A stretch of 64,000 nucleotides of DNA from Mizuhopecten yessoensis (taxonomy: Eukaryota). Numbering within the stretch: the stretch's first letter is position 1; each line of letters starts with the position of its first letter. The notes below the pieces were generated by a model. That model did not search any database. It worked only from the letters and a program-made list of their open reading frames with translations, and was not told where the DNA came from. Both the position numbers and the translations under genes were made by a program. Below are positions 1 through 64,000 of the stretch, piece after piece. Location of the stretch: assembly GCF_002113885.1 (NCBI RefSeq), contig NW_018407700.1, positions 2,893,877-2,957,876 of the forward strand, written 5' to 3'.

Positions 1-160
1 TACAATGCTAGTGATGACACAGTTACAATGCTAGTGATGACACAGTTACAATGCTAGTGACGGCACAGTTACAATGCTAGTGACGGCACAGTTATAATGC
101 AAGTATTGACAATACAATGCTAGTGATGACACAGTTACAATGCTAGTGATGACACAGACA
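1..160. repeat. 23-bp minisatellite (ACAGTTACAATGCTAGTGATGAC), in an SDR intron
   Basis: Units start at 20, 43, 66 and 89; about 6-7 copies, truncated by the window edge. Confidence 0.9.
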
Positions 161-493
161 GTGTGCTAGAGCTTCATATGAGAAAACATATATCATAAAG
201 GTAGGAATTACACGTCACAGTTCCAGTGATGTCATCAAGTCACACTGCTACTGATGATTATGTTGCCAAGAGTCAACTTTAATGTCTTTGCAACAACATT
301 AAATATAATGTCATATTACTAGATATATATGTGTGCAAATGTTTCGTTCAAAAATCTTCACTTTGTTTTTATTGCCACTGTAACCTTGAAATGAAAGAGT
401 AATTGATGATGACACACAATGGCATTCAATTCTATAAAATGTATTCAATAATTCTGAGTTAAATGTTTCCAGCAAAGACAATCAATAACCATG

Positions 494-1300
494 TCTACCT
501 GTTCTGACCTGTACCTGTGACTTTGATGTTTACACCTCTACCTGTTCTGAACTATACCTGTGACTTTGATGTTTACACCTCTACCTGTACTGACATATAC
601 CTGTGACTTTGATGTTTACACCTCTTCCTGTTCTGACCTGTAACTGTACACATGACTTTGATGTTTACACCTCTACCTGTACTGACATATACCTGTGACT
701 TTGATGTTTACACCTCTACCTGTTCTAACCTGTTAGTGTGACTTAGATGTTTACACCTCTACCTGTACTGACCTATACCTGTGACTTTGATGTTTACACC
801 TCTACCTGTTCTGACCTGCACCTGTGACTTTGATGTTTACACCTCTTCCTGTTTTGACCTATACCTGTGACTTTTATGTTTACACATCTACCTATTCTGA
901 CCTGTTACTGCGACTTAGATGTTTACACCTCTACCTGTTCTGACCTATACCTGTGACTTTGATGTTTACACCTCTACCTGTTCTGACCTGTTAGTGTGAC
1001 TTAGATGTTTACACCTCTACCTGTACTGACCTATACCTGTGACTTCGATGTTTACACCTCTACCTGTTCTGACCTGTACCTGTGACATTGATGTTTACAC
1101 CTCTACCTGTTCTGACCTATAACTATGACTTTGATGTTTGCACATCTACCTGTTCTGACCTATACCTGTGACTTTGATGTTTACACCTCTACCTGTTCTG
1201 ACCTGTTACTGCGACTTAGATGTTTACACCTCTTCCTGTTTTGACCTATACCTGTGACTTTGATGTTTGCACATCTACCTGTTCTGACCTATAACTATGA
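494..1300. repeat. 43-bp minisatellite (TCTACCTGTTCTGACCTATACCTGTGACTTTGATGTTTACACC), about 19 copies
   Basis: Direct periodicity of 43 (494, 537, ...). It ends about 12 nt from the SDR exon-8 donor. Confidence 0.95.
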
Positions 1301-1312
1301 CCTTGACCTTAC

Positions 1313-4300
1313 CTTGGCATAAGCTTCCTCATCTAGGCCACCTCTCTTCTGTAACTCGGTGATAATGACACCGGGACTGTAAATACACAATAATTCAAGA
1401 AATAGTTCATGGTGACATTTGTCAAACTGAAAAATACCAAAATTAATCTTTAGATAATGCATACACCAGGACAGTAGTTTATAGTTTAAGTGATGTCTTC
1501 TTACTAGACCAATATCTCTTTTTTCAGAGACAATAAGGTGGAGCATTATGCTTATGATGATGGGTTCATATTAGGAGTCTGGTGGTATCTTACAATTAAC
1601 TTGCAAGATTGAACATTAGCAGAGATGCTGTGAATAATAGCTCGAAGGGATATAATACGTGTCCAATCTATGAGGAATAAACTTGATTAGGAGCTTTCGA
1701 GATAAACTGAAAGAGTAATTTTGTATTTAAAGAAACTTTGAAGTTATATGAAATTATATCATGAGAGAGAAACCAATTGTTCAAAACAAGTTTGTCTTCG
1801 AACTTACTTGACACTGTTTACCCTAACTTGTTTAGGAGCTAGTTCTGAAATAAAGAATAAAGGTTTAAAACTAATGTAACAATCTAAATAACTGCAATTC
1901 AGCAGATGGTCATTAACAAAGGGATAAACTACAGCCGATTTCATTACTTCACACTTTTCTGTACTCACTATGTAAAGCAGAAAATATAATCACTATATTT
2001 CATTTCAGTAAAATGAAAGTGTTCTAATGTTAAACAACAAAATGCATATATATTTTTCACTAAAAATGATGTTGAATATTGTGTATATACATAGGATTAA
2101 CATTTTTGTGCAGAATATTACGACATTGCTGCACATACTAAGTTATAATGCACGTAAAATAAATATGCTTTAACAATAAGCTGTTCATTCTCGATATTAC
2201 ATTATATCAAAATTTGTAATATGCAATTACAATTTTGTATGTAATACCTGGGTTATATAAGAATATTGAAATATTGAACATTACAAACAAACTACATAAG
2301 TAGGATTGGTAGAATAACTAATTTAAAGTTAATTGAGCAGTGTAAGGGAGACAACTGGCCAGATTTACTTCATGAAAATTTCTCGCATAACTGAGGTTTT
2401 TCTTTGTAAGTGTATGACAATAACTACACATAATGTAACCAATTACTTTAGATAATGAGTTCATTCAATTTTCAATTAATTTACATTTAACAAACATATT
2501 TGAACTGAGGACAAACATTGTTACCAAGAGCAACACATCTTGTGAACTGATCCAGAGCAGTCTTTGACATGTTGTAAGCCAGCACATTTGGAAACTGAAA
2601 TTATATTGAAACATGTACATTAGTTTTGAACAAGAAGTCAGTGTATAATGAATATCATAATAAAAGACATCCTCTTTTTTTTTAGAAAACATTTCAGTAA
2701 AAAAGGAATGATTATCTTTAACACTGTATTGTATATAGAAGATAGCTGATAAAAAGTTACAATTATAACGTTCCCTGCTTTACACTACAGAGAGATCAGG
2801 CATCGGATCCTCTAGATAGGATACTGGAAAGGCTCATAACTACTGTACAAAAACAGCTAGTGTAGAAATATCCAAGTACTTACAGAACGTATTCCATTCA
2901 CACTGGACACATTGACAATGTTTCCTTGAGATTTGACCAGGTATGGAACAGCAAGCATGGTCAGGTAATAGATAGATCTGTGTGGGAGGAAAACATACTT
3001 CAAGTTAATAGAGCAGTGTAAGGGAGACAACTGGTCAGATTTACTACATGAAAACTTCCTGCATCACTGAGGTGGTTTTTTTGTAAGTGTATGACAATGA
3101 CTACACATAACCTAAGTAAATAATTTAGATAATGAGTTCATTCAATTTTCAATTATTCTTTTAATTTTCTTTATTTTTCTGTTAACAAAGTTTGGCTTTG
3201 CCTTTAATTTGATGACATGCAAAAATAACATGAAAACCTAGTGAGTGGTGTGGGAGGAGTTATATTTTAGATTTAGGTAACAGTCTAGCAATAGTCTATA
3301 ATGATAAAGTTGGTTATGTTTTTCATTGTCTAGGACAACACAAAAAAGCCATAACGAACCAGAGAGCATTTTAAATAAAAAGAAACTGACAAACGATTTG
3401 AGAATATAATGTATAAACAACACACACATGTCCTGACACACCTAAAATGTAACAGATTATATATAAACTCAACAAATGGATATAATAGCTATATATAGCA
3501 ACCGTCTTTATTACCCTTATCTACAACAAAACGCAGTTAGTTTCGTATTACTGGGACATGTTATGTTATGGTTGTTTATATATTCCTGAATGTTAAGACC
3601 ATAAGAAGTCTGTATTTGACATGACACTGTCAGATAGCATATTGTAGGACTCCAGCCTGAACACAATTTGTACCCACCTTACATTTACATTGAAGATCTT
3701 ATCATACTGTTGAAGGGAGGTTGTTTCAATACTACCTAACTCAATGATCCCTGCACAGTTGACCTGGTGCAAACAAGACATACATTTAAAATCACACCTG
3801 AGAACATACCAACGTAAAACACAGTAAAATACTAGGTATTCTCCCCTGTTTACATGTAATTATGTGTTTGTTTATCCTCACTCAGCGAAACTTAACTTGC
3901 AATTTATCAAAACTTTCAGTTTGTTCCATATGGTAGACTGGCTACATTTAAAAGGAATCATAAAATGTATTAATATTTGTGGTGAATTTTTAGTGTGAAC
4001 AAAAGTTAACTGAGTCTGATCATCAATCACCAACATGGCCGTTTAAGTGTGACTGGTAATCTTTCAGTTTTTCATGCTATAACTGCACTTAAATGTTACT
4101 TTGGCCTTAATTAAGGCCACCAAGCTTAAGGTCTCCTAGTTGTTTTTAAGAATTTGATAGATAATGAACTGATTTTGAAGTCAAGCACAATTATAAATAA
4201 AAAATAATAAAAATGTTCGAATTACAAACCAAAATGTTAAGCTTTCCATAGTGTTCCACAGTTTTATCAAAGACTTTTTTAATGTCCTCCTCTTTAGCAA

Positions 4301-7282
4301 GATCTCCAGGAACTAGGAGGGGCTAAAAATAACAAAAATGGAATGTATTGTATACTCAAATGTATTAGTGCATGTGTAATATTATTAACAAGTGTTATCT
4401 GTAGGTCTGAAGTTATATGAAGGGTAATATAATGTGACAATGTCACAACGTCTATCCAATGAAAAAGAACATACATTTGGTTCATTTTGAAAATTTTCCA
4501 TTAATTATGAGATCCTTTATAACAAATTGGGAGCAAGTTTTAAGAAAAAGTTTAATTACATGCCTTGTAACAATATTAAGAAAAAAATAATAACACATAC
4601 CTTTTCACCGTTACCCTCTGAACATTTTTGTCCAATTTTCTGAAGATTGTCTTCTTTACGCCCAGTTAAAGCTAAACTGGCACCAAGTTTTGAAAACAAA
4701 GCAGCGGTGGCTGCTCCAATACCAGAACTAGCTCCTGTAAATAGAAAAATTAATTAATAAACCTTGACTTTTCTGAATGTTTGGAAATAGACTTGATAAA
4801 TATGAACATTCTAGGCCTATTGATCACACCAGTAATTATTTTACTATGATTTTTGAATTAGTGTCACAGTATATATATGCTGTTCTTGTATATTCAAGAG
4901 TCTAAAGAGGGGAACCTATACGATAGTGCTGGGAAGATGATCAATTACAATAAAAAAAATGATCGGTTTGTCCTTTCTGATTCCAATTTTTGATTACAAA
5001 TTCCTTAATCTATATAATCGGTTCATTAATGAAAATATTAAGTGTTAGATATATACAATGTAACGTATGCATTGAAAGTCATTTATTCTGATGATTTTTA
5101 CTCTATAATTGAATAACCCGAGTAAATTTAAAATATCTGATAGTACTTGATCCCTTAATTCACTTCAGGAAATGTTTCACATTATATACAGAACATGTAA
5201 TTTGTCTTAACTCAAAGATCCCTGTGCACTGTATTAGATGTGTAGAGTATCCACAATATAGACCTACATGCATTGAATAAATAAGACTAAACAAACGTAC
5301 ATGAATAAATTATAAGACGTATACCTACATGTACAAAGTGTATTGTCATAGGAATCTGATATTTAGTCTGTAAATCAGAAAGAAAGATGAACAGAGATAC
5401 TAGCTCTGCTTTATTTTCTCTATACATCTCTTATTCCATAGTGTATAGTAAACATCAAATTTCTTCCAGATTGGCCTCGTTGACATTGGTTAGAAAATAA
5501 GGTAATACACATTGGTAACGTCACACTACCACAATTGGTACACTACCCAAATTGGTACATGGTCAGAAAATTGTTCGAATAGTACTTTAAAAATTAAATT
5601 TGAGATTTTCCTTTGACAGTATAACAAAAGAGGTATTTATCAGCATTTAAGCTGAATAGTTTTGTTCTAAGGAACATTTTAAGAGTAAACGATGACTTCA
5701 AAGAAAACACATCAGAAAACCAGTAAAAACGACATAAGTCGACGAAATTTTGGAGGATTTTCAAGGGGTTATAAATATAAGCATGTTTAAATGTTAATTT
5801 CTGGTCCTTATAACTGGATTATATAAAAGTCAATATATACAATTATAGTTCAGTATGGTATCTATAAAAGCAATATATTTTGTTGTAATCGGCACATATC
5901 AACTTGTAGAAATAAAAACAAATCCTATAGCCAGTGATATGGTGTATCAATTTGGGTACTAATTACGGCCGAAAAACGGATGAAATCTCACTCCGAGTTT
6001 AGCGTTCTATTTTCAAAAACAAATTACTTAGATATAAAACTTTTCCTGAAAATGAACCACCATAAGTAGTCTTTGTCAAGAATCAAGAAACATTCTAGAT
6101 ACATGATCTGAATTTTTAAAGATCACTAAAAAAACTGTCAAAATTGTACCAATTGTGGTAGTGTGACATTACGGCTATTTTCAAAGCCAATATAACAAAA
6201 TCTAAAAGTAAATTTCAGCGCATCAAAAACTATGCTTATAAAACTGGTATGTCCCAAAATAGAATACAGTGCCACAGTTTGGGACTCTCACAATATCTGT
6301 CATGCTGTACAGAATCGTACCCAACTTATATGCACTCGCTCAAGACATCACCAGCTATATGCCCTCAAACAATAAATGCAAAACCGCCAGATATTGCTAT
6401 AACAACTCATTCTCTGCTAGAAGTATAACCCTGTGGAATCTCCCTCAGACTTTGGTGTCTGCTAATTGACTCTAGTACTAGTACTGTTGATGCTTTCAAA
6501 GCTGCTTTCACAGTTCTACATCTCAGATTATAGTTGTAAGAGGTACATGTACAGATCATCTGTACATATACCTCTCACAACTCCAGATCACCCCTGTTTA
6601 TAATCTTTTATCATATACCCTATTTAAAAAAAAAAAGTGTGCTTTTTAACTAAGGCCAAGTGGAAAAATAATCTAAATTGATGGAATCTAGTATCAAAAA
6701 GAACACAGCTTTCCCAAGTTCATAATTCATACTACCTAATTATCTTCTAGCCTGAGTTTCCTCTTGCCCTTACACCAGAATAGGACATTTTGACTGATAT
6801 ATGTCTGGTGTAGCAGACACCTTTTTGTCAAAATGTCTTAGTCTGGTGTAAATTAAGGCAAGAGGAAACTTGCAGGTCTTAGAATTATCCAACTGATAAA
6901 TGCATGACAACAATGCATATCACGCACAGCACAGAAGTCCGAAATTCTGTCAATACTTAATAATACAAGTGATATGAAAAATATATCATACATAAGTACT
7001 ACATTTTTTTTTATGTAAGTATTATAAATTATTGACATTCAGACTCCTCTGCTTACAGTTACAATCAAGCTAACAATGCTTTAACCTTTGTCGAAAAGAT
7101 CTATGCTAGACTTGATTTCACCGATATGACGGTTTAAAATGATTACGAAATCTTTCAATATAAATTTGCCATGGAAAATGCAATGGGCGTTACACAAGTG
7201 CTCGGCTGCATTATGACTCTGCTGTTGTCATTACCATACCTGTTATAAGGGCCACTTTCCCCGACAGACTGGACGCAGCCAT
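1313..7282 (-). CDS. Classical short-chain dehydrogenase/reductase (FabG-like SDR); 8 exons in the window, 3' end outside it
   Basis: Exons 7282-7240, 4734-4601, 4322-4230, 3763-3678, 2977-2884, 2594-2525, 1844-1808, 1376-1313. All are GT-AG with consistent phase (207 codons). Translation: MAASSLSGKVALITGASSGIG (TGxxxGxG)...LNILVNCAG...FNVNV...GNIVNVSSV...AYNMSK (YxxxK)...ELAPKQVRVNSVNPGVIIT. Confidence 0.95.
2335..3156. repeat. ~145-bp direct repeat pair (2335-2478 and 3011-3156) in SDR introns 6 and 4
   Basis: Both copies read GAGCAGTGTAAGGGAGACAACTGG...TTTAGATAATGAGTTCATTCAATTTTCAATTA with scattered differences. Confidence 0.85.
5518..6169. mobile_element. MITE with ~25-bp TIRs and TA target duplication (Tc1/mariner-like)
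   Basis: Left end TA|ACGTCACACTACCACAATTGGTACA; right end TGTACCAATTGTGGTAGTGTGACAT|TA; no ORF. Confidence 0.8.
6172..6510 (+). mobile_element. Degenerate CR1/L2-type LINE RT C-terminal remnant
   Basis: Fragments read like AYK.LV.PKIEYSATVWD and YNNSFSARSITLWNLPQTLVSA...TVDAFKAA, typical of CR1/L2 ORF2 ends. Confidence 0.55.
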
Positions 7283-7816
7283 TTTGTTTTCCTGTGTGAC
7301 GTTGGATTCCAAAGTAAAACAAGAAACGACACGTATAAAAAGTCCGCAAAGATTTAATATGTGCATGTAAAATCATGTAGACCACATGCAGTAGACTGGG
7401 TTTCATTTAACGTCGGGATTCTTGGGGGGGCTGTCTTAGACATTGTATCTGAATGAATCCTCAACATTTACTCATAGACGTCTATAATAACCAGAAAAGA
7501 GTTATTTTCATGTATACATATATTAGATATTAGTGCACAAACTAATCAAGTCTACACTGTTGAGGTCATGCTGATAACCTATCACTATGTCGCATCATCC
7601 TTCACAGTTAAACAGCAAACAGTAGCCAGATGTGCTATACTTAACGCTATCAAATCGTCAATGTGTAACCCCATACCACTGACAACGTTTATCTTAAAGT
7701 TAACTAAATTACTACATGTAGGCACCAAATGCAGGCTACCCTACCAAGCAAACATAGATGATCGACATAAATACTGTATATGTAGTATAGATATTATTTT
7801 TTGGTGATCAGTAAGA

Positions 7817-10800
7817 ATGACGTTATATACACTGCTGCTAGTGTGTGTCGGGTTGCTGCTGCAGGTAACCACACGATGTAATTGTCACCTATGTCTCATC
7901 TCACCCCGACAGCGGGGCGACATGGATATCTCCTCAGTAAGTATCAACCATCCCCCACCCCTCCTCTAGGTGTACCTCCGCCCCAACCCCACCACCGTGA
8001 CCAAATCCCTCCCTCGTACAGTAGTGTAGTATAAATGCATGAATACAGTGTAGTATTGTTCCCTCTTAGCAATTCAACGGTTATGCCGATAGGCTCTGTT
8101 AACTTCGTACTACGTTCAGGCGGAGCCATGTAACAGATGATTTTAATCAGATTGATGTGCCATGATACGAGTTATCTATCGCACGGATATTTAATTGAAT
8201 TTGTGTTTTTATGTTTATCGTCAATAGCACGATACTGACGGGACAACAGTCTGACAATCACAGTCATTCCACTTGTTAATTAATTGTGAAGCGTTATATT
8301 GGTGAATGAATGACAGAACACTATATAGCAATTTAACAGGGGTTTGAACGTGCGAGTAAAATACTCACTAGAATACTGAGTAAGGAAGATATACAAATGT
8401 AGTTTGTCGAAATGACAACGGCTCCCTCTATAACAGCATTATTGAAACGCCGGATAATGACTTATCTTCAATTGGCGACCCATCGTTTCCCCTTTGTTAC
8501 AACAATTTCCTTCTAACATGTATGTGTGATACTCCAGTTTATGAATAAATCATCTACAATAAGTATGTTCTGATGAACAAAAGGAACGTTTTATTCGCAA
8601 ATTTGAGGTTCTTCATTTTTATTACTTTTGTCTCATATTGTTATATTTTCTACATACACGTAATTTTACAATATTTGGAATCGGGTTGCACATGTTTGTG
8701 TTGCATCTTTCCAGCCTGGAAGTCGTTCTTGTAACAGGAACATGGCGCCATGTGGCGGAATGTCAATAGAAAGACCAAGTGGTAAACCTCTCATCGGTGG
8801 GCAACTCATATTTCTGAAATGGCAGCAGAACGTCAACCATTACGAAGTCGGATATCCAGGTTTGCACCGAAATTCGTTTCATAGCCGTTGTATTGGCCAG
8901 GTATGACGCAAGTGTTGACATTGTTAGAGACCACAAAGGAATAACTTATATACTATCAACTTTCCTGAATGGCAAGTCATGAACTCCGTATACCACTGTC
9001 ACATTTGGTCTGACTAAAGGCTAATCAAAAGAACCAAGAAGACTTTATTAGAAATGATACAAATTTAACAATATTGCAATAGGGGCAGATCAACATCGGT
9101 CTGTTAAATGATCACGAAGTAGCGGGCACAGATATAAACATTTAATTTTCAGAGTTTCATATCAATTGTCTCTTACAATAATGCTATGGAAGATATATCT
9201 ATCCTCTGTCAACAAACCTACAGAAGGGATGGCAAAAGTAAATATATTAACTTGGCAAAAGTAAATATATAAACTTCCTCTCTCTAGTCTACAGAGGGGA
9301 TGTCAAAAGTAAATATATTAACTTGGCAAAAGTAAATATATTAACTTCCTCTCTCTAGTCTACAGAGGGGATGTCAAAAGTAAATATATAAACTTCCTCT
9401 CTCTAGTCTACAGAGGGGATGTCAAAAGTAAATATATTAACTTGGCAAAAGTAAATATATTAACTTCNNNNNNNNNNNNNNNNNNNNNNNNNNNNNNNNN
9501 NNNNNNNNNNNNNNNNNNNNNNNNNNNNNNNNNNNNNNNNNNNNNNNNNNNNNNNNNNNNNNNNNNNNNNNNNNNNNNNNNNNNNNNNNNNNNNNNNNNN
9601 NNNNNNNNNNNNNNNNNNNNNNNNNNNNNNNNNNNNNNNNNNNNNNNNNNNNNNNNNNNNNNNNNNNNNNNNNNNNNNNNNNNNNNNNNNNNNNNNNNNN
9701 NNNNNNNNNNNNNNNNNNNNNNNNNNNNNNNNNNNNNNNNNNNNNNNNNNNNNNNNNNNNNNNNNNNNNNNNNNNNNNNNNNNNNNNNNNNNNNNNNNNN
9801 NNNNNNNNNNNNNNNNNNNNNNNNNNNNNNNNNNNNNNNNNNNNNNNNNNNNNNNNNNNNNNNNNNNNNNNNNNNNNNNNNNNNNNNNNNNNNNNNNNNN
9901 NNNNNNNNNNNNNNNNNNNNNNNNNNNNNNNNNNNNNNNNNNNNNNNNNNNNNNNNNNNNNNNNNNNNNNNNNNNNNNNNNNNNNNNNNNNNNNNNNNNN
10001 NNNNNNNNNNNNNNNNNNNNNNNNNNNNNNNNNNNNNNNNNNNNNNNNNNNNNNNNNNNNNNNNNNNNNNNNNNNNNNNNNNNNNNNNNNNNNNNNNNNN
10101 NNNNNNNNNNNNNNNNNNNNNNNNNNNNNNNNNNNNNNNNNNNNNNNNNNNNNNNNNNNNNNNNNNNNNNNNNNNNNNNNNNNNNNNNNNNNNNNCAAAA
10201 GTAAATATATTAACTTCCTCTCTCTAGTCTACAGAGGGGATGTCAAAAGTAAATATATCAACTTCCTCTCTCTAGTCTACAGAGGGGATGTCAAAAGTAA
10301 ATATATTAACTTCCTCTCCCTAGTCTATTAACAATGGTATGGTTAGTTTTTGAAATATCAATGTATTTTCTGTAACAGTTATAGATAGACACACCGTTGG
10401 GAGACATAATCATTACCATTTATGCAGTTGAAAGGTTCATTTGGACGTTTAACACAATGTGTTACAGGCTATATGGATATTCGCATTGCCAATGTGACGG
10501 GGGATGACTTTATGTCTCTACTGACGTTCGTTCCTGACGTTAACATGTTCACACAGAATCACCAGCAAAACTTTACTGCCATTTCTGTGAGTATCATATA
10601 ATACTTCGTCACTTCCATGAGTATACACTCATCAGATAACAAATGACCGAACTATAAAGAATCATTACGAAGTGCCTACCTGTAAAGTCATCATGTGGTA
10701 TCAAGCGAATGCATCAAAGTAAATTATATTGTTTATAGCAATAGGAAAACAATGTTCGTTCTTCAACTTGTTATTTAATTTGTATTAAGAGCTTTAAAAC

Positions 10801-13800
10801 AAATGGAGTTTAATCTAGCCAGCAACATGCGAACTTCATTTCAGAAAATATCACGCAATTATAAAAAAAAATAATTGGAGCATGACTGAGTTGTAATATA
10901 ATGAAATACGGCGGGGCATGCTTGTCTATCAACTTTGAGCCTAATTCGTTTTGTGACAAAAAATGTTTCTTACTCTATCACATGTTGGTTCTCAAAGATT
11001 ATCCCTCAGATTCCGTGTCGTCACTGTATCATCATAGCAAGGTACCAGTCACACAAACCCGGAGAGTCGACATTCTATCAGTGCGCTGACGTCAGAGTCA
11101 TTACAAACTTCAGCAGTGGCGCGACACCCGAAGTTCTGCATACTGATCCGAGCTTCAGAACGGCTAACGCAGTTTATGAACTTCACAAATCCTCACCAAT
11201 GCGAACAGAATTAACAGACACAGTCCGTCTTCAGGGACTCGTCTACAATGAATTTGAACCGGATCGCATTCACTTTGTAAATATTTCATTGAACACCGGT
11301 TTTATTCAAGAACTGAATACATTTGACATTGGTTTGGATTATTCTGCGAGACGATCTCTCCAGCCAACAAGTGGTAGAGATCCAACGATCCTACCCTTTA
11401 AAATGAACTTTTTAATTGATGGGATTGTGGCTGTAAATCGCGAATCAAACACCGTTTTAACAGTTTATCATAATGGTGGTTCAATGGATGACGTTGCCAG
11501 TAACGTAATGGCGATATACACAGATAACGGAGAGTTGAAATTAACCAAACCAATTCAGGACTTTGACGGCGTCCCAATAAGTGCATTGGTATTCGTGAAG
11601 CCCCAAACTTACGCCTCCTTCAGCATACAAGAGGATCATGACAATCAGGGTTTGTCTATCAATTCAACTCAAGTTCAGTAAGGAGATGCTCGAAAGGATG
11701 CTAATGATGTGAATTATGCAAAGTTCAATTGTTCGATAAGATCATTGTAAATATTATAAGAAAATTATGATATTTATGTCTTTTCATTTCATAAAAGCAA
11801 AGTACATCTGTTGTTAATATTGCACCACAGGTACTAGCCTCGTCTGTCAATACACCTATGATATAAGCAAGGTTACTATATATTTAACTCCGTCCCCCTA
11901 GTAAAATGACCTAGTTCCAGAAAACATGCGATTTTGTCATAACCGTTTATAGTCTGACGCCGGGAGCAGTCGAGATCAACAGGAAAATAATATTTCTTTA
12001 ATTTGATGTATGAGTTGCCATATATCATCCAGTATGATTTTCGGTAGACTTCATGAAACATCGAAAAATAGTCGAATTTCAGTTGGTCGGACACTGTGCT
12101 GTCCACGGGATGACACGCTAAATTCCTAGTGGGTAGCGCAAAACACCCCCATATCCGCTATTCAATGTCGGCACAGTATTTCTATGATTGGAAACAAACT
12201 TACTTGTATGATTGTTCATGGCCCAACATTATCATGTCGGACACCCGAATCCAGTTTTCAAGTTGGTCAGGCTGACGATCGGAAATCTGAACAGACCTGC
12301 AATTTTCTTTAACTTTTGTGATCTCTGCCCTGATTGACTTCTAAATCTAACGGACCGATCAGAGCCGAGGTCACAAAAAATAGATGAAATGGCAGGCTCT
12401 TTTAAGATTTCCGATCGTCAGCCTGACCAGCTTGTAAACTGGACTCGGGCGGAGTTAGCAACCTTACCTATATTATAGGTGTATTAAGGGACGAAGCCAG
12501 TACATGTGATTGCACTGATCAATTCCTTATGTTTTTAGGCAACTTTTACTTTATCCTTGGGCAAATCACCATCGCTCCGACAGGCGACCTAGTCTACTCA
12601 CGAATATACAAGAGCAACACCACAGAGGACAAGTACATGAATTACAAGTGGTCAACCTATGATGTCACCACTGGTATTATGTATGTTTTGATGGACCGAG
12701 ATGGCTCAGCTACTCCGGATACCCGAATATACACATACAGCGTCACAAACAAGTACATAATTAGAACTCAATTTATGTAACATGGTATTCACGGCATTTA
12801 TAGCAAATCATAAGTGATTTACGTTATCATTTTACATTTCAAGGGGTCGTGATCACTCCTTGACTAATAGTAGTACTAGAAATACATTTTTGTGCTGATT
12901 TGTTTGGAGTTTACGCTGTGATTTACGCGATGTGCTTCGGGTAATGTACATTGGAATTTACTGATGCAGCTTTCCAAATTTGGTGTTTGTAAAACTATAT
13001 ATCTCATGACAGTTTATTTTAGAATTTACGGACTTTATCCTATATAAATGATTAAGATCGAAGAAATATGTAAAGATTCAAATATTGGTGTCGGTTCATA
13101 AAACCTATGTAATTATGGTATTTTTACCCAATCACTATACGTTTAGTATGCTGGTAATGACATGGTGTTCAATACTAAACTATAACGATGAAATGTTACT
13201 TTCTGTCGCACTTTCTCTTTGAATTCGTTCTTGGCGATTACTAATTACTAGATGATTACCCGATGAACATTTCAGACAATAGTCCTGTATCTTCCTGATT
13301 TCTGTATTCAAATGCGAAATTCAAAAATCTTTATTATTAAATTCTAAGGATTTCCCGGGGCAATTTTTCTTTTTGTTTTGTGAACGTCCTCACAACAGCT
13401 AAGGTGACATGAACACGGTATCTTGGGAAGACTCGGCAGATAGCCTAGAACAATTATACCTGTCCTTTAAAATTCTGTTGAATATTCATTGATTCATCGT
13501 GAAAAACGAGTCCACAAGACAACTAGAATACAATGTCTTTTAATATTAAATCCAACAGATATTTAATGACAGTGGTTGAAGTACGAAAATGCGGATACGA
13601 TATTGCATCCATGCATGTCTTTCACCCTCACGCCTCCAGTAAAGGTCGTACGTATATTGCACATAGTAACGTTATAATGTCATCAAAATAATCGCAATAC
13701 CAGAGATTCTGTTCGCTGTAATATATATTGAACGCCTTTATCTCTATATGTTATTGAAAATAAAGTTATTTTTATTTATAAAAATACACCAATCGGTGCC

Positions 13801-16800
13801 AAACATTTATCTCTAATTCGAGGTAACTCGAATGAGTTTTCACACTTCACAATAATATTCTTTTGATATATTTTGTAATTTTTGCGAATACTTTGCAATG
13901 TTTGTTATATAGAATCTTGCCTACATTTGCTCACGGAAAAGGACACATATCAATGTGTTTGAACTCTCTTCATTCAATACAATTATTGTGACAATGAAAG
14001 AATGCCCTGAAATCCAATTGTTCAGCAAATAACTTGTCTAGATATCAATGTTTTGCCAGCCCAATTGATGGTTTCCTGAAATTATACGAATGCGCTAAGT
14101 AACTCACAGGGCAATATAAAAGATTGAATTCGGTGCAAAATGGACCCCCATTTTGTGTCAAAGTTCAATGTTATTCCAGTTTTCTTCTAAAGCTAATATG
14201 ATTCCCGACCCCTTTTTCCAGCCTACCTTAACAGCTTGTTAAGTCCACTGTGTTGTTTTCTGGCCTGGCTTTACAGCTTGTATAGTCCACTTCCTGTTTC
14301 TTAGCCTATCTTTACAGCTTGTGTAGTCCATGTTACTGTTGCTTAGTCTGTCTTAACAGCTTGTATAGTACATCACCTGTTTCTTAGCTTACCTATATAG
14401 TTTATATAGTCCACGTCCTGTTTCCCAACCTACATTTACAGCTTGTATAGTCCATGTTACTGTTTCCTAGCCTACCATTACAGCTTGTATAGTCTATGTC
14501 ACTGTTTTCTAGCCTACCTTTATAGCTTGAATAGTCCATGTAACTGTTTCCTAGCCTACATTTACAGCTTGTATAGTCTATGTTACTGTTTTCTAGCCTA
14601 CCTTTATAGCTTGTATAGTCAACTTCCTGTTCCCAAGCCAACCTTTACAGCTTGTATTGTCCATGCTACTTTTTCCTATCCTACATTTACAGCTTGTATA
14701 GTCTATGTTACTGTTTTCTAGCCTACCTTTATAGCTTGTATACTCAACTTCCTGTTCCCCAGCCAACCTTTACAGCTTGTATTGTCCATGCTACTTTTTC
14801 CTAGCCTACCTTTACAGCTTGTATAGTCCACGTTACTGTTTCCTAGCCTACTACCTTTACAGCTTGTATAGTCCATGTTATTGTTTCCTAGCCTTCCTTT
14901 AGAGCTTGTATAGTCCATGTTACTGTTTCCTAGCCTACATTTACAGCTTGTATACTCCACGTTACTGTTTCCTCATCTACCCTTTCATCTGTTTCCTAGC
15001 TTACCTTTATAGCTTGTATAGTCCAGTTCCTGTTCACCTGCCTGCCTTACATGTTACTGTTTCCTAACCTTCCTTTATAGCTTGTATAGTCCACTTCCTG
15101 TTAACCAGCCTGCCATACATGCTACTGTTTCCCAGCCTACCTTTATAGCTTGTATAGTCCACTTCCTGTTTTACAGCATACCTTTACAGCTTTTATAGTC
15201 CATGTTACTGTTTCCTAGCCTACCTTTATAGCTTGTATAGTCCACTTCCTGTTTTACAGCCTACCTTTACAGCTTGTATAGTCCACGTTACTGTTTACTA
15301 TCATACTTTGACAGCTAGTATAGTCCACTTAATGTTTCTTAGCCTACCTTTACAGCTTGCGAAGTTCATATTGCTGTTTTCGAGCCTACCTTTTAAGCTT
15401 GTATAGTCCACGTTACTGTTTCCTAGCCTACCTTTACAGCTAGTATATTCCACTTCCTGTTTCGTAGCATGTCTTTATAGCTTGTATAGTCCATTTTCTG
15501 TTTCTTAGCCTGCCTTTACAGCTTGTATAGTCCACTTTGCTGTTACCTGGCCTACCTTAAAGCTTGTATAGTCCATATTGCTGTTTTCCAGCCTACCATT
15601 TAAGCTGGTATAGTCCACGTTACTGTTTCCTAGCCTATCTTTAAAGCTTGTAAAGTCCATATGGCTGTTTCTATTCTACCTTTTCATCTTTTCTTAAATT
15701 AACAGTTTACATAGTCCTCTTTGGTGTTCCTAGCCTATCTTTACTTTTACATCTTTCTAGCGACGAAGTCCACTTTGCTGTTTCCCCTTGCCTTTGTTAA
15801 TCAGCCTTCCTTTATAGCCTATATATAGCCCATTTAACTGGTTTCCAGCCTACATTTACTCTAATCCAGTTCTACTTCCCAGTTTACCTTTACAGCTAGA
15901 CACATTTCACTTTGCTGTTTCAAAGCCTTTTTATAAGACTTGGAACTCGGTTAACGTTGCTATTTTCCGGTCAACTTTACCTCCTTTCACACAGGCTACA
16001 TTGTTGTTTCCCAGGGTACATAGACCATAAACGTTTTGATCAGTACCCTCTGTTGTTTTTTCAGTCTACCTTTACAGCATTGCTCCTGAAGGACCCCTCT
16101 GGAACAGAAGACCGCCGTGGAGCCTTATTAAAATGGACCCTCTGACTGGTGACGTCAAACCTGTTGCCCACGTTGCTGAAGCTGGTGCGCAACTTTATTA
16201 AGACCTAAGCAACACATGTGCATTTATTGTGATGGAATATATAACAAAGTTAAGGATTTGTCGGGAAAATAACTATCAAAGGCAGTTCCGACCTCAGATT
16301 ATTATTTTGCAAGATTTTCGAATCACTTTTTGAACAAACATTTTTCACTTGATGCATATGTATTCATCACAGAACAAGCTTCGCATTTTCAATTATGTTT
16401 GATGTGTTAGTGAGTCCCTATTCTGTTTGTTTAATCTTGATATATTTGAGAAACTTGATTTTTAATAAATAAAATGTGTCGTTACATCGCAGCATGGTGG
16501 AATAATATATATATGTTCCCTTGCTTATGGCACCAAATAAATAAAATGACAAAACTTAGATGATGCGTAGATGATGTTCATAATTCTCTTTCCTGTCTAA
16601 GATGTTACATAAATATGAAGCAGTATGTCTTTAAGGTGTACCACAAGAATGACTGAAATGTACAATGTATCAACATTTCCTAAGTTCCGTTGTTATGCTT
16701 ACTTTTCCAGGATTATTCGACAGATATAATGGGGGAGCTGTAACCGGCGGATTGGACCAGACCTCTGGAATGCTATTTCATATACTCCGGGTTTCGGATA

Positions 16801-16907
16801 CAGTGGCTGATATAATAGTCAGTGTAGATATATATCAGAGAATGGTACGGTTCTCACGACTAACCAATCTTAGACACGTACATAATAGGTTTCTGTCCAA
16901 AACATGA
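7817..16907 (+). CDS. Secreted protein with N-terminal His-brace LPMO-like (copper-binding) domain and probable C-terminal beta-propeller, ~550 aa
   Basis: Exons 7817-7936, 8715-8859, 10468-10586, 10998-11649, 12539-12752, 13559-13644, 16065-16184, 16711-16907 (1653 nt, all phases match). Signal peptide MTLYTLLLVCVGLLLQVTTRCNC, then HLCLISPRQRG...SCNRNMAPCGG...WQQNVNHY...PCRHCIIIARY...STFYQCADV. Confidence 0.85.
9215..10326. repeat. 48-bp minisatellite (AGGGGATGTCAAAAGTAAATATATTAACTTCCTCTCTCTAGTCTACAG) spanning the gap 9468-10195
   Basis: The same unit lies on both sides of the N run, with some 21-bp internal duplications. Confidence 0.9.
11826..12508. mobile_element. Non-autonomous P-superfamily-like DNA transposon, 683 bp
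   Basis: TIRs of ~50 bp: CACAGGTACTAGCCTCGTCTGTCAATACACCTAT... and ...ATAGGTGTATTAAGGGACGAAGCCAGTACATGTG. Perfect 7-bp TSD ATTGCAC at 11819-11825 and 12509-12515. A CANRG terminus with a 7-8 bp TSD fits the P superfamily. Internal ~60-bp inverted repeat at ~12244-12306 / ~12387-12450. Confidence 0.85.
14205..16078. repeat. 42/39-bp minisatellite (GCCTACCTTTACAGCTTGTATAGTCCATGTTACTGTTTCCTA), ~40 copies, intron 6 of the LPMO-like gene
   Basis: Clear periodicity that degenerates toward the exon-7 acceptor at 16064. Confidence 0.9.
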
Positions 16908-19900
16908 TAAGCTGGTGTGCAAGCGCACGGTAAGTGCTATTGTTTCAAGGCTTTATACTCATTGCATGGAATGTCCATACGGTTGGTGAATCTGATATTA
17001 CATAATAGATGGAATTTGGTAATAAGTTCGAAAAAAAGAGATAATAGAAACGATATAGGATGAATAAATAAATAAATAAAATCGTTCATTGTTAAAATAT
17101 TATCAATGATTTGGCTGGTGAGATTTACTGGTGAGAATACTGTGTTGATTGATCAATAACACTGTGACGTTTCCATCAACATAATGTAGGAAATAGCTGA
17201 TTATGTAACAAAGACGTATTATTTTATTTATCATGCTTAGGTTCAATGAATCAGTATATAAAAAACTGAACGAAGGAAAATGTCGCCGAATTTTTCAGTT
17301 TTGCGATGAAAATTAAGTATCATATCGATATAAAATGTATACAATCGAATTGATTATGTGTAATTATACGTATTACAACAGTGTCTACATTAACTTCGTC
17401 ATTTAAATAACAAATAGAACATTGTGTGTTCTGCTTAACTTGAAAATCCGAAAAATATTAAGAAAAATATTAGGAAACATTAATTAAAAGCAGTATTTTA
17501 TGTATGTATTTTCAATCTCCTATATTTTCGTCTAATATCCTCAAAGAAACAGGAAAAGCTACTCTGCAATAAATAAAGGACACTACAACAACATCTCAAA
17601 ATACGAATTACATTTAGGTTTTTTTTTTTTTCATTTATCATATAGCAGATACAGTCTATCTCTATTCAGTTTCTCATTTTTTTTAAAAACTATTCCCAAC
17701 TAATTTGTCCAACCCTTTTTGACATTTAACTATTTACTGGTAAAACATAGTCATAACACAATTAACACTGCACGCTGATATTGTAGACTTAAAACAAACA
17801 TTTTTATATTATTTGGATAAAAAAGAAGTATAGTAGATTACAGCTGTGAAATTAGATAAAAATCAATGCTTTCACCTTCCAACAAACTAAGTAAATAGAG
17901 GGATAGACTGTTGTTCGATTAGTGATACTATTACAATTACACATTACACTGTTTGAAATGTAATCATAGCTCTTTTTAGATGTGAATTTTAATATCCGCT
18001 TAAAGTGATATAATGTATCAGAGGTCAGGGAAACCACCAACTAAATCAAAGCACTTCGCTGAAGTTGACCCTAGAATTAGTATCTGGGTCACAGAGTGTT
18101 ACTCAGATTAGATACTTGACTTGATATAGATTTCTTTGTGTCTACATAACATGTACGAACAAATACTATTAATCATAGGATAACATACATGTCTTAATCA
18201 ACTCAGTTTTATTATCTGGAACAGTATCTAAAAGTTAGAACAATTGACCTTGTAGCCTTGGGTATTCTTAATTATCTTTTTACAGACCGAAAGTCATGGG
18301 CTATATTAATCATTATTATCAATCAGTATGACTTTACATTTTCACACATTATAGCAGGTAAAAGTCACACCAGATATCCGTATACGAGTAATCAATGGTC
18401 ACAGGTTGAACTCAAAAAGTGTACTCAAATTCTGAATATGTCTATCTCACATTATACAAAAAAATATGTACAATTTATATTTTTATTAGTCAAATATAAT
18501 CTTACAAAATGTAAGATATAACGACAGTCTTATATGCATGCTTTCATCCTTCACAGGACTCTTCGTAATCATAACATACTCTTAACTCTTTCCATAGACG
18601 AATTGAAAAGCGCAAAACATCAACTGTTCGGCTTTCACTAACAAGTATATATTTCCGTGCAAGCGTTAGAGTCTGGTCTGTCAGTAGTTCTGTGTGTAAT
18701 ATATTTGCAAATAAATTCATACACTATATTACAATTGGGTTGATTTGTACCATTTACGATATGTTCGTAAAGGATATCTTTTATTAAAAAAAAAGAGATA
18801 AAGAAAACATCTTTTAAGCAAAATTGAGATATAGACAAGATATCGTATGCCTTTTATCAGATAACCTGTGTCATATATTTATTATACCAAATATCTCAAT
18901 GTTTAAATTGGGCATTTAAATTAATTTAAAATAGATATCATATAAAATAAATTTTTATATGAATAATCAATGCATCGAAAGACAAGACCATTGCACATGA
19001 TATAGTCAATACACGAGGTCGAAATCGACAATCTAATCGACACTGAACAATCAACACCTGGAACCAAGGAAACACAATCAGAAAAAGGCATATTAGTCTA
19101 TCAAAGATAAATATGCCTATTTACATTGTACTGTTCCATATTTCATATATGCATGAAATATGCTATACTGTATTTTAATTTTGTTTTGAATTATTTTTGG
19201 CATGTATTTATTTGTTCTGCTCTTCAAACTTGACGTGAAATTAAACAGTTTACAAACATGACAATCACCAACGTATGATATCAACTACAGTCAAAATATA
19301 AATTTCTGTTATGAGAATGCACAGCAGATGTGATGAGGCACGCATATGTATACCTTTTAAATGTTCCCAGTGAACCCTGATGGTTATTCCGTTTGCTTGT
19401 TTTTTACTACAATATGAAGCAATGGAAAGAGAGGAAATGTTATCTAATTATATATGTAGATATAAATTAATTTCATAATCAATCAAAAAGTCAAAGGAAA
19501 GTAGGAATTGGATAAAAAACAAAAACAAACAAAAACAAAAAAAACCGGTGATAATCTTTTGATCTGCCAAAATACAATTTACCATTTGCTTTGGTTCCAT
19601 ATTGATATTCAGGTCATTTATGAAAAATGCATTTACATAGGAGCTAATTTAACCATTCTGTCCCCTTTTAAATATATCAATGAGGAGATATATATGGAAA
19701 GCTGCACACTCGTAACGGTAAACCTGTTTTAAAACACACTTGTATGCGATCTTATCATAGGTACTTCTTAGAAGACTAATTTGTTGTCTAGAGGTCAAAC
19801 CTTGACCGGGGATGAATGCTATATCTGTGCTACGTGAAAACATTATTTATAACTTACATCGGATGAAATGTTTTGTTTGGTGTAAATTTAAAAGGGGAAA

Positions 19901-20599
19901 CATGCGCTATATACTAGACAGCAAGTTATAATCGAGAGGGAGAGGTTTGAATTGGTGTGCCACACAAACATGACATTCCGCTCTCAAACATATATCATCT
20001 AAATATAAACACGAAATGTGATACAAAATGTATACTGTTGATCAAATTATATTTATATTGAATTGATAAGATGCAGTTGCAACAGTCATTCCTATACTGT
20101 GTATACAGGTATCACACAACACAGTTAGGTATAAAACGTATATATTGACTATCACAGCCAGGAAGTAAACATTAATTGACTACCAGAATACTAGCGAACA
20201 AACTGTAGTAGGTGATTTAAAACAGTTGATATCGTACTTCCACGCGAAGTGTTTTATGATAATGCCAAAAAAAATGTACATTGTTAAAGCAAATTGAATT
20301 CTCAGTTGATATGAGCTTGTCAAACGGGCACCCAAAAATAAGAATTTGCGATTGGAAGGAGCTGAAAGATCCAATGTAGAGAAAGTTGTCAAGAAAGTGA
20401 AGAGTGAATTTGAACGTTTGTAAACGGAGCCCAATGCCTCTTGTGAGAGTTAACTTGAAATTAAATAATTGAAATAAATGTTGAAATTAAATTGTGATTT
20501 CGATATATAAAATTTGATACAAACATTAGAAAGGAAGAAACTGAAAAGCAATATTCTGAACAATACTGTGAAGAAAGATGAAATAGGCCACACAACAGC

Positions 20600-20940
20600 T
20601 TCAGTGTCTATTCAAAATTGTGGCCTTTGCTTTTAGGAGAGTAAACATGCTACTACTGAGTTGTAAATGAGCTTGATCAAAGTAGTTCCGAAATCAAAAT
20701 CCTTTACCTTTGCCACTATTTCTGTCTTAAACAATGTGGTTTTTGATGCCTTAGAAGTAGTATGGATTGTCTATATTTCTTACCATTTACTAGAATTGAA
20801 AACAGGAGGATGAGTTTGTTGCATAAAAAGCAAAAGAGTGTGCATAGATATATAATATTAGAATATGCCGATTATATTGCGATAATGATGGAGGATGAAG
20901 CAAACGTCAGCATATGTTAGACTTGCACTGCGCTTTATTG
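20600..20940 (+). mobile_element. Highly decayed LINE reverse-transcriptase remnant
   Basis: ~20858-20925 reads LEYADYIAIMMEDEAN.QHMLDL, similar to the RT LxYADD..L..E.E..LQ.ML motif; many stops and frameshifts. Confidence 0.35.
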
Positions 20941-23900
20941 AATCTTTCAATTTCAATTGGCTTTAACATTTGTTGTACATAAATTGGATTGTGATTGTTA
21001 AACATGTGTATATGAAATAAGACTTGTTATCAGAGATGCCTCTCTGTGTGGAATGGAAGTCTACTTTTATTGGTCATATGCGGTCAAGTCTCAATACTTG
21101 GAACCACATACAGTAGAACCATAACAGTCCAGATTTAGAGAAAATCCTTTAAATCATACGGGAGAAAGATCAGGAGGACCCGAGGGTAAAGCAGGAAGAA
21201 CAACACTGCGTGATAATCTTTACTCACATCTAGGAGATAATCTTGAAACCGAAGTTGCTTTGGTCCGTTCAGAACTGCTGAAATAACCAACCGGACGGAT
21301 AGAGTGGACGACGTGGATCTCCGAGTGTCTGCGAATTTGACAAGCTTGTGTAGTGTAAACGGGATGACTAACTGGAAGGGGTCCTTCGAAATCACTTCAA
21401 CACCATTCACATGGCAGACAGTCCTAGAACAGCGACATCAGCAAGCAATCGGTGTGGGTGCAGATAAGGACAGAGAAGCCTAGGCCTCCACACAACGACA
21501 TCAGTAGAGAGAAGGGTGACAACGTATGAACCACCAATGTGTTCGTCGATTCCGTTAAAACACAGATCATAGTGATATCCGTGACATGACGACAACGGCC
21601 TTGACCGAAGGAAATGTTATCTCGTCCTCAATAATGAAGAAGAACATAGACAATAAACATTCAAAGCATCAAATATAAAAAGTGTCAATGTATTCCAGTA
21701 ACCCGGACACTAGTATAAGCCTGATACCTGACTGTATTACTCTATGATTATGTGCCGTGATAATTTTACAGTTTACCGCAATGATTGAATCGTTACAATA
21801 CCAACGTACGTATGTAGCTTTTTTAGAGCATTGTTGTAGCATCTATACATTGAAACTCTCTCTGTTGAACTGCTCGAAATCTTCGACCCACGATGTACTA
21901 CAGACCAGCCAGCTTAAGATTAAAATACCTTCCAAAATAGAATTCAATGGATGACAGGCGATTTCAACTTGCTTGATATTGACTTAAAATCACTGTTCAG
22001 TAAAATATTTCAATATCCGCGTAGGATGAACGAATAACATGTCTGTCAGACCACATCCCTGCAGGTTCAGGTAAAGAACATGTATGCTGTATCCCACTGC
22101 GCTTTGTCGGAAGAGGAACTTAATATGCTGCCCTCAGCAGAATCGGGAGTTTTCGTCTGTGCTTTCTGCTTAGTGGATATTGGAGAAACCATAATTAATA
22201 TGCTGCCCCTATTGCAAAACTTGGGATATATATGTATATCACTTCATTCCTCTCTTCTTTACTGTTTCTTTTCGGCAGTGTTTTTCGGGACACCCGTCTT
22301 CCTGACCTTATTGCGAGAACGTTAAACCCCAAACAAACAATCTGTCCGAACACATAATTGTCGTTCCGCGCAGTGCAAAGTAGTTCCGGTGTTATGTCAA
22401 TAATGAACCGTGTAAATGCAATGAAAATAATAATGACAAGAATATTTCAAATTCATTTAAATAACAGTAAATACATAATTTTATAAAGTGAATAATAGAG
22501 GTAGCTGTAGAGGCGTAGGAATATGTTCCAACGGTTTATACAAACTGCAAAACCATTTTGTTTTATTTCATGTGTGTCATACCATTTTTATGACATTGAC
22601 GTATGACAAATTAAAATGGGTCAGGTATGTTATAAAATTTGATATGACGCTTGCCAAAAGGCTCGTGTCATATCAAGTGATTGAACTCGTTTAATAAATT
22701 CAATATGTCATGGACGCTCATGTAAGATCCCCTATTTATGTACAGGTCTTTCGCATTGGGTGAAATGAACAGAGATGTACATCGAGTTTTTGATATGTGT
22801 GGTATTATGTATCTGATGCCGTAGACAAAGGTTGGAAACATGCAACTAAGTGTGCAAGAGCGGGTCCGGATCTGGCGATCCGGTCGTCGGTCTATGTAGT
22901 TGTCTTTATTGTAATCTGCTTTCTTCCGTTTGGTTACGGTAAAGTACAAGCTGTATCGAAGTTCTATTTTACTGCAGCGGAGAATGTATGTACACCTGTA
23001 TACTGTGCCATTATAAGATGTCAAAGGGTGAAAATGAAGAACATGTGAACCCGATATCGTGTTACTAAGCTTGGTTATCCTTGTGTTGACATGATTATAA
23101 ACGATGTCTTGCTAAAAATTTTGTCTTACGACTTACAAGTTAATATTGCTAAACAGTTTTCAGTCTAGCAGATAGGCTAGCAGCAAAACAACACTTTAAG
23201 AATGAAATGGCTTATTATATTTTACTAAATGTTATAGGAAAGAGTTGATCGCATATATAGCCAAGGGCTTATCGCAAAATCTAACTCAAAATTCTATGCA
23301 CGGGTTTATCGTATAAAATTCATATTCGGTGTAAGGAAACCTAAAATTCTAAGCAGGATATATCGCATATAACTCAACGTCCAACGTATCGCACATAATC
23401 CATCATTGTATAAGGAAGGGCGAATCGTATAACACGTTAAGGTAACATGTACATCCTGCGATTGTATTTGATGTGGCAGTTTTTTTTGTATGTATAAAAG
23501 TTACAAGAATAAAATGTCCTAGTATTGAATATCTCGTCACTTTTCAAACAAACGAAGCATTATAGCATGCTGGGATATGATAACGACAGTATAGTCTAAT
23601 GTGTTATAGGTTTCTCAAATAAGAGCGTTTTTAGATTAACTACCAGGTACATTGTACTTGAACGATGTCGGCCTTGAATACTGTTTTTCTACATATTATT
23701 ACTGTATTACATATAATGGAGTCTCTCTAGACGTGGTAACTGAAAGTTTTTCATATTCAGGTGTTTAAATCGGAGTAGTACTCGTCCGTACATTAGCAAA
23801 TTGCATGTAAGCGAATAATTAAATACAACTGTACTATGACACTGCACAAAATTTCGTTCCGGAAAGCAGGACACAGGGACATGAGAGTCAATCAGATAGA

Positions 23901-25206
23901 GTTTGTTTGGGCCTATCCTTATAACTGCAATTTATTATAGGATGTTTTAGGAGGAGTTTAGATCAACACTTCATTACAATGCTGCTGGCCAATTATTTGG
24001 AGAAGGAAAAGATGAAAAAGTCCCAAAGTCTGGAATTGGAGCATAAGCATCTTTTCGACCTCAAGCATCACATTTCTGGTTTGGTGTACAACAATGTTTG
24101 GTATTAGTTGATACGCGCATATAAACTCTTTTATGAATGTAACAGTCTCAAAAATCAAAGAGATGTTGTGGGTTCGATGGTATTTTTTATTACGTGTAAA
24201 TAAAACCCTAGAAAACAAAACATAAAATACATTACTCACACACCCATATCATACGCCGCAAAGAACGATAACTCTTTACTTACATATATTTTTACGATTC
24301 AATCAGTTATTCTCGTTTATACATAATTGAGAGATGTAAATTGTATTTTAAAATATACAATTTATAACTAGAAATATAACTTTACCCCTATTTTCCATTT
24401 AAGAATGAAAAGATAGCTACGGTAAAATGTATTAAATTAACACACCTCAAGAACAAATCTTTATATAAGATATGGGTATATCTTTACACAATTACTTCTC
24501 ATACACAAATGAAATTTATCCATACACACTCACCCTACGAGATATTGCAGGGGTTTACACGTGGCTTAAGAGACATACAGGTCATTGCATGGGACCAAAT
24601 TAAGGGACTGAAGGGTTCACCTCTAAAAAGAATGACATGAAACTTTCAGCAAGCATATTCACTAGAAACTTATGTATTAAACTATTTAGTATTTACCTTT
24701 ATTTAATTCTAGACAAAGCACACCTAAAATGGTGGTAACTGCCCATTACAAAAGTTTACAACTCAAGACAAATATAATTATTACTTTTACAATTGAACCC
24801 TTAGTTTAACGTTATATAGAATGAGCCTACACCTAATGTTATAAACTTGGAGTACAATTATTTACCAAAACTATTATAAAACAGCATAACTTACCACCAA
24901 ATACAGCCAAGGCACCGCCTCTTAGAAAGCTCCTTTAGAATCGAAGGACTCACACCTCAGAGTGCCAGGTGTGAAAATGTGGATAGAAGTCAGAGTGAGG
25001 TAGAAAGCAAGAACTTCAGGTAAGTCTTGTCCAATCAAAATCCATATAGTCCGTCACATGTTAATACACGAATATACAAACATTAAGGCAGCCCACCCCA
25101 TCCCATTACAGGAATGACTTTTAAGGAATCCTTTATGCTCGTCTTTATATAAAATTCAAACACATTAATTATATACAATGATCACCTATCCTAATGACAG
25201 AATAAT

Positions 25207-25790
25207 TCACCCTGCCACATGAATACCAAGGGATGTTTGATAGGGAAATTCTACCCAAGTGTTTTTAAATTGGGTAAAACCATTCGAGGCTTGCAGAAGT
25301 TTTTGCCCGAATTCGAAAATCCCGATTGAAGAATTTTCCCGTCCTCCACCTTTGGGCATAAAAGAGTATATTTTTTCATTCCTGTCAACAGAATCAGAAA
25401 CCATAACAATGCGTAGTTTCCGTTATGCAGCATCGGAATGTTCCCGTTTTCGTGACGTCATGTCATTGTTGTCCAATTTTTGACGTCAAGCTCTTCAAAA
25501 ACAGTTGTTAGTTAAATAGAATCTTTCACTTCTTTGGGGTTGCGATAGGGGAATCTCAATCCGACGGGACATTTTTAAGTTGCCACTGAAACACAAGGCT
25601 TGCAGAGTGTTTGGATAATTATTCTTTTCCTGAGATCTTAGATGCCCCATCTCACCTGAAGGGGGCTATTGACTCTTTTTATCTTTTTGACTCTCCGGCG
25701 ACCCTGTCAAATACAAATGCAATGATTCCTGCCCAGGGTAGAAAAAACGAGTTTCTCACAACCTTTTCAGTCTTGGTCTGGATATTTCTG
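25207..25790. repeat. Dispersed repeat family member (GGG.TG...GATAGGGAAATTCTA motif); related copy at ~51010-51345
   Basis: Shared motif AAGGG.TGT..GATAGGGAAATTCTA at ~25228 and ~51026; both copies have a second GGGG.TG..GATAG motif. Confidence 0.45.
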
Positions 25791-26207
25791 TCATATACGC
25801 AGAGGAATTACAGAAAACGTTATTCCCTTGTAAACGCAGACATTTTATAGAAATATTTACGTGTCAGGTGTTTATTAATGAAGATCCCAACATGGTAGTA
25901 CACAATCTGATTCTTGTTTGGCTGCTCCCCTCCCCCCTCTTTGCTGTCGTTCCCGAAGGGTTATCCAATATGGCGGACATAACAACAGGACAATCATTTC
26001 TGAGGCTGTGAAACTAGAACATTCCAAAACATTCCGTTAATCGTGGTATGATATACCGTATACACATGTGGTCGTAAACGGGCTTGTGGCATCCTTCTGC
26101 CATCGGAAATGTCCAATGTCACTCTCTAATACTAGGTTATATACATAGAATGAAGGTTGGATTGTTGGAGGGCTCAACGTGTGTTATTTTCACACTTAAA
26201 CTGGCTA

Positions 26208-26258
26208 TGACGTCACCGACGGCGACATGATGCGTCATGTGACGTCATAACTTCGTCA
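26208..26258 (+). promoter_or_regulatory. CRE cluster upstream of the HMG-box gene
   Basis: TGACGTCA at 26208 and 26240, plus CGTCA half-sites at ~26233 and ~26254; ~110-150 nt upstream of ATG 26364. Confidence 0.45.
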
Positions 26259-26363
26259 TGATGAACTATTGAGCCAGTAAATTATGTTCGGCATATTTGA
26301 GTCGTGTTTAGCATACATGTATGACATATTTCGTTCACGAAAGGTAGATCTACACTTCGGCAG

Positions 26364-29300
26364 ATGAAAATGGAATTATGTTCTCCATCCCATACATATG
26401 TGAAAAACATCGAAGGTCTACGAAGCTGGACCGAATCACCAGATATATTTGATGACGATACGTACTCAGAACAAGAATCGAAGCCGCCTGAAGACAATAG
26501 AGGAAAAATGGGTAAATTTGAACTTTCAAACCGATTTGAATGCGTCCACACTTACTGTACTTTTTACGTTGTATGCAGGTCGTTTTAAGACGGCTCATCT
26601 TGTTTTGTCCAACTTACAAGTAGACACTCTAGGCCAGGTTCTGGTATTTCTTTCTTTAGACTCTAAGGAAGCAGTACCCAAACAGGATCTAGTCCGTACC
26701 CAAATCGGATCACTTTTTGCAAAAACACTTATAAATAAATAAACGTGACAACAAATCAGTTATAACAATGATTTAGTCTTAGAAAAGATAGCCATACACC
26801 ATTTTTTTGTCTACAGATGACTAGTTTTTAAGTTCAAATAGCACAAGAAAACGTAATTCAAACTTATATGTCAGTGTTTTGATAACGTTTTTAAAAATGG
26901 CGTGTGCGACGACTATGCATACTGTGTTGGACTATAGGAATAAATTCACAATATATAAATATTTTTTGTCATAAAAAGTCTAAAGTTCATCATTCAATGT
27001 TAATATGCTGACAAAAAAAATATTCATTTGAAGCGTAAGATACTGCAAAATTCAAGCCTTGATCCGATTTTGGTCCTGACATTCGCAAAAACCGGAGACG
27101 CTGATTGGTGACTTCAGAGCGTTCTATAAATATCTCACGTGAGTCCCGGGTGCTATTTTCAACTGTAAGAACACCCATCGATATTCTTCCTTTGATACAA
27201 CCATAAATGAATATAATTCCTGCTCAGATTAACAAAATGATGGTTTGGTGATCCGATTTGGGTACTGTCACCTTATACTAGATTAAGGATCTCATATGAA
27301 ATTAAAACGAGTGTGAGATCCTTTTTATCACATAATCAAGATTTGTGGTAATTATTCGTGTAAACTGACAATTTTCATGCAACCTTGAAATGTAAAAAGC
27401 CGCCATTTTGACTCCATTTCGGAAGTCTGTGACGTCATGTACGTGTCATAGGCGTGACGTCACAATATCGAAACAATTGAAACTTACAACCAATCACAGG
27501 GCTGATAGGTCATATCACATGGGTTAATAATGTTCATTGGATAACACAGTACATTATGTGATCAAAATGTCACTGGTTGTTCACTTTTGCGCTGATCCCA
27601 GTTGTGGAAAAAAATTGTTGTCAAACGTTCGCCTATAAATCGAGCTATCTACATTAACTTCACCTGTTTTTTTTATTTAAAAATATTTTATTTGTCATTC
27701 AACAAAAAGGATTAGGCACAAGTTATCTCAACTTAGAAACGCCCTCTTAGATGGCGTTTGGGCTCTCCAATACATTTCACTATATTGATTACATGACAAC
27801 AACAACAAATATATTTTTAATATATATATATATATATATATAATAAAAAGTGATTAAATGTCCATGTGAAGGAAGTAAATATAGAAAAAATAAAATTAAC
27901 GACCGACTATATATATATGAACAAAGAAGAAATGAAGGGAAAAGGGAAGAAAAGGAAATTTAGAAGAATAAGAAAGAGAGATGATAGGATAATACTACTG
28001 ACCTTAAAATCTGTTACTATTTTTAACGTAGGTTTGGACTATATGGAAGATATTTTCATTGTCTTCATCTGACAAGTTTGGAGAACCGTACAGAATAACA
28101 TTTAGAGAAATATTACAATAACGTGAGATATCATCAATCAAAATTTGTCTTTGTCTGATATACAGCATACAATCAAAAAAATAATGGACTGCATTTTCAC
28201 ACTCATTTCCACATGCACACATTGGATCATCAATAATATTAATTCTATACAAATCATAATTTAAACTACTACATGAATGACGCAATCTTGTATGTAAAAT
28301 ATTTAGTTTTCGATTTCCTACATGAAAAAAATAGGCAACAAGTAACCTTGGTTACGCTGAATCGATGATTTAAAAATGTTAACGGGTGGCTGCTCTCTGA
28401 CAGTATTTGGTAAATCGTTCCATAGTCTTATAGAAGAAGGAATAAAGGATTGGAATGAACTAGACAGTCGGAAATTGGGAACAGTGTAGTTTTCAGTATT
28501 TCTCAAGTTGTAGCTATTGCGTTCGCATACTTTAGGAGGAAGAATGTTAGTTAAATAAGAAGGTGTTTGTTTATTATGGAGTTTGTACATTAGGGAAAGT
28601 TTCTTAAGTTTTTTTTCTCTCAGATAGAGGTTCAAGTTGGGATTCTTGATACAGTGATTGTTTACTAGAAAAAGATGGTAGGCCAGTAATAATTCGTGCT
28701 GCTTCAAGCTGAACTTGTTCAAGTTTAGTTAGATCTGCCAGAGAACAACCATCCCAAACTTCACAGGCATATTCAAACACAGGCAACACAAATACTTTAT
28801 ATATTCTTAACAAAGTTTTCCTACTAAACAAAAATTTAAACTTTCGTAGTACTGATACCTTTTTCATGCATGTTTTTTGAATTTCAGAAACATGTAAAGA
28901 CCATTTTGCATCTGCACTAAATATTACGCCTAAATGTTTATGACTTTCAACACAATCTAGAGTCTCAGTACCAAAACAAATCTGTAAAAGGAAGCATATT
29001 TCGCGAATTAGATATTAATAACACATCAGTTTTCTGTTGATTAAATTTAGTAAGCCAATCCCGTGACCATTTGTCAAGTTTTTCCAAACCTCTGTTTACA
29101 CACATTTCAATATCTGCATAAGAAGACGAAGAATACATCAAAGAGGTATCATTAGCAAATAAGCGTGAAATACTATTTAAATTATCAACAATATCATAAA
29201 TATAAACCAAAAATAACAGAGGACCTAACACACTTCCTTGTGGTACACCAGCATTTGTGTAACCTATATTAAAATACACACCTTTAACAAGAACCTGTTG

Positions 29301-32300
29301 TAGTCTGTTTGAAATGTATTTAACCAATGTAGTAAACCATTTCTAATACCATAAGCATGCAATTTATGTAAAAGACCCCTTTGCCAAAATCGGTCAAAAG
29401 CCTTCGATATATCACAAAATATTAGACAAGAATGTTTTTCTTCTTCTAATGAACAACATATATTATGGTAAAATTCTATTAACTGATGGACAGTGGAATG
29501 ATGAATCATAAAACTAGATTGTTTTTCGTAAAATAAAGAATGATCAAGGAAAAAATATAGATGTGTTTAAATACAACTCTTTCAAAAACCTTACCTATAC
29601 AAGACAACAAAGTAATTGGTCGGTAATTTGACACCAAGTGTCTATCACCCTTTTTGAACAGAGGTAAAATAATACCCTGTTTCCATATTTCAGGAAATTT
29701 TCCATATTTCAGGAAATTTCCATATTTCAGGGAATACTGTTTAAGTTTGTCCCTAAAGATGTATGTAATGTAACATGAGAAAACCTCTGCCTACCTCTTG
29801 TATTCTGCAGGTTAGTCAACTTAACTAAAAAAAATCAAAAAAAATCTAGGAAATGGCACAATGTGACAAAATAAATATCATCACATTTCTAAAAAACAAA
29901 TAAGAGATATTAGTACAAATAGGTATCTTAATGAATAAATTATTAGATTTATCAGAAATATTGTCTTGAAACGAAAAAAAGTATTTCAAAAGTTTTCAGT
30001 TATTTTCATGAAATGACTTATATGGTGGGGTTTTCTATTAAGGGCACTTAACATGTTAAAACTTCCAAGTGAACCTGACTCAGCTAAATGAAAAGCTTCA
30101 GGTATAAGGCATCTGTTGTTTCGATATAATTAAAAAATGACTGTTTCAGAGACTAAGTCGGAAAATGAAATGACTCTTTTCACTTAAATAAATTAATGGG
30201 ATTATTATTACGAGAATTGGAATATATATAAAATGAAAATGATATTTACTCTTTGTGACTGTTAACAATATCCAAATAGACATTCAACTTTTGATATCTT
30301 GTAAATTCTAAGATATTTTATACATATTTTTTGCAGTTTGGAGTATTTTAATTCTTAACAAATATATGACTGATATGTTAGATTTCTCGCACATCAGACA
30401 GATATATTCGACGTCATTCCCCAGGCTAAATTGTCTTTCTTTCTTCCATACTAGACCGAGAAATTCGCATTTCCTGCGATGCTGATAAATTCTATCCGAC
30501 CTACGCTTACATGCGTTGCCTGGCAGGAGAATTATAGTGACCAAAGGTCACGCTATTCATTTTGTGACGTTTTGGTGTCAGTCAGGGTCATTGACGTCAT
30601 TAATAAATGCCATCCGGTCTTCATACGCAAATGAAAAATGTCCAGACAGTTTACAACTTTACTGGGAGAGCAGCTGTTTTTACGGTTTTAGGTAATAGGC
30701 CTAAGCACGAAATATAATCCATCCCTGAGAAGGAGACCCGTGGCTCTTCTGCTCAATATTTCACCCCGGGGGTTTGAATTACCATACCTCACATCAGGGA
30801 TGGATTCTATTATTCTCGTCCGATATGTCTGGTACCTTTACATGACTTTTCGTGGATTTCTTACACTGCGATGTAGTCACCCACTCGTTAACGGCTAAGA
30901 TTATATAACATCCCAATCTCGGCTTATGCCTCGATTGGGATTATAATACAGAATCTTAGCCCTCGACTGATATAACTCGATCTCGCTCAGTTACAGGTTA
31001 TATATTCTATTAATTTCACTAGTTACCGCAATGTTCTAGTTACGTACTTGTATATATATCGTGATGATCCAGTTACCGTGATGTATCAGTAACTATGATG
31101 TACCAGTTATCGCGATAACCCAGTTATTGTGATGAACCAGTTATCGTGTTATTCCAGTTATTGTGATGTACCAGTTTTCGTGATATACCAATGAATCATG
31201 CGTACCCGTACAGGTCGACGAACTATTTTTTAAACGAGTTTGAGGGACGTATGTAATGCGGATAGATTTTTATTTAGTTGCAGGCAGTAATTTCTTTTGG
31301 AGAAATGACTACACAAGAAATTTCAGGCAAGCGATAGTTAATCCTCGTGATCTGAGTGTTTAAATCAATGCTAAAAAGTTAAAAAAAAAAAATATATTTT
31401 TATTTTACAAAAATTATGAAACAAGTTATTTCAGCTTATATCAATCACTCTTGTTGGCCCGGAATTTAGCGCGCGGGGCTCTTAGTGTGGGAGGAAACCG
31501 GAGTACCCGCAGAAAACCCACGTGATCGCGCAGGTGACCCTATTCCGGCTTTGCGTATTGCAGAGTTATCTTGTGAGCAGGTATTGCTTGTTGAGTCATT
31601 GGTTTGTGAGAGTAACGTCATCACTTTTTGAGAAAACGACGACATTTTCTCACACAAACCAATTACGTAACAATCAATACGCAAAGACGGAATACCTTAC
31701 CACGTGCGTTTTTTCCGGGTACTCCGGTTTCCTCCCACATAAGTTAAATAATTGATCGTAACGCCTCAAGTGTTTACGCGAAAGCTCCTCTTCAATTTTA
31801 GCCAACAACCCTTCGACAGCTCCTTTATTGATACCAATAAACACACGGTCTCAATTTTTGGTGACTTTGTGAGAGTAAAACATATCTCTCGGGCATTTCT
31901 ATGAATTATGAATTACTATGTTAATCAATGAATTATTAGATCTTGTTTTTGTTTTGTCGTTTTAGATGCAAAAGCTCGAAATAGAATACGAAATTGTATG
32001 AATGCCTTCGTAAACTTTACGAAAAAAGTCCGACCGTATTACAAGTCCAAGTACCCAACAGAGTCGTTCTACGGGACCACGAGACGGTAAAACCCGGATC
32101 ACGAAACTAGATACAGATTTTCAAGTTAAAATGTGTAGCAAATCATTTTTCAATTAAGTACTACAACAAAATACACCTTTAACTAAAATCGAAAAGAAAT
32201 TTTGTCATCATTTATTATTTAACAAAGTTTCGAATAATTTTCTGGAAAACACTCATGTTCCAAAATACATTCACGACCCCTTGACCCGGCAACTCGATGA

Positions 32301-35300
32301 CACAAACATGATATTTTAATGAATTTCATATAGCTATACATCATTATAACATGTCATTCAATAAAATCATGATCAATATATCATAATGATGACATATACA
32401 TTGTTTTGCTCATATATGTTTTTTTAGAACACACGTACGTATATCATTGAATATAAATATATTAAATTGCACATTATATGTATTGCAAATTTTGTTTTAT
32501 TACACATATTCATTTTTTTGCTCATAATATTTTAATTTTATCATAATTTTTATTGAACATATTTTTGATTGGACGTCCATATATATAATGCAAATATATT
32601 TACTTCTATTAAATACAAATACAAAATATTGCATATATATTTACAATTGTTGAATAGAGACACGAAATATTGAATATATTTACAATTATAACATACAAAT
32701 ATAAATCAATTTACATTTATTGCAAAAAAAAAAAAAATCAACCATGCGTTAAGAAAATATTGAATTTTGCAAAGTTTGACATGTCATGTGTGAATTTGAT
32801 TTCACAAATTTTATTTGCTCCAAATATCAATCTAGACCTTATGGTAGAGTTGATGCCTGATGTTCTTGTTAAGATACTCTTACATGGTTCTGATACAATA
32901 AACGAAGCCTCAAACAAAATAATTTTTGATCTTGAGATTCTAAATGTCTCCGTTTCTATCTCTCTTCTTTCTTTTCTCTTCCCCTTTCCTTTCTGTAATT
33001 GTGTGGGTGTCTAAGTGAAAGCGTGTGAATAGGTGTCATATATGTTTCATATAGATCTGTGTCATATTTAGTCATTGTACATATTGTATTGTTTTGTTAC
33101 ATGTTGAGGAAAGCATCTAGTAGCCCCCGGGCTGTATGCAATCCTCGCTACAGAAATACATAATTAAACCAGATTTTTTATATTCTAGGATCGGACAACA
33201 TTGGGCTTCTTTTTCTGCAAGCGAAAAGGAAAGGTATATTTCCGCAACTGCGGAATCAAGACCTGGTATTGTTGAAATGAAACCACTACATAATGGAAAG
33301 TCAAGACATGGTAACGTCACAGTTGGGTCAAGACATGGCATTGTTGAAGAACAGCCACGAGTGAGTGCCGACTCAAGGCATGTTAACGTCACAGCTGGAC
33401 CAAGACATGGCATTGCTGAAGAACAGTCACGAATGAGTGCCAACTCAAGGCATGGTAACGTCACAACTGGACCAAGACATGGCATTGTTGAAGAACAGTC
33501 ACGCGTGAGTGCCGACTCAAGGCATGGTAACGTCACAGCTGGACCAAGACATGGCATTGCTGAAGAACAGTCACGAGTAAGTGCCGACTCAGGACATGGT
33601 AACGTCACAGCTGGACCAAGACATGGCATTGCTGAAGAACAGTCTCGAGTGAGTGCCGACTCAAGGCATGGTAACGTCACAACTGGACCAAAACATGACA
33701 TTGCTGAAGAACAGTCAAGAATGAGTGACGGGTCGAGGTATGGTAACGTCACAGCTGGGCCAAGACATGGCATTGCTGAAGAACAGTCACGAATGAGTGC
33801 CAACTCAAGGCATGGTAACGTCACAACTGGACCAAAACATGACATTGCTGAAGAGCAGTCAAGAATGAGTGACGGGTCGAGGCATCGCAACACAGCTGGA
33901 CCAAAACATGGTATTGTTGAAGTAATGTCACGAGTGAGTACCGAGTCGAGGCATGGTAACGTCATAGCTGGACCAAGACATGACATTCCTGAAGTGAGGT
34001 CACTAGTTATTGCCGACTCAAGGCATAGTAACGTCACAGCTGGGCCAAGACATGGTATTGCCGAAGTACAGTCACGAGTGAGTACCGACTCGAGGCATGG
34101 TAACGTCAAAGCTGGACCAGGACATGGTATTGCTAAAGTGAGGCCATTAGTTAGTGCCGACTCAAGGCATGGTAATGTCACAGCTGGACCAAGACATGGT
34201 ATTGCTGAAGTAAAGTCACGAGTGAGTGCCGACTCAAGGCATGGTGCCGGTGGTAAGTGAAATTAAGTACAAGTCGATGTTGAGCCCAACGGCAACCATG
34301 GAACAAATAAGGTTGAGTTATTCAAGAACCGAGAAATAACAGTAGGAATAAGTCAATCATAAGTTATGACATCATACCAAACGGACAGTTATAATGCTTC
34401 AGTCACATTTGCGCCGGCCGCCGACCAGGAAGTATAGGAATCGGCCGGCTTCCCGGGGACTGTTATAAGCCTTGAGTATGGTCACATCAGATACGGGCAC
34501 CGCACGGCCCCCGCAAAACAAATGCCGGATTAAATCGAACGGACATCTGAAGGATATCGTAGGGAGCCCAAAAGACTATCGCAAGGATACCGCAAGGCTA
34601 TCTGACGATGGATGGGTTGTCGTACGGTGGCCGGGGAATGCTGGTGTAACGGGCGGGATACGTACGTAGCCCGTACGATATAAAGGGAGGCACACAAGTC
34701 AGCACCTAGCTCGTCCGTGAGAAAATGGCGCCTGCAGATGTCCGTATGTGTTTGAGGACATCGAGCGGCTACCTTATGATGGCCGTACGGCACTCGGCAG
34801 GACATCGGGCGGTCTACAGTAAACCTGGGAGCATGAAAAATTGTACAAAATCCCAAGATGACCGGACGATGCTACCGGGAGCCGTAAGATAATCTTAGGA
34901 AATCATTGCAGGACACTTATGGGAGACTGCCGGGTAGGTTCCGATAAGTTTGGGTCAGAAAAAATCGGGGGGACACCGGCAACTTCTATCTCCGCGCTAA
35001 AATCTCCCGGCGACCCATGTTGCGTCTAAAAGTCGGCCGATAGTGGCCGATAATCTCCGGGCGTCCTTATATAATTACGATTCCCCGGCTTGTCGACCGG
35101 TTTTGGCAAAAAAACTCATCGCCCGGGCGCCTTTTCGGAAATCGGCGTAAATGTGACTGAAACAGTAGGCGGAGTCTTTCTTGATCAAAGACATGCATGA
35201 TGCATGGTACCAGTACGGTTGAGTCATTTTTAAATCAAAATGTTAAACCAGACATATGTATTGGTTATAAGAGTTTGAACATTAAGCACGAATCCGAAAC

Positions 35301-38300
35301 TGATGTACGAATCCGAATCGAATAGGAGTAATTATTGTTCACTTTGTATCAACACTACACCAGAGAAGTATATACGAACCACAGATAAATCAAATATGGT
35401 TTAATGTGCAACTTAACTGCCAAAGACGTCCTTAATAATATTGAATTACCATATTAACGATTTATTGGATACTAGTTATGACTCATTATTTCTACCAAAC
35501 AGATAAGGATATGGTTACCGATTCGGATTAATGCTAAATGCGAAAACTCTTACAAGCACATAGTCACTAGTCATGTACTTCTGAACAAATAGTTAGTGCT
35601 GAAAAGGGTAAGTGGCAACATGGGCTCCAGACGTGGTGCCAGGTAATACTGATAGTGTTACCAGTAAATATGATTATTTCTTGGTCTAAACATTGTTCAA
35701 GCATTTAATCGTCAATCATCATATATACGACATCCGTGATATGTTTTTCTGTACGATATTTCTATCTGTGCAAATCAATAACATTGCATCCGTTTTACAT
35801 CAAGTTCAACACATTTAAAAAAGGCGTTTCAATTACCATCGATTTGTATTATTGCTTATATTGCCAACGTCGTTTAAAAATATTAGCAACATATTGTATA
35901 TGACAAAAAACGTATAATATGACCATTTACACATGCACCATACACTGTATCAATTCGCGATCCATATCGGCCCGAAGTCTAAACTTGATACGGATATGAA
36001 TTTGGAAATGGTTGTATGATAATCGTGTATTGAACTTTATCACAGCAGTTCCGGAAATAGAGTTATATCTGAGTAAAAACATGGCACTGGTAAGTAACAC
36101 TGTCTCTCTACTGAATTATTTTTATTCCAATTGTGTTGTTTGCTCTTCTTCTCTTCCTACAGATAACTCGTCAAACGTGGGAATTTCATGCATGTATGGA
36201 CGGACCGGTGGTAATCAGTCGCATACACCTCCCACTGACCACAAGATAAAGTCTAGATACAAGAGTTCATATACTTCAGATGCATTAAACTGGACATACG
36301 AGCGGGCTGCTACATCTCCAGTACAAGTAAGCCTATATTTTATTGTTGTGGGCAGTGATAGGGGGAACATGTGAGTATGCTTGTAGTGAGCGCAATGAAA
36401 ACATTAAACACACATTTAACCAATCAGTCAAGTTATAACGTTCATTTTCGAATTTCAACCGTTTTGATGTTTTCAATGTTTTTGCTGTCCGTATCTGAGA
36501 ACTTCCTTTCTAATTTTGAATATGAATAATAGCAAATTTCGTTTTAGATCTTAACACTACAATATCAATATTAAAAAATGATGAGCAGATAGCACGAGTA
36601 CATTGAGCGGAAAACGATAACAACAGATTACTATTCTCGTCATTGGACGAACATAATGTTTATATTTGCTGTCGATTACACACGTACTATTGTTCTTTAT
36701 TGCGTGAAAGCAGAACAAAAAGAGCGGACGAAACGATGTCACGAGAAGACATATATGCTGTCATGTTGTGATTTTTATAAACATCAGATGCCACAACTTA
36801 AAATATTTGAAGCTCATATTTTGTTTTCTTTTGACCAGTAGAATACAATCGACGAGGCCTCTCCAAAAAGGAGTTAATCTAGGTCATATCATATAGGACT
36901 ATATCTATCATATACAATTAACCAGGAATAAATACGAATATTATGAAATAATGGCTACAAAGCCATACTTATGTGTGTGACTTAAAGTGTATTGTTATGT
37001 GATAAAATAACCTGTAACAATGTCAAATAATGAAAATTTTATATAAAACGTCTGAAGATTTGTTGAACACTATAATAAGTTTCGCCTGGTATGTAATGAA
37101 TGTGCATACTCTTCGTTTCTAAATGATTTTCTTTGTTTCCGTTGTAGATTGATCAAGTCTCTCATGTTAATCTCTCCCGCTCTCAAGTGCTACATGAAGC
37201 TTCCTCAGTACCGAATGAAACACAACCTGATTTCTTTTCTTGTGCTCACGATACGATTGCAGGAGATTCTAATCACCTCAAAGTCAATACCTCACTTGTG
37301 GCATCAACGGAAGACGTCACCAGAGGTTGCCGCGAATCAGAAATCATAACAGACGGGAAACGTTGTCCTCGAACTTTATCCGACCCCAGGGGAAGTTCTG
37401 AAGCAAGTATAACTTTAAGAGACAAAATTCCTGTGTTAGCACCCCCTCCAACGTGTACATCAATCACTGTCGGCCTAGGCTGGGAGTATGCCGGAACATC
37501 TTTTGCAAATGTGGTTTACAAATCAAGTAACAGCAGCAATGCAAAATGGTCACAGTTGCCAAACTTTGATGGCAACAATGTGTGTACATCTGTTTCTTCT
37601 TCTTGTGTAAGGAGTCATATTGACTCTAAGTGCAATGACAGAAACGATCCTGTTAACTCAAAGGCGACTGAGAAACAGAAAATGTGCAGGAGGAATGAAT
37701 CTAATAGTGCAGCAAATAGTAAAAAAGAAAGAACAAAAGACGGAGGGGTTTCAAAATTAAGAGCTAAACGCATTCAACCAAAGTCTCCGAGAGCTTGCTC
37801 CGCTATCGGTTCAAATCAGGACAGTCAAATGACTGGATCAATACTGTTCAACTCAGGAATCAAGATGCAGTATAGAAAAATACTTCCTAAGCCGTTAAAT
37901 GTAACAGTTGAAAAACCAGCAGATCCAAACATAGAATCGTTGGATCAAAATCCAATACAAGAGGTGGATTTTAAGCAATCATTCAAGATAAAAGATGAAA
38001 TGAACCAAGAAGGCGTCTTACTTGCTCCTCGTGATGAGACAACAATTGAAAGTGTGCATTTAGATTCTAGAAAGCAGAATAAATTTGAGAAATCAATAAA
38101 ACTATCGCGTCCAAAAGACGAAGTCTTTGCGTCGATTAAGAGGTTCATAAGGGAGACAGATGATCCAAAGCAATCTACGCAGGGTCAACCAACAGAGAAA
38201 TATAAGAAATTCAGCAATGAGGACACGAATTGTACCACGAGGTGGGATGGGAAGGAAGATCTGAAGATCAGGGGACCTCCTATATGCAAAACCTTTGGTT

Positions 38301-40203
38301 TGAAAGAAGATAAATCAGCAGCGATTTCCATTTGCGAAAAGCAGAAATACAAAGTTCTTATTACCAGAGGGACAGACTGGGATATATTGCCAATTAAACA
38401 TAAATCACCTGTACCAAATCTAGTATCCATATTTTCTCTGCAACCGGAAGTTAACCTACGGGAGAAAAATGATACGAATGGCAGCAGCGATGAGAGTCTG
38501 GGAGGTAAGTCAGGAGTGCTAGTAACGTCAATAGGATAAGTCTAGGTGTTTTAGGGATGAAGATAACTGGGAGTCGTCTGGAAGATATTCTTAGGTTTCA
38601 GGAAGGTATATAAAATGTTGTCGGGAAGGTGTGTTTAGGGGTGTCAGGAAGGTATTCCAGGGGCAGTGAGAAAGCTCAGATCATTTAAAGACGTATCTCC
38701 ATGCGTGTAATGTATGGCGGCATGATGACGTTTGACCTCCTGCAGTCCTTGTGAAAGCGCGGATCTGATGCCGACTTTAGAGTGCTACCTCAGTGAAACA
38801 TCATGCCAGAGGCTTGCATCTAGCACAGTATTCAACATATTACATTTTTCGTTAACCGAAAGCAATAAAGAACACCCTTATGCGTACCTTCCTGATATCC
38901 CTAGACATACCGGGACGCATCAAAGTACTAGTTGCTATTCTCTGCTGAACGTCCAGCATTTAGGCTAATCACGACTGGTTTGACCATTATTAGTATAATG
39001 TAACTACTTCTGTTTAGAAAATACTTATAAAACAAAAATCTAAATAAATATGAAGTTACGATTAGCCAAGGGCGCATGAGTTTGAATTGATCTTTATGTT
39101 GTGTAGACATGGACTTTCTGATGGAGGGATGTGACTCACCCATGTGGTTCTCATCGGGAAGTAGTGGAGCAGCCAGTCCTCCGTGTGCTAGTAATACAGG
39201 TATGTTACTTAAGTCGAAGACATAGTGTACGTACTTTAATGCTGTCAGTGATGTGTTAGCATTGTGTGTAACGAGACATGAACAGAGAGATATTGAAAAA
39301 GTTGTGTTTTGTACGAGTCACTTTTATCTCATTATTCTATGTAAACAACCTAACACGCACCATTGCACGGAAGTCATAATACATTTTATGCACAGTTAAG
39401 TATATAAAAGTCAATTTTATTGTACGATGATTGTGATATTTGGCATGGAGAGTCAGGAGGGGTCAAACATTGTTTTACGGAAGTCAGAAGGAAGATTTCT
39501 GTCTCAATTATTGTTCACATTGAACGTATATTTTCAGATACCATTTGAAAAATGGGAGCTCTGCTGTTCTACAATAGCTATTGTTTAATAAATATTTGCA
39601 TTGTGTTCAGTTTTCTTTACACAAACCATTTAGGAATTTCGATTTGTAAGATTCTCTCTGAATGATTGGCCAACCCCGTTAAAATAAATAGATCACTATA
39701 AATATTCTATTTGCTAATTATCTGTGACATTACACACGGGCGTTCTGGTTGGCTGGGCTTTTGTAAGACACTTCACTACCATTACGAGTGTCCAGTTTAT
39801 TGTTCCTTAACGATTTCTGTTGAAAACTCGGTATATTTACAAAAATGTATATTAAAAAAGACGATATCTTTACTAACGGACATAATTATGGAGGTTATTT
39901 CAGATCGCTACCCTAATCATGTTTTGATATTTCGTAGACTTGACAGACCGTACTGTTGGAGACTGTACTGAAGCACTCATCATCCACCCCGTTGTTTCAC
40001 AGCTGCTCCAGACAGATTGCTCTTCAAGTGTTGATGACACAAATTCTTCGGACAGTTTGCAGCAGTTGCAGAAAGGTTATTGTATTGGTTCACCGTCTCA
40101 TAAGTCAGTCATTAAAAATGTGTCTGATACAAGCCCGAACGGACCAGGAACACCAACTCAATCTGACGATATCATAGCCATGCAGAGTTTATATCACTGT
40201 TAA
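26364..40203 (+). CDS. Divergent HMG-box protein with internal 24-aa tandem repeat and long low-complexity tail, ~1070 aa
   Basis: Exons 26364-26511, 31966-32086, 33189-34252, 36163-36326, 37148-38504, 39107-39199, 39938-40203 (3213 nt, phases consistent). Spliced HMG box: RIRNCMNAFVNFTKKVRPYYKSKYPTESFYGTTRRIGQHWASFSASEKERYISATAESR. Exon 1 is the least certain. Confidence 0.75.
26664..27275. mobile_element. MITE (~610 bp) with TIR TAAGG..GCAGTACCCAAA.CGGATC
   Basis: Left TAAGGAAGCAGTACCCAAACAGGATC with a second GTACCCAAATCGGATCAC; right GTGATCCGATTTGGGTACTGTCACCTTA. Confidence 0.65.
27667..29745 (-). mobile_element. 5'-truncated CR1/L2-clade LINE with frameshifted RT ORF2
   Basis: ORF pieces DISKAFD, GVPQGSVLGPLLFLVYI, LFANDT, VFEYACEVWDGC, FIPSSIRLWNDLP, CACGNECENAVHYFFDC. 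A 3' UTR with AATAAA and poly(A) ends at 27667. Confidence 0.92.
30713..31005. repeat. Two short hairpin/foldback elements (30716-30812; 30893-30961)
   Basis: AATCCATCCCTGA...TCAGGGATGGATT; GGCTAAGATT..ATCCCAATC..GGC TTAT GCC..GATTGGGAT..AATCTTAGCC. Confidence 0.55.
31069..31190. repeat. 17-bp minisatellite (CCAGTTATCGTGATGTA), ~7 copies
   Basis: Direct periodicity. Confidence 0.8.
31486..31739. mobile_element. Foldback element whose ~39-bp arms are a SINE-core-like motif
   Basis: TGTGGGAGGAAACCGGAGTACCCGCAGAAAACCCACGTG ... CACGTGCGTTTTTTCCGGGTACTCCGGTTTCCTCCCACA. Confidence 0.65.
32855..33175 (+). mobile_element. Short 3' fragment of a CR1/L2-type LINE abutting the exon-3 acceptor of the HMG gene
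   Basis: VKILLHGSDTINEASNKIIF resembles the C-terminus of the 28004-28285 LINE piece (VILYGSPNLSDEDNENIF); followed by a pyrimidine-rich UTR and tail. Confidence 0.5.
33301..34245 (+). repeat. Coding 72-bp tandem repeat (RHGNVTAGPRHGIAEEQSRVSADS), ~13 copies
   Basis: Inside exon 33189-34252; frame preserved, with one 23-aa unit. Confidence 0.95.
34396..35163. mobile_element. GC-rich MITE (~770 bp), possibly PIF/Harbinger-like
   Basis: TIRs GCTTCAGTCACATTTGCGCCG / CGGCGTAAATGTGACTGAAAC; sharp GC rise against the flanks. Confidence 0.75.
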
Positions 40204-41733
40204 ACAGGATCGTGTTTCTAACCTGCATTCAAAAGCATTTACCGGAGGTTTGAAAACGTCTTTCATTCGTGAATTTGAAAACACACGTTGAAGAATCTGT
40301 CATTCTGGTGACTATATTTAAAGAGATTGTATGTTCAGTTTTTGGAAGACATGCCTTTCCTCATAAGTAGTACCGTGTGTACCTCGTATTCAATAAAACC
40401 TGCTACCGTTCCACCAGAAATAGGCGTTGCACTTTAATTAATCATGTAGTGTTTGATCACGATATCTGAAATTGAATATAGCTATCAACCGAGTTGTGAT
40501 GTAATTTGCATATAATAAATGGTATTTTATGGATGAATTCATGAACAAAAACTTTGTTATACATGATCGATATGTTTTCTGTTTATGCTAATTTATTCTT
40601 ATCGTATATGATATGCAGAAGAACAGACATGTTGTTATAATTTCAAAGTAAATTGTACTGTTTACAAATATTGTGATTAAAACAGTTGTTAAGTAACCTA
40701 TAGTTCCTTTTGTAATTGTTGATATTTTTAATAATACTGAATTTTAAAACGCAGGGATGGAAGTGAGTGCATCGCGAAATGTATCGAATACAATGTACAA
40801 ACGCGAGGAAACTATTTTAAGTACATTGAATATCAATAAAATGGGCGATGATCACGAAAAACAGATAAAAGTAAGATTATTATTCTACAGCTGACATATG
40901 TAATCCTCGCTCGCTGGACGGATTGAAGGTACTGCTAATTTAGAATTAACGCAAACCTATCTTGAACAAGCATATTCTCATTCCCTCGAATGTAACCTAG
41001 TAGTTACTTATGGTATAGGTGACTATAATATATGTATAACAGCGACAACCTTGATTTTAAGTGTTCAGATTTCTCTGCTTCCACAATGTCGGGTTAGGTT
41101 TTCGATAAAGAATTATCATGCATCACAGTTCTTGAAAAGAAGAAAGGCTCTCAACTTACTATATCAAAACACAGGATATAGCCTTGTCTATCAATACACC
41201 TGTAATATATATAATCGACGATGCAAGTATCCCTGTGTATCAACACTTCCTATCGGTGTATAGCTGCTGTCGATCTTGTGCAAGATGGACAACTTTGCTT
41301 ATCTTTTCACAAGTTTTAAGTCTTTGTACATGTAGCATATCCTTTCTTACTGTTGTAACAACTGGTAGCAGCTCTTTTAAATTATGATTCGCGGAATCAT
41401 GCTACATTTGCTAAATAAATGTTGTGTGGACGGATCCCACATGTTGCTAGAAATATACTCCGGCTATAAGGTCTTGTAAGGCTGAAAGTGATCCCAGTGT
41501 TATGCGTGTCTCGTTCGTGGTGTTATCTTTGATGTAGATGTTTCATTGTAGTATGTTTGACTATATCAGAAAAATACTGAACCCAAAAATTCTTAAATTT
41601 AATCTGGTGAGGAAGGCATAACAGTAAAACAAAACAACAGCAAAAACAACAACAAAACTAAAAGCTTACAATGAGTGCAAATGAGATTGTTGTTAGTTCC
41701 ATCAGCGGACGCAGCTCGGGTAGACGACTTTGT

Positions 41734-43409
41734 TCCCATTTTAACTGTACCAGCTTTGGTTCAACCTTGAGCTCCCTCATTCTAAAGTCATTAATCTCTA
41801 CTGGTATCGATGAGTTTTTTACCTTCTAGCTATTACGTTAAAATAAGAGTGTCCTTTTCCTTGAAGAAGAACTTGACACTCACTTCGGAACAGGTCGTGA
41901 ATTTTGCTTTCTACCCATTGAATATGGATAGCTCAAATCTCAAACTCAAAACTTTACGCAACAAACTACTCTACATACAGGGGCGGATCCAGGATTTCCT
42001 AAAAGGGGGGGCCCGATAATTTTTTCTCAATAGTCAACGTTCGGCAGCACCCCGAGCGCGTAGCGCGAGTAGGGGGAGGTTAGAGGAGGGGGTCTTCCCC
42101 CTCCCTTAAGGGGGGTTTGGGGGATCTCCCCCCAACATATTGTGTTTTCTAGAACGTCTCAGAAGCGATTTCCCGTGTTCTGAGGATTGTTTTTATGTTT
42201 AATCAACAAGAAGAAAAAAACATATTTTAAGTATGGCCCAAAGACTTTTTTTGTGTACTGGAAAGAAAATTAAAGATTCGGTTCAAATTCTCTATCAACA
42301 GCGAGTTTTAGAAGTCAGATGGTATTATTATAGGGGCAACCTGGTGATGACAAATGTATGAATCCACAGGGGGTTTGTTCACTATTACCTAATTTGGCGT
42401 CCCGCCCGCAAAGGGGATACGAGAGGTCCACCGTCAAAAAATAAATGAAGGGACGCACAATAACTAGTCTTCAGACATTGTACCTACAGTACAGTACTTC
42501 ATGTAATAGTTTGTCGTACAAAAGAACAAATAACACCATAACATCGTTGCTGTTTAATTAATGAGTTACTCATGGCATCACTACATTGTAAGTTGCTAAA
42601 CAAACGGATAAGTTCAAACCAGTGCGACACCCAAAGCCACTAGCTATATAGTCTTGCGTTTTATAATTGTTGACTAATTCACTAGTGTAGACAATGATAT
42701 ATCTGAAATGTCCACGCTGATTAACTCATGTAAGGGCGTGCATATTACCAACAGTGGTACATTTGCTAAGCTATCTGGTTAAAATGGTACAACTTAGGAG
42801 GCACATACGCGTCACCTTTAAATTTAATTTAAAATTATCATACTTGTAAGTACAGCATATCATCTCATTCTGGTACGTACAACTTATTACTACGTACACA
42901 ATAGTATGCTGTGTGAAGATACTTTCTTGTACGTACACGATGGTAAGCTATAAGTACCACAATGAGATATTATGTTGTACATACAAGATAGTTAAACAGT
43001 TCCAACAATATATATAATACCAAAATAATTGAATGGATATGTTTAGTCGATTATACATAATATTGTCAGCCGAAAAANNNNNNNNNNNNNNNNNNNNNNN
43101 NNNNNNNNNNNNNNNNNNNNNNNNNNNNNNNNNNNNNNNNNNNNNNNNNNNNNNNNNNNNNNNNNTCCCATTTTAACTGTACCAGCTTTGGTTCAGCATT
43201 GAGCTCCCTCATTCTAAAGTCATTAATCTCTACTGGTATCGATGAGTTTTTTACCTTCTAGCTATTACGTTAAAATAAGAGTGTCCTTTTCCTTGAAGAA
43301 GAACTTGACACTCACTTCGGAACAGGTCGTGAATTTTGCTTTCTACCCATTGAATATGGATAGCTCAAATCTCAAACTCAAAACTTTACGCAACAAACTA
43401 CTCTACATA
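41734..43409. other. 244-bp duplicate (41734-41977 and 43166-43409) across the gap; probably two haplotypes
   Basis: Near-identical; two substitutions seen (TTCAACCTTGAG vs TTCAGCATTGAG). Confidence 0.85.
41978..43077. mobile_element. Non-autonomous DNA transposon starting CAGGGGCGGATCCAGGATTT, inserted after TA; right end lost in the gap
   Basis: The terminus is typical of invertebrate MITEs. The duplicate copy shows the empty site (CTACATA|AAAGC). Confidence 0.75.
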
Positions 43410-44432
43410 AAAGCATCTGTTCAGAATTCGAAACAGCAACTGAAGCATCTTTATTGCAGATGTTAATGATGGCTTACCCCTAAAATATTCTTACTTTTTA
43501 ACTGTAACTCTATGTACCACCGTCAAAGGTTTCTAAGCCTTAAATTAACAGGATACCAACCTCCTCCACCCTGTAATCAAACGTCAGTATCCAGGCAACC
43601 ATCCAGCTCTGATCATTTCTCCATTGACGTCAAGGAAACTCCATTGTGCGTTCTCCACAATAAGTAAAATCTATCGAACCTCAAACATTGGTATCGGAAC
43701 GTTGATAACACAACTAAAACCCCTGAGCCAGCTCAGAAGTCGAGAAACAAATATGCTCTAACAGTGGACAGCAATTTGCCAAGCAGTCTTTGTAAATCTG
43801 TCTTTAATTTTTAGACTGTAACAATCTAGATCCAGCTCTAATGTACTTTACTACCCTTACCCTCTTGTGCCGAAAAAAATGTTCTCACTATCCTGTATAC
43901 TAATCAAACATACTCTGCAGGACTGTGTCACGCTGAAAAAATGTATCTCTCTAAATCTTAGAACCTTCCAGATTTAAATAACTTGTTATGGTCGATAGGA
44001 ATATGCATGTTTGTTTTAGATTCCGTTTCAACATGTGGCAACCATACGTACAATGTACCTTTCTTTCAAATAATTTCTTTCAGATATTCGACGCATGGAT
44101 TTAAGTCAGATTTCTTTTTGTACTAAATAACATCTTTTGGGATATTTTCGTTCATTGAACTTAAAAGGAGAACGCGGTCGGTATAATCAATGGGGAAACC
44201 ATAGATCCGTATAGTGCGTTATTTGCTGCACTATTCTACATATATAACCTGTATAATGGAATATATTACCAATGGGAAATAATAGGACAATTAACCATGC
44301 CTTGTTGCACTTAACCTATAATACAAATGTATATTCCGTGACCTCTAACGTCGAACCCACCAATGGTGAATCAATAGGGCCGAAAACCGTGTATTGCTGT
44401 TCTTTTCTGGTCTCTTCTTAACCGCATTTATG

Positions 44433-44442
44433 CTACCGGAAG
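44433..44442 (+). promoter_or_regulatory. ETS/GABP motif ACCGGAAGT upstream of OSTM1
   Basis: Perfect consensus ~90 nt upstream of ATG 44530. Confidence 0.45.
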
Positions 44443-44529
44443 TCAGTGAAAGTGAAAGTAGTATCACATGACAGGGAAGAAAAACAAAGAAGACGTCGAC
44501 ACTGTTTTCTTGAGAGATCGTCTTGCACC

Positions 44530-47500
44530 ATGTACATAAGATATATTTCAAAGATATTAATGTTTTTAACATGCTTTAGTCTTGTTAATTCTGAAAGTGT
44601 GCACTCTCCCAGCTTTCCGTGGGACCTTTCTATGGATTATCTGGAAATGCAGCACATGAAACTGAAATATGGATTGACTGGAATACCACCAATAACGAAT
44701 AGGTCGGCCCCGTATCCTGTTTATGACAATTGTATGGCATACCTTGAAGAGTTTGGGAAATATGCATCAAAATTTATCAAGTGTACCGTTGAGAAAGCAA
44801 GACCGTTTCGATTCTGTGAGGAATGTGTGATACACTACAAACTTACAATCGAATTGTATTCAAATATTTTAGAGGTAATGCACACCGATCTATTAATATC
44901 AGTGTTAATACTTTTTGTGAATTGGGGAGAAATAAAAAAAGTAAGGTACACTTATTTTAATTAAATTTATTAATATTGGGTTGTAATGGGAAATATAAAT
45001 ATGACTTCACACTATTGACAGTATTTATCTTTGTCTAAATGTAAATAAAATTAAAAGGAGGGAAGAATGAGGATGTACAAACTTTTTTACAAAGATATAA
45101 AGGGGTGCAGACCTAATGATATAAGGGGTGCAGACCTAATGATATAAAGAGGTGCAGACTTAATGATATAAAGGGGTGCAGACCTATGTAGAATGCTAAT
45201 TAAGAATATGTATATCCAAATTATATCGTCATGTCAGATGGAAACAGACTAGCACAACAATTTGCAAATCTGTTATATTAAACCTGCTGCATTATAATAT
45301 TATACTGCTTAGTATGTACATTGTACATCATGTACGGATGTATATGATTATTTAAGAAATCACAACAGGGAAATACAGTTGTGTGACCGCACAATGCACC
45401 AAAAACAGCGTGCGCACACCGTGCATACATCGTTCACACACCGTCCGCACATTGTCCACACATGGTGCACACAACTGTGCGATTTAACAATCGTTCGCCC
45501 TGTTGTGCCTGTATGTACGCACAACTGTGTGATTGGATACAATTTGTAGATCAATAGTACGGAATGAAAAAAATACGGAAAGCTCGTATGCAATAATGAA
45601 AACTGTATGTATTACTGTAATTTCTCATCACAGTCCTGAAGATTATGTACAGCTTTACAATGCGTGTAACACAGCATTACAGTGATTGTTAGATTAGGTT
45701 TGCTCCAAGGTAACAGAACAGGTAAATAACAATTTGATGAATGACCGGAGTTTTACCTGGCCTGTACCTGACACATAGAGCTGATATGCGATACTGTACG
45801 TTTAGTATTTGTTATTTGCATTCAGTTTACCTATAGCTCCCCTTTACCTGGGTTTTCACACCTCTGGCCCTACCGGATGAAATACGCAAGCGCCCCGGGC
45901 GGGGGAAAACTACGGTCCAGGTGCATGTACAAAGTGGCTATGTTTACCTGTATACGGGACAGTGTTTTAATTTCACATGTGTCGATTAAGGTCGTTTAAA
46001 AAATACTGAAAACACAATTTCTTATTTTAAGAAAATATAGACACAAAGATAAGCTTATAGATGTAGGGAGAATATAGAAACATACAAAATGTACGTAAAA
46101 ATCAAGTTCATTTGTTTTAACACGAAACCGTATATATTAAGGCATTCCTCAATTTACATTAACCACAATTGATATCGCACATCGTTCCTCCATCGTGAAC
46201 ACAAATGTGCGCAAGCAATGATCGTCTAACTTTTTATCGTTCGCACATTGTGCACACACCTTGCACACACATGTGCACATTGTGTAACGTTGTGTGATCC
46301 CACAACTGTACCAGATTGGTGATCTTGAGCTGAAACTAACTTGTACATATTTGTACAGGTAGCCTATTTCTGAAAATCAGGTCTGATTCTACTTTTGAAG
46401 TATAAATTAATATAATTTCTACAAATTTTCCATCTTCAGACTTGTTTCGTTACTTAATACATGTAGAGTGTACTAGCTGCAGAACTTTGACTTTGTGCTT
46501 GTATCATTAATGTCTTTCTTAACTTTATCCCTGAAGATTTTCTAAAGGAAAGAATCATTTAAGTTCAGGAAAACCATAAAGAATTTCTTTTGTAACTTCT
46601 GTAATGCTTTTGGAAGGAAAATCTGAAGTCAAAAGATTATATTGTAACTTTTGTGAAATTGGGGCCAGCTATAAGGTTATGAATGGATATCGTTAACATA
46701 TTGACCCTTTACCAAGTTTAATGTTGGCTGTGATCACTCTGCTAACGCAAGTAGGAAATTTAATATTTCTTGGATTTCTATTCCAGGACGACAAAGACAA
46801 AGATGATTGTAAAAGTTTGCTGCTAAATGCTGATCGTATCCAAGTACTTAATGAGATTTACAACAACATAGAACAGATTTGGAAGGAAGCTAACTGTAAA
46901 GGTAACAAATGTCATATTCCTGATTCTCATGGTGGTCTCGTCAACCTAAAGACGCATAATAAACTAACTTCATCAACCGACAGAGTAAAGTTCATCAACC
47001 TTAGAGATACATTGCATAGTAGGCTGATAAAACTACAAATGCCTCTCACATTGACTGTCAACTTTTATTATCAGCCTATAGATACATTTCATTGCTTAAT
47101 CTGGATAACATTCATAACATCAACTGTACAGCTAGCTCTCAATATATGCAGTCAGCCCTTCACTAACAAAATCCATGTATGACACTTAGTTAATTTGTGT
47201 TGGAAATCAGATAGCAAAAACATTATATTGTATTCAATTAACTGGATAATTTCCTGTTAAAATACATTGTTTGAAATTAATGCTATAACAGCATTTTGGA
47301 TTTACATCATTGCAAATTCAAGTTTGATTCATATTGGGTGGTTGGCTGGCACAGCGTATTAATACGCTGAGCCTCTACAGTATATATAGTTTCTGTTGCA
47401 GTAATTTTGGTTTTAGAACAGCTGTGATTTATGGATGTGTATGTTGGTACTAATTGCTGTAATATTATTACAGGATGTTTCAGAAGTGTGGCTGTAGATG

Positions 47501-49317
47501 TCAACGGTACAGTTGTCTATAAATACAGCAAAGACACAATGGAATTCATGGACAAATATAAAGTGGTGTCTGCATGTCTGCGCCACAATCAAGCTCATGG
47601 GGTAACTATCGCAATTTTGTTTCAAGTCGCTTTCATATAAAATACATACAAATACCATAGCCGGTAAATGAATTTTAAGATGAAACTCTGCCTGCATAAT
47701 TCAAAATGAAGCCTATTCATAAGCACTACATATAAGTGTCTTCCCGGTCACCTCAACCAAATAAAACACTGTATGTGTGTATACGTATCTATAGATAAAA
47801 TATGCTGTCAGGTACACTGTATAACCACACAATTGCTATGTACATGTAAATATAATACTGCCGTCCATTTATGAAATAATCAATATGTTTCATTTATAAC
47901 TCTAGATAACAATTTCATTTCAATAAAGGAATTGGAATCCTTCTATAGCTATTTCTGGGGGTATGTTTAATTCTTTATGCTCTTTATTGATAAAATAGAT
48001 GTGACCAACTTGTACACTACCTTTATGTTTTACAGGATGGCAACAATAGTGTGTGTGAGGTTTGTCGGGGAAATTACACACAGCTGAATTCTTTCTTCAA
48101 GAAAGTGCGAGCAGCTAAAAAAGATTCTGTGTGTATGGATCTTGTGGATATGGTAAGATACTGATTGATTGAATTTGTAAAAGCTATTTTTTTCAGCCAA
48201 GTTTTATTGCATTTCATTTGCGCTTGACAATCTTATTATCTTCACAACTTATGAACAAATAATAATTGAGTTATTCATGAGAAGGAAATATATTAAATTT
48301 GCTTTTTTAATTGAAAACCATGTTTATGTTTTCAACACTTTTTTCTAAAGAGAAAGTTTTCAATCTTTTAATTTTTTGTGTTATCGTGAGCTGCCTGTGC
48401 TGACTAGATTTGTATTTCAGATGAACTACACACGCCTGATGTGGGGTCAGCAGCTTCACTGCTCCCGACACTCCCCTGATGATGCTGTAGTGGTCATTAT
48501 AGCAGTGGCTCTCCTCGCACTGCCAGTAGTCTTCTATGTTGGAGCCAGGTACTTCGTAGTGAGGACTAAAAGAAAACTGATGCTGCGTACGTATATATAT
48601 TTGAAGTTTTTCCTAACTTTCATATATTTCTCTCCCAGAACTTTATACTGATATAAAAGCAAAGATGGCCAACCCAACTTGCCTTTTTTTTTTTTTTTAA
48701 ACATGTGGAAACCTTTTCATTCTCTTCTCAACCTAGCCTATTTAAACCAAACTATATATACAAATGTAGTCCCCTAATAGCTTTAACTAGAGGTTTGGAT
48801 TTGGGTATTATCAAGATCAAGGGTTTTGTTATCCGAAACCCATAAAAAATATACTCTTTGAACTTTTATTGAGTACATGTACTAAGTATATTGGAGCAAT
48901 AGTAGATGCGGAGATTGATGGGAGAGCACCTGTCAAAAACTGCTGTGTAAAATACTTTATATAAGGTTTAATGTTATTAGGTAGTGACTTTAGGTAAGGA
49001 CAAGTAAAGGGAGGTAATTGAGTCTATGGATGCGTATGTATTAAAACACAATGTCTATCACTGATAACTGGTCATGTAACAAATCAACCCTTACAATCAA
49101 TGTGACAACACAGAATCTGGTGTAGGATGTGAATGAATCATATATAACCTCTCACTACACAATCTGATGTTATATTCAGTCCTTTTTTTATCTTTGTTTT
49201 TTATTAGAAAAGAGAATGTCCCAGGTTGCTGCACAGACATTGTTTATTCGAGGAGCTGCCAGCAGTACTAGTAAAGATGATGAGGAAACACAGCTTTTAT
49301 CTACCTCCTTCTCCTGA
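44530..49317 (+). CDS. OSTM1: Osteopetrosis-associated transmembrane protein 1 (ClC-7 beta subunit), ~326 aa
   Basis: Exons 44530-44874, 46787-46901, 47474-47601, 48036-48152, 48421-48586, 49208-49317. Signal peptide, then C..ARPFRFCEEC, LLNADRIQV...WKEANCKGC, VCEVC..Y..LN, CMDLVDMMNYTRLMW...HC, TM helix LPVVFY and KRKLMLQKR; this matches the OSTM1 Cys pattern. Confidence 0.93.
45093..45186. repeat. ~23-bp tandem repeat (GATATAAAGGGGTGCAGACCTAAT) x4
   Basis: Direct periodicity. Confidence 0.8.
45376..46308. mobile_element. MITE (~930 bp) with TA TSD in OSTM1 intron 1
   Basis: TA|CAGTTGTGTGACCGCACAA ... TTGTGTGATCCCACAACTG|TA; GCACA-rich subterminal repeats. Confidence 0.7.
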
Positions 49318-49719
49318 CAGTGCTGAGAGACTGACCATTACAATACCAGAATGTGTTCACTTGAAAATCACTCCTGCTCTCCTAGAGGTTGTCAGTAACT
49401 GTTAAAAGAAAGACTGTCAGAGTTAAATGCATCAATTGTCTACCACCTTCAGCTTTTATATTACAAAAATTAAGAGTTCTTGGGTATGATGGAGCTTGAA
49501 AAATTGCATTTTGAAAAGATTTTGCAAATATTTAATGTTGCAGATATATTTCCATTTAATATTGCTAGTCTACAAGCTGCATTTTGAATAGTAGCAAATA
49601 ATTATCAAATGATAGTATTTTTATGTGTTAAACCTGGACTTGTGAATTTAAAATTAAACATTATTTATTTTACAACAATTGTAAAACAAGTTAAGTATGA
49701 ACATATATTAATCAGTCTT

Positions 49720-49875
49720 GTTGCCTGGATGGTAGTGTACAGGGATCTGAATGTGGGAGGAAACCAGCGTACTCTAATTGGTCGAGTAGGTGACTATATG
49801 TTTTCATATCAGTCAAGGAACTGAACCCTGAATGCCTTGGTGAAAGGCGAATGCACTATCCGCTGTGCCATCCAA
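49720..49875 (-). mobile_element. tRNA-derived SINE
   Basis: On the minus strand: GGATGGCACAGCGGATAGTGCATTCGCCTTTCACC...GGGTTCAGTTCC (A/B-box-like head), then the core ...GGTTTCCTCCCACA. Confidence 0.6.
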
Positions 49876-49959
49876 CTCCTCTTGTGACATCCTCGATACT
49901 CCAGGGGGCTACACTCACTTACGATCTCCCCAGAGTGAGGATAGATTTATAATAATGAG

Positions 49960-50128
49960 AAGTGACTAGTGAATGGTGAATAGTGACTGGTGAATGATAA
50001 TTAGTGACTCGTGAATGATAAATAGTGACTCATGAATGATAAATAGTGACTCGTGAATGATAATTAGTGACTTGTGAATGATAATTAGTGACTCGTGAAT
50101 GATAATTAGTGACTCGTGAATGATAATA
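49960..50128. repeat. 21-bp minisatellite (AGTGACTCGTGAATGATAATT), ~8 copies
   Basis: Direct periodicity. Confidence 0.9.
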
Positions 50129-52052
50129 AGTAACTCTTTTTCTTTTAGGGAAAAATTAATATTATTATCAACCCGAAAAAAATTGGGGGGGTTATACATG
50201 TAGCCGTCATGCAGGGTGTCTGTCCATCTGTCAGTATTTCTCGTTTGGATAAAAATATCTTGTATCAATCAGCATGCCTGTGGTCTTCCTCGTTGAGCTA
50301 TATTATTAGATACCGGCCATAAATCATGGCAAAGGACCTTGCATCCGAAGAGCCTTTAACATTTTGTATTTAATCAATTTTTGAATCAGATAATAAAACA
50401 GCTCTAGACTTATGTGATGGTAAATATGATGTGATATGAACCTGCACTTCAGCTTGGTCAATATCACCTTTTCAGGTCTATATGGCCTTATATGAGAGAG
50501 TATGAAACCGTATATACCTGATCATATTCACTTTCACATCAGTCTATAACTGTATAGTGACTGGTGTGTTGGGTGCTGAAGGGTGAATGTACATTAGTGA
50601 AAGATGTTTATTGGTTGTAAGTGATGGACATTGAGTAAAGGATGTTTTGAATGAGAAAATGAAGAGTCCCTTGTTTACATTTAAGTTAGATTTAATTACT
50701 TAACATACATTTGCATTGCTTTTAATCTGTACATATTTGAGAGATAAACACACTGGAAAATTAGAAACTCTAATCTCATTTCTCCTTCATAGAAAATTAT
50801 CATATGCTACTGCTATTAATTAATATAAGGTCTATACTACAATTCTATCTTTTATATTCATTTCACATGTCCTACATACCTTCTGTTTCATTTACTACAG
50901 CCCTGTTAATATCAATATGGTATGGTGCTATGTTTAAAACATGTAATTACATAAACTTGTTAACAATTGTGATTAGAAGTTTGTATCAATTCATCTCTGA
51001 TAGAATTATAAGACTATTTCATGCCAAAGGGTGTAGGATAGGGAAATTCTATTCGAGATATTTTCAAATTGTTTTATCCAATTTGAAAGTCATGAGGGTG
51101 ACATTTTTCTATCCCACACCCTGGGGCATGAAAGATCATCTCTCACTCATTCCACTTATCACTAAAATCAGCTCAGAAACCACAAAAAGGTTACAGCACC
51201 ATGCATCAAAATGTTTCCCATTTTGGGACATCACATCCCGTTTGTCCCATTTTCACATCACACACCTTAAATGGGGTGTAGGATAGAAAGTTTTTTCACC
51301 CTTTTGTTACCCTGGGTAGTTATGTCACATACACACAGGAATGAAAGAAAACAGCCATAGCACCAACACAATGCTGATTATGTACTTTGAGAAATTCCTG
51401 TAGGCTCAGTCACTGGTGGAGCCTAAGCCCTGTTTCCACATTCTGATTACAATAAAATATTCTCATATCCTATAGAAATAAGATAGTGTAATCACCATGA
51501 CATGTATTTTAAAAACATATTTCCACTGTTGGCACATTATTATGGAGCTTTCCTGTGATATATATTATTTAAATTAAATGTTTTGTTTATCTCATGAAAT
51601 AGAGTAAGAAATGATTTGTTTATTTCAGTTTCACATTTATTCATACTGTACATGTACACCTGTGTGTCTCTTAACAGAATATACTTTAACAATCGTCCAA
51701 TACATGTGACAGTACCTAACTTTGTATATGATGTGTTTTCTGTCTGAAATATGTAAAATAAAGTAAGGAAACGTTTTTATGTGTTGATTTCGATCTGATG
51801 CATTAGCAGTGATTATGATTTAAACCAAAACATCATGTTTGTTTTGGTTCTAGTATAATGATCCAGTATATACATATTGTACAACTGAGTAGGGTAGGGG
51901 CTGAACAATATACGTCCATTATATGCCAAAGTAACATGCCAAGAATCCTCCCAATTCATTCTTGTATCAAAATGTATGAACACATAAAATGTAATAAAAA
52001 GAAAGTACATTTGTACTACATTACTCTGTAAATGACTTATTTCTGAGATATG

Positions 52053-54940
52053 GTGAGAGCACAGGTACTAGCCTCGTCTCTCAGTACACCTATAAGATTA
52101 TAGTATAGGTGTATTGACAGACCAGGCTAGTACCTGTGGTGAGAGGACAGGTACTAGCCTCGTCTCTCAGTACACCTATAAGATGATAGTATAGGTGTAT
52201 TGACAGACCAGGCTAGTACCTGTGGTGAGAAGACAGGTACTAGCCTCCTCTGTCAGTACACCTATAAGATTAAAGTATAGGTATATTGACAGACCAGGCT
52301 ATAGTACCTGTGGTGAGAGGACAGGTACTAGCCTCGTCTGTCAGTACACCAATAAGATTATAGTATAGGTGCATTGACAGACCAGGCTAGTACCTGTGGT
52401 GAGAAGACAGGTACTAGCCTCCTCTGTCAGTACACCTATAAGATTATAGTATAGGTATATTGACAGACCAGGCTAGTACCTGGGGTTAGAGGACAGGTAC
52501 TAGCCTTGTCTGTCAGTAAACCTATAAGATTATAGTATAGGTGTATTGACAGACCAGGCTAGTACCTGGGGTGAGAGGACAGGTACTAGCCTCGTCTGTC
52601 AGTACACCTATACGATTATAGTCTAGGTGTATTGACATACCAGGCTAGTACCTGTGGTGAGAGGACAGGTACTAGCCTCGTCTTGCAATACACCTATAAG
52701 ATTATAGTATAGGTGGATTGACAGACCAGGCTAGTACCTGTGGTGAGAGCACAGGTTCTAGCCTCGTCTGTCAGTACACCTATAAGATCTCTCAGTACAC
52801 CTATAAGATGATAGTATAGGTGTATTAACAGACCAGGCTAGTACCTGTGGTGAGAGGACAGGTACTAGCCTTTTCTGTCAGTACACCTATAAGATTATAT
52901 TATAGGTGTATTGACAGCCCAGGCTAGTTCCTGTGGTGAGAGGACAGGTACTAGCCTCGTCTTGCAATACACCTATAAGATTATAGTATAGGTGTATTGA
53001 CAGACCAGGCTAGTCCCTGTGGTGACAGGACAGGTACTAGCCTCGTCTGTCAATACACCTATAAGATTATAGTATATGTGTATTGACAGACCAGGCTAGT
53101 GCCTGTAGTGAGAGGACAGGTACTAGCCTTGTCTGTCAGGACACCTATAAGATTATATTATAGGTGTATTGCCAGACCAGGCTAGTACCTGTGGTGAGAG
53201 GACAGGGACTAGCCTCGTCTGTCAGTACCCCTATAAGATTATAGTTTAGGTGTATTGACAGACCAGACTAGTACCTGTGGTGAGAGGACAGGTACTAGCC
53301 TCGTCTTGCAATACACCTATAAGATTATAGTATAGGTGTAATGACAGACTAGGCTAGTCCCTGTGGTGAGAGGACAGGTACTAGCCTCGTCTTGCAATAC
53401 ACCTATAAGATTATAGTATAGGTGTAATGACAGACTAGGCTAGTGCCTGTGGGGAGAGGACAGGTACTAGCCTCGTCTGTCAATACACCTATAAGATTAT
53501 AGTAAAGGTATATTGACAGCCCAGGCTAGTACCTGTAGTGAGAGGACAGGTACTAGCCTTGTCTGTCAGGACACCTATAAGATTATATTATAGGTGTATT
53601 GCCAGACCAGGCTAGTACCTGTGGTGAGAGGACAGGGACTAGCCTCGTCTGTCAGTACCCCTATAAGATTATAGTTTAGGTGTATTGACAGACCAGGTTA
53701 GTACCTGTGGTGAGAGGACAGGTACTAGCCTCGTCTTGCAATACACCTATAAGATTATAGTATAGGTGTATTGACAGCCCAGGCTAGTACCTGTGGTGAG
53801 AAGACAGGTCCTAGCCTCCTCTGTCAGTACACCTATAAGATTATAGTATAGGTATATTGCCAGACCAGGCTAGTACCTGTGGTGAGAGGACAGGCACTAG
53901 CCTCGTCTCTCAGTACACCTATAAGATGATAGTATAGGTGTATTAACAGACCAGGCTAGTACCTGTGGTGAGAGGACAGGCACTAGCCTCGTCTCTCAGT
54001 ACACCTATAAGATGATAGTATAGGTGTATTGACAGACCAGGCTAGTACCTGTGGAGAGAGGACAGGTACTAGCCTCTACTGTCAGTACACCTATACGATT
54101 ATAGTATAGGTGTATTGACATACCAGGCTAGTACCTGTGGTGAGAGGACAGGTACTAGCCTCGTCTGTCAATACACCTATAAGATTATAGTATAGGTGTA
54201 TTGACAGACCAGACTAGTACCTGTGGGGAGAGGTCAGGGACTAGCCTCGTCTGTCAGTACACCTATAAGATCTCTCAGTACACCTATAAGATGATAGTAT
54301 AGGTGTATTAACAGACCAGGCTAGTACCTGTGGTGAGAGGAGAGGGACTAGCCTCGTCTGTCAGTACACCTATAAGATTATAGTATAGGTGGATTGGCAG
54401 ACCAGGCTAATACCTGTGGTGAGAGGACAGGTACTAGCCTTGTCTGTAAATACACCTATAAGATTATAGTATAGGTGTAATGACAGACTAGGCTAGTGCC
54501 TGTGGTGAGAGGACAGGTACTAGCCTCGTCTGTCACTACACCTATACGATTATAGTATAGGTGTATTTACAGACAAGGCTAGTCCCTGTCCTCTCACCAC
54601 AGGCATTAGCCTGGTCTGCCAATCCACCTATACTATAATCTTATGGGTGTATTTACAGACGAGGCTAGTACCTGCCCTCTCACCACAGGTACTAGCCTCG
54701 TCTTGCAATACACCTATAAGATTATAGTTTAGGTGTATTGACAGACCAGGCTAGTACTGTGGTGAGGGGACAGGTACTAGCCTCGTCTGTCAGTACACCT
54801 ATAAGATTATAGCATAGGTGTATTGACAGACCAGGCTAGTACCTGTGGTGAGGGGACAGGTACTAGCCTCGTCTGTCAGTCCACCTATAAGATTATAGTA
54901 TAGGTGTATTGACAGACCAGGCTAGTGCCTGTGGTGAGAG
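52053..54940. repeat. 86-bp palindromic satellite, ~33 units: 79-bp mini P-like element plus 7-bp TSD GTGAGAG
   Basis: Unit = 35-bp arm + 9-bp loop (AGATTATAG) + 35-bp inverted arm + GTGAGAG. The arms match the TIRs of the 11826-12508 element. Confidence 0.95.
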
Positions 54941-55659
54941 GACAAAACATTGTACTCCACCAGCTCATCATATCATAATATATGTCCAGTTGTACACCGG
55001 TCAGTCATTTTGAGGGACATATATATATATAATTACACCTGCACTCTGCCAGAGATGCTGGTTCGGTGCCGTATCGTAGTGACTGTGTATATATGAAATC
55101 ATGGTGATTTGTGCCATGCTCATTTTGGTATGTCTCTAAAAAGTCTATCTGTGATCGAATATCAAGAAGTTAAGTTAACGTAAGTATTTCCTATAAGAAT
55201 GTTTGAAATCATAAACATACTGGATAATGAAAATATGCCCCACTTAAAGTGTGGATATGAAACAGGTGGTCAAGAAGCATCAACTGCTTAAAAACAGATC
55301 AGAGACATATAAAGTATATACGTCTCTGAAAAGATCGAGGATCAGGTAAATCAGGAAAATACTGATAACATTTTGACAAGTCAAATGAAAGGAAGTCTAC
55401 ACCCCAGACTAACGGGGCAGGATCGTGCACCGGATATCTTCTGTGTAAGTCAGATTTACGACACGCTACATTGTATTTGTTATTTTGTTCCAAACCAAAC
55501 TAAGGTACCACATGTAGTACTCGTTCACATATACTATAGTTTACACAATATTATATATTGTTAAGGGGTTAGAAATATACACTGACGCTTATTTAAGTCA
55601 TAGCGACCCTCTGTACATAACGGTCCACGATCACGTGTGGTTTCATAGATCCTTTGATC

Positions 55660-56020
55660 GGTCGTTATACACAGGTATCCCTGTGTTTTAGTTTCATTTG
55701 ACATACCAATAACACCATACAATAACAGTAATATCAATCGTTATACAAAGGTGTTCAAGTGGTAAAAAAATCATTTGACATACCGATAATACCATTGCAC
55801 AAAATCGATAACATTTACTAAAACATTAAACATTAGATCGTTCGCTATACACAGGTGTCCCTGTGTTTTAGTTTCATTTGACATACCCGTAGCAACACAG
55901 AATAAAACATTAGGATCTGTCGCTATACACAGGTGTCCCTGTGTTTTAGTTTCATTTGACATACCCATAGCAACACGGAATAAAACATTAGGATCTGTCG
56001 CTATATACATGTGTCCCTGT
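55660..56020. repeat. ~78-bp tandem repeat (CGCTATACACAGGTGTCCCTGTGTTTTAGTTTCATTTGACATACC...), ~4 copies
   Basis: Copies at ~55663, 55843, 55921 and 55999. Confidence 0.8.
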
Positions 56021-56484
56021 GCTCGAAGTACATTAGAAATGCCAATGTCATGTACTAGAGTATTAGGATTTACGTGTACCAATAGATTGTACACAAAAAC
56101 AACATGATGTCTAATAAAACAGTATTATGTAGGTACACTGAGAAAATAAATACATCACATGTGTGGTGTATGCGCCACTAGTGCACTTGCAATCATCAAC
56201 CAGATTATCCACAAATTTATCATACGTTTAATCACTTGCCATAGTTTCTTTAACATTGAACAACATTGTGATTTCTTGGGTTACAATTCATGAAAGTGTC
56301 GCACCTTAGTCGAAGAAAAGCAGTAAGTTTAGTTTTAAAACTAAAAGAGTTTCTTATACAGGCATCCAGAGAGTTCCAGTTATTCAAGTAGAGAAGAAGA
56401 TACCGTAACTACAAAGAATCAGAGATTCTGAGTCGATTATACAGGCCATGTACAAATGTTTGGCTAATAATCTTAGACGACAGC

Positions 56485-56811
56485 TGTAGCGGAATTAGAC
56501 TTGTGTCGTTAGAGCTTCGGTCTAGAGTTTGGATGGTCCCGGGTTCGAATCCCGGTTTGATCGTGCATTTCTCTACTCCTGTTACTAAAGTGGTGCCGTG
56601 ACCAACCATTGTTACACGTTCTGTGTGTATGCGTGTGGAGGAGATACCCGAACCTGTAAATAGTAGTGTCTTCAGGGGCGAAGGCTTAGAAACTAGCTAA
56701 AGTCTGGGTCGTTCGACAGCTATACCGGGTAGCTCATTTGGTTGAACACCGTACGCGTCCGTCTAGTGATCGGATGGTCCTGGCTTCCAATCCCGGTCAT
56801 CTCCTGTTACA
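56485..56811 (+). mobile_element. TRIM-like element with tRNA-like terminal direct repeats
   Basis: TG...CA ends. Two related segments (..GGATGGTCCCGGGTTCGAATCCCGGT..CTCCTGTTAC) and a PBS-like TGGTGCCGTGACC right after the first. Confidence 0.6.
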
Positions 56812-56967
56812 GCTGCGCGACTTACGTAATGTAATAAATGCCCTATCCTACATAAATCGCTATTGTTTTTGAAGTTTCGCCTTGTTTATCGTGAATTTTA
56901 AGTATCGTCAAAGAATCCTTTCTTGGTGAGATCTAACATTTGATAGCGTCACACCTATGAAATATTG

Positions 56968-57015
56968 TGACGTCATGTCAATTATTGGCCCATGACGTCA
57001 TGTTGCTATGTAAAC
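56968..57015 (+). promoter_or_regulatory. CRE - CCAAT - CRE - RFX X-box promoter module
   Basis: TGACGTCA 56968, ATTGG 56984, TGACGTCA 56993, GTTGCTATGTAAAC 57002, followed by a donor GAG|GTGAGT at 57047. Confidence 0.55.
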
Positions 57016-57208
57016 ACATAAACTTGTTTGCGGGAGAAAGAAAAGAGGTGAGTGAATTACCATTACTCTTGCTTGAACGATTCTTTTCATTCGATGGATT
57101 CAAAAATCAGTATTCCTTTACAAGCAAATTTGTAAATGTTAATTAAACTATATAAACTTTCCGTATGTTATGCCACAGTTGATATCAAGGGTTGACTACC
57201 ATACAACA

Positions 57209-60200
57209 ATGGGCAGTTTTTCTGATGGATCCAGTCAAAACAAGATGTCGCTCCTTCTCAGAGGCTGTTTTGGTTGCCGTCGGAAGTCAAGCGAACTGTC
57301 TGAGAAGAAAACTAAAAAAGCCAGGTTATCTCTGATCAATCGCCTGAGGATACGGTGCTTACAAAGAACTGATGCATCTGAAACAGATGTCTGCAAAGTT
57401 ACGAAAGAAAAGAATAGTGTTTTGTCCAGAGCCAGGGAAGGCATGAATTGGCCTCTGTTAAGAATGACAGAGCGGTGTACTATTTTTCTCAGAAATTTCC
57501 ACATGAACTGGCGGTACTTCCAAGCGTTAAAGTCCGAAGGCCTCCTAGTGACGATTGCTTCATCAGTGGCATCGCCTGTTCTCAACATAGCATGGCTCTT
57601 CACGGACGGTGAAATAACGAACACCCGTCAGTCATTTCACTCATCGCACCAGAAATCCAACTGGGACGTCGTTATTTATACGGGGATTACGGTGGAAATG
57701 AAAGCCAACTTTAACTACGATCACGTCAACGAGCCAATATTAGACGGTTTACCCTGCTCGTATTGGCTGGAGATGATCGAGCCGACCATCCCCATTATAT
57801 TGGATCTGTTTTCAATGAGGCACAGAAAGACTAACTTGAGCAGACTAAGGTAGTATTTACTGAACCATGTAACTCTAGAAGTTAGTTTGTCTATGTAACG
57901 CTGCAAACATTGTAACCTGTCTATACCGAATACGAAGTGTAGAACACTTTTCCAGAAAACAAGACACGGGGACATGGTCTCCAAAATAAAGACTGTCTGT
58001 ACCGTACTAAAGTTATAGAACACTTGTCCAGTACAAGATACGGGAAAGGGGTATCCAAAACATTCACTGTCTATACCGGACACAAGTTATAGAACACTTG
58101 TCCAGGAAACAAGATACGAGGAAGGGGGTCTCCAAAATATAGACTCTCTATACCGGAAACAAGTTATAGAACACTTGTCCAGTACAAGATACGGGAAGGA
58201 GGGTGTCCAAAGTATAAACTGTCTATACCGGACACGAGTTATAGAACACTTGCCCAGTATACAAGACACGGGGAAGGGGGTCTCCAAATTAAAGACTATT
58301 AACCGGACACGAGTTATAGAACACTTGTCCAGTACAAGATACGGGAAAGAGGGTGTCCAAAATATAGACTGTCTATACCGGACACGAGTTATAGAACACT
58401 TGCCCAGTATACAAGACACGGGGAAGGGGGTCTCCAAAATAAAGACTATTAACCGGACACGAGTTATAGAACACTTGTCCAGTATACAAGACACTGGGAA
58501 GGGGGTCTCCAAAACATAAACTGTCTATACCGGACACAAGTTATAGACACTTTTTCAATATAAAAGATACGCGAAAGGAAGTGTCTGAATTCGTGTCCAG
58601 TATAGTAGACAACGGGTAAGGAATTGTCTGTATTCGTGTCCAGTATAGTAGACAACGGGTAAGGAATTGTCTGAATTCGTGTCCAGTATAGTAGACAACG
58701 GGTAAGGAATTGTCTGAATTCGTGTCCAGTATAGTAGACAACGGGTAAGGAATTGTCTGAATTCGTGTCCAGTATAGTAGACAACGGGTAAGGAATTGTC
58801 TGAATTCGTGTCCATTATACTAGTCAACGGGAAAGGAAGTGTCTGAATTCGTGTCCAGTATACTTAGACAACGAGAAAGGAAGTGTCTGAATTCGTGTCT
58901 AGTATACTTAGACAACGGGGAAGTATCTAAATCCGGACCCAGCATCCAGTATGTTTAATACTGATTTACATGTACACAACGGGACAGTCTCCAATATATA
59001 ACCTGTCTATACCTGACGTGAGTTACTAGAATTACGGAAGCAAAGATATAAATAGAATCCATCCCTAATGTAAAGAGTCACTTCGTTTTGCGGTCTAGAC
59101 ATAGATAGATACATTTGTTAATCTAATCTAAACTGAAATGTAATTTAAAAAGTACAAAAGAACATTTCTATAGCACAAAATAAGTGTCATGTTTTATATA
59201 AATTACAAATACAGCTGTATCAAATTCTCATGTGCCTGTGGTTTCATTGACAGATTTACATTTTTGTGTTATATGAATGATATACAGTAGGTCTGCCAAT
59301 CAAGGGATATATAAGCTTACTTCGAAGTGTGTTAAATGTATTGCAGGGCCTTTGAGTATATATATGAAGACTTCATGACCCGCCATGGAGATACATTTAC
59401 GGACCAACTTGATCCGAATATGCAAGGCCCCCATCAGTTGCTGGTGAACCGGATACACAACACGCCTTTCCCGACCATGGAACTCGGCACCACGGCTGCC
59501 TTAGTGCACAATGCCATGATCAACAGGGAACGTCAATTTCAGGTACGCTAGTTGTGAGGGCATACATTGATTACCTACATGTACGTGTGTGGTCCAACAC
59601 ATACTGTATATATAATACAAACGTCATGTGGGCAATATAGTTATTTAGTGCGACATGTGTGTAAGCATGTAATAGGACTGGACTGCCAAAGCCCTGCCGT
59701 CAACCCTGGTTCGATGTGGTTGACCTTTGGCTTCTGTGATCAAGCACTCAATAAATACCGTAAGAACACTCAACGCAATGTATATTTATACCCTTCGATT
59801 TTATTTATTTACACCCAAATATTCCTTATATCACTAAAACATAAACTAAACGAAACAAGCTACCAGCGAATCAATGCTACCGCAGTAGGGTCAAAGGCAT
59901 ATCGTTTTCGTTACACATATGTTCATTCTTCAGATACACATTCAGTAAATGAATAGTATATCGGTCATTTGCACACGTGTTTTAAAATTAGGTCAAGGAG
60001 TCATATACCATTCATAATCTTTACTATTTTTGTTATTACATTACAGTATTCCATACTTCATTGCAGAAATGATACTCTCCAAAATATATAATTCAGATAT
60101 ATTATCCTCCATTACACAAAATTGTAATATACATTGTAATACACATAATCCCCAAGTAACAGGAGAAGCAACTCTGAAACATCCCTTTACAAGCACACAC

Positions 60201-63200
60201 TACTATCTATGTTCAGGCACGTCGCTGTGTGGATATACAATGTATGTATGACGTATTGACTATCAGGCACCACACGTGTTTTTTCATATGTGGTGAATTG
60301 ATCTTGGCGCGACACATCTGTGTACATGTATACATTGTCAATATTTTCAGGCAGCATTTCAGATGTTCCTTGAAACTTGACAGAGAGGGTCACACAATGC
60401 TTTTCGGCTTCTAATAAAATATGCTGTAAAATTATGTTTTCGCACTATGCCCAAGATTTCGTCCTGCACATCTGTGGATAAATATATGCTAACATAACTT
60501 CAGGCATCACACTTGTGTGAAAATGCACTGCACACCTATGTAGACATACACTGTGCATAATTTTATCCATTTATACATTACACTGTACATAACTTCAAGA
60601 ATTAACAAAAAAACGTTAACGAATTAGATTCGAGGAAACTATTTAAATACAGATAGAATCCAAACATCTTTAAACCTGACTAAGACATTGACATTTAACA
60701 TCACACATTTTGATGAAAACAAAATCATTGTGATCAACTTGAAACGTGGATTGGGGTTTGGAGTGTAAGGTATGACTCTCCCTATACTTGATAATATTTT
60801 AAAACAAATAGGCTAGTAGAACAACAGCAATGACAAGGACACTTGATTATAGGATCTTTCTCTGTTTTCAAGGAACCGTTCAGGTGTCGGAGACCTAACC
60901 ATCGGAGCCGCTGTACCACGAGACCCCGTCCAGTGTCTATACTATCACGACGAGGCTGCACGCCCGAGTTGGTGCAAGACATTGTTCCTAATCCAAATGG
61001 TTCTATTACTACCCAGAACTCAACAGGGCTTGTGGCCGACCCGGACTGTACTGACAGTCTGGAAAATCGTGATCCCAATTGGTATGTGCCGGTTATTCTA
61101 CAACTTGCCGCATGTTCCCAGCTACAATTTCCAGACGGCTGCAGTTACAGGTCTGACGATGATGATATCTCCGAGTGTTCGGAAACTGACGTTGTGTGTT
61201 CTCAAGGACAATTTCTCGACGTCAATGACACAGGTTGCGATAATAATATTGTCGGACGTTCGGGCATGAGTGATGTATGTTTCCCAACAAAATCCCACAG
61301 CGTCACGTTTGATGATGATATCGCTGGATGTTCAAGCATGGGGGTCGAGCCATGCAGCTCCGAGGAGAATATCATCGGTTTCCTTATTTGCAAAAGCGAA
61401 ATAAACGAGGTGTTTACTACAGCAGATGACACTAGTGGAAGATCTGGGACACTCAGTGCGGTGGTTGATGAAGGAGACATCGATGAGTATGTAGATTTGA
61501 TTTTGGAGAAAGCAGTTACATCCATTGGCTCGATTCAAGGGAGATTGGAAAACGCCCATGATTTGCCACCATGTTATTCAAGTTCGATTGACACCACAGA
61601 GCCTATTCCAATGGCAGTTCCTCGGTCACCAAGCAACATTGTCTTTGGTTCAGGTGAAACTTGCCTTTCCACACGAGATATGGAGGAACAAAGTATCCCG
61701 TGCAGTCCCTGTCCACATCTTTATCATGATGAATGTGTCATCGATGAGATAGCATTAATGAACTTGAACCAATCATCTTCCAATTATAAATACATTGGTC
61801 ATCCTGAACGTTGTATGATAGACGCATGTTTGAGAAATACCAAACAGATAATCCCCATGTTCCATCCAAACCAGCACTGCTCAAAGCCAACATTCTCAGC
61901 AGGGAAAGGAGGAACTGCTGTACCAAACACTAGGTGTTTTCCTGAAGACTGTTTGAGTGTGAAACTCGCAATGCTGAATACTAACCAGTCCGCCCTGAGC
62001 CACCATACACAGCACCGGTTCAGAAACAGATGTGAACATTCCCCAGATACGTGGTTTTATCATGCAAACGAAAATGTTTACAAGCCTGAAACACTCCGCC
62101 CAGATTCATCGGATTTACGATTTCGGAAGGCGTCGATTCATTTGTATATCAAAGAAATGACAGATGCCAACATATGCAATCCAAAGGCACCAGAAATAAT
62201 AAGGACCTTTGAAGGCAGCAGAGGCCCCCTTGGTCGAAGGTTCTTTGTAAACTGTGCGACTGAATTGCTGAATGAAATCGATAAGAAAGAGTCTACACGG
62301 TGGATACCAACTAAGAAGCAACGGTGGGAATTTAGGGTAGGTATAAACAATTTAACAATCGTGTGTCTGAAAAGAATCGTTCAGATAAGATTGGTAAGTT
62401 TTAACTTTAATCAACCAAAAGCTGTACATAAATTATAGCGTTAATTGATTTGGCTTCTGTAGTTCAATTTAGAATCCAGCTGCAAATTTCTGCTCTTCTG
62501 GAATCAATGATTGATATTGGATACTGTATGACTGATAAAAGGAATTTGACTGGATTGTATCATTTCACATTAATACGAATGTCACCTTTATTCATAGTAT
62601 GTAAGCCAGGTACATGCATATCATGTTTGGTTCATCCGTACTATCGTTTGAATATTTTAAATAAGTATTTTTCATATTTCACGTAAGTATATCGATTGTG
62701 ATAGTTTATTGCATTTCAACTGTCAATAATAGATTCTCTGTACATAAAAGTACTGTATCTTCAAAGTTTCAAAATTTAATTCCAGAACCGTTCTGAAGTG
62801 TCTGTAGCTCTTGTAGAGGAGGCAGCTAATACCGAGCCCGAATTACCAAACAGACAACGAATTCCAGTGTTTGAAACAACGCAAAGAAAACACACAATTG
62901 TCGAAGGCGAACGAAGAAAAGTTGTCCCAAAGAAAAAACGAAAGACCAAGCGGCGAAACACGTTTCATGTTTCCAAGAGTAAAGATAAGAAGGAAACGTC
63001 TAGACTTGCGGAAGATTCAACCGAGGACACTGATGCTGATCTACCTGGAAATCACCTTCGCTCGCGAGGAGACGAGTCGCAAGGATCAATATTCCCTTTT
63101 TCAGAAAATTGCACAACAACGAAAGAAACAAATCCCGTATGTGACAAAGAGAAAGGTAAATGTGATTTTAGTGAAAAGACACATTCCGCTGAATATGAAC

Positions 63201-64000
63201 ATTCGGAAGAATTATGGAAGCAGCATATAAAAAGCCAAAACAAATCATGCAATACAGCCGAAAAAGTAGTCGAACTCGGCAAACATATCGAAGCGGGCGT
63301 TTGCAACAAAGTCCATGGTAATAGAACATCCACGCCATATCCTACCAGCATCAGATATACGCGAAGCGCAGATTCGCAACGAAATGGGCGAGCAAATGTT
63401 GCTGGGGGTAGTAGGAGTGGTGACAAATCACAAGTTTCACGTACGGATCAATTAAGAGAAGGAAGAAACATAAAAGTAAATACTAGTCATCACAGTTACA
63501 TTGGTAATAATTCAACTCTTCATCGTAGATCACACTCGCAGAACATTACATCCACAGTGCAGTGCGGCGCGGCAGGTTACCAATCCCGAGCCAGCAAGCA
63601 AAATTTGTCATATTCTAAACGAAGCCGTCAGCCTCAAAGTAAAAGAGAGACTTCCAGCGAATATACCACTCAAGATGTGACTAGCAACAGAAGTGTGTCA
63701 ACGAAGGAACAAAGATATGATCTACACTCACAGAGAATATACGTGGGGGAGAATGAAGAAGTAAGCTCCATCAATGTGCAACCATCGGATTCTACAGATC
63801 AAACAAAGCATCTGCTGAAAAATTCTTTGGCGTGTACAGATGATTCTGACGCCAATAAAAACGGCATACAGCATAGAAAATGTCCATCCTTTCATGGGAG
63901 TCAACGACCCATTGACCGCCAGAAAAAGTATGTGTCTTCTGCAAACGACGCAGATTCAAGCTCAAGCAATTGCAAAGATGAACCAAAAAAGAAATCCAAA
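57209..64000 (+). CDS. Uncharacterised large protein, 3' end outside the window
   Basis: Exons 57209-57849, 59347-59542, 60873-62336 (alternative in-phase donor 62393), 62786->64000. The last exon is open to the window end and is missing from the ORF track. Phases are consistent; no recognisable domain. Confidence 0.7.
57915..58560. repeat. ~65-75-bp compound minisatellite (ACCGGACACGAGTTATAGAACACTTGTCCAGTACAAGA...)
   Basis: Direct periodicity, including a two-unit higher-order repeat. Confidence 0.85.
58575..58920. repeat. 43-bp minisatellite (AATTCGTGTCCAGTATAGTAGACAACGGGTAAGGAATTGTCTG), ~8 copies
   Basis: Near-perfect periodicity. Confidence 0.9.

What the first reader, a model, noticed from the sequence alone, without database searches (positions are those of the whole stretch)
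7817..16907. Secreted animal His-brace (LPMO-like) domain fused to a probable beta-propeller, mostly invisible in the ORF track
Seen: splicing gives a 23-aa signal peptide ending CNC, which places His (7886-7888) at mature position 1. A second His lies in WQQNVNHY (mature position ~59, 8838-8840). The domain has six Cys (HLC, SC, APCGG, PCRHC, YQC) and ends in STFYQCADV (TTC at 11073). Known: N-terminal His, internal His and an aromatic in an F/Y-x-x-C/A-x-D-V strand form the copper histidine brace of LPMOs; AA10 CBP21 ends AFYQAIDV, with that Phe axial. The H-x-x-L-x-x-P-x-x-R...PCGG...NH...CxxC pattern looks more like the short uncharacterised LPMO-like families than like AA15. Inference: the ~370-aa C-terminal part has recurring blade-like motifs (VNISLNTG, AIYTDNGE, TIAPTGD, YDVTTGIMY, KMDPLTGDV, LDQTSGMLF). 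This suggests a copper enzyme or carrier joined to a propeller, possibly a glycan-binding module for algal-wall digestion, chitin/shell matrix or immunity.
Basis: partly seen in the sequence, partly recalled or inferred. Interest (0 to 1): 0.85.

Follow-up and report, generated by a model that had tools for sequence, protein, structure and literature searches.

The report
Scallop copper histidine-brace protein with propeller
This scallop gene is intact and transcribed, and it encodes a secreted protein that joins a small copper-binding "histidine-brace" domain, of the kind used by sugar-chain-cutting LPMO enzymes, to a six-bladed propeller; the family runs from single-celled relatives of animals to amphioxus, and I found no paper on it.

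Summary
Window 7817-16907 (+) is an eight-exon gene of Mizuhopecten yessoensis. All introns are GT..AG, and each exon matches RefSeq LOC110456456 ("uncharacterized protein", 551 aa, P0050) exactly.

- **Assembly gap:** it lies inside intron 2, within a 48-bp tandem repeat seen on both flanks. A spliced RNA contig joins 8859 to 10468 across it, so no coding sequence is affected.
- **RNA support:** contigs from three studies support five of the seven junctions.
- **N-terminal domain (residues 24-168):** the model has pLDDT 89 and an LPMO fold. Best matches are AA15 (Z 12.3), LaX325 (Z 11.1) and AA10 (Z 10.3), all aligned from the N-terminal His.
- **Key residues:** His24, His82 and Phe154 are each kept in 33 of 34 homologues, and all three are lost together in the one exception.
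- **Signal peptide:** in all 34 sequences a signal-like leader ends in G, A, C or S directly before that position.
- **C-terminal domain (residues 204-551):** a six-bladed beta-propeller (pLDDT 91, Z 17-20) with no Pfam family.
- **Distribution:** a malawimonad, choanoflagellates, a sponge, molluscs, an annelid, echinoderms and amphioxus. Stand-alone 150-190 aa forms also exist.

It fails the defining features of AA15 and of X325. Copper binding and activity are untested.

The scan earlier noted a minimal histidine-brace gene pair elsewhere in this genome (s1-510886). I did not examine that locus.

The parts
7817..7885 (+). Signal peptide, codons 1-23, ending CNC
   Evidence: This is the only hydrophobic segment of the protein. 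In 34 homologues the leader is 13-29 aa long, with position -1 always G/A/C/S and position -3 always a small or aliphatic residue.
7886..7888 (+). His24 codon, the predicted first residue of the mature protein and N-terminal ligand of the brace
   Evidence: His in 33 of 34 homologues. Structural alignments to LPMOs start at this residue and at their N-terminal His.
7817..7936 (+). Exon 1 (aa 1-40)
   Evidence: Exact match to P0050. A spliced contig joins 7936 to 8715.
8715..8859 (+). Exon 2 (aa 41-88 plus one base). It holds PCGG and WQQNVNHY.
8838..8840 (+). His82 codon, the predicted second ligand of the brace
   Evidence: His in 33 of 34 homologues. The family profile aligns it with chain residue 91 (His120) of the AA10 structure 5ftz.
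9468..10195 (.). Assembly gap inside intron 2, within a 48-bp tandem repeat array (9218-9466 and 10196-10327)
   Evidence: It is non-coding and was not filled.
10468..10586 (+). Exon 3 (aa 89-128)
   Evidence: Junctions 8859 to 10468 and 10586 to 10998 are seen in RNA contigs.
10998..11649 (+). Exon 4 (aa 129-346): end of the His-brace domain (CRHC, HKPGE, FYQCADV), the linker, and propeller blades 1-2
   Evidence: The RNA uses the acceptor at 10998, not the in-frame AG 12 nt downstream.
11073..11075 (+). Phe154 codon, the predicted axial aromatic residue under the copper
   Evidence: Phe in 33 of 34 homologues. It aligns with the Phe of AFYACSDV in 5ftz and with a Tyr of AoAA13 4opb.
12539..12752 (+). 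Exon 5 (aa 346-417): propeller blades 3-4, including the degenerate LMDRDGSA motif
13559..13647 (+). Exon 6 (aa 417-447)
   Evidence: The junction 12752 to 13559 is seen in runs X1 and X5.
14215..15690 (.). Minisatellite of 41-42-bp units in intron 6, non-coding
16065..16184 (+). Exon 7 (aa 447-487)
   Evidence: Exact match to P0050 with GT..AG splice sites. It was not covered by reads.
16711..16907 (+). Exon 8 (aa 487-551 plus the TGA stop)
   Evidence: It was not covered by reads.

Best explanation
The locus is an intact, transcribed eight-exon gene for a secreted two-domain protein.

Shown here:
- A signal-peptide-like leader (residues 1-23).
- A 145-residue domain with the LPMO immunoglobulin-like beta-sandwich fold.
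- A linker of about 35 residues with two short helices.
- A six-bladed beta-propeller (204-551) in which the last strand completes the first blade.

Inferred: signal peptidase cuts between Cys23 and His24. The free amino group and side chain of His24, together with the side chain of His82, then hold one copper ion in a histidine brace. Phe154 lies under the axial position, and three disulfides (six invariant Cys) stiffen the sandwich. Glu151, Asn79 and Gln156 are candidate second-shell residues.

The mechanism I commit to, at about 0.4: a copper-dependent oxidative enzyme of the LPMO kind. The propeller would hold the substrate or partner, most likely a glycan of ingested microbes or algae or of the animal's own extracellular matrix.

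The protein belongs to an old, vertically inherited eukaryotic family on which I found no paper. Within scallops this copy is a fast-evolving paralogue.

The confidence given is for the structural and site assignment, not for the enzymatic role.
For: Gene and expression:
- Every exon matches P0050 exactly.
- Five GT..AG junctions are seen in contigs that skip introns, from three studies.

Fold:
- The N-domain model has pLDDT 89.2 and pTM 0.85.
- Of the 23 Foldseek PDB matches at E <= 0.001, all but two (ranks 16 and 23) are LPMO or LPMO-like proteins.
- VIA-align gives TdAA15A Z 12.3 (rmsd 2.6 over 128 residues), LaX325 Z 11.1, SliLPMO10E Z 10.3 and CBP21 Z 10.0, each aligned from model residue 1 to the target's N-terminal His.

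Sequence:
- The window protein's own N-domain scores 27.0 bits on BIM1-like (cut-off 27, E 7e-6) and 20.3 bits on LPMO_10.
- Of 32 family members, 25 hit LPMO_10 and 22 hit BIM1-like.
- The family profile hits only LPMOs among PDB sequences. It places His82 on the second brace His and Phe154 on the axial Phe of 5ftz.

Conservation:
- H24, H82 and F154 are each kept in 33 of 34 sequences.
- P0061 has lost H24, H82, F154, E151 and H49 together.

Secretion:
- The leader precedes the His in all 34 sequences, with G/A/C/S at position -1.
- There is no other hydrophobic segment.

Propeller:
- The model has pLDDT 90.6 and 24 strands.
- It scores Z 16.5-19.8 against six-bladed YWTD, kelch, NHL and TolB propellers.

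Family:
- It is found in a malawimonad, two choanoflagellates, a sponge, molluscs, an annelid, echinoderms and amphioxus.
- The tree broadly follows the species tree.
Against: - No experiment or coordinate measurement shows the two His side chains next to each other, or that copper binds.
- For this paralogue the c-region QVTTRCNC is long and contains an Arg. A cut after Thr19 cannot be excluded without SignalP or N-terminal sequencing.
- The sequence matches to LPMO families sit at or below the curated cut-offs.
- The N-domain is unusually conserved (59% mean column identity). That is atypical of polysaccharide-active LPMO families and may point to a protein partner or a small substrate.
- The window protein has Asn where 31 of 34 homologues have His49. 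It also has a degenerate version (LMDRDGSATPD) of the family's best-conserved propeller motif LMGNENxPD.
- Its branch is about twice as long as that of its paralogue.
- Expression is low, and it was absent in the one raw RNA run read.
Confidence: 0.8

Rival explanations
1. It is a non-catalytic copper-binding or copper-transfer protein like fungal X325/Bim1. The brace would capture copper and the propeller would dock to a receptor or transporter.
For: - The best Pfam match is BIM1-like_dom.
- The domain is X325-sized, and LaX325 scores Z 11.1.
- X325 proteins have a brace but no detected polysaccharide activity, and Bim1 works with Ctr1 in copper uptake (PMC7924993; PMC10952591).
- The high conservation of the domain would suit a conserved protein partner.
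- The closest propellers by Z (YWTD, kelch, NHL, TolB) are mostly protein-binding modules.
Against: - There is no GPI-type hydrophobic C-terminus.
- I could not map the Asp that fills the fourth copper site in X325 onto this family. The invariant Asp159 lies five residues down the strand from Phe154 and matches the structural C-x-D of AA10.
- A conserved acidic second-shell candidate (Glu151) is more typical of active LPMOs (from my own knowledge).
Confidence: 0.3
2. In this particular paralogue the site or the protein is decaying. It would be an LPMO-fold binding protein or pseudo-enzyme without copper chemistry.
For: - The terminal branch is long: 0.75, against 0.17 + 0.21 for the paralogue LOC110467303.
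- No orthologue closer than 52% was found in other scallops.
- It carries H49N, R141I and a degenerate propeller motif.
- Expression is low.
- A brace-less family member, P0061, shows that such derivatives exist.
Against: - The reading frame is intact over eight exons and the splicing is correct.
- It keeps H24, H82, F154, E151, Q156, all six Cys and every invariant column of the family.
Confidence: 0.1
3. The propeller is a lactonase-like enzyme that hydrolyses the aldonolactone ends made by C1-oxidising LPMO chemistry, so the fusion couples two catalytic steps.
For: - Foldseek's first match is a putative 6-phosphogluconolactonase propeller, and others follow.
- The family conserves the polar residues D269, N380, E400, N401 and H544 in the propeller.
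Against: - On the Z scale, lactonase-type propellers rank low: SGL 2p4o has Z 14.9 at rank 38, against 19.3 at the top. The list falls off smoothly with no family standing out.
- The Foldseek lactonase matches are seven-bladed, from my own knowledge of those families, with rmsd of 9 A or more.
- The window protein has lost E400 and N401.
Confidence: 0.05

Closest known systems
AA15 LPMOs of animals (TdAA15A, PDB 5msz)
   Same: Both are secreted animal proteins with an N-terminal His after the signal peptide. This is the best structural match (Z 12.3, rmsd 2.6 A over 128 residues, 20% identity, aligned from His1). Both share the H-x5-P-x2-R start and a second His after a central strand.
   Different: - AA15 has about 195 residues, ten conserved Cys, Ala two residues before the second His, and an axial Tyr (PMC5823890).
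- Here there are 145 residues, six Cys, Val (Tyr, Phe or Leu in the family) at that position, and an axial Phe.
- LPMO_10 scores 20.3 bits, below its cut-off of 23.
- About a third of AA15 members carry C-terminal extensions (PMC5823890); no propeller appeared in what I read of that paper.
X325 / Bim1 LPMO-like copper proteins of fungi (LaX325, PDB 6ibh/6ibi; Pfam PF20238)
   Same: The domain size is similar. This is the best Pfam match, at exactly the cut-off (27.0 bits, E 7e-6, covering residues 4-140 of 145). The structural Z is 11.1. Both have a histidine brace.
   Different: - X325 is fungal and, for Bim1, GPI-anchored; its fourth copper site is filled by an Asp (PMC10952591).
- Here there is no hydrophobic C-terminus but a 350-residue propeller.
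- The taxa are holozoan and malawimonad.
- An equivalent Asp ligand could not be assigned.
AA10 LPMOs (SliLPMO10E 5ftz, CBP21 2bem, AsLPMO10B 7okr)
   Same: The fold matches at Z 10.0-10.3. The last strand F-Y-x-C-x-D-V matches AFYACSDV of 5ftz, and the W-Q-x3-H segment matches the second-His segment. Both have an axial Phe.
   Different: Sequence similarity is marginal (E 0.0078 to 1). AA10 is larger, with a helical loop-2 region, and is mostly bacterial or viral. The pattern scan found no bacterial or archaeal relative of this family.
Six-bladed beta-propellers (YWTD of ROS1/LRP6, kelch, NHL, TolB)
   Same: The C-domain has the same fold, with Z 16.5-19.8 over 250-295 residues.
   Different: Identity is 6-12%. 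The window protein has no Pfam match, and two homologues touch DUF6923 and two DUF4394. No family stands above the others.

Membership tests
Histidine-brace LPMO-fold superfamily | Immunoglobulin-like beta-sandwich of LPMO type | tested here: met
   The model has pLDDT 89.2. LPMO and LPMO-like chains dominate the Foldseek and VIA lists, with Z up to 12.3.
Histidine-brace LPMO-fold superfamily | His as the first residue of the mature protein | tested here: inconclusive
   In all 34 homologues a signal-like leader ends with G/A/C/S at position -1 directly before this position, which is His in 33 of them. No SignalP run or N-terminal sequencing was possible, and this paralogue has an alternative possible site after Thr19.
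Histidine-brace LPMO-fold superfamily | A second conserved His at the brace position, and an axial Phe or Tyr on the last strand | tested here: met
   H82 and F154 are each kept in 33 of 34 sequences and are lost together with H24 in P0061. The profile alignment to 5ftz places them on the brace His and the axial Phe.
Histidine-brace LPMO-fold superfamily | Binds one copper ion; oxidative cleavage of a polysaccharide | not testable with these tools
   This needs protein chemistry.
CAZy AA15 | Sequence membership (Pfam LPMO_10 above its cut-off), about 195 residues, ten conserved Cys, Ala at His-2, axial Tyr | tested here: not met
   The score is 20.3 bits against a cut-off of 23. The domain has 145 residues, six Cys, Val at His-2 and an axial Phe. 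AA15 features are taken from PMC5823890.
X325 / BIM1-like (PF20238) | Pfam score at or above the gathering cut-off | tested here: inconclusive
   The window protein scores 27.0 bits against a cut-off of 27. The full-length homologues scanned score 12.7-25.6 bits, and 22 of 32 members match at E <= 0.01.
X325 / BIM1-like (PF20238) | Asp as the fourth copper ligand; GPI anchor; fungal cell-wall protein | tested here: not met
   There is no hydrophobic C-terminus. The taxa are animals, choanoflagellates and a malawimonad. The Asp ligand could not be mapped, so that single point remains inconclusive.
Six-bladed beta-propeller | Six four-stranded blades closed by N- and C-terminal strands | tested here: met
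   The 24 strands are arranged as 3 + 5x4 + 1. Z is 16.5-19.8 against six-bladed propellers.

The most novel reading that the evidence does not exclude
This is a new auxiliary-activity-type family: an ancient holozoan/eukaryotic copper monooxygenase or peroxygenase whose substrate is chosen by a fused six-bladed propeller. It would act on microbial or algal cell-wall polymers during filter-feeding digestion or defence, or on a non-polysaccharide substrate, which would widen the known chemistry of the histidine brace in animals.
Probability: 0.3. Interest if true: 0.85.

Novelty: new variant of a known kind. Interest (0 to 1): 0.7.

Why it matters
The histidine-brace proteins I know of in animals are the AA15 LPMOs. 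This gene represents a second, compact brace family with an architecture (brace domain plus six-bladed propeller) that I found in no paper. It is conserved with the same layout from a malawimonad and choanoflagellates through sponges, molluscs, annelids and echinoderms to amphioxus, and it also exists as stand-alone 150-190-residue proteins.

That age, the unusually strong conservation of the brace domain, and the natural 'knock-out' member that lost every site residue together all point to one conserved copper-dependent function that nobody has assayed.

The family gives LPMO and copper-biology researchers a defined, expressible target. The open question of whether brace proteins outside CAZy families are enzymes or copper carriers can be tested directly on it. 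It also corrects a set of 'uncharacterized protein' annotations in many marine invertebrate genomes.

Tried and rejected
- **Pfam on single exons:** only sub-threshold hints, the best being BIM1-like at E 0.16 on exon 4.
- **Single-sequence search of P0002 against PDB sequences:** only noise from mitochondrial ribosomal proteins at E about 0.01.
- **My first choice of exon boundaries:** a donor at 8900 and an acceptor at 11010. RNA and homologues show 8859, an extra exon at 10468-10586, and the acceptor at 10998.
- **Hidden exon in the N gap:** rejected. A spliced contig crosses the gap, and the protein aligns without a missing block.
- **Lactonase-like propeller:** no specific support.
- **Bacterial or archaeal relatives that could give operon context:** none found by pattern scan plus tblastn.
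- **Pfam on odd hits P0028 and P0033:** these are unrelated repetitive proteins.
- **Rfam on 7000-18000:** no match.
- **Inverted repeats at the two short high-depth spots:** none.
- **Raw RNA run X22:** no exon coverage.
- **Literature searches by gene ids and by architecture:** nothing.
- **Joined spliced model:** I neither typed nor submitted one. All searches used exons by reference, or the identical database protein P0050 by id.
Full report
**What is there.** The window is scallop DNA. Translating the region exon by exon and comparing it with proteins found by an HMMER search of the largest exon led to P0050. This is RefSeq XP_021362906.1, 'uncharacterized protein LOC110456456' of Mizuhopecten yessoensis.

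Every exon translation is an exact substring of P0050, and the five split codons also agree. The gene has eight exons: 7817-7936, 8715-8859, 10468-10586, 10998-11649, 12539-12752, 13559-13647, 16065-16184 and 16711-16907. All introns are GT..AG, and the 1656 nt give 551 codons plus a stop.

Exons were searched by reference, and the identical database protein was used by its id.

**The assembly gap.** The N run 9468-10195 lies inside intron 2. Tandem Repeats Finder gives the same 48-bp unit on both flanks, at 9327-9466 and 10196-10327, so the gap sits within a repeat array.

A 1203-nt contig of run X1 joins 8859 to 10468 across it. The invariant GYPGYMD motif spans that junction with no missing block in the 34-sequence alignment. 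The gap therefore does not touch the coding sequence. I made no attempt to fill it.

**Transcription.** I laid contigs from three studies, plus one raw RNA run, on 7750-13700.
- X1 gives all five junctions of that stretch in one contig.
- X7 confirms E3/E4 and E4/E5.
- X5 confirms E4/E5 and E5/E6.

Contigs that skip GT..AG introns must come from spliced RNA. X5 also carries an unproductive form that uses a donor at 8900 (41 extra bases, out of frame) and retains intron 3. The raw RNA run X22 showed no exon depth, so expression is low or tissue-restricted. Tissue labels were not available. Junctions E6/E7 and E7/E8 rest on the exact match to the RefSeq protein, canonical splice sites and the homologue alignment only.

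**The N-terminal domain.** An AlphaFold2 model of residues 24-168, built with a 32-sequence alignment, has pLDDT 89.2 and pTM 0.85 and is an all-beta sandwich.

Foldseek against the PDB returns AA10, LaX325, fusolin, AA11, AA16 and AA15 first. VIA-align gives:
- TdAA15A: Z 12.3 (rmsd 2.6 A over 128 residues).
- LaX325: Z 11.1.
- SliLPMO10E: Z 10.3.
- CBP21: Z 10.0.

Each alignment runs from model residue 1 to the target's N-terminal His.

By sequence, the window protein's own domain reaches BIM1-like_dom at 27.0 bits, which is exactly the cut-off of 27, and LPMO_10 at 20.3 bits, below its cut-off of 23. Of 32 family members, 25 match LPMO_10 and 22 match BIM1-like at E <= 0.01.

A profile of the family hits only LPMOs among all PDB sequences: 7okr at E 0.0078, AoAA13 at 0.16 and 5ftz at 1.0. 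The 5ftz alignment puts His82 on chain residue 91 and Phe154 on chain residue 164. With the chain starting at residue 30, these are His120 and Phe193, which from my own knowledge of that enzyme are the second brace His and the axial Phe.

The equivalent strand in 5ftz reads AFYACSDV.

**Conservation.** In 34 full-length homologues, H24, H82 and F154 are each present in 33, and C26, C46, C53, C135, C138, C157, Q156 and D159 in all. The one exception is a single protein, P0061. It has Gln for H24, Tyr for H82, Leu for F154, Gln for E151 and Tyr for H49, all at once. This correlated loss is the best evidence available here that these residues form one site.

In all 34 sequences the conserved position is preceded by a 13-29-residue hydrophobic leader. 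Position -1 is G, A, C or S, and position -3 is small or aliphatic. The only hydrophobic segment of the window protein is this leader.

For this paralogue the c-region (QVTTRCNC) is long and holds an Arg. A cut after Thr19 cannot be excluded without a predictor or an experiment.

**The C-terminal domain.** The model of residues 185-551 has pLDDT 90.6 and 24 strands arranged as 3 + 5x4 + 1. That is six blades, with the last strand completing the first blade.

The best matches are all six-bladed propellers: ROS1/Sevenless and LRP6 YWTD, kelch, NHL and TolB, at Z 16.5-19.8 and 6-12% identity. No family stands out. An Umb-toxin lectin propeller bound to teichuronic acid ties for the top (Z 19.1), which is compatible with glycan binding but does not show it.

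Pfam finds nothing in the window protein's propeller. Two homologues touch DUF6923 and two touch DUF4394.

**The family.** Proteins of 507-575 residues with the same two domains occur in:
- scallops, oysters, mussels, clams, abalone and limpets;
- the annelid Owenia;
- sea stars, a crinoid and a sea urchin;
- amphioxus;
- the sponge Sycon;
- two Salpingoeca choanoflagellates;
- the malawimonad Gefionella.

A quick maximum-likelihood tree broadly follows the species tree. Nearly all are annotated 'uncharacterized'. UniProt labels one Pinctada member 'Chitin-binding type-4 domain-containing', so automatic annotation already sees the domain in some members.

Stand-alone relatives of 150-190 residues carry the same motifs: H-x-C...P-x-Q-R-G, N-H and FYQCAD. 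They occur in Sycon, Bugula, Acanthaster, Elysia and in several unnamed transcriptome and metagenome sequences. I did not examine that locus.

A pattern scan of one genome per bacterial and archaeal species found no relative. Literature searches by gene ids and by architecture found nothing.

**This copy.** Mizuhopecten has two paralogues. LOC110467303 groups with the single copies of Pecten, Argopecten and Ylistrum. The window gene is sister to that group, with a terminal branch of 0.75 against 0.17 + 0.21. No orthologue is closer than 52%.

It keeps every invariant column, but it has Asn for His49, Ile for Arg141, and LMDRDGSATPD where the family has LMGNENxPD. It is intact and spliced, so it is not a pseudogene. 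It may have shifted or relaxed function.

**How it most likely works.**
- Shown: the gene, its splicing, the two folds, the conserved triad and its correlated loss.
- Inferred: cleavage before His24, one copper held by His24 (amine and ring) and His82 with Phe154 axial, and a propeller that positions a substrate or partner.

Whether the copper does oxidative chemistry (my preferred reading, about 0.4) or is only carried, as in X325/Bim1 (about 0.3), cannot be decided here. X325 proteins have a brace with an Asp in the fourth site and no detected polysaccharide activity (PMC10952591; PMC7924993). I could not map such an Asp in this family.

The occurrence in filter feeders and bacterivorous protists suggests action on ingested cell walls. 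This is a guess from distribution only.

**Comparison and verdict.** The domain works like, and is folded like, an LPMO-type histidine-brace domain.
- It fails the AA15 definition on size, Cys pattern, the Ala at His-2, the axial Tyr, and its LPMO_10 (Pfam) score, which is below cut-off.
- It fails the X325 definition on anchor and taxa, and its Pfam score is borderline.

It is best called a new family, or a new variant, within a known kind, with a new architecture.

Noticed in passing
window 14215-15690 (intron 6): A minisatellite of about 36 copies of a 41-42-bp unit. The unit contains CTACCTTTACAGC, the same string that begins exon 7 at 16066. Another first-stage note (s1-528270) reads it as an amplified copy of the exon-7 acceptor region.
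   Followed up: partly
window 8860-8900 and 10587-10856: One RNA contig (run X5) uses an alternative donor at 8900, adding 41 bases out of frame, and then reads on through intron 3. This is an unproductive or unfinished transcript form.
   Followed up: partly
window 10996-11009: There are two in-frame AG acceptors 12 nt apart, giving exon starts at 10998 and 11010. RNA contigs and the homologue spacing support 10998, which adds the four residues IIPQ.
   Followed up: yes
window 8114-8155 and 11826-11866: Two short intronic stretches have very high depth in RNA-derived contigs (word depth up to about 1000), many loose ends and strand-switch joints. They are probably pieces of dispersed repeats expressed elsewhere. 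There is no Rfam match and no local inverted repeat.
   Followed up: partly
protein P0061 (Logan contig, 535 aa): This family member has lost His24, His82, Phe154, Glu151 and His49 together while keeping the fold motifs and the propeller. It is a natural brace-less derivative and would be useful as a negative control.
   Followed up: partly
window 33117-34260, 37187-38539, 60843-62438: Long open reading frames of 354-531 aa lie elsewhere in the window. I did not examine them; they may be mobile-element genes.
   Followed up: no
window 43078-43165: A second, short assembly gap of 88 N lies outside the finding.
   Followed up: no

Follow-up and report, generated by a model that had tools for sequence, protein, structure and literature searches.

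We analysed a window of 64,000 nucleotides from the genome of Mizuhopecten yessoensis (contig NW_018407700.1). Coordinates are those of the window, and all features lie on the plus strand except one inverted unit. A single tandem array was reported by TRF at 52051-54944 with a period of 86 and a score of 4272. Parsing resolved these ~2.9 kb into 33 units in head-to-tail orientation, with a monomer of 86 bp that consists of a 79-bp near-perfect palindrome and the 7-bp spacer GTGAGAG. Most units (29 of 33) are exactly 86 bp long, one has 88 bp, one has 85 bp and two reach 107 bp through an internal duplication of 21 bp. At all 34 positions the spacer measures 7 bp, and it reads exactly GTGAGAG at 22 of these, or at 24 when two inverted copies (CTCTCAC) are included, the others being single-base variants. 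Within the array no ORF reaches 60 aa, and no assembly gap adjoins the array.

Both ends of the array are bracketed by GTGAGAG, and these two copies (52053-52059 on the left and 54934-54940 on the right) are read here as the target-site duplication (TSD) of the founding element. The two bases outside the left copy, TG (52051-52052), equal the last two bases of the unit (..CCTGTG), lengthen the direct repeat past the TSD and mark the start of the TRF call. Unit 1 (52060-52138) begins with the true terminus CACAGG. Units 2-33 (52139-54933), each composed of spacer and mini-element, begin with G nearly throughout: a G-start was found in 29 of the 33 units, as GACAGG in 26 and as GTCAGG, GAGAGG and GGCAGG in the others, GGCAGG belonging to the inverted unit. 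CACAGG recurs in unit 9 (at 52750) and in unit 31, which reads this way because it adjoins the inverted unit. The right TSD copy is followed by GACA (54941-54944, in the context GACAaaac). The internal units start with this same motif and may have taken their G from it; the TRF call ends here. The bracketing, the CACAGG of unit 1, the later G-starts and the GACAaaac flank had all been described in the original prediction and were confirmed by our parse. The same holds, by TRF, parsing and folding, for its array of ~33 hairpins of 79 bp that carry the TIR arms of a 683-bp element and are spaced by 7 bp.

Later rearrangements are visible within the array. The two 107-bp units are unit 9 (52743-52849, internal duplication at 52767-52809) and unit 26 (54226-54332, the same duplication at 54250-54292), the latter being a block duplicate of the unit-9 type. 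One unit is inverted together with both its spacers (54591-54683, minus strand); the breakpoints lie within the arms of the neighbouring units, and the reverse complement reads spacer-unit-spacer in register. Pairwise identity between units averages 88.6% and is flat over lags 1-12, so that no simple higher-order period was found in the array; the 172- and 258-bp periods given by TRF reflect local block duplicates rather than a higher-order repeat. Some derived point mutations, such as CAGTAC, are nearly fixed across the array. Divergence from the consensus amounts to 3.4-5.3% and is uniform over spacer, arms and loop, which points to neutral decay and rules out selection on the hairpin or the spacer. 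We see no sign of a present function for the array. As DNA, the 79-bp unit forms a near-perfect hairpin with a folding energy of -27.5 kcal/mol, compared with -7.0 +/- 2.1 for shuffled sequences (z = -9.6), and its 35-bp arms pair almost perfectly.

The transposon family behind the unit

The arms of the unit are identical to the TIR of a 683-bp non-autonomous element at 11826-12508, which is flanked on both sides by the 7-bp TSD ATTGCAC (11819-11825 and 12509-12515; 11819-12515 in all). The family is abundant, with 632 first-look candidates and 1,694 matches to the TIR 31-mer at up to 3 mismatches, and its solo copies are spread over many contigs. Solo copies with different 7-bp TSDs, for which the original prediction had proposed to search, exist: at least 12 perfect TSDs, all different, were found on solo 79-bp and ~0.6-kb copies. 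TIRs, a TSD of fixed length and variable sequence, dispersed copies and the absence of coding sequence are all features of MITEs or non-autonomous TIR transposons, and the family shows each of them. A weak GT...AC target pattern is discernible among the TSDs of the family. No solo copy exceeds 93% identity to the window unit. The satellite monomer comprises a whole 79-bp member of this mobile DNA-transposon family, TIR-only and hairpin-forming, plus one copy of its own 7-bp TSD, in support of what had been proposed from the window itself.

TSDs of 7-8 bp are characteristic of the P superfamily. The label 'P-type' given to the element follows from TSD length alone, and 7 bp is compatible with P and not diagnostic of it. 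The PF12017 profile gave no match in the genome and was likewise silent in all control genomes, so this result is uninformative. The PF21787 profile returned 25 P-transposase-like loci, and the TIR of the array family was absent within +/-1.5 kb of all 25.

Other members of the family carry repeats of a different build. In two of them (L045 and L049), left arm and loop are repeated within one TSD pair, and arrays of a single arm occur at C1128:758113-759455, C2088:26401-27351 and C796:8495-9156.

Sister arrays with other spacers

The same family has formed at least three further arrays in the genome, each with a 7-mer specific to its locus, as the original prediction had anticipated. At C2675 the spacer is GAATAAC, and 37.6 units of 57+7 bp carry the spacer on both flanks. 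C388 has the spacer GTTGATA, again on both flanks, and at least 77 units of 47+7 bp plus a gap. Four units of 58+7 bp with the spacer ACTGTAT make up the array at C2392, which is bracketed at the left only; its right flank reads ACTAACC, and the full spacer is missing there. In all three arrays, complete head-to-tail elements are joined by exactly one TSD length, and internal units retain the true CACAG terminus. The phase of the arrays in the window, at C2675 and at C388 coincides with element-plus-TSD boundaries, with a different 7-mer in each. The three sister arrays differ greatly in age, their units ranging from essentially identical to about 12-14% diverged. The unit at C388 is not a hairpin (-2.2 kcal/mol, z = 0.2), and hence a hairpin is not needed for the maintenance or expansion of an array. 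Two further candidates for dimer junctions, C1154 and C3225, were rejected; both are solo elements with a flank that by chance contains CTGTG or CACAG.

Origin of the first dimer

Junctions of one TSD length that preserve the flanking target are the signature from which double insertion has been inferred, for P-element tandems and for hobo and R1 arrays (PMC5932611). In this model of McGurk and Barbash, a second mini-element, perhaps a local hop from the sister chromatid or homologue, would have entered the same 7-bp target and produced TSD-TE-TSD-TE-TSD, which was then expanded by unequal exchange; the G would be a later mutation spread through the array. The exact one-TSD junctions, the same 7-mer at the array flanks, the demonstrable mobility of solo 79-bp copies and the true CACAG terminus kept inside the three other arrays all agree with such a course of events. 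However, double insertion requires two coincidences in the window: mutation must have produced just the base that stands in the flank (1 in 3), and ACA must happen to follow it there (1 in 64). In two other arrays, too, CA directly follows the TSD. The repeated variants of C2675 (37 of 37 matches) and C2392 (4 of 4) are moreover private to their own array in the whole assembly, so that a second insertion would need a source at the same locus. These private variants, together with the limit of 93% identity between solo copies and the window unit, argue for duplication in place and not for import. Nor do the array TSDs, a small sample, fit the GT...AC pattern better than solo TSDs. On balance, we consider double insertion unlikely, albeit the strongest of the competing explanations.

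The flanks beyond the TSD bear directly on this choice. The bases that follow the right TSD are xACA in the window and CA at both C2675 and C388, with a joint chance of ~2e-4, and CA follows the TSD in only 1 of 16 solo insertions. Over seven intact array edges, 13-14 extra matched bases were counted against ~2.3 expected (P ~3e-5 to 8e-5); these statistics are post hoc, and the arrays behind them number three to four. In solo insertions, too, the left flank agrees with TG more often than expected by chance, so target preference could explain part of the signal. Judged from the flanking bases, double insertion fits the extra microhomology past the TSD less well than slippage or unequal exchange mediated by the TSD. 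The proposal that the G of later units was imported from the flank fits the sequence and gains support from the CA after the TSD at the right edge of two other arrays. The change from C to G at the unit start could instead be a mutation that spread through the array, as CAGTAC did.

A second locus with the GTGAGAG spacer

Units with a GTGAGAG spacer and a G-start are present at one more, unrelated locus (C5587), and in 988 Mb the GTGAGAG junction is confined to this locus and the window. The TIR of a family member resident at C5587 is interrupted by exactly three periods. The units share with the window the derived G start, the spacer and a derived ACCAGG in the right arm, and unit 2 is 98.7% identical to window unit 25. 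The last right arm retains the ancestral ACGAGG, and the outer right side lacks the spacer and reads GTGTAAT. BLAST detected nothing in common between the flanking sequences at C5587 and in the window, and segmental duplication was therefore rejected as the source. C5587 is most simply explained as a homology-driven secondary copy.

The shared spacer and G-start at two unrelated loci, and a TRF periodicity that simply spans TG to GACA, could be taken to mean that the array was not born in place. It would then have landed here as a fragment of an 86-bp satellite or composite element that was already dispersed in the genome, and GTGAGAG would belong to the repeat and not be a local TSD. This seems very improbable to us: the junction exists at two loci only, the phase matches element-plus-TSD boundaries in the window, at C2675 and at C388 with different 7-mers, unit 1 retains the true terminal C, and the C5587 copy has no spacer on its outer right side and is embedded in the TIR of another element. 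The original prediction had regarded arrays at unrelated loci that all use GTGAGAG as evidence against a local TSD. In part this is what is seen, as C5587 does share GTGAGAG. C2675, C388 and C2392 use other spacers, and because they do, C5587 looks like a secondary copy rather than a refutation of the local-TSD origin. Since a second GTGAGAG locus exists, an origin in situ, with the array standing at the insertion site of its founder and carrying the same 7-mer at both ends, is the simplest reading but is not proven.

The exactly three whole periods within the resident TIR would be neatly accounted for if the element and one TSD had been looped out as a circle by recombination between TSDs, amplified by rolling-circle replication and recombined as a concatemer into the donor site, a three-unit product having entered the TIR of the relative at C5587. 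Such a route yields the identical (spacer-unit)n-spacer structure, and rolling-circle replication is accepted among the candidate origins of TE tandems (PMC5932611; PMC12628747). We found no direct evidence for it, however, 54-86 bp is a very short length for a circle of double-stranded DNA, and the sequence outcome is indistinguishable from that of unequal exchange with the present data. We therefore hold this explanation to be improbable.

Proposed course of events

We favour birth of the array in place by TSD misalignment, followed by expansion through unequal exchange, and assign this full account a probability of about 0.6. The first dimer would have formed at the insertion site by misalignment between the two TSD copies, either through backward replication slippage, possibly helped by a hairpin in the nascent strand, or through unequal sister-chromatid exchange or repair synthesis. 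By chance, the direct repeat available for misalignment may have extended past the TSD, to the left as TG+GTGAGAG and to the right as GTGAGAG+(C/G)ACA. A junction formed on the right-hand side of the mismatch would then have carried the flank G into each new unit, while unit 1 kept its C. Growth to 33 units may have proceeded by ordinary unequal exchange. Block duplications, the 21-bp internal duplication, the inversion of one unit between inverted arms and ~5% neutral decay per unit would have followed, and a three-unit piece was probably copied later via right-arm homology into the TIR of the resident family member at C5587. This course of events predicts that an empty allele should read ...ATATG-GTGAGAG-GACAAAAC... 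and that the element in an allele with a single insertion should begin with C. A 41-bp pattern of the empty site (flanks joined by one GTGAGAG, up to 3 mismatches) had no match in the assembly, which represents one allele, so that this search was uninformative.

When a palindrome lies between short direct repeats, hairpin formation brings the repeats together and promotes slippage, as in the precise excision of bacterial transposons and the reciprocal duplication. Palindrome-stimulated slipped misalignment is documented mainly as deletion in bacteria, and we infer that its duplication outcome can seed a eukaryotic satellite. More generally, and tentatively, with the odds somewhat against it, palindromic TIR-only MITEs may be intrinsically prone to seed satellites, not by double insertion but by backward slippage from one of an element's TSDs to the other, assisted by the hairpin, or by repair synthesis between them. 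Array-forming insertions might then be predictable from chance flank microhomology, and one family would have taken this path at least four times, besides its one-arm arrays. If this is true, the family would offer a natural system in which satellite birth can be watched from beginning to end.

Discussion

Tandems of a TE joined by its TSD are already known (McGurk and Barbash 2018, PMC5932611), and the array is a well-documented example of a known route. Their TSD-junction tandems include Drosophila P-element dimers, a hobo array of 13-19 copies and an R1 array (PMC5932611). The scallop array shares with these the complete head-to-tail elements, the one-TSD junction that keeps target sequence and a dimer expanded by unequal exchange. 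In contrast to their kilobase-sized units, the scallop unit is a TIR-only element of 47-79 bp, and a single family accounts for arrays at four loci, in which the copy number rises to about 78-200. A further difference lies past the scallop TSD, where the flank agrees with the element end and has apparently given one base to the repeat, which points to TSD-mediated misalignment rather than a second insertion.

MITEs that contain tandem repeats have been described as DTC84 in Donax, as pearl, and as miDNA4/Xstir in Xenopus (PMC3879986, PMC12628747). Like them, the scallop family links a non-autonomous TIR element with a satellite-like array, and it does so in a mollusc genome where such arrays abound. 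However, the repeats of DTC84, pearl and miDNA4 are internal and lie between one TIR pair, whereas in the window the whole element and the host-derived TSD are repeated, both termini and a TSD copy being present in every unit; the internal, DTC84-type arrangement is that of family members L045 and L049. Double copying of a palindromic MITE that folds back during replication is proposed in the stem-loop model for Angel (Izsvak et al. 1999, as related in PMC12628747). As outlined there, an extrachromosomal stem-loop gives inverted copies and integrates elsewhere, in contrast to the direct, TSD-joined copies in place that we describe. Tetris, a foldback-derived satellite of Drosophila virilis (PMC4079207), also arose from transposon TIR material. 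Its source is, however, tandem sub-repeats inside long TIRs, and its monomer holds no TSD (PMC4079207).

The route from a dispersed mobile element to a tandem satellite can usually be reconstructed only indirectly. Here, several stages survive in one genome and one family: the founder terminus, the TSD spacer, an apparently imported flank base, inversion and block duplication, a secondary copy at C5587 and the three sister arrays with their wide spread of ages. Should a full census bear out the microhomology pattern, TSD-mediated misalignment could be told apart from double insertion, and very short hairpin MITEs would then be a recurrent source of euchromatic satellites in bivalves.

Structure of the array and identity of the repeat unit

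The satellite was resolved by TRF as a single array of period 86 at positions 52051-54944 of the window, C4373:2893877-2957876, and it parses into 33 units, each composed of a 7-bp spacer and a 79-bp near-palindrome. The spacer is constant in length at 7 bp; it reads GTGAGAG at 22 of 34 positions, with two inverted copies in addition, and the same 7-mer brackets the array to the left of unit 1 (52053-52059) and to the right of unit 33 (54934-54940). Unit 1 starts with CACAGG, 29 of the 33 units have G as first base, and the unique right flank starts with GACA. As single-stranded DNA the unit folds into a hairpin with 35-bp arms (-27.5 kcal/mol, z = -9.6). The 683-bp element at 11826-12508, flanked by ATTGCAC on either side, has these arms as its TIR. 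The factual statements of the original prediction were all borne out.

The 79-bp unit is a transposon. When the assembly (988 Mb, 82,659 contigs) was searched with unit 1, solo copies matching from first to last base were found on dozens of contigs, and about 20 were extracted for reading of their flanks. Solo 79-bp elements with differing 7-bp TSDs, proposed earlier as a check, are indeed present: at least 12 solo copies (79-bp and ~0.6-kb) carry perfect TSDs that are all different (e.g. GTTGCTC, GTCAGAC, TGTCAAC, AGTGTAA, CATGATG, ACTTTAC, CTTGAGG, ACTGAAG, GTTGATC, ATCCTGG and GTCAGTC), and several further copies have TSDs with one mismatch. The 683-bp element is a member of an abundant non-autonomous family of ~0.6 kb (632 first-look candidates), and a 31-mer of the TIR has 1,694 genome matches at up to 3 mismatches. 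In the solo flanks (L026-L053, L059, L061), the base directly after the right TSD was T in 12 of 16 insertions and TG directly preceded the left TSD in four of 16; the TSDs frequently start with GT and end with AC or TC. Flanks and TSDs together suggest a weak target preference of the family.

A TSD of 7 bp is compatible with the P superfamily, and the putative P-type label of the family takes all its support from this length. The PF12017 profile had no match in the assembly, with controls equally silent. PF21787 detected 25 P-transposase-like loci, none of which has the family TIR within 1.5 kb.

Sister arrays with their own spacers

A genome-wide search for the right end, 7 unspecified bases and the left end returned three further arrays. 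The first (C2675:129465-131871; L031:1465-3871; 37.6 copies) has a period of 64, made up of a 57-bp mini-element and GAATAAC, which is also present on both outer sides and is followed by CAAG on the right flank. Its first 35 full units are identical, indicating either a very young array or collapse to a consensus by the assembler. The first unit carries a 17-bp deletion between TAC repeats. The second (C388:435541-446924) has a period of 54, a 47-bp unit plus GTTGATA, with GTTGATA on both outer sides and CAAT next on the right. Its 37.6 and 40 assembled copies (L034:3570-10000 and L054:1-778) are split by a 7.2-kb run of N, and the array would comprise ~200 units if the gap holds the same repeat. 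Of the left arm, the 47-bp unit has kept CACAGG only. The third (C2392:411742-412007; L032:1243-1520) consists of 4 copies with a period of 65, 58 bp plus ACTGTAT; GTG and a full ACTGTAT lie on its left side, and the right flank, ACTAACC, has just ACT in common with the spacer. At position 6, unit 1 of this array departs from the three units after it.

These are three additional, independent events with three different 7-mers, two of them bracketed exactly like the window array, and they bear out the expectation of further arrays with locus-specific 7-bp spacers. All four arrays are in phase with the boundaries of element plus TSD, a coincidence that arbitrary tandem duplication would produce with a chance of ~1 in 50 to 1 in 90 per array.

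The family also forms tandem repeats in a second mode, in which four to seven head-to-tail copies of left arm plus loop (36-48 bp) precede a single closing right arm. Such internal arrays are present at L045:177-518 (C690), with a single TSD pair, GTTGATC, and at L049:177-410 (C2675, 14.9 kb), likewise with a single TSD pair. They resemble the well-known bivalve MITEs with internal repeats (PMC3879986). Long direct arrays of one TIR arm, with periods of 36-41 bp and dozens of exact copies, are known from coordinates alone: C1128:758113-759455 (41 bp), C2088:26401-27351 (40 bp) and C796:8495-9156 (36-39 bp).

Birth of the first dimer

The gross structure does not discriminate between three routes: misalignment of the two TSDs, insertion of a second copy into the target that was retained, and looping out followed by rolling-circle amplification. 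Alternatives to double insertion named in reviews are microhomology of the TSDs, stem-loop models and rolling circles (PMC9659126, PMC12628747). We favor the first route, with a probability of about 60%: the first dimer would have arisen by slippage, unequal exchange or repair synthesis between the two TSDs. The flank G is present in internal window units and is followed in the flank by ACA, as in the element, so that the repeat before duplication was TG+GTGAGAG+(C/G)ACA and longer than 7 bp. In the C2675 and C388 flanks, CA after the right TSD likewise equals the element start. The joint chance of the three right-edge matches is about 2e-4, and only one of 16 solo insertions has CA at this place. 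Over seven intact array edges, 13-14 extra bases match, against an expectation of about 2.3 (P about 3e-5 to 8e-5). The arguments for misalignment, here and below, are post hoc and draw on few arrays, and solo insertions, too, have an excess of TG on the left side.

Tandem elements with one TSD per junction, such as Drosophila P, hobo and R1 and bacterial IS dimers, have been read as double insertion followed by unequal exchange (McGurk & Barbash 2018, PMC5932611). For the present arrays we consider insertion of a second copy into the retained target unlikely, though it is the stronger of the other two routes. The apparently imported flank G and the microhomology at three right edges favor misalignment instead. 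Repeated variants are private to the arrays (37/37 assembly matches inside arrays for C2675, 4/4 for C2392) and a genome search found no solo copy closer than 93% identity to the window unit, so a second insertion would need a source at the same locus. Moreover, the agreement with the weak GT...AC target pattern is no closer for array TSDs than for solo ones. The circle route appears improbable. In misalignment between TSDs the hairpin may promote slippage; after birth it is dispensable, since the C388 unit, having lost its left arm, does not fold.

A second locus with the GTGAGAG spacer

Besides the window, the assembly has the GTGAGAG junction at exactly one site, C5587:470733-471037. Here (L033:6534-7037, corresponding to C5587:470533-471036) a rearranged 243-bp piece of a ~0.6-kb family member is continued, at its right TIR, by three 86-bp units with G start and GTGAGAG spacing. 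On the outer right side the flank is GTGTAAT, with only GTG in common with the spacer. The flanks show no similarity to those of the window array, which rules out a duplicated segment or haplotig. These units have three derived states in common with the window array, namely a first-base G, the GTGAGAG spacer and, in the right arm, ACCAGG in place of the ACGAGG of solo copies. Unit 2 shares 98.7% identity with window unit 25 and retains CAATAC, an ancestral state; ACGAGG, likewise ancestral, is present in the last right arm. On these sequence features, the simplest reading would be that exactly three periods were transferred by homology into a resident TIR, through ectopic repair synthesis or integration of a small circular trimer.

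Use of GTGAGAG as spacer by all arrays at unrelated loci had been named as evidence against the original prediction. One unrelated locus with this spacer exists, while the other three arrays use other spacers. It weakens an origin in situ without overturning it, since only the window array is flanked by the spacer at its two outer edges and opens with a unit bearing the true terminus. That the array originated elsewhere is very improbable, and it was probably born in place. The core interpretation, a satellite built from a MITE plus its TSD with sister arrays carrying their own spacers, is supported and is qualified by this second locus.

The array after birth and its surroundings

The window units have a mean pairwise identity of 88.6%, and comparison of unit identities revealed no regular higher-order period among them. 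Block duplicates are present (units 13-14 and 18-19, 15 and 16, 22 and 23), and a 21-bp internal duplication is common to the two units of 107 bp (9 and 26). An inversion (54591-54683) covers one unit and its two spacers; its breakpoints fall within the arms of adjacent units, the pattern predicted by exchange or template switching between inverted arms. Units diverge evenly from the consensus (spacer 3.9%, arms 5.0-5.3%, loop 3.4%), indicating that no part is under visible constraint, and the array contains no ORF of at least 60 aa.

The setting is gene-rich and does not adjoin an assembly gap. An OSTM1-like gene on the + strand (exons at 44446-44964, 46721-47182 and 48376-48651, matching positions 1-49, 54-94 and 172-230 of the Pfam OSTMP1 profile) has its last detected exon ending ~3.4 kb upstream of the array. 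Five other minisatellite or satellite arrays in the window lie at 494-1306 (period 43 bp), 14215-15690 (42/125 bp), 33301-34245 (72 bp), 57917-58552 (75 bp) and 58575-58923 (43 bp).

In open-access text, we found no description of a satellite with a whole hairpin MITE plus TSD as monomer that recurs within one family. The window array represents an unusually legible case of the already described tandems of transposable element plus TSD.
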